NCBI GenBank assembly: GCA_965215365.1
Contig: CBDCDS010000003.1
Span: 1,856,001-1,920,000, forward strand
DNA from: Gammaproteobacteria bacterium
GTDB lineage: Bacteria; Pseudomonadota; Gammaproteobacteria; Eutrophobiales; Eutrophobiaceae
DNA length: 64,000 nt
Reading direction: 5' to 3'
In this document: positions 1-64,000 of the stretch, one piece after another
How positions within the stretch are numbered: position 1 is the first letter of the stretch
Layout: each line of letters starts with the position of its first letter
Notes under the pieces: model-generated
Told to the model about the DNA's origin: nothing
Seen by the model: the letters and a program-made list of their open reading frames with translations, nothing else
Databases searched by the model: none
Made by a program: the position numbers and the translations under genes

Positions 1-2748
1 CCGGACGACGTTTCGGAAAACAGCGTTGGTCATATCCTTGGCAGAATCGAAGGTATTCTTTTTCAGCAGGTCCTCCAGCCGTTCGTCATCATAGAATTCA
101 TCCCGTATATTCTGCGCCTCGGTGACGCCGTCGGTGTAGAGCAGTATCATGTCGCCGGCCTCCATGCTAATGGATTGCTGCTGGTATTCCACACCGTCAA
201 AAGTGCCCACCAACGGCCCCTGAACTTCTTCTAGGCAGATTAACTCGCCGGTATGTTTTTTGATGTACGGCAGGTTATGTCCTCCATTGGTAAGCAGCAA
301 CTGGCCGCTGCGCAAGTCCATAATGCCAACGATCAGCGTGACGAACATATTGCTCTCATTGTTCAGCGACAACTCATTGTTGACTCGGGTAACGATATCC
401 CGGGCCTGATCGGTCTGGTCCAGCACCTTGTTCAGCAGCGCCTTACTCATTGACATGAACAGCGAGGCCGGTATGCCTTTACCCGACACGTCTCCCACGC
501 AGAAATAGACCTTGTCATCCGGCAGCAGTGAAAAGTCGTAAAAGTCGCCCGACACGCTCTGTGCCGGTTTCAGGAATGCCTCCAGGCGAAACCCTTCTCC
601 CTCAATGGGTTCCGGCAACATATCCATCTGCACCTTCTGACCGATCTTGAGGTCTTGCGCCAGCTTGTCATTATGGGATTTAATGGTCTTGAAGGCGATC
701 CTGAGCTTCTCACTGGCCTTGGTGACGCTGGTGCGGCTCCAGATTGATATCAGGGTAAGCACCAGCACCATGACTGCGGTTAACGCGTTACCGGCTATGG
801 TTTGTTGGGTAAAAGCTCTGGATATGGCAAATGCGTCTCCACTTTTGAGCTCATTGATAATGCCGAAACCGTAGGTATTGTTCCAGCTCCAGTAGCCGAT
901 AACTTCCTCGCCCAGATAGTTTTTATACTCCTGCAACTCGCCGCCACTGTCTCCGGTAATTACGCGCCTGACGGACCGCGGCAGTCTGGCGTTGGCGCCG
1001 GATTTGCCGAGCGGCGCCGCGTACATACCCACAACGGATTCCGTTGCTGACGTGATCCAGCCCTGCTCAAGGAGCTGTTCTTTCCAGCGTGGTTCGCTGA
1101 TAAAACGGCCTTGGCGGTCAACCAGGTAAACCTCGCCATAATTACCGACGTAGCCGCGCCGCAGGATCTTGCTCAACTTGCGCGTTGGCGACGCCGTGAC
1201 GAACACTGCGCCCTGATTCTCGCCAATTAACGAACCGAAAACGATATGGTCTGATAATAGCTCATCAGCAGCTTCCCGATTCGGAAAATTGACAATCGTC
1301 TGCTCGCTCTGCAAGCGTTCCATAACGCCTTCAGGCAAGACAAAATATTTTCCTGTCAGGTCGGCCCGATTGCTGGCCAGCACAATGCCGTCCGCATCTA
1401 CGATCAGGTAGTTATCGAATATCTCAGGCCGGGCAATATGCGCCTGCTCAGCCAGCGTTTGCAGGGCCGGATCAATCAGGCCGGCCTCGCCTTGCTCTGC
1501 TCCGGCAGGCATACCAGCCAATACCTGAAGTTTGTCGACATCCGCTTCACTGATCCAGCGGGAAGTTTGCTGTAGCGCCTCCTGACTGAGCGCATCAGCA
1601 AACGTGGTGGCTTCCTGAGCGGTCTCATGCAGCCACTCCAGTACTGCGTCCCGGCGGGAATCCAGGGTAAATTTCAACTCGTCGCGCACCTGATTGGTGG
1701 CTTGAATCCGGTTTTCGCTCAGGAACCATCCGGACAGGCCCAGAACCAGGAAGGTAATAATAGTGGCGGCAACGACCAGTGGCCAGTTCTGCCAGAAGGT
1801 ACCCAGAAAAATCTGCAGGGAGGTGGACTCTGTTATGCTTTCCCCATCGGTTGGTTTCGGCGCGTCGTCCTTGCTGGTCATTTTTCGCACCATTGCATCG
1901 CGCGCCGAGCCCTTACCCTCGGCCTCGGCGGAGGTATAACCGCTGGCGGCCAGCCGTTGCGCCAGACGCGACTTCCCGCTCTGTGCGGTTTTCCGTTGCC
2001 AGGTCCACCAGCCGCCCAGGGCCAGAGATACCAGCGCCAGTACAGTCGCTAAGCTTAAGGTCATCATCAACACCAGGTTAGTGCGCTTTTGTGCATCGGT
2101 GTAGTGCGCCAGCTCCCCCGAAGTCCTGTGATCGATGAGGTCAAAAAAATCTTCCAGCGGCATCATGATTTTTTCCTTGGCGCGGTGATAGGCATCGCTA
2201 TGCAGCAGTTCGCTGGCCAGTTGCCGGTCCGGTTGCCCCTTGTGGTAACGCCCGGTAGCGTCTTCAAAAATCCCCTCCATGGCGTTCATTGCCTGGTTCT
2301 CCAGGCCGACCAGTTGGTTGGATTCGTTTTTTGTTTCCTGTAGCAACGCGAATTCTGATTCGGTGAATTCTGCTTCTTTCATCAACTGCCGCAATGATTC
2401 AGGCGGCATATCCACGCGTGGGGGCATACCTGTGGATACTACAAAATCCCAGTAGATTTTATGATAGTCCACGGGACGCGGCGCTTCGCCATTCCTGATA
2501 GCTAGGATTTTGTCAAAATACTCCTTGAACCGAGGGTCGCCGGTCACCGCGTAGGTTCTGGCCATACGGGTCAGGTCATCGGAACTTTGCCGCAACTCGT
2601 CAGCCAACAGGTAGGACTGGTACCTGCGCGCGGAGGCCTCTACAATCTTGTCGTCATACCTGCTGGTTTCCAAGTACATGAACAGGCCCAGCAGCAGCAA
2701 CACCAGCAGGGATGCAAAAATAATCAGGAAGTGTTTTTGTAGATCCAT
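1..2748 (-). CDS. Membrane sensor PP2C/SpoIIE (RsbU-like) Ser/Thr phosphatase, 3' end outside window
   Basis: Not in the ORF track because it runs off the edge. Manual translation from ATG 2748 gives MDLQKHFLIIF..RYQSYLLADELRQSSDDLTRMARTY. C-terminal PP2C motifs are VSGDFYDF, CVGDVSGKG and LYTDGVTEA. Frame was spot-checked at 2100 and at 1-150. Confidence 0.85.
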   Translation of the reverse strand, partial: MDLQKHFLIIFASLLVLLLLGLFMYLETSRYDDKIVEASARRYQSYLLADELRQSSDDLTRMARTYAVTGDPRFKEYFDKILAIRNGEAPRPVDYHKIYWDFVVSTGMPPRVDMPPESLRQLMKEAEFTESEFALLQETKNESNQLVGLENQAMNAMEGIFEDATGRYHKGQPDRQLASELLHSDAYHRAKEKIMMPLEDFFDLIDHRTSGELAHYTDAQKRTNLVLMMTLSLATVLALVSLALGGWWTWQRKTAQSGKSRLAQRLAASGYTSAEAEGKGSARDAMVRKMTSKDDAPKPTDGESITESTSLQIFLGTFWQNWPLVVAATIITFLVLGLSGWFLSENRIQATNQVRDELKFTLDSRRDAVLEWLHETAQEATTFADALSQEALQQTSRWISEADVDKLQVLAGMPAGAEQGEAGLIDPALQTLAEQAHIARPEIFDNYLIVDADGIVLASNRADLTGKYFVLPEGVMERLQSEQTIVNFPNREAADELLSDHIVFGSLIGENQGAVFVTASPTRKLSKILRRGYVGNYGEVYLVDRQGRFISEPRWKEQLLEQGWITSATESVVGMYAAPLGKSGANARLPRSVRRVITGDSGGELQEYKNYLGEEVIGYWSWNNTYGFGIINELKSGDAFAISRAFTQQTIAGNALTAVMVLVLTLISIWSRTSVTKASEKLRIAFKTIKSHNDKLAQDLKIGQKVQMDMLPEPIEGEGFRLEAFLKPAQSVSGDFYDFSLLPDDKVYFCVGDVSGKGIPASLFMSMSKALLNKVLDQTDQARDIVTRVNNELSLNNESNMFVTLIVGIMDLRSGQLLLTNGGHNLPYIKKHTGELICLEEVQGPLVGTFDGVEYQQQSISMEAGDMILLYTDGVTEAQNIRDEFYDDERLEDLLKKNTFDSAKDMTNAVFRNVVR

Positions 2749-2835
2749 CGCTAATCAGAAAAAAAGAAAGTGTTGTTACATTATAACCACAAACGGGCCT
2801 CACGGGCACCTCTAAAACACGAGGCGCCCGTGCCG

Positions 2836-3660
2836 CCTCAACCATAGCTACCGCTATGCTTATCGTCGCAGGCACCCGCAGGCAGCACCAATCCGGCGCG
2901 ATCTTCGCATCACTTGGTGAGATCTGCGGGCCAGCCCGCAGATCTCACCCAGTCGCTTATTGCCTTGTGAAACATGATTGCTCTCAATAAGTTATGATCA
3001 TACTGCTACTCTTTCCGCATAACCCACTGCGCTTGATGCGCCCTCGCTGGTCTTGGTGCTGCCTGCGGGCACGTGCTTCCTCAACCATAGCTACCGCTAT
3101 GCTTATCGTCGCAGGCACCCGCAGGCAGCACCAATCCGGCGCGATCTTCGCATCACTTGGTGAGATATGCGGGCCAGCCCGCAGATCTCACCCAGTCGCT
3201 TATTGCCTTGTGAAACATGATTGCTCTCAATAAGTTATGATCATGCTGCTACTCTTTCCGCATAACCCACTGCGCTTGATGCGCCCTCGCTGGTCTTGGT
3301 TCTGCCTGCGGGCACGTGCTTCCTCAACCATAGCTACCGCTATGCTTATCGTCGCAGGCACCCGCAGGCAGCACCAATCCGGCGCGATCTTCGCATCACT
3401 TGGTGAGATATGCGGGCCAGCCCGCAGATCTCACCCAGTCGCTTATTGCCTTGTGAAACATGATTGCTCTCAATAAGTTATGATCATGCTGCTACTCTTT
3501 CCGCATAACCCACTGCGCTTGATGCGCCCTCGCTGGTCTTGGTTCTGCCTGCGGGCACGTGCTTCCTCAACCATAGCTACCGCTATGCTTATCGTCGCAG
3601 GCACCCGCAGGCAGAACCAATCCGGCGCGATCTTCGCATCACTTGGTGAGATATGCGGGC
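2836..3660. repeat. Tandem array of ~3.4 near-identical 243-bp MITE-like units
   Basis: Units at 2934-3174, 3177-3417 and 3420-3660, plus a partial unit at 2836-2931. Each is bounded by inverted ends GCCCGCAGATCTCACC / GGTGAGATATGCGGGC and has internal palindromes (CTGCCTGCGGG..CCCGCAGGCAG; CATAGC-TACC-GCTATG). Confidence 0.9.
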
Positions 3661-3675
3661 TAAGCAGAGGTTACC

Positions 3676-4149
3676 CTAAAACGGGATATCGTCATCAACG
3701 AATTCCCGGTCATTACCGGGCGGGTTGTCACCCGTCGCCGGCGCCGCGGCAGTGGCTGGCGCTGACGCCTGTGCCGGCGGCGCCGCTCGGGCAAAGTCCT
3801 CGCCGCCGCCTTTACTGTCGAGCATCTGCATTTCGCGGCCCACAATCTCGGTGGTATAGCGGTCGTTACCGTCCCGGTCCTGCCATTTACGCGTCTGCAA
3901 GCGGCCTTCAACATAGACCTTCGAGCCTTTGCGTAAATATTCTGAGACTATCTCCGCCAGCCGGTCGAAAAAGACCACGCGATGCCATTCGGTGCGTTCC
4001 TGCTGGTCGCCCGTTTCCTTGTCCCGCCATGTATCCGAAGTCGCCAGACTGACATTGGCGATCGGCGAGCCACCGGCCGTGTATCTTACATCGGGGTCGT
4101 TCCCCAAGTTTCCGATAAGAATGACTTTATTGATTCCTCTGGCCATCAT
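3676..4149 (-). CDS. ssb: Single-stranded DNA-binding protein
   Basis: [14 protein letters not shown]-terminus, DDDIPF C-terminus, divergent from uvrA. Confidence 0.98.
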
Positions 4150-4280
4150 TACACTCCTTTCATACGATTGATTTAGTTAACATTTATGTGCCTAGCCGTC
4201 ACTCCGATGATACATTCGGGTTGGACTTGCGCCAAGCATGGCTTATATTAGCAGGTTAATTCATTTTCGGGCAAGTCAAT

Positions 4281-7166
<2,886 letters not shown>

Positions 7167-7188
7167 GCGCCTCTAAAGTCAGAGGTTT

Positions 7189-7482
7189 CTATAAACCTTG
7201 TTCTTTGCGTATGATGGAAGGTTGTTTTTCAATTAACGCCAAGAGAATGCGCGCCGGCCCTTCCGGATGCTGACGTCCCATCTCCCAGTTTTTCAGCGTA
7301 TTCAGTGATACGTCAATACATTTGGCAAAAGCAGGCTGAGAGAGGCCAGTCCTGTTTCGAATTGTTACAACATCAGGCCTAGACACTTTAACTTCGTGCA
7401 CGGCGAAGCTGTCACGTTTACCATCCAAGTAATCACCGGCATCCCTGACGCCGTTCATGATTTTATCGAATGCTGTACTCAT
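7189..7482 (-). CDS. XRE-family HTH antitoxin (HigA-like)
   Basis: GLSQPAFA..TLKNWEMGRQHPEGPA HTH; 4-nt overlap with the upstream toxin. Confidence 0.88.
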   Translation of the reverse strand: MSTAFDKIMNGVRDAGDYLDGKRDSFAVHEVKVSRPDVVTIRNRTGLSQPAFAKCIDVSLNTLKNWEMGRQHPEGPARILLALIEKQPSIIRKEQGL

Positions 7483-7823
7483 TTGTGACTCTTGTAACTT
7501 GCGATTATCTTTTTTGCACTGATGATCAGGGCGGCTCGTTCGCCAACGGTGAGATTCGTTTTCTCATTCTTGGCAAAAACTGTAAGCAAAAACACAGGTG
7601 TATCCTCAGCAGCAAAAATAAACACTACACGCGCTCCGCCGCTCTTGCCACGGCCTGAACGGGCAAGCCGCATTTTACGGATACCTCCTCCAATCGACAC
7701 GCCTGCTAACGGATTTTTTGCTATAATGCTGACAACTTCGGTACGTTCAATATCAGATAAAATACCTTTGGCCGCCGAGAGATATGCAGGTGTCTCCACC
7801 ACTGTCTGCAAACAAACTCTCAT
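7479..7823 (-). CDS. RelE/HigB-family toxin
   Basis: VVETPAY..GGIRKMR..GRGKSGGARVVF..LLTVFAKNEK; start moved to ATG 7823, just downstream of a predicted promoter. Confidence 0.88.
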   Translation of the reverse strand: MRVCLQTVVETPAYLSAAKGILSDIERTEVVSIIAKNPLAGVSIGGGIRKMRLARSGRGKSGGARVVFIFAAEDTPVFLLTVFAKNEKTNLTVGERAALIISAKKIIASYKSHK

Positions 7824-7829
7824 GCAAAG

Positions 7830-7858
7830 ATGATAGGTATTCTGAGCGCGAAAGTCAA
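7830..7858 (-). promoter_or_regulatory. Sigma70-type promoter of the TA operon (probably leaderless mRNA)
   Basis: TTGACT-17nt-TATCAT, 6 nt before ATG 7823, no Shine-Dalgarno. Confidence 0.6.
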
Positions 7859-7994
7859 TAGCCCATAGCTTGACATTCGAGCTGCCGAAAAGGTGTCCGC
7901 TCAATGCTGAAATATAATCCGTCAGAAGAAAAACGACATTTCATCTCACTCATCAAACCATATCTGTGGTGGGGAGAATAATTGGTACACTGTC

Positions 7995-9185
7995 ATGCTG
8001 AGTAATCAGTATCTGATGAACATTATTGAGGGTGGAGAAAGTGATCGGACAGAATTCACGGAAGCCACCAATGACATGGATAAAATACGGCAGGCGATTT
8101 GTGCCTTTGCCAATGATCTGCCTGCTCATGGGGCGCCTGGTTTTATCTTTATCGGGATCAGGGATGATGGGAGTTGTACCGACCTGACAATCACTGATAA
8201 ATTGCTGCAGAAATTGGGTGGCTTGAGGAACGACGGCAAGATTCTCCCTTTTCCTGTCATAGAGGTTAGCAAACAAACGGTCAGTGGTTGCGAAGTGGCG
8301 CTGGTGCAGGTTGAACCTTCTGACAATCCGCCGGTGAAAGTTGATAGCAGATGCTGGATTCGAGTAGGGCCTAGACGGGCGCAAGCCAGCGCCAAAGAAG
8401 AACGTCGTCTCACAGAAAAAAGGCGTTGGGGAAATCTGTCCTACGACTTGCAAGGCGTGAAAGGTGCATCCGTAGCGACCGACCTGAACTTGCAGATATT
8501 TGAAAACGACTACATGCCGCAGGCTGTGTCACCGGAGGCATTGGCAGCGAATGAACGCAGCCGGCCAGAACAGTTACAAGCCTTGCGTCTGTCAACGCAG
8601 GACGGTTTGCCCAGCGTGACGGCCATTCTCACCTTGGGCAAAGATCCGCAATACTGGTTCCCGGGAGCTTATGTTCAATTTGTTCGTTATAACGGTATTG
8701 AAGTGACAGATGCCATTGTCGATCACAGGCAAATAAGTGGTGTCCTGCCTGAGCAACTGCTTGAATTGGACAGGGTTCTGAAAACAAATATTTCCCAGGC
8801 ATTGGACACCAGCGGAGACCTGCACAAAGAAAATCCGGATTATCCCTTTGTCGCGCTGCGGGAACTCGTTCGTAATGCAGTGATTCACAGAAATTATGAA
8901 AACTCCAATACACCGGTCAGGATTCACTGGTTTACCGATAATATCCAGATTGTCAGCCCCGGCTCGGTGTATGGCGCTGTCACTCAAGAGAATTTCGGGC
9001 AGCCGGGCATTACTGATTATCGTAATCCCACTATTGCGGAAGCCATGAAAAACCTGGGTTTTATGCAACGCTTCGGGATCGGCATCGCCACGGCAAACAG
9101 GGCGCTTGCAGAGAACAATAATCCGCCGGTTGAATTTGATGTGCAGGAAAACTTTCTCACAGCAACAGTCAAAAAACAGCGATGA
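7995..9185 (+). CDS. AlbA_2 (Schlafen-like) domain plus HATPase_c_4 ATP-binding protein
   Basis: ESDRTEF..ICAFAN..GFIFIGIRDDG N-domain; ALRELVRNAVIHRNY, SPG, RNPTIA and G.GI in the C-domain. Confidence 0.8.
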   Translation: MLSNQYLMNIIEGGESDRTEFTEATNDMDKIRQAICAFANDLPAHGAPGFIFIGIRDDGSCTDLTITDKLLQKLGGLRNDGKILPFPVIEVSKQTVSGCEVALVQVEPSDNPPVKVDSRCWIRVGPRRAQASAKEERRLTEKRRWGNLSYDLQGVKGASVATDLNLQIFENDYMPQAVSPEALAANERSRPEQLQALRLSTQDGLPSVTAILTLGKDPQYWFPGAYVQFVRYNGIEVTDAIVDHRQISGVLPEQLLELDRVLKTNISQALDTSGDLHKENPDYPFVALRELVRNAVIHRNYENSNTPVRIHWFTDNIQIVSPGSVYGAVTQENFGQPGITDYRNPTIAEAMKNLGFMQRFGIGIATANRALAENNNPPVEFDVQENFLTATVKKQR

Positions 9186-10183
9186 AGACCATAGCCTTTT
9201 TCAATAATAAGGGCGGCGTGGGGAAAACCTCTCTGGTTTATCATTTGGCTTGGATGTTCAGGGAAACCGACAGGCGTGTTATGGCTATCGATTTGGATCC
9301 TCAAGCCAATTTGAGCGGGATGTTCCTTAGTGAAAGACGCTTAGGAGAACTTTGGCAGGGTTTGGAAAAAAAGACGATAGACGGCGATATTGCCCCGTTG
9401 TTTGAGGGAACCGGCGACATTGCCAATGCGCCCCATGTTGAGGAAATCGATGATCGCCTCGGTCTTCTGGTCGGCGATTTGAACCTTGCCCGACGTGAAG
9501 GTGACTTATCAGAACAATGGTCGAAGTGCCTGGATCAGGATAAACGGGCATTTCGCGTGACCACTGCGTTTGCTCGACTGATTGCCGACGCAGGTAAAGC
9601 ATTCCAGGCCGAACTGGCCTTGCTGGATGTCGGTCCCAATCTCGGCGCCATTAACAGAGCCGCGCTGGTGGCCAGCGACTATGTAGTCATCCCCCTCGCC
9701 CCTGATTTGTTCTCATTACAAGGGTTGGGAAATACCGGGCCTACTCTGAGAAGTTGGAAGAGTGGGTGGCGCGACCGAGTTAAACGCAAACCGCCGGAAC
9801 TGACTATCACACTACCCAAAGGCAACATGAAACCATTGGGTTACATTGTCATGCGGCATTCCGCCAGATTGGACCGTCCTGTAAAAGCCTACCTGCGCTG
9901 GATTGAAAAGATACCCGTAGAGTACCGTACCTCAGTTTTGCAGGAAAGCAACCCGGTCGCACCGGCGCTTGATACTGATGAGCATTTGCTGGCCCACCTG
10001 AAGGACTACCGTTCACTCATGCCCATGGCGCAAGAGGCGAATAAACCCATGTTCATGCTTAAACCCGCCGATGGCGTCATCGGTGCACAACAACAAGCTG
10101 CCAGAAGTTGCTATGACGATTTTCGCATACTGTCGGAAAAAATTATCCATAAAATGAACGAAGAGACCAGCTTGGCTTCGTAG
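9182..10183 (+). CDS. Orphan ParA/Soj-family ATPase
   Basis: FNNKGGVGKT, IDLDPQANL, DVGPNLG; 4-nt overlap with the upstream gene. Confidence 0.88.
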   Translation: MKTIAFFNNKGGVGKTSLVYHLAWMFRETDRRVMAIDLDPQANLSGMFLSERRLGELWQGLEKKTIDGDIAPLFEGTGDIANAPHVEEIDDRLGLLVGDLNLARREGDLSEQWSKCLDQDKRAFRVTTAFARLIADAGKAFQAELALLDVGPNLGAINRAALVASDYVVIPLAPDLFSLQGLGNTGPTLRSWKSGWRDRVKRKPPELTITLPKGNMKPLGYIVMRHSARLDRPVKAYLRWIEKIPVEYRTSVLQESNPVAPALDTDEHLLAHLKDYRSLMPMAQEANKPMFMLKPADGVIGAQQQAARSCYDDFRILSEKIIHKMNEETSLAS

Positions 10184-10324
10184 TTTATTATGCAGCCCGC
10201 CCTTGAACCCATCACCCGGACCCTGAACTACGGCGAGCTGCCTGAAACCTGGGGCAAGGACGATTGTGTGGTGGGATGAAGCTATACTTGCCGAGCCAGT
10301 ACCAGTGATTTTCGGACGTAACCC

Positions 10325-11260
10325 ATGACTGCTCTCATCTGCGGCTCATTTGCCTACGACCACCTGATGGCGTATCCGGGGCGGTTTCGGGAGGATATTC
10401 TGCCGGATCAGATTCATATTCTGAACGTGTGCTTTGTGGTGCCGGAGTTGCGGCGCGAGTTTGGGGGGTGCGGCGGCAATATTATCTATAACACCGGGCT
10501 GTTGGGCGCGGATTGCCTGGCTATGGGCACGGTGGGGGTCGATTTTGACGCCTACCGGCGCTGGCTGGAGCAGAACGGGGTGGAGCTGCGCCATCTGCGC
10601 GTCATTGACGGTGTCTATACGGCACAATGTTTCATCACCACGGATAGCGACAACAACCAGATTACCACCTTTCAGGTGGGCGCTATGGCGTATTCCCAGC
10701 AGAATCAGGTGTCGATGGCGCAGAATATCAGCCTCGGCATCGTCGCGCCCGACGGTAAGGAAGGCATGTTACAGCACGCGCAGCAGTTTGCCGAAGCAAA
10801 CATCCCGTTCATCTTCGATCCGGGGCAGAACGTCACCGTGTTGTCCAGGGATGAGCTGCTGGACAGTTTTCAGTATGCAACCTGGTTGGTCTTCAACGAC
10901 TATGAGTGGCAGCTGGTGGAAGGCAAGACCGGGTTGACGCGCGCCAGTGTGCTGGAGCGGGTGGACGGTTTGATTGTCACTCGCGGCGGGTCCGGTTCTG
11001 TCATTTATACCGGTGCCGGACAAATCGATATTCCCCCGGCGCGCAGCGAACATGCAATCGACCCCACCGGCTGTGGCGACGCCTACCGCGCTGGCTTGAT
11101 TTACGGCCTGTTGCAGGGCCTGGATTGGGAAACCACCGGGCGCATCGCCTCATTGATGGGAAAAATCAAGGTCGAGGTACGCGGCACCCAGAACCACCGC
11201 TTTGAACAACAGGAGTTTTTGGATTTATTCAAACAACACTTTGGCTATTCCATGTTGTAA
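10325..11260 (+). CDS. PfkB carbohydrate kinase family (adenosine kinase-like)
   Basis: GSFAYD, FGGCGGN, DPTGCGDAYRAG PfkB signature. Confidence 0.9.
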   Translation: MTALICGSFAYDHLMAYPGRFREDILPDQIHILNVCFVVPELRREFGGCGGNIIYNTGLLGADCLAMGTVGVDFDAYRRWLEQNGVELRHLRVIDGVYTAQCFITTDSDNNQITTFQVGAMAYSQQNQVSMAQNISLGIVAPDGKEGMLQHAQQFAEANIPFIFDPGQNVTVLSRDELLDSFQYATWLVFNDYEWQLVEGKTGLTRASVLERVDGLIVTRGGSGSVIYTGAGQIDIPPARSEHAIDPTGCGDAYRAGLIYGLLQGLDWETTGRIASLMGKIKVEVRGTQNHRFEQQEFLDLFKQHFGYSML

Positions 11261-11401
11261 TGCCCATGGCTATGCAGGATATACAGAACGAAATACCGAA
11301 GTATCCGAGGCGACGATACTAACACCCTGCCTATCCTGTGCATCCGGGTCAAATTGCAGGTTTGCATCTTCGGCGTTGCCGTTTTATACTGTCGCCTCCT
11401 A

Positions 11402-11446
11402 ATCCTTGCCTCACCGCCTTGACGGGAGGCTTTATCCATGAGGATT
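11402..11446 (+). promoter_or_regulatory. Putative rpsF (S6:S18-binding) leader RNA
   Basis: TCCTT-GCCTC..GAGGC..CCA-TGAGGA: hairpin pairing with the SD, with a CCR motif, immediately upstream of rpsF. Confidence 0.55.
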
Positions 11447-11450
11447 TACC

Positions 11451-11939
11451 ATGAGACATTATGAAATCGTGTTTCTGGTCCACCCCGACCAGAGTGAGCA
11501 GGTGCCGGCCATGATCGAGCGCTACCGCGCCATGATCGAAGCCGACCAGGGCAGCGTACATCGTCTGGAAGACTGGGGACGGCGCCAGCTGGCTTATCCG
11601 ATTAACAAAATTCACAAGGCGCACTATGTGTTGATGAACATTGAGTGCGAGCAGCCCACCTTGCAGCAACTCAACAACGCCTTCAGGTTTAATGATGCGG
11701 TGATCCGCGATCTCATCTTCCACCGGGACGCGGCCGTCACCGAACCCTCGCCACTGGCAAAATCCAAGGAAGATGAGGAGCAGGAAGCAGCGGGAAATAC
11801 GGACAATGCCAAACCTGAACAGGCACAGAGCAAGACGGCTGAGGCCGGCGCTGGCACTACTGCCGAAGCAGACGCCACTGCCGGTGCCACGCCTGCGGCT
11901 GTGGATCAGGAACAACCGGAAGCCGTACAGGGCGACTGA
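11451..11939 (+). CDS. rpsF: 30S ribosomal protein S6 with long C-terminal extension
   Basis: [40 protein letters not shown]. Confidence 0.98.
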
Positions 11940-11963
11940 CGTTTACAACGAATTGGGTGAGAA

Positions 11964-12188
11964 ATGGCAAGATATTTCAGAAGAAAACGCTACTGCAAGT
12001 TCACCGCAGAAGGTGTTGAAGAGATTGATTACAAGGATCTCAATACCTTGAAAGCATACGTTACGGAAACAGGCAAAATTGTGCCGAGCAGGATCTCAGG
12101 CACCAAGGCCAGATACCAGCGGCAGTTGGCGGCGGCAGTCAAGCGCGCCAGATACCTGTCCTTGCTGCCGTACAGCGACGCTCACTGA
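11964..12188 (+). CDS. rpsR: 30S ribosomal protein S18
   Basis: [32 protein letters not shown]. Confidence 0.98.
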
Positions 12189-12282
12189 GCACCCCGGCGT
12201 AGCCAGTCGTTCTCACGCCCGTGGCACCGTGCCGTATGGGTTGCGCCAGCAGCGGGCACGCTCGGCCACGCAAGAGCTTGAT

Positions 12283-13191
12283 ATGAAGGCATTTGGTAAT
12301 TTTCTGTTGACAACGCGCACCCGCGCGGCCCTGTCGGTGGCTGTGTTGACGTTGCTGGCAATCGCTTTTCCACCATTTTCCTATATTCTCAGCGGTACGC
12401 CGCTGGCGCTGGTAACGTTGCGTAAAGGCATTGCGTTCGGTGCGCAGGCAGCTCTGCTCAGTCTGGTGCTGACGCTGTTAGCTACGCTGGCATTGAACCT
12501 GCCGCCGGCGCTGCCGCTGGCATTCCTGATTAGTGTGTGGATGCCCGTGCTGTGCTGTGCACAGGTGCTGCGCAAGACTCAATCTCAGGGGATGATGGTG
12601 CTGTGCGCCGGCGCTGCCGGCGCGCTTTTTACCGCCTTCATTTACGCCAGACTGGATGAGTTGCAAAACTGGTGGCAGGAGCTATTCCAACGCTTGCAGG
12701 ACTATGGCCTGTCCCAACTCGACGCTACGCAACTGGAACACGCCAACCAACTGGTTACTTCGCTGCTGTCAGCGCTGTTCGCCTCCGGTTTTGTGCTGGG
12801 GCTGATCAGCACCTTGTTACTGGCGCGCTGGTGGCAGTCGGCGCTGTTCAATCCGGGCGGTTTCAGGGAGGAGTTTCATGCTTTAAGATTGCCGCGGGCG
12901 CTGATCTTCGCGACTATGGTCGGGCTGTCAGGCCTGCTGCTGCTGCCGTCATTTACCTCCGGTGCGATCCGGGACGCGGTGATTTTGATGTTGATCCTGT
13001 ACCTGTTCCAGGGACTGTCGGTCATGCATTATTATTTTTATACAAGAGGTATTCCCAAGCTCGGTTCTATCGGCCTGTACGGGACGTTTTTCGTGCTGCC
13101 TCACTTCATCCTGTTATTTGTGACTTGTGTCGGGCTCGTCAACGCCTGCGTCGGCTGGACTCCAGCCCGGGTCACGGATAAGAAGCCGTGA
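12283..13191 (+). CDS. DUF2232/YybS-like multipass membrane protein
   Basis: Hydrophobic; LLARWWQSALFNPGGFREEFHALRL motif; typical position between rpsR and rplI; start moved to ATG 12283. Confidence 0.8.
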   Translation: MKAFGNFLLTTRTRAALSVAVLTLLAIAFPPFSYILSGTPLALVTLRKGIAFGAQAALLSLVLTLLATLALNLPPALPLAFLISVWMPVLCCAQVLRKTQSQGMMVLCAGAAGALFTAFIYARLDELQNWWQELFQRLQDYGLSQLDATQLEHANQLVTSLLSALFASGFVLGLISTLLLARWWQSALFNPGGFREEFHALRLPRALIFATMVGLSGLLLLPSFTSGAIRDAVILMLILYLFQGLSVMHYYFYTRGIPKLGSIGLYGTFFVLPHFILLFVTCVGLVNACVGWTPARVTDKKP

Positions 13192-13272
13192 TTATGCTAT
13201 TATGGAAACCTCTAAAAATGCTCTCCGTAGCATTTTTAGAGATTATTTTGAGTAACACGCAGGAGTAATCCA

Positions 13273-13737
13273 ATGCAGGTGATATTACTGGAAAAAATCG
13301 GGAAACTAGGCGAGCTCGGACAGCAGGTGAACGTCAAGCCCGGCTATGGACGAAATTTTCTTATTCCAAGCGGCAAGGCAATCCCGGCCACGCCGGACAA
13401 TATAACGAAGTTTGAGGCGCAGCGGGCGCAGCTGGAACAAACCCAGGCCGAGACGGTGGCCGCAGCCCAGGCTCGGGCGGAAGGACTCAACATGCTGGAA
13501 CTGACACTGCCCAGGAAAATTGTCGCCGACGACCGTCTGTATGGCTCGGTGGGTACCCACGACATTATCGAAGCGGCACAGGCCGCAGGACAGGAGATTA
13601 CCAAACATGAAGTCCGGCTGCCGGATGGCCCGTTCAGAGCCTTAGGCGAGTATGAGGTTGAATTGCACCTGCACGCAGATGTGCCCGCTCGCATCAAACT
13701 GAAAATCGTGGCGGAACAGGAGCAGGATGCGGCCTGA
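13273..13737 (+). CDS. rplI: 50S ribosomal protein L9
   Basis: MQVILLEKI..VKPGYGRNFLIP..LYGSV. Confidence 0.98.
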   Translation: MQVILLEKIGKLGELGQQVNVKPGYGRNFLIPSGKAIPATPDNITKFEAQRAQLEQTQAETVAAAQARAEGLNMLELTLPRKIVADDRLYGSVGTHDIIEAAQAAGQEITKHEVRLPDGPFRALGEYEVELHLHADVPARIKLKIVAEQEQDAA

Positions 13738-13740
13738 ACT

Positions 13741-15135
13741 ATGCCCGAGCCCGCACATAGCGTTTCTGATCCTGAAATCAGGGCGCTGAAGACCCCGCCT
13801 CATTCCATTGAGGCGGAACAGTCGGTGTTGGGCGGATTGTTCCTGGACCAGGAGGCCTACATCAAGGTTATTGAGCGGGTACAGGCCGACGATTTTTATC
13901 GTCAGGACCACCGCATTATCTACAACGCCATCCAGTCTCTGGATAACGAAGGCAAGCCGTTTGATTTGGTCACGGTAGCCGAATGGCTGGAGTCTCACCG
14001 GCAACTCGACGATGCCGGCGGCCTGTCTTATCTGGCGGCGCTGGCCGACAACACGCCTTCTTCCAGCAATGTCGCGGTCTATGCCGATATTGTGCGCAAG
14101 CGCTCCATAATGCGGCGCTTGATTGCCGCTACCGTCAAAATCAACGAAACCATCTTTAACCCGATGGGCATGAGCAGCGAGCAGGTGCTGGATTTTGCCG
14201 AGCAGGTCATCTTTGAGATAGCCGAAGGGGAAACCCGGGGCAAGCGCGCCTATACAAGCATTCAACCCCTGTTGAGCAGCGCCCTGGAGCGGGTGCAGGA
14301 GCTGTACGAGAAACAAACCCCGGTCACCGGCCTTGCCACCGGCTTCGAGGACTTCGACGAACGCACGGCCGGCTTGCAGAAATCCGACCTGATCATCGTC
14401 GCCGGCAGACCCTCCATGGGTAAGACCGCGTTTGCTGTCAATATCGCCGAATACGCAGTCATCAAGGAGAAACTGTCCGTGGTCATGTTCAGTATGGAAA
14501 TGCCAGGTGAACAACTGGCCATACGCATGATGTCGTCATGGGGGCGAGTCGATCAGCAAAAGGTGCGCACCGGCAAGTTGCAGGATCAAGACTGGCCGCG
14601 CCTGACCTCGGCGGTATTAGCGTTAAAGGATGCAAAACTGTTCATTGACGACACCCCGGCCCTGACGCCGGCAGAATTACGCGCCCGCTGCCGGCGTCTG
14701 GCCCGGGAACACAGCCTGGATCTGATTATCATTGACTATCTGCAACTGATGCAAATCCCCGGCACTATGGAGAACCGGGCAACCGAAATTTCCGAGATCT
14801 CGCGTTCCCTCAAAGCCATGGCCAAGGAGCTCAACGTGCCTGTGGTGGCCTTGTCGCAGCTGAACCGCAGCTTAGAGCAACGCCCCAACAAGCGCCCGGT
14901 CATGTCCGACTTGCGTGAATCCGGCGCCATCGAGCAGGATGCCGATGTGATCGTGTTCATCTATCGGGATGAAGTTTATAATGAAGACAGCGCCGACAAG
15001 GGCATGGCTGAAATCATCATCGGCAAGCAGCGCAACGGTCCCATCGGCACGGTAAAACTGGCATTTCTGGGCCAGTTCACACGTTTTGAAAATTATACGG
15101 AAGAACCTTCATACCTGTCGGGCCCGGATGAATGA
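13741..15135 (+). CDS. dnaB: Replicative DNA helicase
   Basis: PPHSIEAEQSVLG, GRPSMGKT, IIIDYLQL, DLRESGAIEQDAD; no intein. Confidence 0.98.
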   Translation: MPEPAHSVSDPEIRALKTPPHSIEAEQSVLGGLFLDQEAYIKVIERVQADDFYRQDHRIIYNAIQSLDNEGKPFDLVTVAEWLESHRQLDDAGGLSYLAALADNTPSSSNVAVYADIVRKRSIMRRLIAATVKINETIFNPMGMSSEQVLDFAEQVIFEIAEGETRGKRAYTSIQPLLSSALERVQELYEKQTPVTGLATGFEDFDERTAGLQKSDLIIVAGRPSMGKTAFAVNIAEYAVIKEKLSVVMFSMEMPGEQLAIRMMSSWGRVDQQKVRTGKLQDQDWPRLTSAVLALKDAKLFIDDTPALTPAELRARCRRLAREHSLDLIIIDYLQLMQIPGTMENRATEISEISRSLKAMAKELNVPVVALSQLNRSLEQRPNKRPVMSDLRESGAIEQDADVIVFIYRDEVYNEDSADKGMAEIIIGKQRNGPIGTVKLAFLGQFTRFENYTEEPSYLSGPDE

Positions 15136-16292
15136 CCCGTCCCGCCAGGGTGATCATCGATCTGGCTGCGTTGCGTCATAATCTGGCGCAGGCCCGGGAG
15201 TATGCACCGAACAGCAAGGTGATGGCCATCGTCAAGGCCGATGCCTACGGACACGGTATCAGCCGCGTGGCGCCGGCGCTGGCACCGGCCGATGCCTTCG
15301 GGGTGGCCTGTCTGGAGGAGGCCCGGCAACTCAGGCAGGAGGGGGTGGAACAGAAAATCCTGTTGCTGGAAGGGCCCTACGACGCATCGGAACTTGCCGA
15401 GATACAACAGCGGCGGCTCGATATTGTGATCCACCACCGCGTGCAACTGGAACTGCTCGAGCAAGCTGAGATCACTGTTCCGCTCAAGGTGTGGCTCAAG
15501 GTTGACAGCGGCATGCACCGGCTTGGCTTTGCGCCGGAGGAGGTGGCGCCGGTGTGTGCGCGCTTGCTGCGCATTAACGGCGTGGCTCGGAAGATCCGCT
15601 TTATCTCCCATCTGGCGTGCGCCAACGAGGCCGACAACCCACTGACACAGAAGCAGGGCGAGGTCTTTTTTGAGGCGACAAAACCTTACCGTGCGGAAAA
15701 ATCCCTGGCAAATTCCGCGGCGCTGCTGAGTCGCCCGGACTACTGCCTGGACTGGGTCAGGCCCGGCCTGATGTTGTACGGGGTATCGCCGCTGGATGCG
15801 CGTATTGGAACCGGTTTCAACCTGAAACCCGTCATGACCTTTGGCTCAAGCCTGATTTCCGTAAAGCGCTTGCGCAGCGGCGACCCGGTCGGCTATGGCG
15901 CCAGCTGGCGCTGTCCGCAGGACATGCCGGTAGGCGTAGTGGCTGCCGGTTACGGTGATGGCTACCCGCGCCATGCAGTGACCGGCACCCGCATCCAAGT
16001 ACGCGGCAGGGATTGTGCATTAATCGGGAAGCCCTCCATGGACATGATGACGCTGGACTTGCGCGCCTGCCCGGACGCCGCACCCGGTGACCCGGTATTG
16101 TTGTGGGGCCAAGGATTGCCGGTTGAGGAGACCGCAGTCGGCGCCGGAACTGTGCCTTACGAGGTGCTGTGCGGCGTGCACAAACGCCTTGAGTTTGTGA
16201 CTTATGACAACAAAGACCAGCCCGCAGCTCTCACCAAGACCAGCGAGGGCGCATCAAGCGCAGTGGGTTATGGGGAAAGAGCAGCAATATGA
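15132..16292 (+). CDS. alr: Alanine racemase with a MITE-derived 24-aa tail
   Basis: AIVKADAYGHG PLP lysine, KVDSGMHRLG, GYGDGYPR. Confidence 0.97.
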   Translation: MTRPARVIIDLAALRHNLAQAREYAPNSKVMAIVKADAYGHGISRVAPALAPADAFGVACLEEARQLRQEGVEQKILLLEGPYDASELAEIQQRRLDIVIHHRVQLELLEQAEITVPLKVWLKVDSGMHRLGFAPEEVAPVCARLLRINGVARKIRFISHLACANEADNPLTQKQGEVFFEATKPYRAEKSLANSAALLSRPDYCLDWVRPGLMLYGVSPLDARIGTGFNLKPVMTFGSSLISVKRLRSGDPVGYGASWRCPQDMPVGVVAAGYGDGYPRHAVTGTRIQVRGRDCALIGKPSMDMMTLDLRACPDAAPGDPVLLWGQGLPVEETAVGAGTVPYEVLCGVHKRLEFVTYDNKDQPAALTKTSEGASSAVGYGERAAI

Positions 16293-16356
16293 TCATAACT
16301 TATTGAAAGCAATTATGTTTCACAAGACGACAAGCGACTTAGTGAGATATGCGGGC
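16220..16356. mobile_element. 137-bp MITE, same family as the 2836-3660 array, opposite orientation
   Basis: Ends GCCCGCAGCTCTCACC / GTGAGATATGCGGGC; body is the reverse complement of the array unit's first half; flanked by CA and TA. Confidence 0.85.
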
Positions 16357-17728
16357 TAAGGCCAGGAAACAGTACCAGTGCAATGAATGTGGCGCCCGTG
16401 CGCCCAAGTGGACCGGGCAATGCGCGGATTGTAACGCCTGGAACACCCTGGTCGAAATTGCGCCGGAGCAGGGTGCGCCGGGTGACATGCGGTTTCAGTC
16501 GCACCTTGCCGCGCGCGCAGAGGTGTGCAAACTGGACGAGGTGGGCCTGGAACAGGAGCCGCGTATGCCAACCGGTTCCAAGGAACTTGATCGCGCCCTG
16601 GGGGGCGGCCTGGTGGGCGGTTCCGTGGTGTTGCTGGGTGGCGATCCGGGCATTGGCAAGTCCACCTTGTTATTGCAGGCGTTAGCGTCGCTGAGTCAGG
16701 ATGATAATCTCGCCGCCCTGTACGTTACCGGGGAAGAATCAATCGAACAGGTGAGCTTGCGCGGGCGCCGACTGGGGTTGCCGGCAACCGGCTTGTACGT
16801 GCTTGCGGAGAACCTGTTGGAGCATATTATTGAGGCGGCCAACGCACGCGCGCCGCGGGTGCTGGTAGTAGATTCTATTCAGACGGTATTTTCCGAAACC
16901 CTGCAATCAGCACCCGGTTCGGTGGCCCAGGTACGCGAGTGTGCGGCGCGGCTGGTACGCTACGCCAAGCAGACCCGTACCATGGTGTTTCTGGTGGGGC
17001 ATGTCACCAAGGAAGGGGCGCTGGCAGGCCCCAGGGTGCTGGAACACATGGTGGATACGGTGTTGTATTTTGAGGGTGACAGCAACAGCCGCTACCGGAT
17101 GATTCGCGCGGTCAAGAACCGTTACGGCGCAGTCAATGAGCTCGGTGTATTTGCCATGACCGACAAGGGCTTGCGCGCAGTCAGTAATCCTTCGGCGCTG
17201 TTTCTGTCCAACCACGGAGAAGCGGCGCCCGGCACGGCCATCCTGGTCACCCGCGAAGGCAGCCGCCCGTTGTTGGTGGAGGTGCAGGCGCTGGTGGACC
17301 AGTGCCACGGCAGCCAGCCGCGGCGGGTGACCGTGGGGCTGGAGCAAAACCGCCTGTCCATGTTACTGGCAGTCCTGCATCGGCATGCAGGGGTGGCGAC
17401 TTACGATCAGGATGTGTTTGTCAATGTGGCCGGCGGTGTCCGCATCAATGAAACTGCGGCGGATCTGGCGGTGCTGGCGGCGGTGCTGTCCAGCCTGCAC
17501 AACCAGTCTCCGGCGGATGATCGGGTGGTATTCGGTGAAGTTGGCCTGACGGGGGAAATCAGGCCCGTTCAGGAGGGCACAGAACGCCTCAAAGAGGCAC
17601 AAAAGCACGGGTTCAATCAGGCCATCATCCCCGCCGCCAACGCCCCCAAAAAAATGCCGGGGAAATTCCGCGTCACCCCGGTGCGGAAGCTGAGTCAGGC
17701 TATTGAGGCGTTGCGCACCCGGCAATAA
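16349..17728 (+). CDS. radA: DNA repair protein RadA/Sms
   Basis: CNECG..WTGQCADC zinc finger, GDPGIGKST, KNRYG. Confidence 0.97.
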   Translation: MRAKARKQYQCNECGARAPKWTGQCADCNAWNTLVEIAPEQGAPGDMRFQSHLAARAEVCKLDEVGLEQEPRMPTGSKELDRALGGGLVGGSVVLLGGDPGIGKSTLLLQALASLSQDDNLAALYVTGEESIEQVSLRGRRLGLPATGLYVLAENLLEHIIEAANARAPRVLVVDSIQTVFSETLQSAPGSVAQVRECAARLVRYAKQTRTMVFLVGHVTKEGALAGPRVLEHMVDTVLYFEGDSNSRYRMIRAVKNRYGAVNELGVFAMTDKGLRAVSNPSALFLSNHGEAAPGTAILVTREGSRPLLVEVQALVDQCHGSQPRRVTVGLEQNRLSMLLAVLHRHAGVATYDQDVFVNVAGGVRINETAADLAVLAAVLSSLHNQSPADDRVVFGEVGLTGEIRPVQEGTERLKEAQKHGFNQAIIPAANAPKKMPGKFRVTPVRKLSQAIEALRTRQ

Positions 17729-17755
17729 CAGCGCTTGCTCGTTATCCTCCGTTCG

Positions 17756-18928
17756 TCATTCCTGCCAGAGCTCTGCCGCTAACTCCTCAGCCCTGCCGAG
17801 GTCCTCCTCCGATAACTCCTGCAGCAGGCTGTCGCGCCGGTGCAGATCCAGCGGGTTGCCATCTTCGGCCAGCAGGGTGTACCAGGCCAAGGCCAGTGGT
17901 TTGTTCGGGGGCAGGCGCCCTGAGCCCTGCAGGTAGAGTAGCGCCAGACTGCGCCGTGCCGGGGTATAGCCCTGGGCGGCAGCTTTCCGGTACCATTCCA
18001 GCGCCTGCTCCGGATCCTGCTCAGTCCCGTCACCGTTGGCGTAGGTCGCGCCTAGGCGGTATTGGGCGGGGGCGTAACCTTGCTGCGCGGATTTGCTGAA
18101 ATAGGCAAAGGCTTGTGCGTAGTCTTGCGCCAGGGTGTCACCCATGGCGTAGGCCAGACCCAGTTCATAGTTGGAGACCGCGGTTGAATTTGCCAGTGGG
18201 GTAGGGCGTTCAGCAGTGGCGGCGACGTTCTCTGCGGAGGTTCTGGGCGCATTCCCGGCTGTCACTGAAGTCTGCGTCGGTGGTGACGCCGGCGCCCCGG
18301 CGCCATTGCCGGCTTGAGTTTGTACCTCGGTATCAGGCTCGGACACAGGTTTGTCGCCCCGACCAAACCAGCGTTTGAAGACCCCGGTTTTTTCGGCTTT
18401 CGCTCTGGATTCAGCCCGAGGTTTAACCTCAAGCGGGGGCAGGGATACGGCTTCCCGTTCCAGTTCCTCACGGGTTTTGGCGGTGCTGATACGCCGCAGG
18501 CTGGCAAGATTGTTGCGGGCATCATTATGGCCTTGTTGCGCCGCTTGTTCATACCAGTGTCGCGCCTCGGAATCGCTCTGGCGCACGCCTTCTCCCATCA
18601 GGAACATATTCCCCAGTCGGTACTGGGCGTCGGCATAACCCAGTTCCGCCGCGCGTGCATACCAGCGCGCGGCCCTGGCAATATCCATCTCCACGCCGGC
18701 ACCGCGGTGATAAAGTGCGGCCAGTTCATGCTGGGCCTGAGCATTGTCCTGCACGGCCAGCTCAGCAAACAGCTCATAGGCAATGTCGTATTCCTGATTC
18801 TGCAATGCCGTGTAGGCGGCGCGCAGCGCCTGCGCGCGCTCAGCATCGGCGTCGGCAGCGGCGGGCGCGTTGACGGCGGCGCTTGCGCACAGTACGAGCA
18901 GGGTTGCCAGTGGCAAAAATCTAATCAC
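17756..18928 (-). CDS. Secreted SEL1-like repeat protein
   Basis: Signal peptide; two blocks of SEL1 repeats (AQYRLG..Y..G.G..QD..A..WY..AA.QG) separated by a low-complexity linker. Confidence 0.88.
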   Translation of the reverse strand: MIRFLPLATLLVLCASAAVNAPAAADADAERAQALRAAYTALQNQEYDIAYELFAELAVQDNAQAQHELAALYHRGAGVEMDIARAARWYARAAELGYADAQYRLGNMFLMGEGVRQSDSEARHWYEQAAQQGHNDARNNLASLRRISTAKTREELEREAVSLPPLEVKPRAESRAKAEKTGVFKRWFGRGDKPVSEPDTEVQTQAGNGAGAPASPPTQTSVTAGNAPRTSAENVAATAERPTPLANSTAVSNYELGLAYAMGDTLAQDYAQAFAYFSKSAQQGYAPAQYRLGATYANGDGTEQDPEQALEWYRKAAAQGYTPARRSLALLYLQGSGRLPPNKPLALAWYTLLAEDGNPLDLHRRDSLLQELSEEDLGRAEELAAELWQE

Positions 18929-19084
18929 GGATGATGGGTGTGGAATGTGTTACTATGGTGCCCATTGTACCTGAAAGCATGTTATCGGCACACCTGCATT
19001 TTCTGTGTGACTGCACCGCCGTGGCGGTGATGTACTGATGTTGTGGCCCGGTGACTGTCGGTCCCGAGGCGGCATACTGTAGCA

Positions 19085-20506
19085 ATGACGAGCAAAACAC
19101 TCTACGACAAACTGTGGGATGAACATCTGGTGCAGGACTTCGGCAATGGTGTCTGTCTGTTGTACATCGATCGCCACCTGGTCCACGAAGTCACTTCTCC
19201 GCAGGCATTCGAAGGGCTGCGTCTTGCCGGCCGGGAACCCTGGCGGCCTGGTGCCAGTCTGGCCGTGCCTGACCACAATGTGCCCACCCGCCGGCGGACA
19301 GTCATTGCCGACCCGGTCGCGCGCAAGCAACTGCAGACCCTGGAACAAAACGTAAAAGCTGCGCGTATTCCCTATTTTGAACTGTCTGATAAACGCCAGG
19401 GCATCGTGCACGTCATTGGCCCGGAGCAGGGCGCCTGCCTGCCTGGCATGACGATTGTGTGCGGCGATTCGCACACCACTACCAACGGCGCGCTGGCGGC
19501 TCTGGCTATGGGTATCGGCACCTCCGAGGTGGAGCATGTGCTGGCCACCCAGACCCTGGTAGCCAAAAAAATGAAGAATATGCAGGTGCGAGTCAGCAAC
19601 AGGCTGGCACCAGGTATCACCGCCAAAGACCTGATTTTGTATATCATCGGCAAAATTGGCACAGCCGGCGGTGTTGGTTGTGCCATTGAGTTCTGCGGGG
19701 AGGGCGTCAGCGCCCTGTCCATGGAGGGGCGTATGACCTTGTGTAATATGGCTATCGAAGCCGGCGCCCGGTGCGGTCTGGTGGCGGTGGATGAGCAGAC
19801 TATCAACTATGTCAGGGGACGGCCGTTTGCGCCAACCGGGGATAGCTGGGACAGGGCTGTTGACGCCTGGCAAGACCTGCACAGCGACCCCGGCGTTGCG
19901 TTTGACCAGACCGTGGAGATTGACGCCGCCGCCGTGCCGCCCTGCGTGACCTGGGGCACCTCACCGGAGATGGTGGCGTCGGTGCACGAGCAGGTGCCGG
20001 ACCCGGCGCAGGAGGCGGACTCGGTCAGGCGCGCGGGCATGTCGAGCGCACTGCGCTATATGGGCTTGCAGGCGGGTATGCCCATCAGCGCCATCTGCCC
20101 GGACCGGATTTTTATCGGTTCCTGCACCAACTCGCGCATTGAAGATCTGCGCGCGGCGGCCCGGGTGGTTGCCGGGAAGCGTCTGGCAGACAACATTAAA
20201 CAAGCCCTGGTGGTGCCGGGTTCCGGTCTGGTCAAACGTCAGGCCGAGGCCGAAGGGCTGGACGGCATCTTCCTCAATGCCGGTTTTGAGTGGCGCGAGC
20301 CGGGCTGCTCCATGTGCCTGGGTATGAACGACGATCGACTCGATGAGGGCGAGCGTAGCGCTTCCACCTCCAATCGTAACTTTGAAGGCCGCCAAGGCGC
20401 TGGCGGTCGCACCCATCTGGTGGGCCCGGCCATGGCTGCGGCGGCCGGCATAGCCGGCCACTTTGTCGATGTGCGCGAATATTTGCCTGCAGATAACGCA
20501 GATTAA
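19085..20506 (+). CDS. leuC: 3-isopropylmalate dehydratase large subunit
   Basis: [36 protein letters not shown]. Confidence 0.98.
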
Positions 20507-20511
20507 CGCAG

Positions 20512-21159
20512 ATGCAAGCCTTCACAACGCTAAATGGTCTGGTCGCCCCTCTGGACCGGTCCAATGTCGATACCGACGCGATCATTCCCAAGCAGTTCTT
20601 AAAATCCATTCATCGTACTGGTTTTGGGCCGAATCTGTTTGATTCATGGCGCTATCTCGACACCGGTGAACCGGAGCAGGATTGCCGCGGGCGGCCGTTA
20701 CGGCAGGACTTCGTGTTGAATCTGCCGCGTTACCAGGGTGCGCAAATACTGCTGGCGCGGGAGAATTTTGGTTGCGGCTCCTCCCGGGAACATGCTGTGT
20801 GGGCCTTGTACGAGTACGGTTTCCGCTGTGTCATTGCGCCGAGTTACGGTGATATTTTTGCCACCAATGCCGGCAAGAACGGTTTATTAACCATTGTGCT
20901 TGGCTTGGCGCAGGTGCAGCGGTTGTTTCGGGAAGTCGAGCAAACCGAAGGCTACCGGTTGCAGGTAAATCTGCACGAACAGACGGTCGGCGCCCCGGCC
21001 GGGCAGGTGTTCGGTTTTGAGATTGAAGCCGCACTCAAGGAACGGCTGCTGTTGGGTCAGGACGATATCGGCATGACCCTGGCGCGCCGCGAGCTGATTC
21101 GCGCGTATGAACAACGGCGGTTACAGGAACGCCCGTGGCTGTTCCCGGACCTGACCTGA
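20512..21159 (+). CDS. leuD: 3-isopropylmalate dehydratase small subunit
   Basis: [25 protein letters not shown]. Confidence 0.98.
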
Positions 21160-21209
21160 TAAAAAATCGGTGGCGGCATCATGGGCGCCGCCGGCTTGTT
21201 TGAGGTGAC

Positions 21210-22811
21210 ATGATGGATAATCTGCAAAAATTGTTCGAGACCCAAACACGCGCCTGGAACGCCTGCACTGACTTGTGGATTAACACCACCAGGGCATTTT
21301 TGGGGGAACAGAGCAGCCCGGTGAAGAAGCCGGACAAAAGCGACCGGCGTTTCCGGCATCCGGCTTGGGATGAGCATCCTTTCTATAGCCTCATCAAGCA
21401 ATCCTACCTGGTGGCTGCCGATGCGATGCAGTCCGCCATCGCCGAAGTGGACGGCGTGGATGAGGCGACTGCGCACAAGATGCGGTTTTATACTAGGCAA
21501 TTCGTGGATGCGATGTCGCCGTCCAACTTCCCGCTCACCAATCCGGAAGTGATGCAGGCGACCCTGGAATCAAAAGGGGATAATCTGCTCAAGGGACTGC
21601 AGAATCTTATCGACGACTTCGATGGCGAATCGGGCCAGCTGCGTATCAGCATGACCGACCGGGAGGCGTTTGCACCGGGTCGTAACGTTGCTACGACGCC
21701 GGGCAAGGTGGTGTTTCAGAACGACCTGTTGCAACTGTTGCAGTTCGAACCCGCCACAGCACAGACTTATAAGCAACCGTTGCTGATCATGCCGCCCTGG
21801 ATCAACAAGTATTACGTGCTGGACCTGCAACCGCAAAACTCCTTCATCAAGTGGTTGGTGGCGCAGGGGCACACGGTGTTTGTTGTGTCCTGGGTTAATC
21901 CCGATGCCAGCCTGGGGCACAAGGACTTTGCCGACTATGTCACGGCAGGAGCACTGGCGGCGATTGACGCCGTGACACAGGCTACCGGTGCAGTCCGGGT
22001 CAACCTGGTCGGTTATTGCATTGGCGGCACGCTGCTGGCGGCAACTCTGGCTTATATGCAGGAAACGGGCGATACCCGCGTCGCTTCAGCCACCTTTTTC
22101 GTTACGCTGATCGACTTCTCCATTCCCGGTGATCTGGGCGTATTCATTGATGAGCAACAACTGGAAAGCCTGGAACGCAGCATGGCCGCGCGCGGCTATC
22201 ACGACGGCAGGGACATGGCTGCCGCCTTCAACCTGTTGCGCGCGAACGACCTGATCTGGTCGTTTTACGTGCGCAACTACCTGCTGGGCAAGGAACCGGC
22301 ACCGTTTGATCTGCTTTACTGGAATGCCGATTCGACCCGGTTGCCGGCAAAAATGCACAGCACCTACCTGCGCACCATGTATCTGGAAAACCGGTTTAAG
22401 GAACCGGGTGGCTTAAGCGTTGCTGGCGTTCCCATAGACGTAAGCAAAATTCGCACGCCGGCCTATTTTATTTCCACCGAAGAGGATCACATCGCCCCCT
22501 GGAAAGGCACCTACCTGGGCGCGCAACTGTTCTCCGGCCCGGTGCGCTTCGTGCTGGGCAAGTCCGGCCACATTGCCGGCATCATCAACCCGCCCGACGC
22601 CAACAAGTATGGCTACTATACCGGGCCCGGGGTTGACCTTGCCGCAGCCGAGTGGCGCGCGACTGCCGAGCCGCATGACGGTTCCTGGTGGCCCGACTGG
22701 CAGGCCTGGTTGGAACAATACGCCGGCGAGCAGGTTGCCGCGCGGCGCCCCGGAGACAACGGGCAGGCCATTCTTGAAGATGCGCCGGGCAGTTACGTGA
22801 AGCTGTCGTAA
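21210..22811 (+). CDS. phaC: Poly(3-hydroxyalkanoate) synthase (class I-like)
   Basis: DRRF..W, SPSNF, PPWINKYYVLDL, GYCIGG lipase box, DHI, GHIAG, SWWPDW. Confidence 0.93.
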   Translation: MMDNLQKLFETQTRAWNACTDLWINTTRAFLGEQSSPVKKPDKSDRRFRHPAWDEHPFYSLIKQSYLVAADAMQSAIAEVDGVDEATAHKMRFYTRQFVDAMSPSNFPLTNPEVMQATLESKGDNLLKGLQNLIDDFDGESGQLRISMTDREAFAPGRNVATTPGKVVFQNDLLQLLQFEPATAQTYKQPLLIMPPWINKYYVLDLQPQNSFIKWLVAQGHTVFVVSWVNPDASLGHKDFADYVTAGALAAIDAVTQATGAVRVNLVGYCIGGTLLAATLAYMQETGDTRVASATFFVTLIDFSIPGDLGVFIDEQQLESLERSMAARGYHDGRDMAAAFNLLRANDLIWSFYVRNYLLGKEPAPFDLLYWNADSTRLPAKMHSTYLRTMYLENRFKEPGGLSVAGVPIDVSKIRTPAYFISTEEDHIAPWKGTYLGAQLFSGPVRFVLGKSGHIAGIINPPDANKYGYYTGPGVDLAAAEWRATAEPHDGSWWPDWQAWLEQYAGEQVAARRPGDNGQAILEDAPGSYVKLS

Positions 22812-22820
22812 GAGGTTCCT

Positions 22821-24182
22821 TTAACTCGCCAGACGCTGGCTGGATAGCTGCTGGTATTCTTCCTCGAAGAAGAACTGCTCGGCGCCGAAGGCCGGTTCTA
22901 GGTCGTCCAGCCAGGTCGCGTGCTCGTCAAACCGGGCAAAGAACGGCTGCTGGGTCCAGTTTTCGTTGCGGCCTTGCAGGAATCTCAACAAAAACACCTT
23001 TTCGTTATTGATATCCATTACTCCCTGCACCTGCACCTTGCCCGGTGAGGCGCTCATGGAGGGGCCGCGCACGGTGCGCGCCAGACCGGAAACTGACTGG
23101 TAGGCTTGCTGATAGACCTCCAGCGCGCGTGCCAGCGGCACCTCAAAGTAGCGGCGGGCGCCGGTGTCACGCTCGACAAACATGTAATACGGGATCAGGC
23201 CCAGACGCACCTGCTCGCGCCACATCCTGGCCCAGACCAACGGGTCGTTATTGATCTTGTCTAGCAACGGTCCCTGGCAACGGATTTCCGCGCCGGTGGA
23301 ACGAATACGCTGGATGGCGCGCCGGGTCATGTAGGATTCCAGTTCCCGCCAGTGGTTGAGGTGAGCCATGAACGCCACGTGCTTGCCTGCTTTCACCAGT
23401 CGTTCCAGCAGGCGCAACAGGTCGTCGGCGTCATCATCAGTGACGAACCGGTGCGGCCAGTAGGTCAGCGCCTTGCTGCCGATACGCAAGGTCTGCACAT
23501 GGTGGACGGAATGGTCCAGCAGAGGTTCCAGATAACTGCTGAGGTGGCGGGTTTTCATCACCATGGGGTCGCCCCCGGTCACGAGCAGGTCGGAAACCTC
23601 CTTGTGCCGTTTCAGGTAAGCATACAAGCCGTCCGCTTCATTGGCTGAAAAACGCATGGACTTGTCGCCGACAAATTGCGCCCAACGGAAACAGAAAGTG
23701 CAGTAGGAATGGCAGACCTGGCCTTGAGAAGGAAAAAACAGCGCCGTCTCATGGTATTTGTGCTGCATCCCGCGCAAGGGTTCCTGATCCAGCCGCGGTA
23801 CGTTAAGCTCCATTTGTCCGGCCGGATGCGGGTTAAGGCCCGCACGAATTTTGACGGCAAGGGCGTGTACGGCTTTGGGGTCGGCGGCTGCGGCCAGCAG
23901 TTTCTCCATGCGTCTGAACGCGGCGGGTTCCAGCATGTCCCGTTGTGGGAACGTAAGCAGGAACATGGGGTCGGTTGCGGCGTTATCCCAGTCGATGAGC
24001 TGGTCGAGCACATGCTGGTTGACCCGGAACGGCAAGACTTTGGCAACTACACTGATTTCATGGCGCAATTCATCCGGCAGGTTATGTAAATAGTCAATTT
24101 GCTCAAGATTTTTCTCATTGTACACCTTGAACTTCGAGCTCGGGACGAGCTCAGGTCGTCTGGCAGTTGCAGCATAATTCAA
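22821..24182 (-). CDS. KamA-family radical SAM protein (lysine 2,3-aminomutase-like)
   Basis: HKY, CHSYCTFCFR (CxxxCxxC), TGGDP, PYYMF. Confidence 0.85.
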   Translation of the reverse strand: MNYAATARRPELVPSSKFKVYNEKNLEQIDYLHNLPDELRHEISVVAKVLPFRVNQHVLDQLIDWDNAATDPMFLLTFPQRDMLEPAAFRRMEKLLAAAADPKAVHALAVKIRAGLNPHPAGQMELNVPRLDQEPLRGMQHKYHETALFFPSQGQVCHSYCTFCFRWAQFVGDKSMRFSANEADGLYAYLKRHKEVSDLLVTGGDPMVMKTRHLSSYLEPLLDHSVHHVQTLRIGSKALTYWPHRFVTDDDADDLLRLLERLVKAGKHVAFMAHLNHWRELESYMTRRAIQRIRSTGAEIRCQGPLLDKINNDPLVWARMWREQVRLGLIPYYMFVERDTGARRYFEVPLARALEVYQQAYQSVSGLARTVRGPSMSASPGKVQVQGVMDINNEKVFLLRFLQGRNENWTQQPFFARFDEHATWLDDLEPAFGAEQFFFEEEYQQLSSQRLAS

Positions 24183-24442
24183 AGATACTCTCCCTATAGT
24201 TATTTTCAGCCCTGTATGGTTGTCATATAAGCGTTACACAGGGCGCAGCGGTTATATTCTTCACTTCTTGATGGGCAGTGTAACAGAAAAAAACCGGCGT
24301 GAAAAGGTTGTGTCCAGGTTCAATACAGTAAGAGTCTCACTTGTTTCTGAACCCGGACAGGTTGCTGACAGGTGCGCTGCACCAATCGTCCGCACACTCT
24401 TTCATTTTGGTAGAATTACATTGCCAGCGTGCTTATCAGACC

Positions 24443-25072
24443 ATGTTGATGAAAAAGACGAAAATGCCGGATGTGCATCAAGCCCTGCTCGGACGCGCCA
24501 CCTCGTTGCCGGTTACTAACAGGCACTATGTCCACGGCCGGCCATTGCAGCCGCCATTTCCCGAAGAACTGGAGCGAGCGCTATTCGGACTGGGTTGCTT
24601 CTGGGGCGCAGAACGGAAATTCTGGCAACTTGACGGCGTTTACACCACCGCGGTCGGCTATGCCGGTGGTTTTACGCCCAATCCGACCTACCAGGAAGTG
24701 TGCAGCGGGCTGACCGGCCATAACGAAGTCACGCTGGTAGTCCATGACCCCGGCGTTATCTCCTATTACAAGCTGCTGCAAGTATTCTGGGAGGCGCACG
24801 ACCCGACCCAGGGCATGCGCCAGGGTAACGATACGGGGACCCAGTACCGCTCCGGTATTTATACCTGTTCCGAACAGCAGAAAAATACAGCCATCGACAC
24901 CCGCAACAGCTATCAGGCGCTACTGCAAGTAAAGGGTTACGGCAGGATTACCACCGAGATCATCGACGCTCCGGTGTTCTATTATGCCGAAGACTACCAT
25001 CAGCAATACCTGGCCAAAAACCCCGGTGGTTACTGTGGTTCGGGTGGGACCGGAGTTTGTTTCGGCATCTAA
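24443..25072 (+). CDS. msrA: Peptide-methionine (S)-S-oxide reductase
   Basis: [34 protein letters not shown]; start moved to ATG 24443. Confidence 0.96.
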
Positions 25073-25087
25073 AAATACCCAAGCCCG

Positions 25088-25573
25088 TCACCCTGGCAAA
25101 TCCGCGGCGTATTTCCTGATCCATTCCTGCGCAGCGCTATCGCGGTTGAGGGCAAATGGGCCTTCACGCAATTTCTTTTCCTGTATGTAGTCTTCGATGT
25201 AGCAGGACTGTTCCAGGATACGCATACGGCTGGAGTCTGCGCGAGTCGCCAGCCATAAGCCTATTTCATAGTAGCCGTCCCGTTCCCGCACCATGACCAC
25301 CCTGCCGCGCAGCTTTTCCGGTTTATTTTGCAGGCCGATGGAAACTTCGATAAACTCGCCCGGTTGCAGACGTTTATTGGATTCAAACAACAGGCCAACA
25401 TTGCCACGCTCAGCCGTTGACGGGCAGTCTTCAGCGTCAGGCAGAAGCCGTTTGTAATCCAGCGGAATATCGTGGCGGTGGTGAATGAACCCCGTTTGCG
25501 CGTCAGTAATAGGGAGGCCGGCGGCATCTCTACGGCTGCTTCGGCGCATATCACTTGAGCCTGTTCCCATCAT
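25088..25573 (-). CDS. PilZ-domain-like protein
   Basis: FIHHRHDIP..GRVV..YEIG..R.RILEQ.CYIEDY..AAQEWI.KYA; the RxxxR c-di-GMP motif looks degenerate; start uncertain. Confidence 0.65.
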   Translation of the reverse strand: MMGTGSSDMRRSSRRDAAGLPITDAQTGFIHHRHDIPLDYKRLLPDAEDCPSTAERGNVGLLFESNKRLQPGEFIEVSIGLQNKPEKLRGRVVMVRERDGYYEIGLWLATRADSSRMRILEQSCYIEDYIQEKKLREGPFALNRDSAAQEWIRKYAADLPG

Positions 25574-25655
25574 ATTTTTTGCAAGTTGTAACAACACGGC
25601 TGTTCCCCTGATTGCGGTCATCGGCAGTATTGTATATACCATCGGCGAATGAAAA

Positions 25656-26819
25656 TCAAGTGTTTTTTTCAATAAAACATGAGGTTAAGTTATCTACATG
25701 ATGTTTAGCCTGAACAAAGACATTGGGCGTGTCAGGCCGCGCGCACATCATCAGAAAGAAAATATACGCCTTGACCTGCTCAACCCGGTTTGCGTCCATG
25801 ACGAACTTGAGATGGTGTATGCCGCGCACCAGCATGATCGGCCCGCCCTTGGCAAACAGCGTAGTCGAACCCGTTGACCAGCGGGTGAGATCCGCTAGTT
25901 TCTGCGGCAGGGCGTGGCCGCGCGCGCCGCTGCCGTCGATGACTGCGCGCCAGGGCCCTATGTCTTTCAGCCACCCTTTTTCCTGTGCGAAGAAGCTCAG
26001 CCCCAGTGCCGCGCCCACGCCACTTGCGGTGACATCGAAATGGATGCCCAAGTACGCGAACGCGTTGCGTTCGGCGAAGAACGACACCACTTCACCGACG
26101 GCCGCCGGCGGCCCCGGCCAGCCGTTGCGTTGCAGGAACGCGGTCACGTCGCCGGCGCGCTTAAAGCCGGTCACGGCAATCCGCAGCGTCCGTTGTCGAT
26201 CCGGAAAGGTGCCAAGGGCCTTGACGATCGTGTCGGGCGTGAGCGTCGCGTACACCCGTTCTAACTGTTGACGTTCCGCTGCGTCCGCGTCCCAGCCGCC
26301 GGCAAACATCAGCGCGTCGTGCACTGCGCGCAGTTCCTGGCGCCGCCCGGTGCCACCCGCCAGCACCTCGTCAACGGGGTAGAGAAAAATGCCGGGGCGC
26401 GGGCGCGCATCATCCGGGCCTGCATCGATGTCGTACTCCAGCAGCATTTTGCTGCCGACCACACGCCGCAGCAGGGAGTCCTCACGCTCGGTCTGGTGCA
26501 GCAGCCAGACCAGCGCTGCCGCCGGATCGTCATCCGCGGTTGCACAGCGTTCCTGGTATTGCGCTGCGCTGCGGCTGTCGCCGACCAGTGTAACGCCGAA
26601 ATCCGCCCTCGGTTCTGGATCGTGCAGCGGTATCTCAAAACCAAACGGGAAGGCGCCCAGCGTTGCCGGCACTTCATGGGCGCGTGCCACCAGTCGCTCC
26701 CAGCCCGGGCCGTTAATCAGGTGCGTGGAAATATGCGACCTGAGCTGCGTCAGCAGCTGCCCCATGGAACCTGCCGTCAATAGCAGGCATTCCTCTGTAT
26801 AGGACCAGCTTTCTTTCAT
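25656..26819 (-). CDS. Uncharacterised putative RiPP tailoring enzyme (possibly ABBA-prenyltransferase-like)
   Basis: Starts 20 nt after the YcaO stop (ATG 26819); motifs FGFEIPL..ADF, LLEYD..PGIF, HHLK..VKAY. The function is inference. Confidence 0.55.
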   Translation of the reverse strand: MKESWSYTEECLLLTAGSMGQLLTQLRSHISTHLINGPGWERLVARAHEVPATLGAFPFGFEIPLHDPEPRADFGVTLVGDSRSAAQYQERCATADDDPAAALVWLLHQTEREDSLLRRVVGSKMLLEYDIDAGPDDARPRPGIFLYPVDEVLAGGTGRRQELRAVHDALMFAGGWDADAAERQQLERVYATLTPDTIVKALGTFPDRQRTLRIAVTGFKRAGDVTAFLQRNGWPGPPAAVGEVVSFFAERNAFAYLGIHFDVTASGVGAALGLSFFAQEKGWLKDIGPWRAVIDGSGARGHALPQKLADLTRWSTGSTTLFAKGGPIMLVRGIHHLKFVMDANRVEQVKAYIFFLMMCARPDTPNVFVQAKHHVDNLTSCFIEKNT

Positions 26820-26838
26820 AGTGACTTTCGGTAACTGC

Positions 26839-29148
26839 TCAAGCAATGACCGGGGCCGGATTGAGCTGCTGCTCAGTGAGCGCTTGCTCACGCCAGCCCA
26901 TTGCCACCGGCACTTCGTACAGGCGTCCCGGTGCGAAGCGCGCCCAATAGTGACGCAGGCCGGGCACGATGACCCGCACCACCGGCAGGCCGATGTCGGG
27001 ACGGGTCTGGTCCAGCACCAGAAATTCCAGGCCCTTGGCTTCGACCAACGCCTGACAGTGTTCCACATCTGCGCGCACGTCTTCGGTTTCGGGCACGGAG
27101 TAACAAGACTTGCCGCGCGGCGCCTCGGTCGCCGGCGCCAGATACGGATGTTTGGCAAGCGTGGCATTGCGCAGCCACCACAAGCACTGCGGATCCTCAA
27201 TCTGGTAACCGCTGCCGCCGGGAGCGGCGCCCTGCACCGCGTTTAAGCACTGGTTCAGCTCGCACACGGCGCGCAAGACCGCGAGGTGCGGATCCAGGTG
27301 TGCGCCGGCGCCGTAGATGATGTCTTCGGTCTGCTTGTCGGTGCGCCGCGAAAGCGCGACAAAGGTCGGAATGCCGAGGTCGCCGGTGACATCAAGCACC
27401 CACAGCTCGCGCTTTAAGCCTTGGTAATAAGCGCTTGCGTCTGCCAGGTATTCGTCCTCGAAACTGTCCAGGTCCACAGCCGGCACGCGCAGCTGATTAT
27501 ACCACCATACTGCGAAGGCATCGCGTTCGACCAGTTCAAAAAACCCCTGAAGGATCGCCTCCTCCAGCGTATTACCGGCTGCGCAACCGTTTGAATCTGC
27601 TACGAAATCTGTGATTCCCCGGCCATTTGTCGATTTGGCGTAGTAGAGTAGAGAGGTCGGCAGATAGCGCGTCCGCGCCCGGGTCAGCGACCATACCGGT
27701 GACCAATCTGTCTCTGCCTCCGGGTCCAAGCGCGGCGGCACCACGTTGTAGGGATGGCCGCCAGCATTGATGCGGGCGGCATCATCCAGCTGCAGTTCGC
27801 TGAACAGCTGCACCGCGTTGGGGTGGATGGCGTCCGGCTCCGCGCTCGCGACAAAGTCGGTGAACCGTTTGCGGCAGTAGATCTCATCGCCGTGGAAGGC
27901 GCCGCAATAGCGCTCCAGCGCTTCACACAGGGCGCTGACCTCGGACTGCTGTGCGGTGCTGCCCTTGCCCGCGCTTTTCGTACGCAGGCTGCGGCGCAGT
28001 ATCTCCAGAGTGCGGTTTTTGAGCGCCAGATTGCTGCCGGCCCAGTGCACATGCAGCCAGGGGTCGGTGGCGTCGGTAGTGCGCTTTAACCAGGTGATGA
28101 CGCCCCCGACAGGACCTATCAGATGACGATATTTTGCCAGGGTTTGCGCGGCCGGGACTGCGCGCATGCCACCGCTATTACGCACGCGCTTCGGGCTCGC
28201 TTGCAATCGCACCGGCCGCGGTTCCCGGTCGTTGCGGTAGAGCGCCTCGTCACCACAGGCCAGGCATTGGGGACGGCGCCTGATCGGGTGGCGTTGCAGA
28301 GCCAGATCGGCCGTATCCAGGGAAACTGCATGGTCATGCAGCGCCGCGGTCTCGCCGAATACCAGCCATTTGGCGATTGCAACTGCGGCAACGCCGGCAA
28401 CTGCTTCTAAGGCCGCGGGCGCGCTGGCCTTGGGGGGCAGGGCAATGTCGCCGTCGGTCAGGTTGCGCAGAAAGTTATGGACTTCCTGGTGGCCGCGCAG
28501 GCGGTAGGCGAGGCAGGCCCAGCAAGAACCCTGTTGCGCCGGGCGGAATACCGGACCGAACAGAGGTTGCAGGCCACTGGGCCGGAACAGCATCCAGGGT
28601 ACGCCGGAGGCAAGGTGTTGTTGATTGATTGCCGCGTGTTGTTCGTTCAGGTAGTCGTCGCAGAGGATGATGGAGAGCACCGCCCCGGCGCCGTCTGCGG
28701 CCACATTCACGCCCATGGCCTCAAGCCGCCGGTCAAGATTGCCGGCGTTGCCGGTAATGGTTACGGGCGCCGCCGCCAGCCGCTCCCGGACAAAGCGGGG
28801 AGAGGCGCCCAGCGCAGTCCAGAACGCAGCCGTGCCGGCGTCCATATCGTGTTCGCCGGAGACGACGTAGCCCTTGCCGGCCAGCGTCACCAGCGCCGTT
28901 CTGACGGCTGCCTCCGTATGCTTTTCAGCCAAGGCGGCGACCAGCTCCGGGAAGCTGCGCCGACCGTCCAGCAACGGCAACAGCTCCGGGTAGATAGCCC
29001 CGTGCAGCAAGGTATTGGCGGCTTCCGAGAGCAGGAACACCTGCCTTTCGTCGAATGCGTGGAAGGTGAAATGCGGCGCTAACGCCGGCTGTTCAATGAG
29101 ACCGGTATCGGCGTCGGTTTTGTGGGAAACTCTTGCGGGGGGTGGCAC
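26839..29148 (-). CDS. TOMM fused leader-binding/YcaO cyclodehydratase (C-D fusion)
   Basis: RRE-like N-terminus, GPVF.P..CWACL and RPQCLAC E1-like domain, SAGKG, EALER, SNGCAAG, ELVERDA, Pro-rich C-terminus (NPAPVIA). Confidence 0.92.
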   Translation of the reverse strand: MPPPARVSHKTDADTGLIEQPALAPHFTFHAFDERQVFLLSEAANTLLHGAIYPELLPLLDGRRSFPELVAALAEKHTEAAVRTALVTLAGKGYVVSGEHDMDAGTAAFWTALGASPRFVRERLAAAPVTITGNAGNLDRRLEAMGVNVAADGAGAVLSIILCDDYLNEQHAAINQQHLASGVPWMLFRPSGLQPLFGPVFRPAQQGSCWACLAYRLRGHQEVHNFLRNLTDGDIALPPKASAPAALEAVAGVAAVAIAKWLVFGETAALHDHAVSLDTADLALQRHPIRRRPQCLACGDEALYRNDREPRPVRLQASPKRVRNSGGMRAVPAAQTLAKYRHLIGPVGGVITWLKRTTDATDPWLHVHWAGSNLALKNRTLEILRRSLRTKSAGKGSTAQQSEVSALCEALERYCGAFHGDEIYCRKRFTDFVASAEPDAIHPNAVQLFSELQLDDAARINAGGHPYNVVPPRLDPEAETDWSPVWSLTRARTRYLPTSLLYYAKSTNGRGITDFVADSNGCAAGNTLEEAILQGFFELVERDAFAVWWYNQLRVPAVDLDSFEDEYLADASAYYQGLKRELWVLDVTGDLGIPTFVALSRRTDKQTEDIIYGAGAHLDPHLAVLRAVCELNQCLNAVQGAAPGGSGYQIEDPQCLWWLRNATLAKHPYLAPATEAPRGKSCYSVPETEDVRADVEHCQALVEAKGLEFLVLDQTRPDIGLPVVRVIVPGLRHYWARFAPGRLYEVPVAMGWREQALTEQQLNPAPVIA

Positions 29149-29167
29149 AAATTAAATCACAGAACAA

Positions 29168-29203
29168 CCGCCTTCCTCGATGGGCAACCGCCGAGGAAGG
29201 CGG
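29168..29203 (-). terminator. 12-bp GC stem-loop between the precursor and YcaO genes
   Basis: CCGCCTTCCTCG..CGAGGAAGGCGG followed on the minus strand by a weak U-rich tract (TTGTTCTGTGATTT). Confidence 0.6.
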
Positions 29204-29215
29204 AGCAAAACAAGC

Positions 29216-29494
29216 TCAGCAGCACAGAGCAACGCCGAAGCCACCACTAATTCCTTCCAGCTGTTCTTCGCTAAGCTCAGCCACCGGCAGCGCCAGATGC
29301 AGGGTGCTCATATCACTCTCGTGGACTTTCACATCAATTGCGTCGGGGAGTTCGATACCCAACTCCTCAGCGATGGCGCCTTTGGGGTCGGAAAGCAAAA
29401 AACTGCGGAATCCCTCATCGCTAATTGCCCTATCGGTAAGCTGACGACGCATATCCTCAGCAGTTTGCATTCGTGATTGCCAATCAGTATTCAT
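29216..29494 (-). CDS. NHLP (nitrile-hydratase-like leader) RiPP precursor, core FGVALCC
   Basis: RAISDEGFR..LLSDPK.AI..ELG..LP..VHE..LHLALP..ELSEEQLEGISGG double-glycine site; RBS GAGGTG. Confidence 0.92.
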   Translation of the reverse strand: MNTDWQSRMQTAEDMRRQLTDRAISDEGFRSFLLSDPKGAIAEELGIELPDAIDVKVHESDMSTLHLALPVAELSEEQLEGISGGFGVALCC

Positions 29495-29559
29495 AAGTTC
29501 ACCTCATCATGTTCGCAAATTGAGCCCGCCCATAAATTGGGCGACCTCTAGGACCGTGA

Positions 29560-29588
29560 ATTGTACCAATTCGGAGGCATAAAGTCAA
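29560..29588 (-). promoter_or_regulatory. Near-consensus sigma70 promoter of the RiPP operon
   Basis: TTGACT-17nt-TACAAT with extended -10 TG. Confidence 0.65.
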
Positions 29589-29661
29589 GCAATTGTCCAG
29601 GTTCAATACATATGAGACTCAGAGGCAGGCTGTGTGAGTTGTTGATAATACTCCATCGGGG

Positions 29662-29826
29662 TCAATAAACCCATACCGTCATGCGGCCGGTAGGTATTAG
29701 GGTCTGTCCATGTAACAGTGCGGCATCAGGCAGGATATCCCGCGCCCATGAACTTTTGCCAACGCCGCGCACACCGAACAGAAAAAAGCTGCGCGCAGGT
29801 AACCGAGTGATCCTTTGGTATAGCAT
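29662..29826 (-). pseudogene. N-terminal fragment of an AAA_14-type ATPase
   Basis: RSFFLFGVRGVGKSSW Walker A, then abrupt end. Confidence 0.65.
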
Positions 29827-30090
29827 AAAGTCAAAAATAGCCGAAAACTGATGGTATAGCAAGCAATATACTGATGGACGCGGCGCGGCGGGTTACTCGT
29901 CGGACGCCTCCTGTTCGAGCGGGCAGTATTCATGCACGACGCCGTCGGGACGCCTGACGCCATCGACCATGCGAAATCCTGAGACGGCGAGCTGAGGTCG
30001 GGTCAACAGCTGGTGCCAGGACTTGAGTATGTAGTGAGTGAGCGGTTTGTTGTGGTATGCGGGTTCACTCATGGTTGGTGTTGTGATGTG

Positions 30091-30921
30091 TCAAATGTTG
30101 GTAACGAGCGCCTCAACCATCGGTTTCCGGTTTTTTTCACTGGCCCCCACATGGTAGAAGTGCTCCCGTTGAAGAATATTGAACCTATTCCATAACAATT
30201 CTATGTAGTCGTTTTTTCTGTAATCGTTATGATGCCACGTGGACAGGATAAATCGGCTTTGACTTGACGATATGGCATCAAACAACCGCTTTTCACTATT
30301 ACCATCCCAGCCGTTGTAATAGTCAACATACCGGTCTATGTACGGCGGATCGCAGTAGATAATATCCTCGCTATTGCCTGCGGCAATGGTCTTTTCAAAC
30401 GGCTGACAAATGAATGTGAAACGCTTTGCAGCCAGAAAATCGGCTATATGGGAGACTTGATTAACTATTTTCGTGATATAGGCTCGCGCGAATCGTTGTG
30501 GTTTTTTACAGAACGGGACATTGAAAGAACCATGCCGGTTAAACCGGATCATGCCGTTAAATCCGGCCCGGTTAAGAAACAGGAAATCAAGCGGGTCATG
30601 GGACTGGTTAAAGCGCTCTCGTAGCGCGTAGTAATGCGTATCACCCTTTTCAAGCAATGCCAGCCCCTCCCTTTCAAGATAGGCTTTGACGGATATGGGT
30701 GTTATCTGCCCGTCTGCTATTCCTTGATAAAAGTTGATCAAGTGCGGATTTGAATCGCACAATACAGCCCTTTCCGGCGCAAGGTTAAAGGCTACCACAC
30801 CCGTGCCCATAAACGGCTCTATCCACAGGCCGTTAAAATCAGCGGGGATGATGCTTTTTATCCAGGGAACCAGTTTCGTTTTTATACCCTGGGACTTGAG
30901 CGGCGGGATGCTGACCTTCAC
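30091..30921 (-). CDS. Dam/M.EcoRV-family N6-adenine DNA methyltransferase
   Basis: [33 protein letters not shown]. Confidence 0.92.
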
Positions 30922-31493
30922 GCCATAGTTCTCGCGGCTCTATTACGCTTCGAGACAATCAGGGACGGGTCGCCGTTACGATACCGAACAAAATCCGCCA
31001 GTTTCGTTATTCGGCTGGTCTTGCCGCTATCATCGGTAATGACAATTTTTCCGTAATTCATCCAGTAGTCATCGAACCATGACTCCCCTAAACGGGAAAA
31101 CATGCCGTTGCCGTTGATGATGTCCTGAATGTTATTGATACTACCTATACATAGATGCGGCCTCCCGGACTTTCGATAGGTTGTCTTGAAATCTACCGCA
31201 AACCGCACAGACTCGTCCTGTACAGACAGGAACGAAATATCAGGGTAGTAGTTTTGATGTTCCGGTAAAACCACTCTGTAACCGTGCTTGTCTGCAAATT
31301 GCATTACACGGGGGAACAGATGAATTTCCAGTATCTTTGAAACGATCTTGGTGTCAGAGGAGATCGAATACACGTTTTTGAAAACGTCAACAAAGCCCTT
31401 AACCGTCCACTGTCCATCAGGCGTACTGATATGCTCATCCAGTCCATTTACAAACTGTTTCAGTTGCGTTTCAAATATGACTTTTTCGGACAT
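30918..31493 (-). pseudogene. EcoRV-like type II restriction endonuclease with an in-frame internal deletion
   Basis: SDTKIVSKILE, QNYYPD..AVDFKTTY catalytic motif and FDDYW.NY are present; the segment between ..RPHLC and IGSI is missing. Confidence 0.75.
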
Positions 31494-31630
31494 TGTACAT
31501 GTCCTCTTGTAATCTTCTCCTGCAACCACGCTATACCGATCCGGAATCGGAGTCAAGCTGCAACATTCCGCAAAATCCCGATGTGTATCCATTTACAATT
31601 CTCAGCACGTGACGTGCGAGATCACCAAAA

Positions 31631-32899
31631 TCAATTTCGTGCAATGTTGCGAGTGTACTTGCAGTCGGGATAATTTGAACAACCAAGGAACTGTCCGTGT
31701 TGCCCACTTCTCGTTAGCAGCCAACCGCCACAAGTCGGGCATGCCTGCACAGAACGACCGCAGTCTTGGCAACGGTATTTTTCACTGGCTTTTACCAAGA
31801 GGCCATATTTACAATTTGGACAGGAGGGTTGAGTGAAGTCACAGTACGGGTAGTTTGAGCAGCCGTAGAATGTATTCCTATTGTGAGAGTTGTCTCTTCG
31901 CTTAAGCCGCCCCTCTACACATTTCGGACAGGCAACATCTCTGTCAAGCGGTCGCCCGAATACGGTTATATCATAGCCGTCTCTTATCAATTCAGTGACG
32001 AACGCAGAAGGCGGCCCGCTATCAGCAAGAAGATAGACCCCGCGTCTGGCGCGGGTGATAGCGACATACAGCAGGCGCCGTTCCTCGGCATTCGGGTGTT
32101 TCTCGGGTGCTGCAAGAACTAGATCAAGGACAGGGTCATCAGTAAATTCTGAAGGAAAACCATACTTCCCGGAGCACAAATCCAGTACTACAACGTAGTC
32201 GGCTTCAAGACCTTTTGAACGATGCACGGTCATGTAGGCAAGCTCAAGATCAGTAAACTCCCTCCTCAATTGTTCAAAGTTCTGAGGCTTTGATCGCCAG
32301 TACCGACCTAATAAAAAGACAGTGGATTGATTGCCATGCTCCGCTTCATCTGCGGCAATTTTATTTAGTGATTCCTTTAGCAGGTCTGGGCAATCCTCGG
32401 CGGATAAGCCGATATGCACACCAGGTTTATTGGCCTCGTGTACAGTGGACACATTTTTACGAATTTGTGACGGGTTTTTAAGAACGAACTCCGCTGCAAT
32501 GTTGGCGATGCGATTTGAACACCGGAATGTTGTCTCCAGATTGATGCGTTCACTTTCACCAAAGCGCTCTTGAAACTCTCGCATAATTGCGATGTCCGAA
32601 CCGGTAAATCGGTAAATCGCCTGCCAGTCATCACCGACAGCGAATAACTGTGCGGTTTCTGACGTCTCCAGTAATGCTTTCAACAGCCGTGCCCTTCCTG
32701 GAGAAATATCCTGGAACTCGTCGACTAGAATGTAGCCATACGGGGAACGGTAGCGTCCTTTTTCCACATGTTCCGTCGCTTTACTGATCATGCCGTTGAA
32801 ATCAATCTGCTCTTGTTTGTTCAGAAGAGCTTCATAGCGCTCGAAGATCGGCTTGAATACCGTAATAAAGGCCTCGGCGATATCTCTATTGCCCTCCAA
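31631..32899 (-). pseudogene. 5'-truncated UvrD/helicase IV-like gene with C-terminal topoisomerase-type Zn ribbons
   Basis: LVDEFQD, VGDDWQAIY.F, TVHRSKGLE, EERRLLYVAITRAR, FYGCSNYPYC; no Walker A; begins 5 nt after the decarboxylase beta stop. Confidence 0.75.
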
Positions 32900-32903
32900 G
32901 TGG

Positions 32904-34007
32904 TTATTTCAAAATCGTCAGAAATATCCCGGCGGCGATGACGGTGCCGATTACGCCGGCAACGTTGGGGCCCATGGCGAACATGAGGAGGTAGTTGCGT
33001 TTATCGGCCTGGGCGCCCATTTTTTGTACCACCCGTGCGGCCATGGGTACGGCTGAGACGCCGGCGGCGCCGACTAAGGGGTTGATTTTATTGGCGGTGA
33101 ACAAGTTCATCAGCTTTGCCAGCAGGATGCCGCTGGCGGTGCTGACCATGAACGCGAACAGGCCCAGGAAGAAGATGATAATGACGTCGGTGTGCAGGAA
33201 GCGGGCGGCGCTCATGGTGGCGCCGACGCTGAGTCCGAGGAAGATGGTGGCAATGTTCATCAGGGCGTTTTGTGCGGCATCGGTGAGGCGCTCGACCACC
33301 CCGGACTCGCGGAACAGGTTGCCGAGCATGAACATGGACACCAGCGGGGCTGACGCCGGCACCATCAGTATAATCACCAGCGCCGCCATGATGGGAAACA
33401 GCAGTTTCTCCCGGGCGCCGACCTTGCGGCCTTTTTTCATGCAGATCCGGCGCTCGTTGTCCGTGGTCAGCAGGCGCATGATGGGCGGCTGGATCACCGG
33501 CACCAGTGCCATGTAGGAGTAGGCCGCCACTGCGCATGCGCCCAGCAGGTGCGGCGCCAGTTGCGCCGCCAGGAAAATGGTAGTAGGTCCGTCGGCGCCG
33601 CCGATAATGCCGATGACGGCGGCGTCCTGCACCTCGAAGCCCAGCCAGCAGGCGGCGAAGAAGGTCAGGTAAACACCGACCTGCGCCCCGGCGCCCAAGA
33701 AGATGAGCCGCGGCTGCGCCAGCAACGGCCCGAAATCGGTCAGCGCGCCCAGGCCCAGGAAGATCAGCGGCGGGATGATGCGCCATTCGATGCCATGGTG
33801 GTAAAAGCGCCAGAGCAGGCCGTCACCGGGCTCCATCAACCCGGTCAGGGGCAGGTTGGCGAGCAGGATGCCGAAGCCGATAGGCAGCAACAGCAGGGGT
33901 TCATACTTTTTTGTGATAGCCAGATAGATCAACCCCAGGCCGATCAGCCACATCGGCAACAGGCCAGGCGTGACGGCGAAAATGCCCATGTTTTCTACAA
34001 ACGCCAC
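32904..34007 (-). CDS. Na+-translocating decarboxylase beta subunit (OadB/GcdB family)
   Basis: YEPLLLLPIGFG, IGIIGGADGPT, AYSYMALVP, GVSAVPMAAR, GPNVAG; start estimated at GTG 34007. Confidence 0.92.
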   Translation of the reverse strand: MAFVENMGIFAVTPGLLPMWLIGLGLIYLAITKKYEPLLLLPIGFGILLANLPLTGLMEPGDGLLWRFYHHGIEWRIIPPLIFLGLGALTDFGPLLAQPRLIFLGAGAQVGVYLTFFAACWLGFEVQDAAVIGIIGGADGPTTIFLAAQLAPHLLGACAVAAYSYMALVPVIQPPIMRLLTTDNERRICMKKGRKVGAREKLLFPIMAALVIILMVPASAPLVSMFMLGNLFRESGVVERLTDAAQNALMNIATIFLGLSVGATMSAARFLHTDVIIIFFLGLFAFMVSTASGILLAKLMNLFTANKINPLVGAAGVSAVPMAARVVQKMGAQADKRNYLLMFAMGPNVAGVIGTVIAAGIFLTILK

Positions 34008-34017
34008 CGGTACTTTC

Positions 34018-34146
34018 TCAATCTGACAACTGGTCTTCTTGCTTGTCGGGAACCAGCGCCAGCAGCCGGATGGCAAGGTACAGCATCGCCATACCGGCGA
34101 ACACACCGCCGATGCCGTTCAGGAAGACTTCCAGGGCTTGCCCCAT
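34018..34146 (-). CDS. OadG/GcdD-like small membrane subunit (42 aa)
   Basis: Below the ORF-track cutoff: MGQALEVFLNGIGGVFAGMAMLYLAIRLLALVPDKQEDQLSD; single TM helix between the alpha and beta genes. Confidence 0.7.
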   Translation of the reverse strand: MGQALEVFLNGIGGVFAGMAMLYLAIRLLALVPDKQEDQLSD

Positions 34147-34150
34147 AGCG

Positions 34151-35884
34151 TCAGCCCCTGATAATCCTAGGCAATATCAGCTGGTGTCGGGGGCAGATAG
34201 CGCGCGGGTTCTGGTAAGCCGCGCCGGTAAACGCAGTGAGGTAGTTCCTGAGTTGCGCCAGCTCCACAATCTCGTCAACCAGACCGTGACGGGCGCAATA
34301 CTCCGGCCTGGAATGCTCGCGGTACTGCTGCACCAGCGTGTTCATTTTGGCGGCGACCCCATCTAAGGGTTTGCCGGCATCCTGTTCCTTGACTGCGCGC
34401 CGGGCGTACATGGCTACCGCCGCAGTCTCGCCGTGCATCACCGCGATCTCTGTTGCCGCCGTGCCCAGGGTGAAGGCATTGTGGCGATTGGCGGTCGGCC
34501 CGCCCATCAGGTAATGGGCGGCGGCCGTACCCTTGCGCAGCGTCACCAGCAGCATGGGCACATCGGTGTGCTGGATGGAGTAGATCAGCGACTGGCCCAG
34601 CCCCAACAGTTCGGCCTTCTCCGCCAGCTCGCCCACATCAATGCCGGAGGTGTCCTGAAACCAGATCACCGGGATGCGGTCGCGCCCGCAGTGGGTGACA
34701 AACTCGTTCATCTTGATTAAGCCCTGGCGATACAGTTTCCCGCCCATACCGGGGTAGTCGGCATATTCCGGGTAGCCCTTGCCCAGATAGCCGGAACGGT
34801 TGCCGATACAACCGACCGGCAAACCGTCCAGTTTGCACAAGCCGGTATAGACTTCCGGCCCGTAGTCCGGCCGAAACTCCAGGTGTTCGCTGGCGTCCAC
34901 CACCCGGGCCAGTATCTCATCGAAGGCATAGACTTCCTTCGGGTTGTGCGGCAGCAGGGAGTATAAGTCCTCAATGGGATACACTGGCTCGGCGGGTTCG
35001 GTTACCCGGAAAAACTTGGGCTGGTAGGCGGGGATAGCTTCCATGTATTCCCGGATGCCGTCCAGCACGCCGGTCTCCTCAGCGTACACCTCGGTAAAAA
35101 AACCGGTCTCAGCGTAGTGTGTCTCAACCCGGCCCGGCGGTTTAGCACTGAAGCTACGGGTCTTTTCCACCAGATCTTCCAGTAACTCGGCGCTGAAACC
35201 ACCTTGCGGTGACATGCCCGAGACGATGCCGACGCCGCCCACGGCGATATTGGCGTCTTTGTGCGCCAGTAAAATGGTGGGGCTGATGCCCTGGTAACCG
35301 CCACCGGCGGGATTCGTGCCATAAATGCCGGCCAGTACCGGGATGCCCAGCTGGTTTAACTCTGCATGACGGTAAAACGGTGTGCCCGACCCGCGCCGGT
35401 TGGCGTAGAATTTTTCCTGCTCGTCCAGCTTCACGCCGCTGCAGTTGACCAGCCAGATGAGCGGTATCTGCAGGCACTTGGCCAGATCCGTCACGCGCAG
35501 GATGTTCTCCGACTGCCCCGGCAACCAGGCCCCGGCCAGCACCTTGTTGTCAAAACCGATGACTACGGCCCAGCGCCCCGCCACCCGGGCCAGCCCGTCC
35601 ACCACGTTGGTGGAGCCATTAGCGTTCTCTGCCGGATTGTACAAGCTGTGCAGGGGGCGCCAGCTGCCCGGGTCAACCAGATACTCTAGGCGCTGCCAGA
35701 CGGTCATGGCGCCACGCTGGTTGATTTGCTGCGTGGAGAAGCCGGCTTGTTCGAGCTCTTCCCGACGCTGTGCGAGCTCGGCCTCGATCTGCTGCAACTG
35801 CTCCATGCTTGCGGCAGCGCGTTTCATGCGGCCTGACTTCAGTTCCTTGCCGAAGCGTTGCATGTTGTCAAAATAGGGTTTCAC
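34151..35884 (-). CDS. gcdA: Glutaconyl-CoA decarboxylase alpha-like carboxyltransferase
   Basis: LVNCSGVKLDEQE..YANRRG.GT, GTNPAGGGY, GGKLYRQGL.KMNEFV, RKGTAAAHY, GETAA. Confidence 0.8.
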   Translation of the reverse strand: MKPYFDNMQRFGKELKSGRMKRAAASMEQLQQIEAELAQRREELEQAGFSTQQINQRGAMTVWQRLEYLVDPGSWRPLHSLYNPAENANGSTNVVDGLARVAGRWAVVIGFDNKVLAGAWLPGQSENILRVTDLAKCLQIPLIWLVNCSGVKLDEQEKFYANRRGSGTPFYRHAELNQLGIPVLAGIYGTNPAGGGYQGISPTILLAHKDANIAVGGVGIVSGMSPQGGFSAELLEDLVEKTRSFSAKPPGRVETHYAETGFFTEVYAEETGVLDGIREYMEAIPAYQPKFFRVTEPAEPVYPIEDLYSLLPHNPKEVYAFDEILARVVDASEHLEFRPDYGPEVYTGLCKLDGLPVGCIGNRSGYLGKGYPEYADYPGMGGKLYRQGLIKMNEFVTHCGRDRIPVIWFQDTSGIDVGELAEKAELLGLGQSLIYSIQHTDVPMLLVTLRKGTAAAHYLMGGPTANRHNAFTLGTAATEIAVMHGETAAVAMYARRAVKEQDAGKPLDGVAAKMNTLVQQYREHSRPEYCARHGLVDEIVELAQLRNYLTAFTGAAYQNPRAICPRHQLILPRIIRG

Positions 35885-36009
35885 GGGGGCACGATACCGT
35901 GATTCGAATTCATAAACAACCGCAGCAGGTCATCTCTAAAAATTAGCGGTTCCCAGCAGAAGTTGCGTTATAATTTTACGCTGGCGGCGTAGCAGGTGAC
36001 AGGAGAATC

Positions 36010-37326
36010 ATGATGCAACATTATACCGACGCGCAACTGGCGGCCCTGATCAGGCAGGATGCCGTACATAAGAAAGTCTATACCGACCCGGCCATCTTCG
36101 AGTTGGAGCTGGAGCGTATCTGGAATCGGGCCTGGATTTATGTGGGGCATGACAGCCAGGTTAAACAGCCAGGGGATTATTTCGCCACCAGCATCGGCAA
36201 ACAGCCGGTAGTGATGACCCGGCACCGGGACGGCAAGGTGCAGGTGCTGTTCAATCGTTGCAGTCACAAGGGCGCGCAGGTGGTAGGCGATACCTGCGGC
36301 AACCTGCCACAACTGCGTTGCAGCTACCACGGTTACGTGTTTGACACCGACGGCACCTTGCTCCATGTTCCCGATGCGAAGGGTTATGACGGTGTGGATT
36401 TCGGCAAGGGCAAACCCGGTTCCGACCTGCGCCGGGTGCCCCGGGTGGACAGCTACCATGGCCTGGTATTTGCGAGTCTGGCTGCCGCCGGGCCGGATCT
36501 GAAAACCTGGTTGGGCGGCGCTGCCGCATCCATCGACAATCTGGTCGAACGTTCTCCGCAAGGACGCATTGAAATAGCCGGTGGCTGCTTCCGATATCTG
36601 CATGATTCCAACTGGAAGATGTTCGTGGAAAATCTCAATGATGCCATGCACCCCATGGTAGTGCATCAGTCCTCCAGCGGCACCGCCAAGCGCGTGTTCG
36701 ACGAGCGCTTGCAAGAGGGCGACCCAATGCCGTTTGAGCTGGAGATGCTGGCGCCGTTTACCAATAACTACGACTTTTTTGAAAAAATGGGGCTGACAGC
36801 CTGGAATTACGGGCACAGCGTCACCGGCGGTAAGTTCAGTATCCACTCGGCTTACTCACCGATTCCTGGTTACATGGAAGCCCTGATAGAGAAATACGGG
36901 GAGCAAAAGACCCAGGAAATCCTTGCCGTCAACCGCCACAACACCGTGGTGTATCCCAGTTTTACCCTGAAAGGCGCCATCACTTCGATTCGTGTAGTCA
37001 AGCCCGTGGCGGTGGATAAAACCGTGATCGAATCCTGGGTGTTCCGGCAGGTGGGCGCGCCGGAAGAACTGTTCCGGCGCTCCGTCACTTATTGCAACCT
37101 GATCAACTCTCACGCCAACCTGGTCGGCCCTGATGATTATGAAGCCTATCACCGCCTGCAACATGGCCTGCAAACGCAGGACGGCAATGACTGGGTGAGT
37201 CAGCACCGCTACCTGGGACAGGAGCAGGTGGATGCAGACGGCACCCAACACGCGACGGGGACTTCCGACATGGTGTTCCGCCACCAGTTTGGCGCATGGA
37301 AGGATTATATGGTGAACGCAGCATGA
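36010..37326 (+). CDS. Rieske ring-hydroxylating oxygenase alpha subunit
   Basis: NRCSHKG..CSYHG Rieske motif; NWK..EN..DAMHPMVVH and DD mononuclear Fe ligands. Confidence 0.92.
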   Translation: MMQHYTDAQLAALIRQDAVHKKVYTDPAIFELELERIWNRAWIYVGHDSQVKQPGDYFATSIGKQPVVMTRHRDGKVQVLFNRCSHKGAQVVGDTCGNLPQLRCSYHGYVFDTDGTLLHVPDAKGYDGVDFGKGKPGSDLRRVPRVDSYHGLVFASLAAAGPDLKTWLGGAAASIDNLVERSPQGRIEIAGGCFRYLHDSNWKMFVENLNDAMHPMVVHQSSSGTAKRVFDERLQEGDPMPFELEMLAPFTNNYDFFEKMGLTAWNYGHSVTGGKFSIHSAYSPIPGYMEALIEKYGEQKTQEILAVNRHNTVVYPSFTLKGAITSIRVVKPVAVDKTVIESWVFRQVGAPEELFRRSVTYCNLINSHANLVGPDDYEAYHRLQHGLQTQDGNDWVSQHRYLGQEQVDADGTQHATGTSDMVFRHQFGAWKDYMVNAA

Positions 37327-37820
37327 AAAATTCATCGAAGAATCCGAAGGAGCTGAATGATATACAACAGTTTCTATACCATGAGGCGCGCCTGCTCGAT
37401 GAACAACGCTGGGAGGAATGGAACGACCTGTATCTGGAAGATGCCGAGTACTGGGTGCCGGCCGCGCCGGACCAGCCAGACCCGCAAAACCATGTTTCGC
37501 TGATCTACGAGACCGGGCTGCTGCGCGCCGTGCGAGTGAAACGCTACCGGCACCCGAATGCGTTTTCCCTGCAACCCAAGCCGCGCAGCGTGCATCTGCT
37601 GAGCAACGTGATGCTTGATAGTGTTGATAAAAACATTTCGGAATACTGCGTCAACTCGCGCTTCATTATGTTGCAATACCGGCGCGAGCAACAAGACGTA
37701 TTTGCCGGAACCTGCCGGCACCGCCTGCGCCTCGTCGAGGAAGGCTTCAAAATCGCGGCCAAGCGCGTAGACCTGCTCAACTGCGACGCACCGCTGGAAA
37801 GTATTCTGATTTACCTGTGA
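37323..37820 (+). CDS. Ring-hydroxylating oxygenase beta subunit
   Basis: FLYHEARLLD..W..W..YWVP..KIAAKRVDL. Confidence 0.9.
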   Translation: MKNSSKNPKELNDIQQFLYHEARLLDEQRWEEWNDLYLEDAEYWVPAAPDQPDPQNHVSLIYETGLLRAVRVKRYRHPNAFSLQPKPRSVHLLSNVMLDSVDKNISEYCVNSRFIMLQYRREQQDVFAGTCRHRLRLVEEGFKIAAKRVDLLNCDAPLESILIYL

Positions 37821-37821
37821 G

Positions 37822-39456
37822 ATGACTACCGTATATCAGGAATTTCTGCAAACAGAGCATAAAGTCTCTTCCCGGCCCTTTCTGCATATTCCGCGTCAGG
37901 CCACTGCGGGTTATCAGGACGGGCCGATTGATTACACCTATACCCAGGCCTTGCAGGTCGTCGATGACTTGAGCAGGCAATATGTCGAGGCCGGTTACGG
38001 GTGCGGGATGCGTGTGGCGGTGATGCTGGATAACCGCGCCGGTTTTTTTCTGCATTTCCTGGCGCTGAACAAACTGGGTGTGAGCGTGGTGCCGGTCAAT
38101 TCCGGTTTCCCGCCGCGAGAAATCGCCTATATCATCAACCACAGCGACGCCGGTCTGGTTCTATGCCTGCCTTGTTACCGGGAGCGGGTACGTAAGGCTC
38201 TCGCCGGAACGGACATGAGTATTCCCGTCGTCGATACCGAGGCAATGCTTGAACTGCCGCCATGCCGCAACACGGCCGATCCGGGCGCGCCGGACCGGTA
38301 CACCGAGGTGGCGGTGTTATATACCTCCGGCACGACCGGCACGCCCAAGGGCTGCATGTTGAACAACGAATATTTTACCTGTATGGGTGAGTGGTACACG
38401 CATATCGACGGCTATTGCCAACTGACCTATGGGCAGGAGCGCCTGCTGACGCCGCTGCCACTGGTGCACATGAACGCGCTGTGCTCCATGATGGCGATGA
38501 TTATGAGTGGCGGCTGCATCATCCAGCTGGATCGCTTCCATGCCTCGATCTGGTGGGAAACAGTGCGTGCGTCGCAAGCCACCTGCCTGCATTATCTGGG
38601 CGTAATTCCGGCCATCCTGCTGAACCAGCCTGAACGCGAGTGCGATAACGTCGGCGCCCAGGTGAAGTTTGGTTTCGGCGCCGGGGTTGACCCAAAACAC
38701 TTGCCGCGTTTCGAGGAGCGCTTCGGGTTTCCGCTGGTGGAAGGCTGGGCCATGACTGAAACCGGCACTTATGTATGTATTACCGCCAACAAGGAACCGC
38801 GTCATATCGGCACCCGCTGTATCGGCCGGGCGCCGGATGTGATCGACTACCGGCTGGTGGATGAGCAGGGTCATGACGTTGCCGCCGGCGTACCGGGCGA
38901 GTTGCTGGTCCGCGCCCGAGGCGATAATCCGCGCAAGGGCTTCTTCTCCGGCTACTACAAGAACCCGGAAGCAACGGCCAGGGTCTGGGAAGGCGGCTAT
39001 TTTCACACCGGCGATGTAATGCGTATCAGCGCCGACGGCTCGTTTCATTTCGTTGACCGGCGCAAGAATATCATCCGCCGCAGTGGCGAGAACATTGCTG
39101 CGGTGGAGGTGGAAAATGTGCTGTTTCAACATCCTGCGGTAGCCCACTGCGCGGTAACGCCCATCTATGACGAGACCCGAGGCGAAGAAGTGGGCGTATG
39201 CGCCATCCTGAGCGATGCGGTGACGGGGCACGACGCCGGAGCGGCTATGGCCGCAACCCTGTTCGAGTTCTGTGCGCAACAGCTGGTTTACTACAAAGTG
39301 CCGGCCTGGTACCTGTTCGTCGCGGAATTACCCATGACCGCCTCACAGAAATTACAGCGGGGTGAGATCAAAACGCTGGCCAGCAGATTGGTAGAGGAGG
39401 GCAACGGGATCGATCTCAGGGCGCGCAAACGCAGGCACAGACATGTTGCCGTATAA
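37822..39456 (+). CDS. Acyl/aryl-CoA ligase (CaiC-like AMP-binding enzyme)
   Basis: YTSGTTGTPKG, GWAMTE, FHTGD, RRSGENI. Confidence 0.9.
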   Translation: MTTVYQEFLQTEHKVSSRPFLHIPRQATAGYQDGPIDYTYTQALQVVDDLSRQYVEAGYGCGMRVAVMLDNRAGFFLHFLALNKLGVSVVPVNSGFPPREIAYIINHSDAGLVLCLPCYRERVRKALAGTDMSIPVVDTEAMLELPPCRNTADPGAPDRYTEVAVLYTSGTTGTPKGCMLNNEYFTCMGEWYTHIDGYCQLTYGQERLLTPLPLVHMNALCSMMAMIMSGGCIIQLDRFHASIWWETVRASQATCLHYLGVIPAILLNQPERECDNVGAQVKFGFGAGVDPKHLPRFEERFGFPLVEGWAMTETGTYVCITANKEPRHIGTRCIGRAPDVIDYRLVDEQGHDVAAGVPGELLVRARGDNPRKGFFSGYYKNPEATARVWEGGYFHTGDVMRISADGSFHFVDRRKNIIRRSGENIAAVEVENVLFQHPAVAHCAVTPIYDETRGEEVGVCAILSDAVTGHDAGAAMAATLFEFCAQQLVYYKVPAWYLFVAELPMTASQKLQRGEIKTLASRLVEEGNGIDLRARKRRHRHVAV

Positions 39457-40609
39457 GGATGTGGCGCTGGTTGCCGCGACCAGTCTGCCCTACCTGAAAC
39501 GCAGCGAGCATAGCGCGGCCTGGTTCATCGGCATGGCGTTTGCCCGGATGCTGAAACAGGCTGGTTTGCGGAAACATCAGGTGGATGGTCTGGCTATTGC
39601 CAGCTTCACCCTGGCGCCGGACAGCGTAGTGAGCATGACCGAGTACCTAGACCTCTCGCCGCGCTGGCTGGAACAGCTACCCATGGGCGGCGCCAGCGGC
39701 CCGGTCGCGGCCCGGCGCGCAGCCCGCGCGGTGCAGGCCGGCGATGCTGATATTGTCGCCTGCATTGGCGCTGATACGGCCACGGCCGCTACCTTCACCC
39801 ACCTGATACAGAATTTCAGCCGCTTTTCCACGGATGCCGTCTATCCTTACGGTGCCGGCGGGCCGAACACGGTGTTCGCCATGATAACCCGTCATTACAT
39901 GGAGCAGTTCGGCGCGCAGCGGGAAGACTTTGGTCGTATCTGTGTGGCCCAGCGCGAGAACGCCCTGGCTGCGGGTCGGGCGATTTTCAATAAGCCGCTG
40001 ACCCTGGCCGGCTATCTCGAAGCGCGCCCCATCAGTGAGCCGCTGCACCTGTACGACTGCGTCATGCCGGTCGCTGGCGCGGACGGTTTTCTGGTGATGA
40101 CCGTGGCGCGAGCGGAGGCCCTGGAGCTGCCTTACGCCAGATTGCTGGCCGCTGGGGAGCGACATAATGCCTGGGCTGAGGACCCGGTTCAGGTGCGCGG
40201 CGGTTGGAGCTGTTATCGGGATGAATTGTACGAACAGGCCGGGCTGGGGCCCGCCGACATCGACTTGTTGCAGACCTATGACGATTATCCGGTCATTGCC
40301 ATGATCCAGATGGAAGATCTGGGCTTTTGTGAAAAAGGCGCGGGGCCGGAATTTGTGCGCTCGCAAACACTGACCTGGAATGGTGGCGGGTTGTCGCACA
40401 ACACCTGCGGCGGGCAGTTGTCTGCCGGGCAGGCCGGCGCTGCCGGCGGCTTTCTTGGCGCGGTCGAGGCCATCCGCCAGCTGACCGAAACAGGTTTGCC
40501 CAACCAGGTGGCCGAGGCGAACACCGGCCTGGTAAGCGGCTACGGCATGGTGAACTATGACCGTTGCCTGTGCACCAGTGCCATGATCCTGGGGCGGGGG
40601 AATCAATGA
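39443..40609 (+). CDS. SCP-x-type thiolase-family protein
   Basis: YDCVMP..GADG, YDDYP, NTCGGQLS.GQ; paired with a DUF35 gene. Confidence 0.85.
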   Translation: MLPYKDVALVAATSLPYLKRSEHSAAWFIGMAFARMLKQAGLRKHQVDGLAIASFTLAPDSVVSMTEYLDLSPRWLEQLPMGGASGPVAARRAARAVQAGDADIVACIGADTATAATFTHLIQNFSRFSTDAVYPYGAGGPNTVFAMITRHYMEQFGAQREDFGRICVAQRENALAAGRAIFNKPLTLAGYLEARPISEPLHLYDCVMPVAGADGFLVMTVARAEALELPYARLLAAGERHNAWAEDPVQVRGGWSCYRDELYEQAGLGPADIDLLQTYDDYPVIAMIQMEDLGFCEKGAGPEFVRSQTLTWNGGGLSHNTCGGQLSAGQAGAAGGFLGAVEAIRQLTETGLPNQVAEANTGLVSGYGMVNYDRCLCTSAMILGRGNQ

Positions 40610-40682
40610 ATAATACTGACAGGTCCGCTTTGTTATCTGTCCTGTTCCAGAGCCATGCCGTAATTCCGGGGCGTAGCAGTCA

Positions 40683-41102
40683 ATGAGCGTGACGGTAACA
40701 CCTCCGGCCGCGCGTTCCCGGCTGTGGCAGAATATCAATCAGGCGGCTGCCGAGGGTTTGTTCAAGCTACCGGTATGCGGCAGCTGCCGGCAGGCGCAAT
40801 ACCCGCCGCAGGAATTTTGCAGCAGCTGCCTTGCCGGCGACCTGTGCTGGCAAGAGGTCAGCCCGCTCGGTGCCGTGCTATCCTGGACCAGGTTGCGGGC
40901 CAGCAACCACCCTTATTTCAAGGACCAGCTGCCCCTGCATACAGGGTTGGTAAAACTTGATTGCGGGCCGGTGATGGTGGTCTATCTGGCCGAGTCGTGT
41001 TTGCAGACGGGGACAAGGGTGCAGGTCACGGGTACGCCTGATGCTTCCGGTCAGGTTGTGTTCGTGGCGGCACAGCCGCAGGCCGGGTTCAATGATCGGT
41101 GA
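40683..41102 (+). CDS. DUF35 Zn-ribbon/OB-fold protein
   Basis: CGSC..YPP..C..C followed by an OB fold. Confidence 0.85.
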   Translation: MSVTVTPPAARSRLWQNINQAAAEGLFKLPVCGSCRQAQYPPQEFCSSCLAGDLCWQEVSPLGAVLSWTRLRASNHPYFKDQLPLHTGLVKLDCGPVMVVYLAESCLQTGTRVQVTGTPDASGQVVFVAAQPQAGFNDR

Positions 41103-41128
41103 AAATACATATAATACGGAGATAAAAC

Positions 41129-41851
41129 ATGACTAAAATCGCAGTAGTCACCGGCGGTAACCGTGGTATCGGCGCGGATATTACCCGGCGCTTTCTGGAC
41201 GGTGGCTATCAGGTCGTCAACATTTCCCGGCAGGCACCCGAGTTGATCCATGAACGTCTGGTCAATTATACGGCAGACTTAGCGGACCTGCAGGCCACGC
41301 AACAGGTGGGCAGCGAAATTGCTCAGCACTACGCAGTGACACACTTCGTGCACAACGCTGGCGTCATCCGTCCCGACCTGCTCGAAGACGTGAAGCTCGA
41401 AGACCTTGACTACCTGACGCAACTGCACCTCGGCAGCGCCATCACCTTGGCACAGCAATTCATTCCGGCCATGCGCGCGGCGCAGTACGGACGTATTATC
41501 CTGATTTCCTCACGCGGCGTGCTGGGGCTGGTCACCCGCACCAACTACGCCGCCACCAAGTGCGGACAGATCGGCCTCACCCGCACCTGGGCGCTGGAGC
41601 TGGCCAAAGACGGTATCACCGTGAACTGTGTCGCGCCGGGCCCCATCGTCACCGACATGTTCCACGAACTGGCGCCGGAAGAAAGTGAGCAGAAAGATCG
41701 GATTGCCCAAAGCGTTCCGGTGCAACGCCTGGGCACACCGGCAGACATCGGGCGAGTGGTGAAATTCCTGTGCGAACAAGACAGCGGCTTCATCACCGGC
41801 CAGACCTGGTACATCTGCGGCGGCGCCAGCCTGGGCGCGCTGGCGCTGTAG
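41129..41851 (+). CDS. SDR-family oxidoreductase
   Basis: TGGNRGIG, HNAG, YAATK, VAPGP. Confidence 0.92.
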   Translation: MTKIAVVTGGNRGIGADITRRFLDGGYQVVNISRQAPELIHERLVNYTADLADLQATQQVGSEIAQHYAVTHFVHNAGVIRPDLLEDVKLEDLDYLTQLHLGSAITLAQQFIPAMRAAQYGRIILISSRGVLGLVTRTNYAATKCGQIGLTRTWALELAKDGITVNCVAPGPIVTDMFHELAPEESEQKDRIAQSVPVQRLGTPADIGRVVKFLCEQDSGFITGQTWYICGGASLGALAL

Positions 41852-41980
41852 ATGTCTCACTCATGCTACGCGGTTGATGCGTTTGAAATTGGCAAAGGCT
41901 GTGCAATCTGAATAGAGATCTCGGGCAGGTCATGGGTGTTTTGATAAAGTTATCACCGAATAGGTGGAAACCACTTTGAT

Positions 41981-42580
41981 ATGGTGAGAAGAAAAACAAT
42001 CAATGTAACGGGAATAGAAAGATTGGAAGGCATCCCTTACCATGATGCTTGGGCAGCATATACATGCGTTAACTGTCGGAAAATAAATTATGTCCGGATT
42101 GGGCAGAAATTACTGATGCCCAAAAAAGCTGTTGAGAATTGTGTCTGGGAGTGTGAGCACTGCCATTTCAGTCACAGCAAAGAGTCTGAATTACCATTTG
42201 AAAATTGGGAGGATGAATACAATGCCTCCGGGTCTGTGACTGCTATCAGGTTTTGGGAGGGTTTTTTTCGCACGGCAACAGAGCACCCGGAGTCATATGC
42301 TAACGAGAATAAGCGTGATAAGTGGCCAAGCCAATTTTATACGAATAACGAATTGATTGATTTGGCAAAGATCACCGGTGCATAGCTCGAATTGATATCA
42401 AGCAAGCATCCCATTAGAAACCATGACATTGACATCAATAAAGGGGTTGAAAGGTTTTTACAGGTGCGTGAGGAATCCGATTTGCCAAAACGGATACAAG
42501 AAATCAAAAAAATACTTCAACATTACGGACTGATAAGTCATCTTTCGCCTGAAAATAAGAAACTGTTGAATTTGAATTAA
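41981..42580 (+). pseudogene. Decayed Zn-finger/HNH-like restriction endonuclease
   Basis: The two track ORFs (41981.. and 42392..) share a frame and are split by TAG at 42383-42385; CxxC pairs and an N..K.DKWP tail; convergent with a methyltransferase. Confidence 0.55.
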
Positions 42581-45231
42581 ACCAACACCAGATACTGGTG
42601 GGATGTCACTGTTCCCTTGTCGCGTATTCCGTGTGATTCGCAGTGAGCAACATTTTCGTCGAATAAATCAGCTGTACGAAACCACCTCCTGCTCACTTTC
42701 TTCAATTCCGATGCCATGTCACACTTAACGCTTTTCCCAAGATGAAATACGCAAACCCCATCTCTCTTTAAGCGTTCTCGGGCTTGCTGGAATATGGTTT
42801 TATAAACGGCGAAGTCTTTTTTCTGTTTTTCTTCAATAAAAGAATTGACTTGATATCTAAAATCATCCTCCGACCAACCTGTGAACCATATTCTAAGCCA
42901 ATTTGCTAAATAAAAACGTGTGCTTCCAAAGAAAGGCGGCGAGGTGACCACAGCATCTACATCGTTGATTTCCCGTGGCCAAACAGCAGTCGTGTCCTGG
43001 TTAAAAATTTTCCCGGGAGTAAAATTGATCGGCAACTCCTTATCCAGCGATCTGTTGACTTTAGCAGTGAGATTTTTGATTAAATCCTTGTATATAAATT
43101 CTCCGTGCGGGGCGTAAGGCACGATCGGATGTGACTGCCTGCTTAACGCATAAGGGCGATTGCCATGCAGGATGTGTAAAAGAGCAGATATAACCAGCAT
43201 TTCGCTGGAGTTTTTCGGATAATTCTCCTTAAAAAATCGCCTTGCAAGTATAATTTCCCTAAGTGTTTTGTCCTCGTAGTATTCTGACAGGGTTTTGTTG
43301 AATCCAAATTTTTTTGCTTCACTTACTTCGCATTCTGAACACTGGTTATATTGGATAAAGCAGCGAAGTCGTTTTATGTAGTTAAAACAGGCATCTCTGG
43401 TGTGTATGGAAACTTTAGCTGATGAGATGTAATAGGCAGGAGCGCTGATATCAATGCCATAGGATTTCGTGCCATTCAGTGCTGCCTCAAACGGTATTGT
43501 TCCTACGCCGCAGAAAGGGTCTAAAACCTTGCCGCCATCAGGGATAAATGTTTTGACCAGGTGATGGGCAATCGCCGGTTTCAGTTTACCTTGATAAGAA
43601 CAGAGTGAGTGCAGGCCATGCCCCCAATTTCTTTTGGAGTACGGAAGTTCTTGATGAGGCAGTCTGTTTTTAAAATCCTGCCACACTTCAGCTTGAAAAA
43701 AAGTGTTGCTACTGCGCTTTCTTTTATCTGTCGGCTTGTTACGTTCAAATACCAGTAAACTCTGGCTGAGTACTTGTTTATTTCTGGACCGGCGTCGGCG
43801 CAACAGCTTCTTTTCCAAGAAGGTATACTCTGACTTTCGCAGTATCTCTGTCAATATTTCATCAGTGGCAATGTGAACTCCGGCAAAGATAGAATCACCA
43901 ATGTCAACCAGTACCTTTGACTGATCCGTCAGATGAGTGGCGAGTTTCAAAAAAACGTCATCCATATCTTCAAAATAGTTACGGGCCATTTCTGGTATAC
44001 GTTGGTCATAGGCGTGCTTGTCGAGCAACAAAAGAGTATTTTTGAGTAGTTCGCTCTTGTTTATTGTTTCATTCTTATTATCTGACACACTTTTTAGCTT
44101 AACGTCATTAATGCCACTCGTTAAAGCTTGATCCCGAAAGTGCCTCAGATCATTCTTGAACTGGATGTAGCGCAAAAACCAAAGCTCAAGTTTGGTGTTA
44201 CGGAAGTAATTTGTACCGTTCAGGTATGGTGGGCTTGTAATGACTGCATCAATTACAAGATCATTTGCAAGATCAATATTTTTAGCATTAGCCACCACGA
44301 ACTCGGGAGCGAGAGCCAGAGCGTAGTCCATTCTCATAATGTCTTCTGCCATTTCAATTAACTTGGCGGGGAGAAACTCACTCAGTTCTGTGTGCTCTTT
44401 TTCCAGTTCCTTTTTCGTTTTGAATCGAACATCACCGGCTTTTTTCAAACGAGAAACAGGAATTAAGCCAGACAAAACTGCAACCGTTATAGCGTCAGCC
44501 AAGAACCTGTTTTTCAGCTTTATTGCGTCTATGTAAGAACGGAGGCGGAGTATGTCAAGATAGACCCTTTCATCGAAATAGATGCTGTTGCCGAATAAAG
44601 CGTGGTAGCTTTGCCGGAGGCGCTTGTCTTCTTCAAAAGATTTGATGCTGGAAAAAATTTGACCAGCAACCTGCCGTAACTGAGCAGCGAGCCTCTGTCG
44701 AACGGGCCCGTCAGAGTGCAGTATTGACAATTTGGCTTGTATCAGAAATTGCAGGAGAGGGTTAACTTCCGAATAAATCGTCTTTATCCCGAGCGGGGCT
44801 GCTGCAAAGATGGTTGTGCCGGTACCAACAAACGGGTCATAAATTGTTTTACAGCTTTCAAGTGAGTAATTTGTGATTAATGCTTTGATATAGTCAGGCG
44901 AATAACCCTCAATATAGGGATACCATCTCTGAAAGGGAACAATTTTACTTCCGGTAAAAGTTATATCCCGTGACCTTATCTTTTCAATGCCGTTAATGTG
45001 CTTCTTGATGAGTCTTTTGGCAACCTGGTTGACAGAGCGTTCTTCTTTTCGAGCAAACAGCTCCAATTGTTTGTAGCTGTTTATGCCGATGATTTCCCTG
45101 ATTTCCTCACTACTGAACCCCTTTACCTTGCCGTAGTAGGGCGCTTCGGGCTCGCTGAAAGCAAGCGTGATAGCTTTTCCGCCTGTGGGGTAATCACTGA
45201 AATAGAGTGATTTGAAGTATTGTTTTGCCAT
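42577..45231 (-). CDS. Tandem double DNA methyltransferase (two N4-C/N6-A domains)
   Basis: DPFVGTGT..ITSPPY and DPFCGVGT..VTSPPF; low GC. Confidence 0.88.
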   Translation of the reverse strand: MAKQYFKSLYFSDYPTGGKAITLAFSEPEAPYYGKVKGFSSEEIREIIGINSYKQLELFARKEERSVNQVAKRLIKKHINGIEKIRSRDITFTGSKIVPFQRWYPYIEGYSPDYIKALITNYSLESCKTIYDPFVGTGTTIFAAAPLGIKTIYSEVNPLLQFLIQAKLSILHSDGPVRQRLAAQLRQVAGQIFSSIKSFEEDKRLRQSYHALFGNSIYFDERVYLDILRLRSYIDAIKLKNRFLADAITVAVLSGLIPVSRLKKAGDVRFKTKKELEKEHTELSEFLPAKLIEMAEDIMRMDYALALAPEFVVANAKNIDLANDLVIDAVITSPPYLNGTNYFRNTKLELWFLRYIQFKNDLRHFRDQALTSGINDVKLKSVSDNKNETINKSELLKNTLLLLDKHAYDQRIPEMARNYFEDMDDVFLKLATHLTDQSKVLVDIGDSIFAGVHIATDEILTEILRKSEYTFLEKKLLRRRRSRNKQVLSQSLLVFERNKPTDKRKRSSNTFFQAEVWQDFKNRLPHQELPYSKRNWGHGLHSLCSYQGKLKPAIAHHLVKTFIPDGGKVLDPFCGVGTIPFEAALNGTKSYGIDISAPAYYISSAKVSIHTRDACFNYIKRLRCFIQYNQCSECEVSEAKKFGFNKTLSEYYEDKTLREIILARRFFKENYPKNSSEMLVISALLHILHGNRPYALSRQSHPIVPYAPHGEFIYKDLIKNLTAKVNRSLDKELPINFTPGKIFNQDTTAVWPREINDVDAVVTSPPFFGSTRFYLANWLRIWFTGWSEDDFRYQVNSFIEEKQKKDFAVYKTIFQQARERLKRDGVCVFHLGKSVKCDMASELKKVSRRWFRTADLFDENVAHCESHGIRDKGTVTSHQYLVLV

Positions 45232-45375
45232 AACTATGGCAAAAATACCATAATATGATGGTTACTTCTAATTTTTATTTATGTGCGCGATCCAACGATA
45301 AAGGTGTTTTACGAATAAGACCCATGACCAATAAAAAATATAGCATCCGGAAGATAGTTCGGTGTGGGTGTAGAA

Positions 45376-46626
45376 TTAACCTCCCCATACAACAAGCCCC
45401 GAATAAAAAATAGCAAACAGCGTCAGCGCCCAGACACAGGCGGCACTGTAGCGGCTCAGTGCCGGTGCGGGTCTGGCGGTCGCGGGCACGTCATCCGAGT
45501 GCATGGCGCGGTGGATGAGCCAGGCCAGCACCGGCGCGGTGAGGAAGGCCAGGGTGCTGGCGATATCGATCAGGGTTTTGAAGGATTGGATGAAGAACAT
45601 CAGGATGGACAGGGATATCAGCACCATTATCAGAATTGTGGCAAGGTAGATTCTGAAATGCTGCTGCGGCGACAACTTCCGCTCCCGGAAGCATTCCACC
45701 AGCGCGCAGACATTGCGCGGGTAGCCATCGTGCAGCACCAGCACCGTGGACAGCATCACCGCAAACGCAGCCAGCGCGATGAGTGGCTCGGTCCACTTCC
45801 CCAGCAGGGAGGTGTAAATGCTGATGAGCTGGGCGGAAAATTCGGCGGGAGAGGGAGAGAACTGCTGGCCGGAACCGTGCATAACTGCGGCACCCAGCAT
45901 GAGGAAGCAGATTGCGGTGAACAGCGTTGAGAAATACCCTACGTGGTAATCCAGTTTGACTTCGCGGCGGGATAACTGGTGTTGTTTATCTTTTTCCAGC
46001 ACCCATAACGACTGCCAGATACAGGTTTCGAACGGCGCCGGCATAAAGCCGATCAAGGCCGCCAGGAACAGCAGGGATGAGCGGTTCAGCACCTCCGGCG
46101 TGAAGATGTCAGCCTGCTGCCATTCCAGCAGCGGCAGGGCCAGCGTAGTGGCGACCAGGGTGGAGACGAACAGTATCAGGAGTAATACCTTGGTGACCCG
46201 GTCCAGCCATCGGTACTGGCCGAACACCAGGCAGGCGCCAGAAACGATACAGACACCGGCGGCCACGGCGCCGAGCGGCAGCTCCAGGCCGAAACTGATC
46301 ACGGCCAGCCCGGATGTGACCAGCACCACCGCCGCAAACCCCGTAAACATCACGCACAGCACTACCAGGGTGCACAATACTATGGCCCAGAGTCCCTGTT
46401 TGCGAAAACCGATCAACAGGTGCTGGCCGGTGGCATGGGCGTACTCATGGCCGAAACGGAACGTCGGGTATTTCAACACGAACGCGAGCAGAATGAACAG
46501 CAACAGGTCTATCCCGTACAAGGCGCCGGCGCGGGTCGCCTGCACCAGGTGTGAGACGCCGATGGCCGCGGCGGCCATGAGCAGGCCGGGGCCGAGGATG
46601 GTGAACAACCGGTAATAGTGTTTCAT
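45376..46626 (-). CDS. NRAMP/APC-superfamily membrane transporter
   Basis: LGPGLLMAAAAIGVSHLVQATRAGA..G.MPAP; ~11 TM segments; start moved to ATG 46626. Confidence 0.8.
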   Translation of the reverse strand: MKHYYRLFTILGPGLLMAAAAIGVSHLVQATRAGALYGIDLLLFILLAFVLKYPTFRFGHEYAHATGQHLLIGFRKQGLWAIVLCTLVVLCVMFTGFAAVVLVTSGLAVISFGLELPLGAVAAGVCIVSGACLVFGQYRWLDRVTKVLLLILFVSTLVATTLALPLLEWQQADIFTPEVLNRSSLLFLAALIGFMPAPFETCIWQSLWVLEKDKQHQLSRREVKLDYHVGYFSTLFTAICFLMLGAAVMHGSGQQFSPSPAEFSAQLISIYTSLLGKWTEPLIALAAFAVMLSTVLVLHDGYPRNVCALVECFRERKLSPQQHFRIYLATILIMVLISLSILMFFIQSFKTLIDIASTLAFLTAPVLAWLIHRAMHSDDVPATARPAPALSRYSAACVWALTLFAIFYSGLVVWGG

Positions 46627-47468
46627 GCCGCTTGGTATTCCTTCTGATTGCCCCCTGATTTTACTGTAATTTTGCTGACATTGCGCTTGCCCAATTCCGC
46701 ATTGTTTCAGCGTTATACCGGCACCAACGCGGTTAACCACTTGCCCGAAGCGCGGCGGATGATTTTTAATCTTCAATTCCCACAATTACCAGCGGCACTG
46801 CCGGCACCCCACGTCCCTGCCTAATAACATTGTACAGCTCTCCTTCGTAGTAAGACACGCCGGAGCTCCCGACTTCGACGGTTTATTTCTCTAACTGATT
46901 GATTTTATTGAAGGCGCGTTGACCCGTAGGCACTACAATTGCCTTGTTTCGGCGTTCTCAGGGGCGGGCTATTTGAGCTCGTAGGGGGTGGTGGAGTGAC
47001 TCAATCCCATGATTTTGTAGAGGCGCCGGGCGGTTTCACTGATGGCGGAGGGAATCACGTAGCGGCGGTGTGTCTGTTGATGTGTCAGGACACTGTGCTG
47101 CACATGGGCCAGCGCGTTGCGGATGACTTCGGGGGAGACCGGCTTGGCTTGCAGGGTCATGCGGTATTGCAGGTGTCGGACACAGAGCAGGGACATAAAG
47201 GCGATGGCGATGTGGGCTTCGATGCGTCGGGGGGTCCAGTGGTAGATGGGTCTTATCTTGAGATCGTGCTTACTTACCCGGAAGGTATCTTCGACCTGCC
47301 ACAGGCCGCGATACTGGCTTAAGATGGCGGGGGCGGTGGTAGATGTTGGCAGGTTGGTGATAACCCCGTGCAGGCCGTCCCAGCGTTGTGCTTGGGCAAT
47401 TTTATCGGGGTTGACGCTGAGGGTACTGTTGCCGTCTACCTTGAGGTATTTCTTATAACCGTAGGTAA

Positions 47469-48986
47469 CTACTCGCCCCCCTTACCCTGATCTCTTGTTC
47501 TGATCTGGTTTTTCTTAACCGTTTTATTTTTGAGCGGTTTTTCCACCATGGTGGCGGCGTCTCCCTTGAGTGCTATCTCGATGGCGGCGAGGGGATTGTA
47601 GCCCTTCAGGGTCATAGACTGCAAGTAGCTGGAGATGCGGCAGTAGGTGTCGGCGTAGGCGGTGGTTCGGAAGCAGCCGGAGACTTTTTGTTTGACTTTA
47701 GCCATACGGATATCGCGTTCGGCGCGGTTGTTGGTGAACGGCACGTTGGGGTCGCGGGCGAAGCGGAGGACTTCGGTTTCGTACTTGACGAGGGCATCAT
47801 GGAGGTTTTGTGCCTCACATTGGGCAATCCGTCCGCGTTGGCCGGTGAGCCGTTTCGGGGGTGTGGGGAGTTCCCGTTTGGCTTGTGTCAGGATAGTCCG
47901 GTAGCGGGTGCGCAGGGACTGGTAGTCGGTCTCGCTGAGTGCCTTGTTTTTATGTGTGCGCACCTGTCGGCAGGTCTTGAGCAGGAGGCGGCTCATACGT
48001 TGGGCCCAGGCATGGCCGTGGGCGTCCTCGATAAAGGCCAAGTTACGCAACAGGTGACTGCCGCACAGGGCATGCTCGCAGTTGTCATAGGCGAAGTAGC
48101 TGGCCCAGCGGTCGTGCACGAGAACACCGCCGTAGCGGGGGACGATGCCGATGTCCTTGAGGGCGTCCCCGCCCCGCTTGCGGTGGCAGTGTTTCAGTAC
48201 CAGGTTCCCGGCACTGGTGCTGTGCAGCCAGTGTTGTGTGCGGTCGATGCGCAAGGAGGTCTCATCGGCGTGCAGCACGGGCTCTGTGAGCAGGCGGGCG
48301 ATAGCCGCCCGCTCCCACCCGGCCAGGGCCTCATGCACCCGCGTGAGCCAGGCCAGTAAGGTCGCCTCGGCGACGGCGCGCCCGGTCAGTGCATGAAGTG
48401 TCTGCGCCGTACGTTTGAGCGAGAGCATTTGGGCCGTTAACAGGTGCGTGGCGAAAGCCACGATGCCAGGGCCGTATTGTAAAGGCCCCGGCATGTCATC
48501 GGGAAACGCCCCGTGGGTCTCAGTGCCACAGCGCGGACAGGTTTTTATCTCGGCGTCAATGGTCAACTCGGTCGTCTCGAAGACTATATCGACCTTGACT
48601 CGTCGCACATGGCCGGTGGGGGCGGTGCCTTTGAGATCATGCCCGCAGGCCCGGCAGCCGGTCACGGGCACCGTGCGGGTCTGAGCCACCACGCGCCGGG
48701 ACGCGCTGGGCACCGTCCCGGTCTGCGGCCCCTTGCCCTGCTTGCCGGGCCGTGTGCGCGCACTGTCATCGGGGTCGGTGCGGGAACTGGGCAGGCTGGA
48801 GTTGTGCGCCCCCTTCGGTGTGGTCTTCTCTAAGAACACCGCCAGCAGCAACTCGAATAGCAGCAACATCGACTCGAACAGCGCACGCCCTTCGGGACTC
48901 AGCGCGCCGTCGGCGCACAACGCCTTAAAACGCATTCGGATGGCCTCGAACTCCGCACGCAATGAGGCCTTGTTCACCGTGGCCAT
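47469..48986 (-). CDS. IS66-family DDE transposase (TnpC-like)
   Basis: NSSLPSS, CRAC/CPRC zinc finger, HADET, VHDRW, CGSHLLR, TNNRAERDIR; stop lies inside the TIR. Confidence 0.93.
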   Translation of the reverse strand: MATVNKASLRAEFEAIRMRFKALCADGALSPEGRALFESMLLLFELLLAVFLEKTTPKGAHNSSLPSSRTDPDDSARTRPGKQGKGPQTGTVPSASRRVVAQTRTVPVTGCRACGHDLKGTAPTGHVRRVKVDIVFETTELTIDAEIKTCPRCGTETHGAFPDDMPGPLQYGPGIVAFATHLLTAQMLSLKRTAQTLHALTGRAVAEATLLAWLTRVHEALAGWERAAIARLLTEPVLHADETSLRIDRTQHWLHSTSAGNLVLKHCHRKRGGDALKDIGIVPRYGGVLVHDRWASYFAYDNCEHALCGSHLLRNLAFIEDAHGHAWAQRMSRLLLKTCRQVRTHKNKALSETDYQSLRTRYRTILTQAKRELPTPPKRLTGQRGRIAQCEAQNLHDALVKYETEVLRFARDPNVPFTNNRAERDIRMAKVKQKVSGCFRTTAYADTYCRISSYLQSMTLKGYNPLAAIEIALKGDAATMVEKPLKNKTVKKNQIRTRDQGKGGE

Positions 48987-49654
48987 GTGCACTGTGCCTC
49001 CACCGCCATCATCGCCGCCAGCACCGCCAGCCGCTCGGCCGGGGGCAAGTCACGATAACGCCGCCCCCAGTTCTCAGCCTTGCGCTTGACCTGCTGGCGG
49101 TGCGTGAAGTTGCGCCCCGCATAGCGCACCCAGTGCACCCGGTCCGGCACAAAATTGAACCAGACCCGCTCGGTCACCACCCCGCCCTGATTCATCACCT
49201 GCAAGGACACACTGCGCCAGCCCGCCAGCACCTCATCATACAAGGCCGAAGGATACCCCGACACCATCACCGCACAGGGCAGCCCCTGCAGTAACGCCAG
49301 CAGCGCCTCATGGTCTGAGTCCTCGTAGTCATACCGGTAACGGTGCCGTGACTTGCGCGTGCTGTGCAGGTAGGGCGGGTCGCTGTACACCAACTCCGTG
49401 CCGTCAAACGGAAAAGTCGCCAACCAGCGGTGACAACACCCCTGCACCAACTCCACCGGATACCCACACGTAAACCCCGCCAACGCCCGCACATCAAGAT
49501 CAATCCCAATGTTGCGCAACGCCGCCGGCTTGCGCTGCATAATCGCCCCGCCGCCTAAGTGTGTCTCAATGTACACACTGTGCGGCGGCATCATCGCAAT
49601 GAGCGGCTGGCACAGACCCGTCGTGGCTTTCGACCCTCGGTACGCATTCCCCAT
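48974..49654 (-). CDS. Small DNA adenine methyltransferase (D12-class-like) inside IS66
   Basis: YRGSK, YIETHLGGGA (motif I), YSDPPY (motif IV), VMVSGY; TTGACA-17-TATGTT lies 7 nt before ATG 49654. Confidence 0.85.
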   Translation of the reverse strand: MGNAYRGSKATTGLCQPLIAMMPPHSVYIETHLGGGAIMQRKPAALRNIGIDLDVRALAGFTCGYPVELVQGCCHRWLATFPFDGTELVYSDPPYLHSTRKSRHRYRYDYEDSDHEALLALLQGLPCAVMVSGYPSALYDEVLAGWRSVSLQVMNQGGVVTERVWFNFVPDRVHWVRYAGRNFTHRQQVKRKAENWGRRYRDLPPAERLAVLAAMMAVEAQCTWPR

Positions 49655-51048
49655 GACGACCAACATAACGCCATGACGCTATGTTGTCAAGGACGCCTTG
49701 ACAAAAAATTCAGTAGAATTAGAGGGAGGGGGCGAGTAGTTACAACCGTAGTTGTTGAGCAGGTCTTTGGGGTTTTGGCTTTTGGCCAGTTTCTCACGGA
49801 GCTTGGCGATGGCCTGGTCGCGGTCATGCCGGTCTTTCCCGGCACGCACTGGGGAGTAGCCCACCACCAGACGGCGGGAGTCGTGGGGTAGGTCCGCCAC
49901 CCGCAGTCCGTCGCTATCTGTCAGGGTCTCATAGCGGTCTTCATCGAGCACTTGGGTTTGCAGGGCGTGCGGCAGGGACTTGAGTCGGGCACCGACGATG
50001 TAGTGCAGGCCGGCGTCCTCTAAGGCGCTGAGGTTATCCCTGCTCAGCAGCCCCCGGTCGGCAACGACCACGGCGTTGTCGGCCTGACAGTCGGTTTGTA
50101 AGGCTTTGACCACCGGGATGAGGCTGTGTCCCTCGAAGGTGGCGCCGGGCAGCACGGTGTAGCGCACGGGCAGGCCGGTGTCGGTGACGGCCAGGGCCAG
50201 CAGCACCTGGCATTCTTTGAACTTGGCGTCTTTGCTGTAGCCGGGTTGTTTGAGCTCATCGTCGGTGAATGATTCAAAGTACAAGGTGGTGCAATCGAAG
50301 AACAGCACGCGTAGCGGCCCGCCGAGCAGCGCCCGGGCTTGGGTCTCGGCCAGGGTATTGAGGCGTTCGATACAGGCCGCATCGAGCAAGTCCATCATGC
50401 GGTAGATTTGGGGCAGGGACACTTGCACGCCGAAGTCGGCTGTCAGGGCGCGCACACTGGCCCGTTTGCTGTCCGGGTTGGCTAGGCGCGCCATCACCGT
50501 ATGGAACAGCGCTTTGTGCGAGGCCCGGTAGCGCCAGGCTGGCAGCAGCCGGGACAGCCCTAAGTCCTCGTACACGGCGCCGTACACCGCATGGATGCCG
50601 CTGATGACACGCTGGGTTTCCCGCAGGGCTTTGAGCTCGACTTTCAGCGGTGAGTCGTCCTGCCGGGCGCGGGCGGCGCTGAGTTGCTCGGCGACATCTT
50701 CGGGCGGGAACAGCTCGGGCTGGGTCTCGGCCTGAAGTTTGGCTTTGACCACTTCGGCTAAGTCTTTGAGCCGGACGAGCTCGTCTTCATCGAAGGCAAT
50801 ACCGATATGGCGCACAATGCGCTGGCGCACGGCCTTGCCGTCACGCACTGACTCGACGAGTTGTACGGATTGACGCGGGCTGTTGGGGGTGGTTTTGACG
50901 CGCACGAACATAGCCCGGAGGATACCACGCGCCGCCCACAATGTCAAGCTACAAATATCAACTAGGCACTACAACTGCCTGCTCCAAAACACGTTTTGAT
51001 TTACAAGAGATTTTCAGATAAAGTAAGCACCAGACCGTCGAAGTCGGG

Positions 51049-51200
51049 AAGAAATTGTACGTAGTCTCCGCACCTCCCAATGCGCCGGCACCTCCCCCAG
51101 CCACTCAACCCCGGAGGGCTTGAGGCGAACATTCGGGTCGAGCCCCCGGGTTACTGCACGCTGGATGAAGGCTTGTCGCTGTTCCTCGCTGGAAGGCTTG
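51049..51200 (-). pseudogene. Type I R-M specificity subunit (HsdS) fragment cut by IS1634
   Basis: I.RAVTRGLDPNVRLKPSGVEWLGEVPAHWEVRRL conserved HsdS repeat segment. Confidence 0.75.
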
Positions 51201-51231
51201 TAGGCGGTGTAGAGAGTTGGCTTCAAAGTTT

Positions 51232-52701
51232 TCAATCCCGCATGAATGATTGGGATAACTCGATCAACTCGGAAAGATGAGTAATAGTCTCTTTAGAAAA
51301 AGCACCTGGGTCAATACCAGGTTGACGGTACGGGGCAAGAAAAGCGAGGAGGTTTCGTATTCTTTCTACATCTGATTTTTGGGTTAACTCGGATAAGTAG
51401 GGCGTCCGAGCTGTTTGCCGTTCGTTTTGTAAGTTTTCAAATAGACGTTCCAGCTCAGCTATGGATTTGCTTTTGTTTTCCGAATATGTTCTATCAACCA
51501 GATATAAACTGATTTCAAAGTCATTGAAAATTCTTGCTGATGCACGGTCCCGGTTTTCAAAGGGAAACAATTCGTCGATATAGTTCATCACCTCACTGCC
51601 CGTCCGGTCACCTCGAATGTATTCCTGATAAAGCGTTTTGTTCTTCAATCGCAAGAGTATCAACAAGGAGAGAAGTGGTTGTGAAATCAAACCGGTTGTC
51701 ATGCTGGTTTTTCCTATGAAAACGATCAACCGGACACAGTAATCAATATCGCGCAGTGACAAGCCGAAGTGACCGCATAATACGGGCAGGAACCTGCTGA
51801 ACCGTTCAAAACCATCGAAATAAGCTCTCAGTCTTGTACTCTCACTCAGCATGATATAGAACTTCTTAAGTTGGTATCGTTCAATCAGATATTGATAGAA
51901 AACCTTTGAGTCTATGTCCGGCAGCAAAAACTCCATGTCAAAGAAACGTCGCAGGTAAATGTCCGCGTCGATTTCACCATAGACTGACCGGATAGATGAA
52001 CACAACTCGTCGCGGTTGATCCCGAATACAAAAACCATATCAGGAATGTCAAAGATATGTTTGACGCGTTCAAGCAATTCGATGGCAAAGGTAGGGCGGC
52101 AGCGGTCCAGTTCATCAATGATGAACACCAGAGGATGTTCGGTGTCTGCCTTGACCTTCCCCGATAATTCTTGCAATACTGCTTTGAGCTCGTTCTTTTT
52201 TTCTCTTTGCTGAGAATACTCATTCAAAGTCCGGTCTGCGAGTTGTTCCAGAATTCCATCAAGGTTTACACCGCTGACTTTGTGCAAGCTACCCTTGGCG
52301 CCTTGAATTAGCAGAGATTTTGCGGCCTCCTTGATTTTTCCAGATAGTTCTTGCTGCTCCTTGCGTTCCAAAAAATCAGACAACTGGCCGATGATCGCGA
52401 CCAGCGGGTCATCACAAAAATCATCTTCCCATGCGTTGAAGTAGATGGCCCGAAAGTTGTCACGTTCCAACTGCTGTTGCCAGCGTTTAAGCAAAAACGT
52501 CTTGCCCGTGCCCCATTGTCCGTGCAGACTGATAACCAATGAAGCAGATTGCCCGCTGATGAGCTTCGTCAGCTTTTCAGCGACGTCAGACCGTTTCAAT
52601 ACATCATCTGCCCACGGGTTGTTCTCCTGAACTGCCGGTTCGGGCAATTTCAGTTGAAGCGTCTCTTTAAGGTCTTGGGTTTTGGGCGGGTTGTCGTTCA
52701 T
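51232..52701 (-). CDS. KAP-family P-loop NTPase
   Basis: GQWGTGKT, FNAW, IIDELDRCRP, YLRRFFD. Confidence 0.88.
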   Translation of the reverse strand: MNDNPPKTQDLKETLQLKLPEPAVQENNPWADDVLKRSDVAEKLTKLISGQSASLVISLHGQWGTGKTFLLKRWQQQLERDNFRAIYFNAWEDDFCDDPLVAIIGQLSDFLERKEQQELSGKIKEAAKSLLIQGAKGSLHKVSGVNLDGILEQLADRTLNEYSQQREKKNELKAVLQELSGKVKADTEHPLVFIIDELDRCRPTFAIELLERVKHIFDIPDMVFVFGINRDELCSSIRSVYGEIDADIYLRRFFDMEFLLPDIDSKVFYQYLIERYQLKKFYIMLSESTRLRAYFDGFERFSRFLPVLCGHFGLSLRDIDYCVRLIVFIGKTSMTTGLISQPLLSLLILLRLKNKTLYQEYIRGDRTGSEVMNYIDELFPFENRDRASARIFNDFEISLYLVDRTYSENKSKSIAELERLFENLQNERQTARTPYLSELTQKSDVERIRNLLAFLAPYRQPGIDPGAFSKETITHLSELIELSQSFMRD

Positions 52702-52735
52702 TGATTCAAGTGATACGGTTCTGCGGCGAGGTATA

Positions 52736-53398
52736 TCATGTCCTAATTTCTAATGTCCCGTTTCCATCCAGTTTGTACAGCTCACTCATTTGTGCTGAAA
52801 ATTGTGTCTGCCCGCCATAACTGGGATGCCGCACCTTAATGACTTCGTGCCGGCTTCTCAGGTGGCATGCTGTACGCGCTGCATCGTTGCCGATTGCAAC
52901 AAGCCGGCTTGGTTTCAAAAGCATGATAAGTTCAGAGAGAAATTCTTCCCCGGCCTTGCGTTCGCGAGCGTTATGGGAGCGATTACTGAAAGGACTGCCA
53001 GGCTCATAAGGATGTAGTGGGAAGACATTCCAGAGAAAAACAGACACTTTAATCTGTGAGAGAACGCGCCAGATAACGGCCGCAGTCTGTTCAGCAACTA
53101 TCTTACCCTTTGTTGGCCGATCAATTGACAACCTCCAACGTTCACCGTGGACTTTAATATGCACATCGTCTGTTAAGGCTAATCCAGTCCGTCTGCCCCC
53201 ACGATAGCCGAGGTCTCTCCCAATCCAGATTGAATCAACTTCCCGCTCAGTAGCCGCCTCAAGCATAGCCTGTAATATCTGTGATCGAGTAAGAGGTGCT
53301 TCATCCATATCGTGAATGGCGCATCGATTTGAATAAGGATTGAACGTATTTGCAAAATTCAGCTTACTTAACGCGTCAACATACTGCGCCGGTGTCAC
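52736..53398 (-). CDS. Uracil-DNA glycosylase superfamily protein
   Basis: FNPY, GRDLGYRGGRRTGLALT, WNVFPLHP..NR, VAIG..A, RHPSYGG. Confidence 0.8.
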   Translation of the reverse strand: MTPAQYVDALSKLNFANTFNPYSNRCAIHDMDEAPLTRSQILQAMLEAATEREVDSIWIGRDLGYRGGRRTGLALTDDVHIKVHGERWRLSIDRPTKGKIVAEQTAAVIWRVLSQIKVSVFLWNVFPLHPYEPGSPFSNRSHNARERKAGEEFLSELIMLLKPSRLVAIGNDAARTACHLRSRHEVIKVRHPSYGGQTQFSAQMSELYKLDGNGTLEIRT

Positions 53399-53401
53399 AT
53401 T

Positions 53402-54580
53402 TTACTCCCTGTCAATTGGCTTGTATTCAATAGTACGAGCATTACGGTCTCCAACCACGATACCACCATTGTGTTTTCGAACTTGTCTAAAGACTTTATA
53501 CCCTTCAAGAATAGCCTGCTCCCATAGCTTGAGAGGACAATTTTCTACTTCGTATCCCTGTATAAATTGCTTTACTGTTTTTAGCAGGTCAAATGAGATA
53601 CTGTCATGGTCTTCAAAAAATTTAAGATGTTTAGCGCATGAAAATATCCATGCAGTAAGCCCTTCTTCCACTACAATTGCCCGTCCACCATCTTGAGCCT
53701 CATCGTACTTGCGATCACTTCTGCGCTTCCGCTTTATAAGTCTCCGAAAGGTCGGCGACCAGTGCAGAATTGCCGCATGTGCAAAGTGAAAAACATCATG
53801 GAAGCGATAATCGTCTGGATCAAGAATACTGTCCGTAAGTGGCTCTCCAATGAAGACATCATTCCATTGCATGTCACTTTGTCCACTTTTCCTTTGTGTA
53901 ATTTTGATCTCGAATTGTGCGGGCAGCCTTTCCTCGTCTGGAAATTTGCTATCAAAAGTTGGTAAATCTGAATCAACCGGATCGAGAAAACGTCCGCGTG
54001 TTTTCTCAATATTCATCCGAGCAATTTTTGAAAAGCTTACCCCTGCCGCTTGAAGTGCCTGCAGGTAATGATCTGCGAATTTTATCAGCAAGTCGCGTGT
54101 GTTATCATTTGGGCTTTCTATAACAAGCAATGCCGTCATTGCTTTACCCAGGTTCAGCAGGGTCTCATCAAGCGCGGGTAATTGACTGACCGACGAAATA
54201 TGAGAAACCGGACCATCCGGTAAATCGCTTGCTGCAATACACCTGTCGTATTTGTCATGGTTTGACACGTTGGAAAAAATATTGTCAACGCCCATGCCGA
54301 GGCGTCGACACAATGTAGTGAAGTACCAAAGGGCATCACCGAACTCCTCCTCAACAGCTTGTTGATAGCCAGCGTATGCCTCCTCTTCCCTAGTGTACTT
54401 CTTGGTAGTCGCCATAATGCCACCGACTTCACCAAACAGGCCCATCAGTACCGGATTAAGGTTGTCGATTGGAAGTTTATCAGTCGGTTCGACCTCTCGC
54501 ATGTAATCGTGCAAGAGTATTGTGCCTTCGGATGACGGCTTGTTTAGCGGGCCTTTTTTGTTAACAAGCTCGACAATCAT
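53402..54580 (-). CDS. MazG-type NTP pyrophosphohydrolase with a MazG C-terminal domain
   Basis: GLFGEVGG..EEFGDALWY; C-terminal YRFHDVFH..WSP..KRKR.S..DEAQDGGRA..EEG; ATG 54580 overlaps the upstream stop (ATGA). Confidence 0.82.
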   Translation of the reverse strand: MIVELVNKKGPLNKPSSEGTILLHDYMREVEPTDKLPIDNLNPVLMGLFGEVGGIMATTKKYTREEEAYAGYQQAVEEEFGDALWYFTTLCRRLGMGVDNIFSNVSNHDKYDRCIAASDLPDGPVSHISSVSQLPALDETLLNLGKAMTALLVIESPNDNTRDLLIKFADHYLQALQAAGVSFSKIARMNIEKTRGRFLDPVDSDLPTFDSKFPDEERLPAQFEIKITQRKSGQSDMQWNDVFIGEPLTDSILDPDDYRFHDVFHFAHAAILHWSPTFRRLIKRKRRSDRKYDEAQDGGRAIVVEEGLTAWIFSCAKHLKFFEDHDSISFDLLKTVKQFIQGYEVENCPLKLWEQAILEGYKVFRQVRKHNGGIVVGDRNARTIEYKPIDRE

Positions 54581-55209
54581 GGTACCGTCGGCCAGTCTAA
54601 AGGTTCCCCAAGATAACCGCTTGCGTCCAGAGTACTGAACCAATTAAGAAAATCACTGACCAGTTCTTTGGGAAAGCGGCATTTGTGATTCCGTAGAGCA
54701 AAAACATCAACTCCATAGTCCTCGCTGAATTGTCGAGGTATTTCAGGCCCTGATCCGCCCCAGTACGCATACACCGTACTGAGCAAGACTCTATCCACCT
54801 GGGTATCGTTTTTAATGTTGTGCGGATTAGGTACACCGCCTCGGTAACTGTGATGAGAATCCTGTTGCTGCCATTGACCAAAATCGTCTTGAAAATAGAT
54901 ATTGTCACCGAACGCCTGCTTCAGACTGCCACTTAGGTTTGGCTTTTTCCGCTGAAACCGCTTGTTTTTCCAGTACTCATCAAACGCCACAGCTTCCGTT
55001 ACACACATGACGTAAACGAGGCATCTTTGCCTCCCTTTTAGTTTGCTGCCAGTGCCAACGATCCAATCTCCGATAGAGGCTGTCTTTCGAATTCTCGGTT
55101 TGCACGTAGCCAACGAACATATTCCAAAAAATGGATTGGGCGCAAAACTGTAGTCGCGAGCAACGACATAAGAAAAAAGCCTTACATCTGTTTTCTTAAC
55201 CGCAGTCAT
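54577..55209 (-). CDS. Nmad2-like (nucleotide modification associated domain 2) protein
   Basis: SYVVARDY.FAPNPF.G.C.LATCKP.IR..GDWIVG..GDNIY..SHH. Confidence 0.75.
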   Translation of the reverse strand: MTAVKKTDVRLFSYVVARDYSFAPNPFFGICSLATCKPRIRKTASIGDWIVGTGSKLKGRQRCLVYVMCVTEAVAFDEYWKNKRFQRKKPNLSGSLKQAFGDNIYFQDDFGQWQQQDSHHSYRGGVPNPHNIKNDTQVDRVLLSTVYAYWGGSGPEIPRQFSEDYGVDVFALRNHKCRFPKELVSDFLNWFSTLDASGYLGEPLDWPTVP

Positions 55210-55672
55210 ACCGTTCAATATTACGCGGGGCACGATCTGTGCCATCTGGATTTTGCCAACCATCAATTTGACCATTTATGGCGTCAATAATGTGATTGCC
55301 TGTCCAACCAACCACAGCGTCAGCATACTTGTTCAATGCTTCCGGTACTTCGCACCCATTCTCGCCGTGCGCCCATACCCCCACAATTCGTTTGTCTTGT
55401 TTCTGAGCGTAGTCGATTTCCCAATTAACGTATTTGCTGTCCTTGGTTTCAGGGGAAATATAAACTACTAACGTACTCGATTGCTTAATACGTGGCGCTA
55501 AAATTTGAGACTTGATGTAATCTTCAGAATGGGCGTTGTTAGGATTATCTGAATTTATAGAATAGTCTCGAATCGTCATTCCGTGGTTGCTCAAAAGACT
55601 CTTGAGTTTGCCCAAACCATCATCATTTTCGTGGATATGACTTATGAAAATGTTTTTTATCTCATCTACCAT
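55196..55672 (-). CDS. TIR-domain protein (ThsB/DUF1863-like)
   Basis: IFISH..D, LVVYIS..T..S.YVNWEI.YA; catalytic Glu present. Confidence 0.85.
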   Translation of the reverse strand: MVDEIKNIFISHIHENDDGLGKLKSLLSNHGMTIRDYSINSDNPNNAHSEDYIKSQILAPRIKQSSTLVVYISPETKDSKYVNWEIDYAQKQDKRIVGVWAHGENGCEVPEALNKYADAVVGWTGNHIIDAINGQIDGWQNPDGTDRAPRNIERYDCG

Positions 55673-55690
55673 TAAGTATCCCCCCTTGCT

Positions 55691-56230
55691 TTACTTAACC
55701 AAGTCATTCTCCTCTAAGTCAGTCAAATCTTCTACACTTGCAATATTTGCCAACAAGGAATTGTAGCTTCGTAATTCACCTTGCAAAATTTCCAGTTCAT
55801 CACGAAATTCCTTCCGTTTAGCCTGATGTTCAAAGGCCCCTGCCAGGCCCTCCTTATGCCATTTTGCGGTAAATGGCCGCACTATCTGGTTCAGCACTGG
55901 TATCGCAATCTTACTAAACTGTATTGCTTTACGCCCATGGCTGCGCAGAATCTCGCGAGTGATGGGGAAAAGTACGTAAACGCTGTCCAAGGCCGTCTTT
56001 TCATCTCCGGCATCAGACGGCAGGGGTTGGGTGACTATTCGCGTGAGCATCTCAATATAGAGTTCCCATGCGGCACTTTTGTCGGATTCCTCAAAAGTTA
56101 TCTCAGCATTAAAAAAGGCTAGATTAAGCTGAATTTTAGTCAAGCCGAATTTGCTCAAATATTCTTTTACGTTAAGCGTGTTTGTCATTTTTACACTAAA
56201 CCACTGGAAATATAAGAAAATTTCATCCAT
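55691..56230 (-). CDS. Hypothetical alpha-helical protein in the defence operon
   Basis: AAWELYIEMLTRI.TQPL..GDE..AL.SVY.LF..TREIL..VRPFTAKWH; start is 56230 or 56188. Confidence 0.7.
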   Translation of the reverse strand: MDEIFLYFQWFSVKMTNTLNVKEYLSKFGLTKIQLNLAFFNAEITFEESDKSAAWELYIEMLTRIVTQPLPSDAGDEKTALDSVYVLFPITREILRSHGRKAIQFSKIAIPVLNQIVRPFTAKWHKEGLAGAFEHQAKRKEFRDELEILQGELRSYNSLLANIASVEDLTDLEENDLVK

Positions 56231-57854
56231 CCCCCAGTGCCACGCCCATCATTCCAAAATGTTGAGCTATGGCATCCAATTTTTCCACCACTTCAGCATG
56301 TATTTCATCTTCTTTCATCTCCGCTGCAATTTGGTAGTAGTCCCTTTCTTTAATATCTATTCCAGCCTCTTGCATAAGATTGGAGAGCAATCTTTTTCCT
56401 TTGGTATCCTGTAAGAAGTCGGTGGTTTCAAATGGATCTTCGTATATCGCTTGGGGCAGTTGCCTTTTCATGTAATTATCAATCACCTGCGCTAGGTTTT
56501 TTCCTTTATTTTTTCCCACGAAACGCAAGATGGCCTGTGGATGGATGAGATAGTTTTCAATTTCGTAACGCTGCCAGCACAGACTTTTTATGCCGTCAGG
56601 GAGCGAACTATTTCTTGCCCCTTGATCGCCATCTCGTAACTCCACACCTCGAAAATCCGGAACACCCAAACGCATAGATGTGAAATGGTTTAATGGGAAC
56701 CCGTTTTTACCTCCCTCCTCGGCGGTCTCACGACAGAAGGGGCTTTCCAGGAATGACAACAAAGGATGTCCCAAAATCCTTGCCCATTCCCTGAGTATGT
56801 CTATGTCTGTTTTTCCTTCCGTGTATAAAATACCGGGCTCGGTCAGGGCAAGTATTATTTCCGTGTTCTCCAAGCGTAAAGTCCCCACCGCTTGGCGGCT
56901 GCTCACTTGCCGCAATTCACCGACACTTGTCAATATATGCAGGCTTTCTTTATCGGCAGCATTGATAATCTGTTCCGAGTGAGTCGCAATAATCAGTTGT
57001 GTGCCACTCTGACGGACATAGGCACGTAAATCCCGGTATATTTTCTCTTGTAGCAGGATATGCAGGTGCGCATCCGGTTCGTCGATAAGCAGCACTGAGA
57101 CTTTGTCGTGCAACAGACTTGTGTAGATGATTAGCACTTGCACAAAACCACTTGCAGCGCTGCTGAGGTCATACAACTGATCATGTTTCGTATGCTGGTA
57201 GCGTGCGAGTATTTTCGCGGTAGCGCTAGGAGTTGATAACTCGTAACCGAAAAACGTTCGGGCAACTTCCTGTAACTTTTTCCACTTTTGAGTATCCTGA
57301 CTCAAGGCAATCAGCAGATTGCGTAATATATCGCGCCCGAATCCCTCTGCCAGGAGGGTCCGGACTGCTTCGGGGGCCAGCAGGTATTCTTCTCGTTTAA
57401 TCAGGGAGACGGGCGGTATGTAAACTGGCGTGAGCGGGTTCTCATGATATTTTTCAAGATCATCCTCCTTCACGTCTTTGGTCGGGCGGGCGGCGATCAG
57501 TTCAGCCTCCTTATGCAAGATCTCAAAACCTATTTTCCATTGGTCAGTATGTATTGAGATAGAGGCGCCGGATTTTACATCCTTGTCTTTCCAAAAATGA
57601 TTAAAATCGGCCAAGGGTACCGAATGAAAGTGCAAGATGTTAAGGTTGACGGCGGTGTAGTTCCCGTCTTGTTCCCGCGCCAAGTCGTGGTTGTACTGTA
57701 TCCATTGAAGCGCTATTTCCGACCAGGCTGAGATAGCTTGCAACACCGTAGTTTTACCGGAATTGTTTGGCCCAGCTATGACGAGATGATCCGGCATCTC
57801 GAATTCCAGGTGCTCAAATTTTTTGATATTACGAATGATGACTTTGCGGATCAT
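56223..57854 (-). CDS. ABC-type ATPase plus TOPRIM (OLD-family-like) nuclease
   Basis: GPNNSGKT, ASG signature, LIDEPDAHLH, ATHS; TEGKTD and LRDGD TOPRIM motifs. Confidence 0.8.
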   Translation of the reverse strand: MIRKVIIRNIKKFEHLEFEMPDHLVIAGPNNSGKTTVLQAISAWSEIALQWIQYNHDLAREQDGNYTAVNLNILHFHSVPLADFNHFWKDKDVKSGASISIHTDQWKIGFEILHKEAELIAARPTKDVKEDDLEKYHENPLTPVYIPPVSLIKREEYLLAPEAVRTLLAEGFGRDILRNLLIALSQDTQKWKKLQEVARTFFGYELSTPSATAKILARYQHTKHDQLYDLSSAASGFVQVLIIYTSLLHDKVSVLLIDEPDAHLHILLQEKIYRDLRAYVRQSGTQLIIATHSEQIINAADKESLHILTSVGELRQVSSRQAVGTLRLENTEIILALTEPGILYTEGKTDIDILREWARILGHPLLSFLESPFCRETAEEGGKNGFPLNHFTSMRLGVPDFRGVELRDGDQGARNSSLPDGIKSLCWQRYEIENYLIHPQAILRFVGKNKGKNLAQVIDNYMKRQLPQAIYEDPFETTDFLQDTKGKRLLSNLMQEAGIDIKERDYYQIAAEMKEDEIHAEVVEKLDAIAQHFGMMGVALGDG

Positions 57855-58209
57855 GTTTGTTTTTCTCCGGGACAAAAAGTGGTGGAGTTTTACTCCATAC
57901 AATGTGACCTTGTCTCAGCCAGTAATGACACCGGCACGGCAGGCCGGTAACGTGCACTGATGGAAATAGTGATATATGTCTGTTCGGGTGTTCGGTTATA
58001 CGCCATTTTTTGTGCACGTCAGGTGATACGTCCAGATTTACAACCTGCCGGCAGGCCTGCCGGGGACAAACAATGGCTGCATAGAACGGATATTTACGTC
58101 CGCCAACGATATACACTGTATTTTTAGCGAGATTCTCAGGCAGGTCTTCTACCCACTCAGTGTGGTAAGGATGAAATCGCGCCCATAAATTGAATAACCA
58201 CCTAATCAT
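57829..58209 (-). CDS. DUF6527-like Cys/His-rich protein
   Basis: CPRQAC..W..SLFPSV..CRCHYWLR.G.I.W. Confidence 0.72.
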   Translation of the reverse strand: MIRWLFNLWARFHPYHTEWVEDLPENLAKNTVYIVGGRKYPFYAAIVCPRQACRQVVNLDVSPDVHKKWRITEHPNRHISLFPSVHVTGLPCRCHYWLRQGHIVWSKTPPLFVPEKNKHDPQSHHS

Positions 58210-59593
58210 GATTGATATTATTTTTTACGAGCAAGCTCTTGTCACCTGTTCCTGTATAGCGTTTGAACAAGGGGTGTGGTTCGCCTGTGTCAATGTCGTT
58301 TTCATAGCACCCATGCACTAGGCGAAACCGCTGAGTGCCAAACTCATGGTTGTCGTCAAAACGGTAGGTATGAATACGGGCCAGAAAATCATTAAACGCC
58401 ATGCAGGCTGCCTGCATATTTATCGACATTACGGCTGGTTGCTCGTCGCCCACTGCTGCCAGGTATCCGGCCGCTTGCTGTCTCTGGTGATGATCCGGTG
58501 CGTTTCGCTGCCAGTTTTCAGCTGTGACCTGCTCCATGGTATAAGCGCCGCGTGACAGTAAGCTACCGCCTTCCGGATGGATGAAGTGTGAGACTGCATC
58601 AGCGTTCGTAATGTTTCCTGTACCATCGGCCTCAAGGTGTACCCCAACATCGAAATACGGAATCAGGTAAGCGCTAGCCAGACAATCCAGGTGATACCTG
58701 CCAAAGGCTGAATCCACGCAACCGAAAATAACATCACAATCTATCAATGCTGCAACGACATCAGGTGAATCCGTTAAGGCATGATAGGTATCCACCTTGG
58801 TTCCCATTCCGATTTTCTGAATTGCTTGTTTGAGGGCTGAAACCTTCGGTTGTCGCCTTTTAGCGCCATCCGTGGTGCTGTTGACAATTCGATTCAGGTT
58901 TTTTTCTTCCAGCGTATCACCATCCGCAATGACCAGCTCCCCCACGCAATTACGTGTTAACAACTCAATAATGATACTACCGGTCCCGGAACATCCGACC
59001 ACTGCCACCTTCAGGGAGCGCAGTAAATTTAAGGTTTTACTACCGAAAGTCTGTGACAACTTTTTTTGATATGCCGTGTTCCCTTCCTGTTTCTCCGGTT
59101 TCCAGATACGAATATCGTTACCGACTACAGAAACAGACTCCAGTTCAGAAAACTCTCCATTGACATCCACTGTTCGCGCCCGGATTGCACCATCGGGCAG
59201 CATTATAGCCGCCCCGTTCAGACGGTCATCGTCGAACCAGTTGCAAACTGACGCAAATAACTCCCGGTCGTTTTGGTTGTCAATCTCTGAAAATAATCCG
59301 TATCCGTTCGGGTGTGAATGAATGGTTATTATGGACTGACCGAGTCGATCAATATCGCTGATCTTTTCCGGCGTCAGGTAATCTTCAAAAGGCCAGGATA
59401 TCAACCTGCTCTTTCTTTGCGATCGAGTGTGGGGCAGGCACAAAATTTCCGAAACGATAAGGCGCTGGCAGCGCTTCCCTGAACCTTGGTTGCAAAGCAA
59501 AACGGCCGCCGCTTCCAGCCCGTCACCCGGGAAAAGATATTCGAAGACCGTCTCGTGGCGACGTTCAGTCATCACCAAAGAGACGGGTTTCAT
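58202..59593 (-). CDS. JAB peptidase-ThiF/E1 fusion
   Basis: E..HSH-x7-S-x2-D JAMM motif; VVGCSGTGS, D.D.LEEKNLNR, GCVD. Confidence 0.88.
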   Translation of the reverse strand: MKPVSLVMTERRHETVFEYLFPGDGLEAAAVLLCNQGSGKRCQRLIVSEILCLPHTRSQRKSRLISWPFEDYLTPEKISDIDRLGQSIITIHSHPNGYGLFSEIDNQNDRELFASVCNWFDDDRLNGAAIMLPDGAIRARTVDVNGEFSELESVSVVGNDIRIWKPEKQEGNTAYQKKLSQTFGSKTLNLLRSLKVAVVGCSGTGSIIIELLTRNCVGELVIADGDTLEEKNLNRIVNSTTDGAKRRQPKVSALKQAIQKIGMGTKVDTYHALTDSPDVVAALIDCDVIFGCVDSAFGRYHLDCLASAYLIPYFDVGVHLEADGTGNITNADAVSHFIHPEGGSLLSRGAYTMEQVTAENWQRNAPDHHQRQQAAGYLAAVGDEQPAVMSINMQAACMAFNDFLARIHTYRFDDNHEFGTQRFRLVHGCYENDIDTGEPHPLFKRYTGTGDKSLLVKNNINHD

Positions 59594-60714
59594 TACCTTA
59601 CCTCGTTTTCTATCTCGTTTCTGACGCGCTCAACATGTTTCCAGAGACAGTCTTCGCCGGCTTTCCACTCATAATGCCGGGACCAGCGCTGCCAGGTTTG
59701 ACCAAAATGGTCTTCGGAGGCCAGCGCGTTGATTGGACTGCCATCCGATTTATTAAGCGGTGGGTCAAAATAAAACATGTCCAATGCCGAAGCGGGATAA
59801 CCGCTTGGGATAAGTATCATCAATGTTGTTTGCGCTATAGTGTAGCCAGCCAAGATGGAAAATTCTCTGATAAGCAGGCCGTGTTTTCCGTTACCCTCCG
59901 TTATTTTCTGCCACTTGGAAGAATAGTTTGCGTCCAGATATTCAGTATCCTCCGGCAGTAATTCATAAGGGTCAACATCACCTTGCTGGGCTTGTCGCCG
60001 GACAGTTTCAAAGCGCTCAATGCCCGGCTGAGCCAAATCAACCTTTGTATCAGCCTCGATTCTTTCTCTTTTGCCACCACACAACTTTTGATTGAGAGAC
60101 CACTCACCGACACTTTTTTGAACTAATGCCAGAATATCACCTCCGCTGATTTCAGCGGAAGGTACGATGTGTTTTTCACCATCAATACGGATACGATATT
60201 TTTTTCCCTTGGGTGGGCGGCGTTTATGTTTGCCGCATTTTTCAATGTCGATGGAGTCATCATCATCCTCATCGGCGGGAGGAATGACAAAGTATGAATC
60301 CTTATCCTGGACAACAATGATCATGTCGTCCGGAATTTCCACGTCAACACCGTCTTTTATATCAGCGAACAAGCGTCCGTCAGGAAATTTGTCATCTCGT
60401 TCTTTAAGAGCTTTGCCACTGATTTTTGCGGTCGGTAACTCTAATTCGTGGGAACCGTTAAACTCCGGTTGCACACCATTACGCAACCGCGGATTATTTT
60501 CGATAGAATTTTCCCCGGTGACGAACTTTTCACCGCCATGGATTAACAGGTTTTCTTCCGGCAAGAGCGGGATGTCTATACCGTCTTCCCGGTTTAGAAA
60601 AACTCGATTTTCACCGCACGCCGCAATTTCATAAAGCGTAGCGACAGAAACAAGTCCCGCGTGAACTTGCTGTTCTCGACCGTTGATTTGAACGTTCATT
60701 TTCATAGCGCCCAT
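59593..60714 (-). CDS. Multi-ubiquitin (3 Ubl) plus prokaryotic E2-like fusion
   Basis: Three beta-grasp-like repeats (VQING.., EFNG.., IRIDG..ERF) ending QQG, then LAGY..IPSGYP..LDMFYFDPPL..WQRWSRH. Confidence 0.8.
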   Translation of the reverse strand: MGAMKMNVQINGREQQVHAGLVSVATLYEIAACGENRVFLNREDGIDIPLLPEENLLIHGGEKFVTGENSIENNPRLRNGVQPEFNGSHELELPTAKISGKALKERDDKFPDGRLFADIKDGVDVEIPDDMIIVVQDKDSYFVIPPADEDDDDSIDIEKCGKHKRRPPKGKKYRIRIDGEKHIVPSAEISGGDILALVQKSVGEWSLNQKLCGGKRERIEADTKVDLAQPGIERFETVRRQAQQGDVDPYELLPEDTEYLDANYSSKWQKITEGNGKHGLLIREFSILAGYTIAQTTLMILIPSGYPASALDMFYFDPPLNKSDGSPINALASEDHFGQTWQRWSRHYEWKAGEDCLWKHVERVRNEIENEVR

Positions 60715-60950
60715 ATTAACTGCTCGCCCTCCGTTTGTCATTCCTGCTCTAATCCACACGGCAACCCCGCCGTGAACGCCCCCCCTTGCCCAACTTGCGG
60801 CAACACCATGACACTACCAGGATAACGCTGGATGAACCCACCAAAAAGGGATAAAAAGGTCGCCATGCCGGCCGTTTCCAGACAGCAATGGCGGATTCCA
60901 TTGCTATAATATAGAGCAGCCTATATAAACGTAGTATGTCGGCTCAATAA

Positions 60951-61985
60951 TCACCTTGGTGAGATATGCGGGTTAGCGTGTTCCTGCTGCACATCCGGCA
61001 GCAAATTACTTTGGGCTGGAGGAGTGGGTGTCGTGGCAGCGCCACGCTGAAAAACAGCATTGAGATCGTCTGCATCTGCTGGATTCGGCCATGGCATAGC
61101 GCCCTTGTCTTTAAGCGCCTCCAGACTTTTGGAGAAGCCACCGTTTGAGCGCACAAAAACCGGCACTAAGTGCAGCTTTTCCAACTGCTCTGTCGCTCCG
61201 GTCCAGGTGCCACCTTTGCTTATCTCCGCGTTTACCACTAGGGCCGCGTCTGCCAAGGCGTAGATGACTTTGTTGCGTTGCATTGCGTGGCCGGGGTTAA
61301 AACCTGAGTTCGGGTCGTAGGGTGAGATCAAGACGAGCTGGCCTTCAAGTAGTCGGTTTCGATTGTCACGTTTCATTATCGTTTTTTCAAGGCTGTCCGC
61401 GAGAATGCCTGTGACTCTACCTCCCGCCTGTAATGCGCCGGACATGGCCGACTGGTCAATACCCCTTGCTCCACCGGAGACTACAGTCCGGCCGGCCTTT
61501 GCCGATAATCGGCCGACTTCCTGAGTGTATTCGAGTAGTGAGCCACTCACGTTTCGTGAACCTACAACCGCCAATCCTCCACTGTTAAGTAGCTCTCGGT
61601 CTCCACAACCATACAGCAGGCTCGGCGAGTTTTTCTTAAGCCGGTCTTTCAGTCTTTTTGGATAACCATTATCAGCGCGACTGACCACCCAAATTGCCCT
61701 TGTATGCCAGTGTTCGACCGCTTGACTCAACAGAAAACCTCGGTCCAGCAAACGCCTGATCCGGTCTTCGTCAAGTATGTGGCGAGAGTCCATGAGAACT
61801 TGATCCGCTTCCGAACCCAGTAAATCCGCTGGTTGCCTGCTTGTCTCCTGGAGATGGCAGGCGAGTTTTGTATATTCTCCCGGCTTGAGCAGGTCATTGG
61901 ATTCATTGCCTTTACCGCGGCCTAGGATCAAGGGCGCAGTCAACAGCAGAATCGCCTTGGTGTTCAGGGAAAGTGTTTCATTCAT
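60951..61985 (-). CDS. DprA/Smf-family protein (3' end altered by a MITE end)
   Basis: [39 protein letters not shown]. Confidence 0.85.
60955..60972. repeat. Solo end of the same MITE family
   Basis: CTTGGTGAGATATGCGGG, identical to the right end of the array units. Confidence 0.65.
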
Positions 61986-61987
61986 CG

Positions 61988-62673
61988 TCAGTTTCCCACC
62001 TGGGCGAGCGCCAACGGCCACACCTCTCCGCAATGATTTGAACGGAGCAGCCAGGTTGCAGTAGTTAAAGTCCAGCGTGAGTCTACCATATCGTCCACGA
62101 GCAGCAATGGCCTACCAATCAATACCTCATCGGTCAGCGCCATAGAACCGTCAACATTACGAGCCTGTTGAGCGCTGTTCTTCATTGTCTTTTGTTCCGG
62201 GCGGTCCTCTGTCTTGATTAACACCTGCCTGAAAGGAAGGCCGAAGGATTCGGCCAAGCGTCGGGCGAAATCGGCCACCAGATGTGGATGTCGTATTGAA
62301 GGAACGCAAGTTACCCATTCCGGGAAGGGCCTGGGGTTCCATTTTTCGATCAATTTGTGACAAGCATCTACCAGTTCATCGGAGAAGTATCCATCATGAT
62401 ATTTCCCTTGTCGTACTAATCTACCCCAACCGGCGTCGCCCCAAACACAAAGTGCCTTGCCGGGTTGAGGCTGCAGATCAGAAGCTATTCGCCCGGATAA
62501 GTTGTAATACTGTAGCCCTCCCGGTGGCCACTTCTTTCTCGGCTCGAACGGCAGACTCGTGCGCCGCAGGAAAGCGACCGCTGCGCGAACCAACGCCGCA
62601 TCCGGTTTCATCGCAAGAGCGGGCAGGCCTTGCGCCGGGGTATTATCCGGTTGCCCATCCAGTGCTTGAATAA
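61988..62673 (-). pseudogene. C-terminal PRTase part of a RecQ-like helicase, truncated by IS1634
   Basis: [45 protein letters not shown]-binding loop; the RecQ assignment is inferred from the usual architecture. Confidence 0.7.
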
Positions 62674-64000
62674 CCCGACTTCGACGGTCTGGTGCTTACT
62701 TTATCTGAAAATCTCTTGTAAATCAAAACGTGTTTTGGAGCAGGCAGTTGTAGTGCCTAGTTGATATTTGTAGCTTGACATTGTGGGCGGCGCGTGGTAT
62801 CCTCCGGGCTATGTTCGTGCGCGTCAAAACCACCCCCAACAGCCCGCGTCAATCCGTACAACTCGTCGAGTCAGTGCGTGACGGCAAGGCCGTGCGCCAG
62901 CGCATTGTGCGCCATATCGGTATTGCCTTCGATGAAGACGAGCTCGTCCGGCTCAAAGACTTAGCCGAAGTGGTCAAAGCCAAACTTCAGGCCGAGACCC
63001 AGCCCGAGCTGTTCCCGCCCGAAGATGTCGCCGAGCAACTCAGCGCCGCCCGCGCCCGGCAGGACGACTCACCGCTGAAAGTCGAGCTCAAAGCCCTGCG
63101 GGAAACCCAGCGTGTCATCAGCGGCATCCATGCGGTGTACGGCGCCGTGTACGAGGACTTAGGGCTGTCCCGGCTGCTGCCAGCCTGGCGCTACCGGGCC
63201 TCGCACAAAGCGCTGTTCCATACGGTGATGGCGCGCCTAGCCAACCCGGACAGCAAACGGGCCAGTGTGCGCGCCCTGACAGCCGACTTCGGCGTGCAAG
63301 TGTCCCTGCCCCAAATCTACCGCATGATGGACTTGCTCGATGCGGCCTGTATCGAACGCCTCAATACCCTGGCCGAGACCCAAGCCCGGGCGCTGCTCGG
63401 CGGGCCGCTACGCGTGCTGTTCTTCGATTGCGCCACCTTGTACTTTGAATCATTCACCGACGATGAGCTCAAACAACCCGGCTACAGCAAAGACGCCAAG
63501 TTCAAAGAATGCCAGGTGCTGCTGGCCCTGGCCGTCACCGACACCGGCCTGCCCGTGCGCTACACCGTGCTGCCCGGCGCCACCTTCGAGGGACACAGCC
63601 TCATCCCGGTGGTCAAAGCCTTACAAACCGACTGTCAGGCCGACAACGCCGTGGTCGTTGCCGACCGGGGGCTGCTGAGCAGGGATAACCTCAGCGCCTT
63701 AGAGAACGCCGGCCTGCACTACATCGTCGGCGCCCGACTCAAGTCCCTGCCGCACGCCCTGCAAACCCAAGTGCTCGATGAAGACCGCTATGAGACCCTG
63801 ACAGATAGCGACGGACTGCGGGTGGCGGACCTACCCCACGACTCCCGCCGTCTGGTGGTGGGCTACTCCCCAGTGCGTGCCGGGAAAGACCGGCATGACC
63901 GCGACCAGGCCATCGCCAAGCTCCGTGAGAAACTGGCCAAAAGCCAAAACCCCAAAGACCTGCTCAACAACTACGGTTATAAGAAATACCTCAAGGTAGA
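62674..64000 (+). mobile_element. IS1634-family element, copy 2 (runs off the window)
   Basis: Starts with TIR CCCGACTTCGACGGT; near-identical reverse complement of 49744-51048 (at least 3 SNPs seen); empty IS66 site CTACGGTT. Confidence 0.93.
62811..64000 (+). CDS. IS1634-family transposase (partial)
   Basis: MFVRVKTTPNSPRQSVQLVES..; TTGACA-17-TATCCT lies 7 nt upstream of the ATG. Confidence 0.9.
   Translation, partial: MFVRVKTTPNSPRQSVQLVESVRDGKAVRQRIVRHIGIAFDEDELVRLKDLAEVVKAKLQAETQPELFPPEDVAEQLSAARARQDDSPLKVELKALRETQRVISGIHAVYGAVYEDLGLSRLLPAWRYRASHKALFHTVMARLANPDSKRASVRALTADFGVQVSLPQIYRMMDLLDAACIERLNTLAETQARALLGGPLRVLFFDCATLYFESFTDDELKQPGYSKDAKFKECQVLLALAVTDTGLPVRYTVLPGATFEGHSLIPVVKALQTDCQADNAVVVADRGLLSRDNLSALENAGLHYIVGARLKSLPHALQTQVLDEDRYETLTDSDGLRVADLPHDSRRLVVGYSPVRAGKDRHDRDQAIAKLREKLAKSQNPKDLLNNYGYKKYLKV

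Follow-up and report, generated by a model that had tools for sequence, protein, structure and literature searches.

The minus strand of the window, the 64-kb stretch of DNA that was analysed, carries three overlapping genes encoding a fusion of three beta-grasp domains to an E2, a fusion of a JAB peptidase to an E1, and a DUF6527 protein. The ATG of a fourth gene lies inside the last of these.

59593-60714, minus strand: bubAB, Ubl3-E2 pre-protein, 373 aa (ATG at 60714, in an ORF open from a GTG at 60759)
58202-59593, minus strand: bubCD, ORF of 463 aa
57829-58209, minus strand: bubE, DUF6527 protein, 126 aa (DUF6527 9.7e-14)
56223-57854, minus strand: fourth gene, OLD/PARIS-like ABC ATPase (ATG 26 nt inside bubE)

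The bubCD ATG and the bubAB TAA have 1 nt in common, the overlap that the first-pass annotation had reported, and bubE and bubCD overlap by 8 nt. Alternative starts of bubAB lie at 60705 and 60699; in most homologues the start is 3-5 residues further in.

This three-gene locus is a Type I Bub operon (BubAB/BubCD/BubE), and its matches to the family exceed chance by far. The Pfam domains, the matches to Citrobacter BubCD and BubB and the conserved catalytic residues all agree with the first-pass annotation, which had recognised a bacterial ubiquitination-like Bub system. All the residues that are reported to be catalytic in the Citrobacter homologue are found here (G245; S345/H347/D312; E27/H92/H94/D105; R235; Y377). 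The biochemistry and structures of Type I Bub operons have been described by Ye et al. 2024 (PMC11601596) and Gong et al. 2024 (PMC11601603), and the remark that the architecture had been noted only bioinformatically is outdated, as crystal structures of BubCD, BubB and BubA have been deposited (9ea4, 9eae, 9ea8, 9eav). As one more ordinary member of a family with enzymology and structures solved in 2024-2026, the three-gene core adds little. What this analysis adds is the ATPase gene joined to the operon, a possible clue to the purpose of the system.

The BubAB pre-protein

Multi_ubiq (1.9e-13) and Prok-E2_E (6.5e-31) are matched in Pfam by the same ORF, which is 43-86% identical to 41 homologues. 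The AF2 model has a mean pLDDT of 90.6 and falls below 50 only at residues 243-247, the QQG|DV junction, taken to be a disordered linker.

60505-60711, minus strand: beta-grasp domain 1, residues 2-70 (AF2 model, VIA matches)
60265-60486, minus strand: beta-grasp domain 2, about residues 77-150 (VIA, Foldseek)
59980-60252, minus strand: beta-grasp domain 3, about residues 155-245 (Pfam Multi_ubiq at 188-252, VIA)
59977-59982, minus strand: Gly245 and Asp246 codons, the predicted JAB cleavage site (junction pLDDT below 50, cleavage of the homologue)
59596-59979, minus strand: BubB E2 domain, residues 246-373 (Prok-E2_E, match to Citrobacter BubB)

Domain 1 has no Pfam match; in VIA comparisons it resembles ubiquitin, ISG15 and talin F0 (Z 7.2-8.0, rmsd about 2 Å over 60-68 residues). 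Domain 2 matches 9d5a in Foldseek (E 1.3e-10), residues 77-242 match the two-domain stretches of the multi-ubiquitin proteins 8u38, 9cd2, 9d5b, 9d59 and 9d5a (VIA, Z 9.3-10.3), and residues 172-252 match Citrobacter BubA(155-229) in 9ea8_B (VIA, Z 9.9). The E2 domain finds Citrobacter BubB as a single sequence (E 1.7e-15) and as a profile (E 5.8e-29), and residues 247-373 superimpose on it with an rmsd of 1.7 Å over 125 residues (VIA, Z 19.9). The AF2 model and Foldseek gave both of the expected folds, beta-grasp three times and UBC-like once, and together with VIA and Pfam they support the original reading of three Ubl-like repeats that end in RRQAQQG and run into an E2-like domain.

Domain 3 ends in RRQAQQG245, the predicted C-terminus of the mature Ubl. 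BubA and BubB come from two separate genes in many JAB-E1-type Bub operons, so this C-terminus is independently marked: a separate BubA gene stops 0-9 codons past the QQG glycine in 58 of 79 related loci. The Citrobacter homologue is cut after G229, as found by Edman sequencing (PMC11601596), and the corresponding residue here is G245. This analogy favours the earlier proposal that JAB cuts after QQG and frees both the Ubl glycine and the E2.

In the E2 domain, Asp312, Ser345 and His347 stand in for a catalytic cysteine, and the WSRH motif aligns with WSRH in Citrobacter BubB. All 42 BubAB sequences share G245, S345 and H347, and D312 is conserved in at least 90%. Mutation of Citrobacter S333 and H335 showed that conjugation depends on them (PMC11601596); they map to S345 and H347, making the WSRH serine the probable nucleophile, as had been suggested. 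The invariant acidic residues D107, D124 and E158 are candidate Ca2+ ligands.

The BubCD JAB peptidase and E1

Residues 6-438 of BubCD match Citrobacter BubCD (9ea4) along the whole protein, JAB part included (E 9.4e-72). In Pfam the protein matches ThiF at 2.1e-23, while Prok-JAB scores 21.9 bits, under the cut-off of 25; this sub-threshold score counts against our explanation of the locus.

59099-59593, minus strand: JAB/JAMM peptidase domain, about residues 1-165 (alignment with 9ea4)
58205-59071, minus strand: E1 adenylation domain, about residues 175-463 (ThiF, alignment with 9ea4)

The JAMM residues Glu27, His92-x-His94, Ser102 and Asp105 are intact, and all five are invariant in 75 of 75 BubCD sequences, as are Arg235 of the E1 and Tyr377 of its crossover loop (codon 58463-58465). 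Across these 75 sequences, positions 345-392, the crossover-loop region, hold only two cysteine occurrences, none of them conserved. BubCD has no CxxC, its cysteines lying at 34, 42, 52, 117, 201, 216, 286, 292, 304, 397 and 429. These positions and the 9ea4 alignment agree with the description of an intact JAMM fused to a ThiF/E1 without CxxC. Y377 aligns with Citrobacter Y370, which mutation showed to be needed for conjugation (PMC11601596), and the tyrosine of the AGYL motif, already picked out as a candidate, would by this analogy be the E1 nucleophile.

BubE and the fate of conjugates

A DUF6527-like gene had been placed after the JAB-E1 gene, and the Pfam match and four invariant cysteines bear this out. 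C48, C53, C92 and C94, which are all the cysteines of BubE, are invariant in 35 sequences, together with S84 and H95; the N-terminus is hydrophobic and aromatic. From the sequences, the four cysteines presumably form a zinc site and Ser84/His95 a peptidase dyad. Their spacing and the predicted interface suggest that Ser84/His95 and the four cysteines correspond to S92/H102 and C57/59/61/99 of Citrobacter BubE.

A complex of BubE with BubA 150-245 was predicted with an ipSAE of 0.63, against 0.17 for the best control; among 80 solved complexes 58 came up to that mark, and among 110 mismatched pairs 2 did. Contact agreement between runs was at least 98%, and the partners had a pLDDT of at least 82. 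In the model, the BubA tail (238-245) lies against BubE 83-90 and 95. We know of no solved BubE structure, so the prediction is not the recall of a known complex.

The zinc site suggested by the four cysteines would suit the role first proposed for this protein, a Zn-binding E3-like adaptor that picks targets rather than a deconjugating peptidase. So would the very weak activity of Citrobacter BubE in vitro, where it needs 48 h (PMC11601596). The homologue is nevertheless a Ser-His peptidase that removes conjugates. Its dyad cleaves a BubA-GFP fusion, and S92A and H102A abolish this cleavage; on co-expression in cells the wild-type protein nearly eliminates conjugates and the mutants restore them, and conjugation itself runs without BubE (PMC11601596). 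With Ser84 and His95 invariant and sitting where the BubA tail is predicted to touch BubE, an adaptor role is very improbable, and BubE is better seen as the putative peptidase of the pathway.

A fourth gene overlapping bubE

The fourth gene encodes an ABC ATPase (residues 1-328) followed by a Toprim/DUF4435-like C-terminal domain (330-543). AAA_15 and AAA_21 both score 69.5 bits in Pfam, over the cut-off. Its AF2 model has a pLDDT of 91 and, searched as a whole in Foldseek, matches best with the full-length OLD nuclease 6p74 (E 7.2e-14, alignment of 630 columns), while the ATPase head resembles PtuA (Z 22.4) and AriA (Z 18.0) in VIA. Walker A, signature, Walker B and H-loop are intact, with K34, G236, Q239, D258, E259 and H292 invariant in 32 orthologues, as are the acidic residues E346, D350, D408, E431 and E433 of the C-terminal domain. 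DUF4435 scores weakly in this domain (13 bits against a cut-off of 27), and DUF4435 clusters make up 16 of its 30 Atlas feature matches (score 0.93).

Of 80 related loci, 57 yielded a homologue of the ATPase in tblastn searches, 49 of them at full length. In 42 of these 49 it overlaps the bubE stop by 4-26 nt, with its start codon inside bubE. Of the 23 loci without a tblastn match, 19 extend 2900 nt or more downstream and so lack the gene. ATPase and BubCD diverge together: over 48 taxa the pairwise distances of the two proteins gave a Mantel r of 0.86, which was reached by none of 2000 permutations. Such co-inheritance is linkage, not joint function. The word "ATPase" does not occur in the main text of PMC11601596, and the gene goes unmentioned in the accessible literature.

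The gene could instead be an independent single-gene OLD/PARIS-like defence system in a mobile defence cassette, leaving the published three genes as the whole Bub unit. We regard this as a serious possibility, if somewhat short of an even chance. PADLOC matches the protein to the NsnB, AriA, PtuA and GajA ATPases, with no model covering it whole; single-gene AriA-AriB fusions are reported for PARIS in the accessible part of PMC9122126, and defence genes cluster in islands, here too. Relatives of the ATPase also exist apart from Bub. Eighty metagenomic relatives, 33-41% identical, are without Bub genes, and in the 68 that have 400 nt or more of upstream sequence there is no BubE match; conversely, Bub genes on plasmids are followed by no such ATPase gene in the two records inspected. 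An independent gene sits less well with the start codon inside bubE and the co-divergence with BubCD. Nor do the non-Bub relatives stand alone, being flanked by a Type III-like Mod (methyltransferase) in 45 of 60 loci and by a Res-like helicase in 45 of 60, which suggests that ATPases of this family act with partners. The gene order in a sister Bub clade is Mod, AAA_15 ATPase, small ORF, BubA-BubB-BubCD-BubE, Res, the Bub genes themselves being bracketed by Mod plus ATPase and by Res.

Proposed mechanism

Each chemical step of the pathway that we propose has been demonstrated in the Citrobacter homologue, and for this operon we infer the steps from conserved residues and folds. The bubAB gene would give a pre-protein of three beta-grasp domains and a cysteine-less E2, which the Zn-dependent JAB of BubCD (Glu27, His92, His94, Asp105) would cut after Gly245 into BubA (1-245) and BubB (246-373). 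The E1 part of BubCD (Arg235) would then adenylate Gly245, and BubA would form an oxyester on the crossover-loop Tyr377 before passing, with the help of His347 and Asp312, to Ser345 of BubB and from there to target lysines. BubE, a small and probably Zn-binding DUF6527 protein, may grip the third beta-grasp domain and C-terminal tail and strip conjugates through its Ser84-His95 dyad. Oxyester conjugation through tyrosine and serine has been established for the Citrobacter and E. coli homologues alone.

A further step would be specific to this clade. The OLD/PARIS-like ATPase, which appears to be translationally coupled to bubE and inherited with the Bub genes, is putatively also a nuclease and may be a partner of the tagging machinery, whether as its effector, its sensor or its target. 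This shared inheritance makes a working unit of four genes probable.

Taken as a whole, a Type I Bub operon that uses the chemistry of its Citrobacter homologue, with the ATPase as a partner of tagging, is very probably the right description of this locus. A point against it is that the homologue, the source of every chemical step, is only about 16-36% identical in the BubA/BubB parts by structure-based alignment. The very weak in vitro activity reported for BubE and the lack of phage protection by any Bub operon in published tests also count against it.

Genomic setting and possible role

The Bub cassette lies in an island of defence genes that is bordered by insertion sequences and has a GC content of 0.41-0.49, against 0.60-0.63 in the flanks. 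A PsyrA-like gene lies upstream of the operon, and the ATPase and a 179-aa ORF lie downstream. PADLOC and Pfam identify a ThsB-like TIR protein, a KAP NTPase (PDC-S20) and PsyrA among the neighbours on the same strand. None of the Bub regulators CapW, CapH+CapP or CapK+CapS, which are frequent but do not define the family, is adjacent, and HTH, WYL and STAS genes are likewise absent there. The region upstream of the operon shows no relation to the upstream regions of the closest loci.

A low-GC defence island bordered by insertion sequences fits an anti-phage or stress role. To our knowledge, neither role has been demonstrated for any Bub operon so far. Neither targets nor phage protection have been reported for Bub pathways, in line with what the first-pass annotation had said of targets and function. 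The authors of PMC11601596 report no phage protection from any Bub operon and leave a stress role open, and the accessible part of a 2026 paper (PMC13373217) agrees that none has been shown.

These same negative results would suit a general stress or housekeeping response in place of phage defence, for example calcium-controlled Ubl filaments and tagging during damage, and Ubl3 proteins do form Ca2+-dependent filaments according to the accessible part of PMC11601603. We consider this unlikely for the operon described here, which lies in a low-GC island with defence-type genes. Nuclease-like and restriction-like genes are linked to it in most relatives, and Bub loci are spread over many distantly related lineages, like mobile defence genes.

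Within the four-gene reading, Bub tagging in this clade may belong, together with the putative ATPase-nuclease, to a composite immune system that targets nucleic acids. Conjugation of the three-domain Ubl might switch a nuclease or restriction module on or off, or the pathway might control a nuclease effector, and BubE would undo the switch by taking the Ubl off. We offer this tentatively, as less likely than not. The idea draws on the tie between the operon and the putative ATPase-nuclease, on the Type III-like array of the sister clade, and on the Mod-[ATPase]-Res relatives without Bub. If true, it would provide the biological output that Bub pathways have so far lacked. The conserved, apparently coupled ATPase, putatively a nuclease, and the Bub genes in Type III-like arrays of sister clades make it a concrete, testable hypothesis, and four genes rather than three are the better construct for phenotype screens.

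Comparison with known systems

The closest characterised system is the Type I Bub operon of Citrobacter sp. RHBSTW-00271 (Ye, Gong, Chambers & Corbett 2024, PMC11601596; 9ea4, 9ea8, 9eae, 9eav), which has the same three genes, order and fusions. [quoted passage not shown] They differ in the Ubl part, which gives no phmmer match to Citrobacter BubA at E <=10 and has a structure-based identity of 16-20%, and in the spacing of the BubE cysteines. This locus also has no adjoining Cap regulator, and has an overlapping OLD/PARIS-like ATPase gene after bubE.

The best structural matches of the beta-grasp part of BubAB are the Ubl3 multi-ubiquitin proteins (Gong et al. 2024, PMC11601603; 9cd2, 8u38, 9d59-9d5b), which likewise have three tandem beta-grasp domains before a conjugated C-terminus; the accessible part of that paper gives the Ubl3 type as 53% of Bub Ubls. 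Here, unlike in those proteins, Pfam Multi_ubiq matches only the third domain.

The antiphage Bil (bacterial ISG15-like) operons also encode a Ubl, E2, JAB peptidase and E1 together and conjugate proteins. They use cysteine thioesters and an E1 with tandem adenylation domains and a Cys domain, and have separate genes and no DUF6527 (PMC11601596). With Ser345 at the E2 nucleophile position and an E1 of a single adenylation domain without a loop cysteine, the present locus does not fit a Bil operon.

The fourth gene is like OLD and PARIS in its ABC ATPase head, its top Foldseek match, its invariant C-terminal acidic residues and the DUF4435 clusters among the Atlas matches of its C-terminal domain. 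PARIS consists of the AriA ABC ATPase and the AriB DUF4435 Toprim protein, which are sometimes fused (Rousset et al. 2022, PMC9122126, accessible part), whereas the fourth gene falls below the DUF4435 cut-off and is spanned by no PADLOC model. Unlike stand-alone or two-gene PARIS, it is joined to Bub genes, or in its distant relatives to a Type III-like Mod and Res.

The operon and its encoded folds

The three-gene core is a member of an already characterised system. Its genes, which encode a Ubl3-E2 polyprotein, a JAB-E1 fusion and a DUF6527 protein, lie as overlapping minus-strand ORFs followed by a fourth gene encoding an OLD/PARIS-like ABC ATPase.

Genes of the cassette
59593-60714, minus strand: bubAB (Ubl3-E2), 373 aa from the ATG at 60714, with GGAGGG ahead of the ATG and the frame open from a GTG at 60759
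58202-59593, minus strand: bubCD (JAB-E1), 463 aa, its ATG sharing one base with the TAA of the upstream gene
57829-58209, minus strand: bubE (DUF6527), 126 aa, overlapping bubCD by 8 nt
56223-57854, minus strand: ATPase, 543 aa from the ATG at 57854, starting 26 nt within bubE

Pfam assigns Multi_ubiq (E 1.9e-13) and Prok-E2_E (E 6.5e-31) to BubAB, ThiF (E 2.1e-23) to BubCD, with Prok-JAB below threshold (21.9 bits against a cut-off of 25), and DUF6527 (E 9.7e-14) to BubE, confirming the three-gene arrangement described by the first-pass annotation. The identical architecture is named the Type I Bub operon (BubAB, BubCD and BubE) in two preprints from the same laboratory, Ye et al. 2024 (PMC11601596) and Gong et al. 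2024 (PMC11601603). Residues 6-438 of BubCD match the solved BubCD of the Citrobacter homologue with an E of 9.4e-72, and the E2 part matches Citrobacter BubB with an E of 1.7e-15 as a single sequence and 5.8e-29 as a 42-sequence profile. PADLOC holds no model for BubAB or BubE and matched BubCD only with generic CBASS-type E1-E2 models; NCBIfam gave no match for BubAB or BubE, and phmmer searches of the PDB with BubE returned only chance-level matches (E at least 0.42).

As the phmmer match of the BubA part to solved multi-ubiquitin proteins was weak (E 0.013), structure comparison was needed. An AlphaFold2 model of BubAB built from 42 homologues had a mean pLDDT of 90.6, and the sole stretch below 50 was residues 243-247, the QQG|DV junction. 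The first ranks in Foldseek were held by the Citrobacter multi-ubiquitin protein 9d5a (E 1.3e-10), Citrobacter BubB (9eae_C; TM of 0.90 on the target, rmsd of 1.3 A) and the E. coli multi-ubiquitin protein 9cd2. A second structural aligner matched residues 247-373 to BubB (Z 19.9; 125 residues at an rmsd of 1.7 A), residues 172-252 to BubA(155-229) (Z 9.9) and residues 77-242 to two-domain stretches of multi-ubiquitin proteins (Z 9.3-10.3). Residues 2-70 matched ubiquitin, ISG15 and talin F0 with Z of 7.2-8.0, which for the modelled domain would indicate a common fold and nothing beyond. The model contains the three beta-grasp domains and the E2 domain expected by the first-pass annotation.

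Catalytic residues and chemistry

Residue equivalences were counted along the BubCD alignment, in which the solved Citrobacter chain has two additional N-terminal residues. Citrobacter E28, H91, H93, D104, R227 and Y370 correspond to E27, H92, H94, D105, R235 and Y377 (the crossover-loop tyrosine) of the window protein. All six, together with S102, are invariant in 75 BubCD sequences, comprising the window and 74 loci, one locus with an internal stop having been excluded. Cysteine occurs only twice in all 75 sequences at window positions 345-392. In BubAB the junction glycine G245 and the E2 residues S345 and H347 are invariant in 42 sequences, with D312 at least 90% conserved, while C48, C53, C92, C94, S84 and H95 are invariant in 35 BubE sequences.

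In the homologue the JAB domain cleaves at the junction glycine, the cut falling after it, and conjugation is abolished by Y370F and likewise by S333A/H335A (PMC11601596). The first-pass annotation had proposed JAB cleavage after QQG and named the serine of WSRH and the tyrosine of AGYL as candidate nucleophiles. As experiments on the homologue show the same steps, all three proposals are probably correct here by homology. Its reading was largely right as a whole, with two exceptions: the system whose architecture it took to be noted only bioinformatically had already been characterised, and the E3-like adaptor role it suggested for DUF6527 is not supported. The BubE of the homologue is a peptidase that requires S92 and H102 and removes conjugates in cells (PMC11601596).

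A predicted complex of BubA residues 150-245 with BubE scored 0.63, against 0.17 for the best control; of 80 solved complexes 58 attained this mark, as did 2 of 110 mismatched pairs. Contacts were at least 98% alike between runs and partner pLDDT was at least 82. The predicted interface lays the BubA tail (238-245) on BubE residues 83-90 and 95, beside the invariant serine and histidine. Within the model, this supports a putative binding of BubA by BubE.

Related loci and the split of BubA from BubB

Scanning one genome per species turned up 134 stretches that encode relatives of this BubAB subfamily. We took the best 80 of these (L002-L081) as related loci, all from metagenome-assembled genomes. 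The titles of these best 80 cover at least nine high-rank groups, and several bear sponge-related genus names. Across them BubAB is 38-86% identical to that of the window, in many distantly related lineages, which suggests that the cassette has spread horizontally. With the window proteins, tblastn found BubCD in 80/80 and BubE in 71/80. On plasmids, 168 records carry BubCD relatives, at most 43% identical; BubCD had no match in the phage record collection.

BubA and E2 are fused as in the window in 21 of 79 loci among the best 80, L079 being excluded because it has no Ubl part. In the other 58 (within L019-L081) the BubA ORF ends 0-9 codons past QQG, exactly at its glycine in 10 and after 1-9 extra residues in 48, and in most of them the E2 carries on in a different reading frame. 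Three loci (L024, L025 and L030) have an in-frame stop right after the glycine, and the E2 resumes in the same frame. A Neotabrizicola RefSeq plasmid likewise has separate multiubiquitin and E2 genes annotated upstream of the JAB-E1 and DUF6527 genes. As the preprint has the fusion encoded by all Type I operons (PMC11601596), the split is a variation on the described form, and it independently marks the mature C-terminus of BubA.

The fourth gene and its neighbours

The ATPase matches AAA_15 and AAA_21 in Pfam, and the NsnB, AriA/AriAB, PtuA and GajA ATPases in PADLOC. For its AlphaFold2 model (pLDDT 91.0, pTM 0.84) the best Foldseek match was OLD nuclease 6p74 in full length (E 7.2e-14), and PtuA and GajA came next. 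VIA aligned the head (residues 1-328) with PtuA at a Z of 22.4; the VIA list was filled by head matches and is uninformative on the C-terminal domain. We provisionally assign that domain to Toprim/DUF4435: the Pfam DUF4435 match is 13 bits, under the cut-off of 27, DUF4435 clusters make up 16 of 30 Atlas feature hits, and all of 32 ATPase orthologues share E346, D350, D408, E431 and E433.

Homologues of the ATPase were found by tblastn in 57 of the best 80 Bub loci, 49 of them full length. Of the full-length genes, 42 share 4-26 nt with the end of bubE; two lie about 190 nt past a degenerate BubE match and five have no BubE match as reference. Pairwise distances of BubCD and of the ATPase across 48 taxa are correlated (Mantel r 0.86, with 0 of 2000 permutations as high), and identities of the two proteins to those of the window give a Spearman coefficient of 0.72 (n = 47).

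Loci in which the two parts occur separately weaken this link. Metagenomes searched with a profile of the ATPase gave 80 relatives (L082-L161), 33-41% identical, none with Bub genes: BubE had no match in any of the 68 loci whose upstream sequence reaches 400 nt, and neither BubCD nor BubE had one in the 52 where it reaches 1800 nt. Conversely, 23 of the best 80 Bub loci have no ATPase match. Four of these are short of downstream sequence, leaving 19, each with at least 2900 nt downstream, in which the ATPase is truly absent. An independent defence gene that merely travels with the cassette is a serious rival explanation, which we consider quite possible, if short of probable.

The metagenomic relatives have neighbours of their own. 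A Type III-like methyltransferase lies immediately 5' of the ATPase in 45 of the 60 loci with upstream room, a ResIII-type helicase immediately 3' in 45 of the 60 with downstream room, and, where both sides have room (45 loci), the two together flank it in 33. The Mod is about 950 aa and the Res-like helicase about 1040 aa, with the ATPase between them.

Homologues of this helicase, 31-33% identical to the metagenomic Res, stand immediately after bubE in eight Bub loci (L025, L030, L059, L065, L067, L074, L080 and L081), which are counted among the 19 truly without the ATPase; L069 holds a fragment. A methyltransferase lies upstream in seven (L025, L059, L065, L067, L069, L074 and L081). Over about positions 1300-11700 these seven share a tightly packed order: methyltransferase, a 422-452-aa ORF, a smaller ORF of about 170-235 aa, BubA, BubB, BubCD, BubE and the ResIII-type helicase (fragmentary in L069). 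The 422-452-aa ORF was tested in L059 and L067 and is an AAA_15 ATPase in both. Here a restriction-like system seems to enclose the Bub operon.

The arrangements in the metagenomic and Bub relatives thus show recombination among three kinds of unit, namely Bub cores, ABC ATPases and the Type III-like Mod/Res genes. This supports, short of proof, a functional relationship between them.

The surrounding defence island

The cassette lies in a stretch with a GC of 0.41-0.49 between flanks of 0.60-0.63, and transposase genes flank the island on both sides. GC climbs from about 0.45 to 0.62 at about 50.5-51 kb of the window.

Accessory genes of the island
47469-52701: stretch with a KAP-family NTPase gene (PDC-S20; PADLOC E 2e-107; same strand as the operon) at the border of the low-GC island, and transposase genes
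52736-55275, same strand: consecutive Nmad2, MazG_C and UDG-superfamily genes (E 2.1e-65, 8.4e-80 and 1.4e-8)
55196-56230, same strand: ThsB-like TIR gene (ThsB1, PADLOC E 2.9e-65) and a preceding 179-aa ORF
55691-56230: the 179-aa ORF, without family match, overlapping the ATPase stop by 8 nt
60951-62611 and 62775-63998: PsyrA-like gene (PADLOC E 3e-121) and PsyrT-like remnant on the same strand, and a transposase ORF on the other

IS66-family and DDE_Tnp_1 transposase genes lie beyond the KAP NTPase within 47469-52701. The Nmad2, MazG_C and UDG trio resembles a module for modifying or depleting nucleotides; a UDG-like gene is found again in L002 and L003. No ThsA-like gene was seen near the ThsB-like gene. 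The 179-aa ORF was rejected as a cassette member, being absent from all of the best 80 related loci.

The PsyrT-like remnant ahead of PsyrA has kept no more than the C-terminal 207 residues (positions 486-683 of the 689 in the profile), with an opposite-strand transposase ORF about 160 nt beyond it. As L003 carries a complete 688-aa PsyrT after its ATPase, the window copy is truncated, and the two genes appear to be a toxin-antitoxin pair whose toxin gene was cut short beside an insertion sequence.

The accessory genes reappear in L002 and L003 in changed order, and the DNA 5' of bubAB is unrelated to that of these two loci. The island is therefore a mosaic. The window holds no tRNA gene and so, unlike published Bub operons, gives no evidence of a tRNA-site island.

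A scan for promoters and terminators gave nothing decisive: it turned up 15 promoter-like sites, where 9.4 +/- 3.9 would be expected. The 236-nt gap 5' of bubAB contains a perfect 8-nt inverted repeat, AGCAATGG N6 CCATTGCT, at 60884-60905. Its reading as a conserved operator is unsupported, as the upstream DNA fails to align with that of L002 and L003, the closest loci.

Comparison with known Bub systems

According to a 2026 paper from the same laboratory (PMC13373217), CapW or CapH with CapP is associated with 219 of 544 Bub operons and CapK with CapS with 59 of 544, and capK and capS are frequently found downstream of R-M systems. The paper also states that phage protection by Bub operons had not been demonstrated. 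A coupled, putative ATPase-nuclease gene offers a handle on the function of Bub pathways. The word 'ATPase' occurs nowhere in the main texts of PMC11601596 and PMC11601603, the two works found in the literature searched to contain 'DUF6527'; their supplementary tables or journal versions may list a neighbouring ATPase. Taken together with the putative ATPase-nuclease gene coupled to it, the cassette is best described as a variant of the characterised Bub system.
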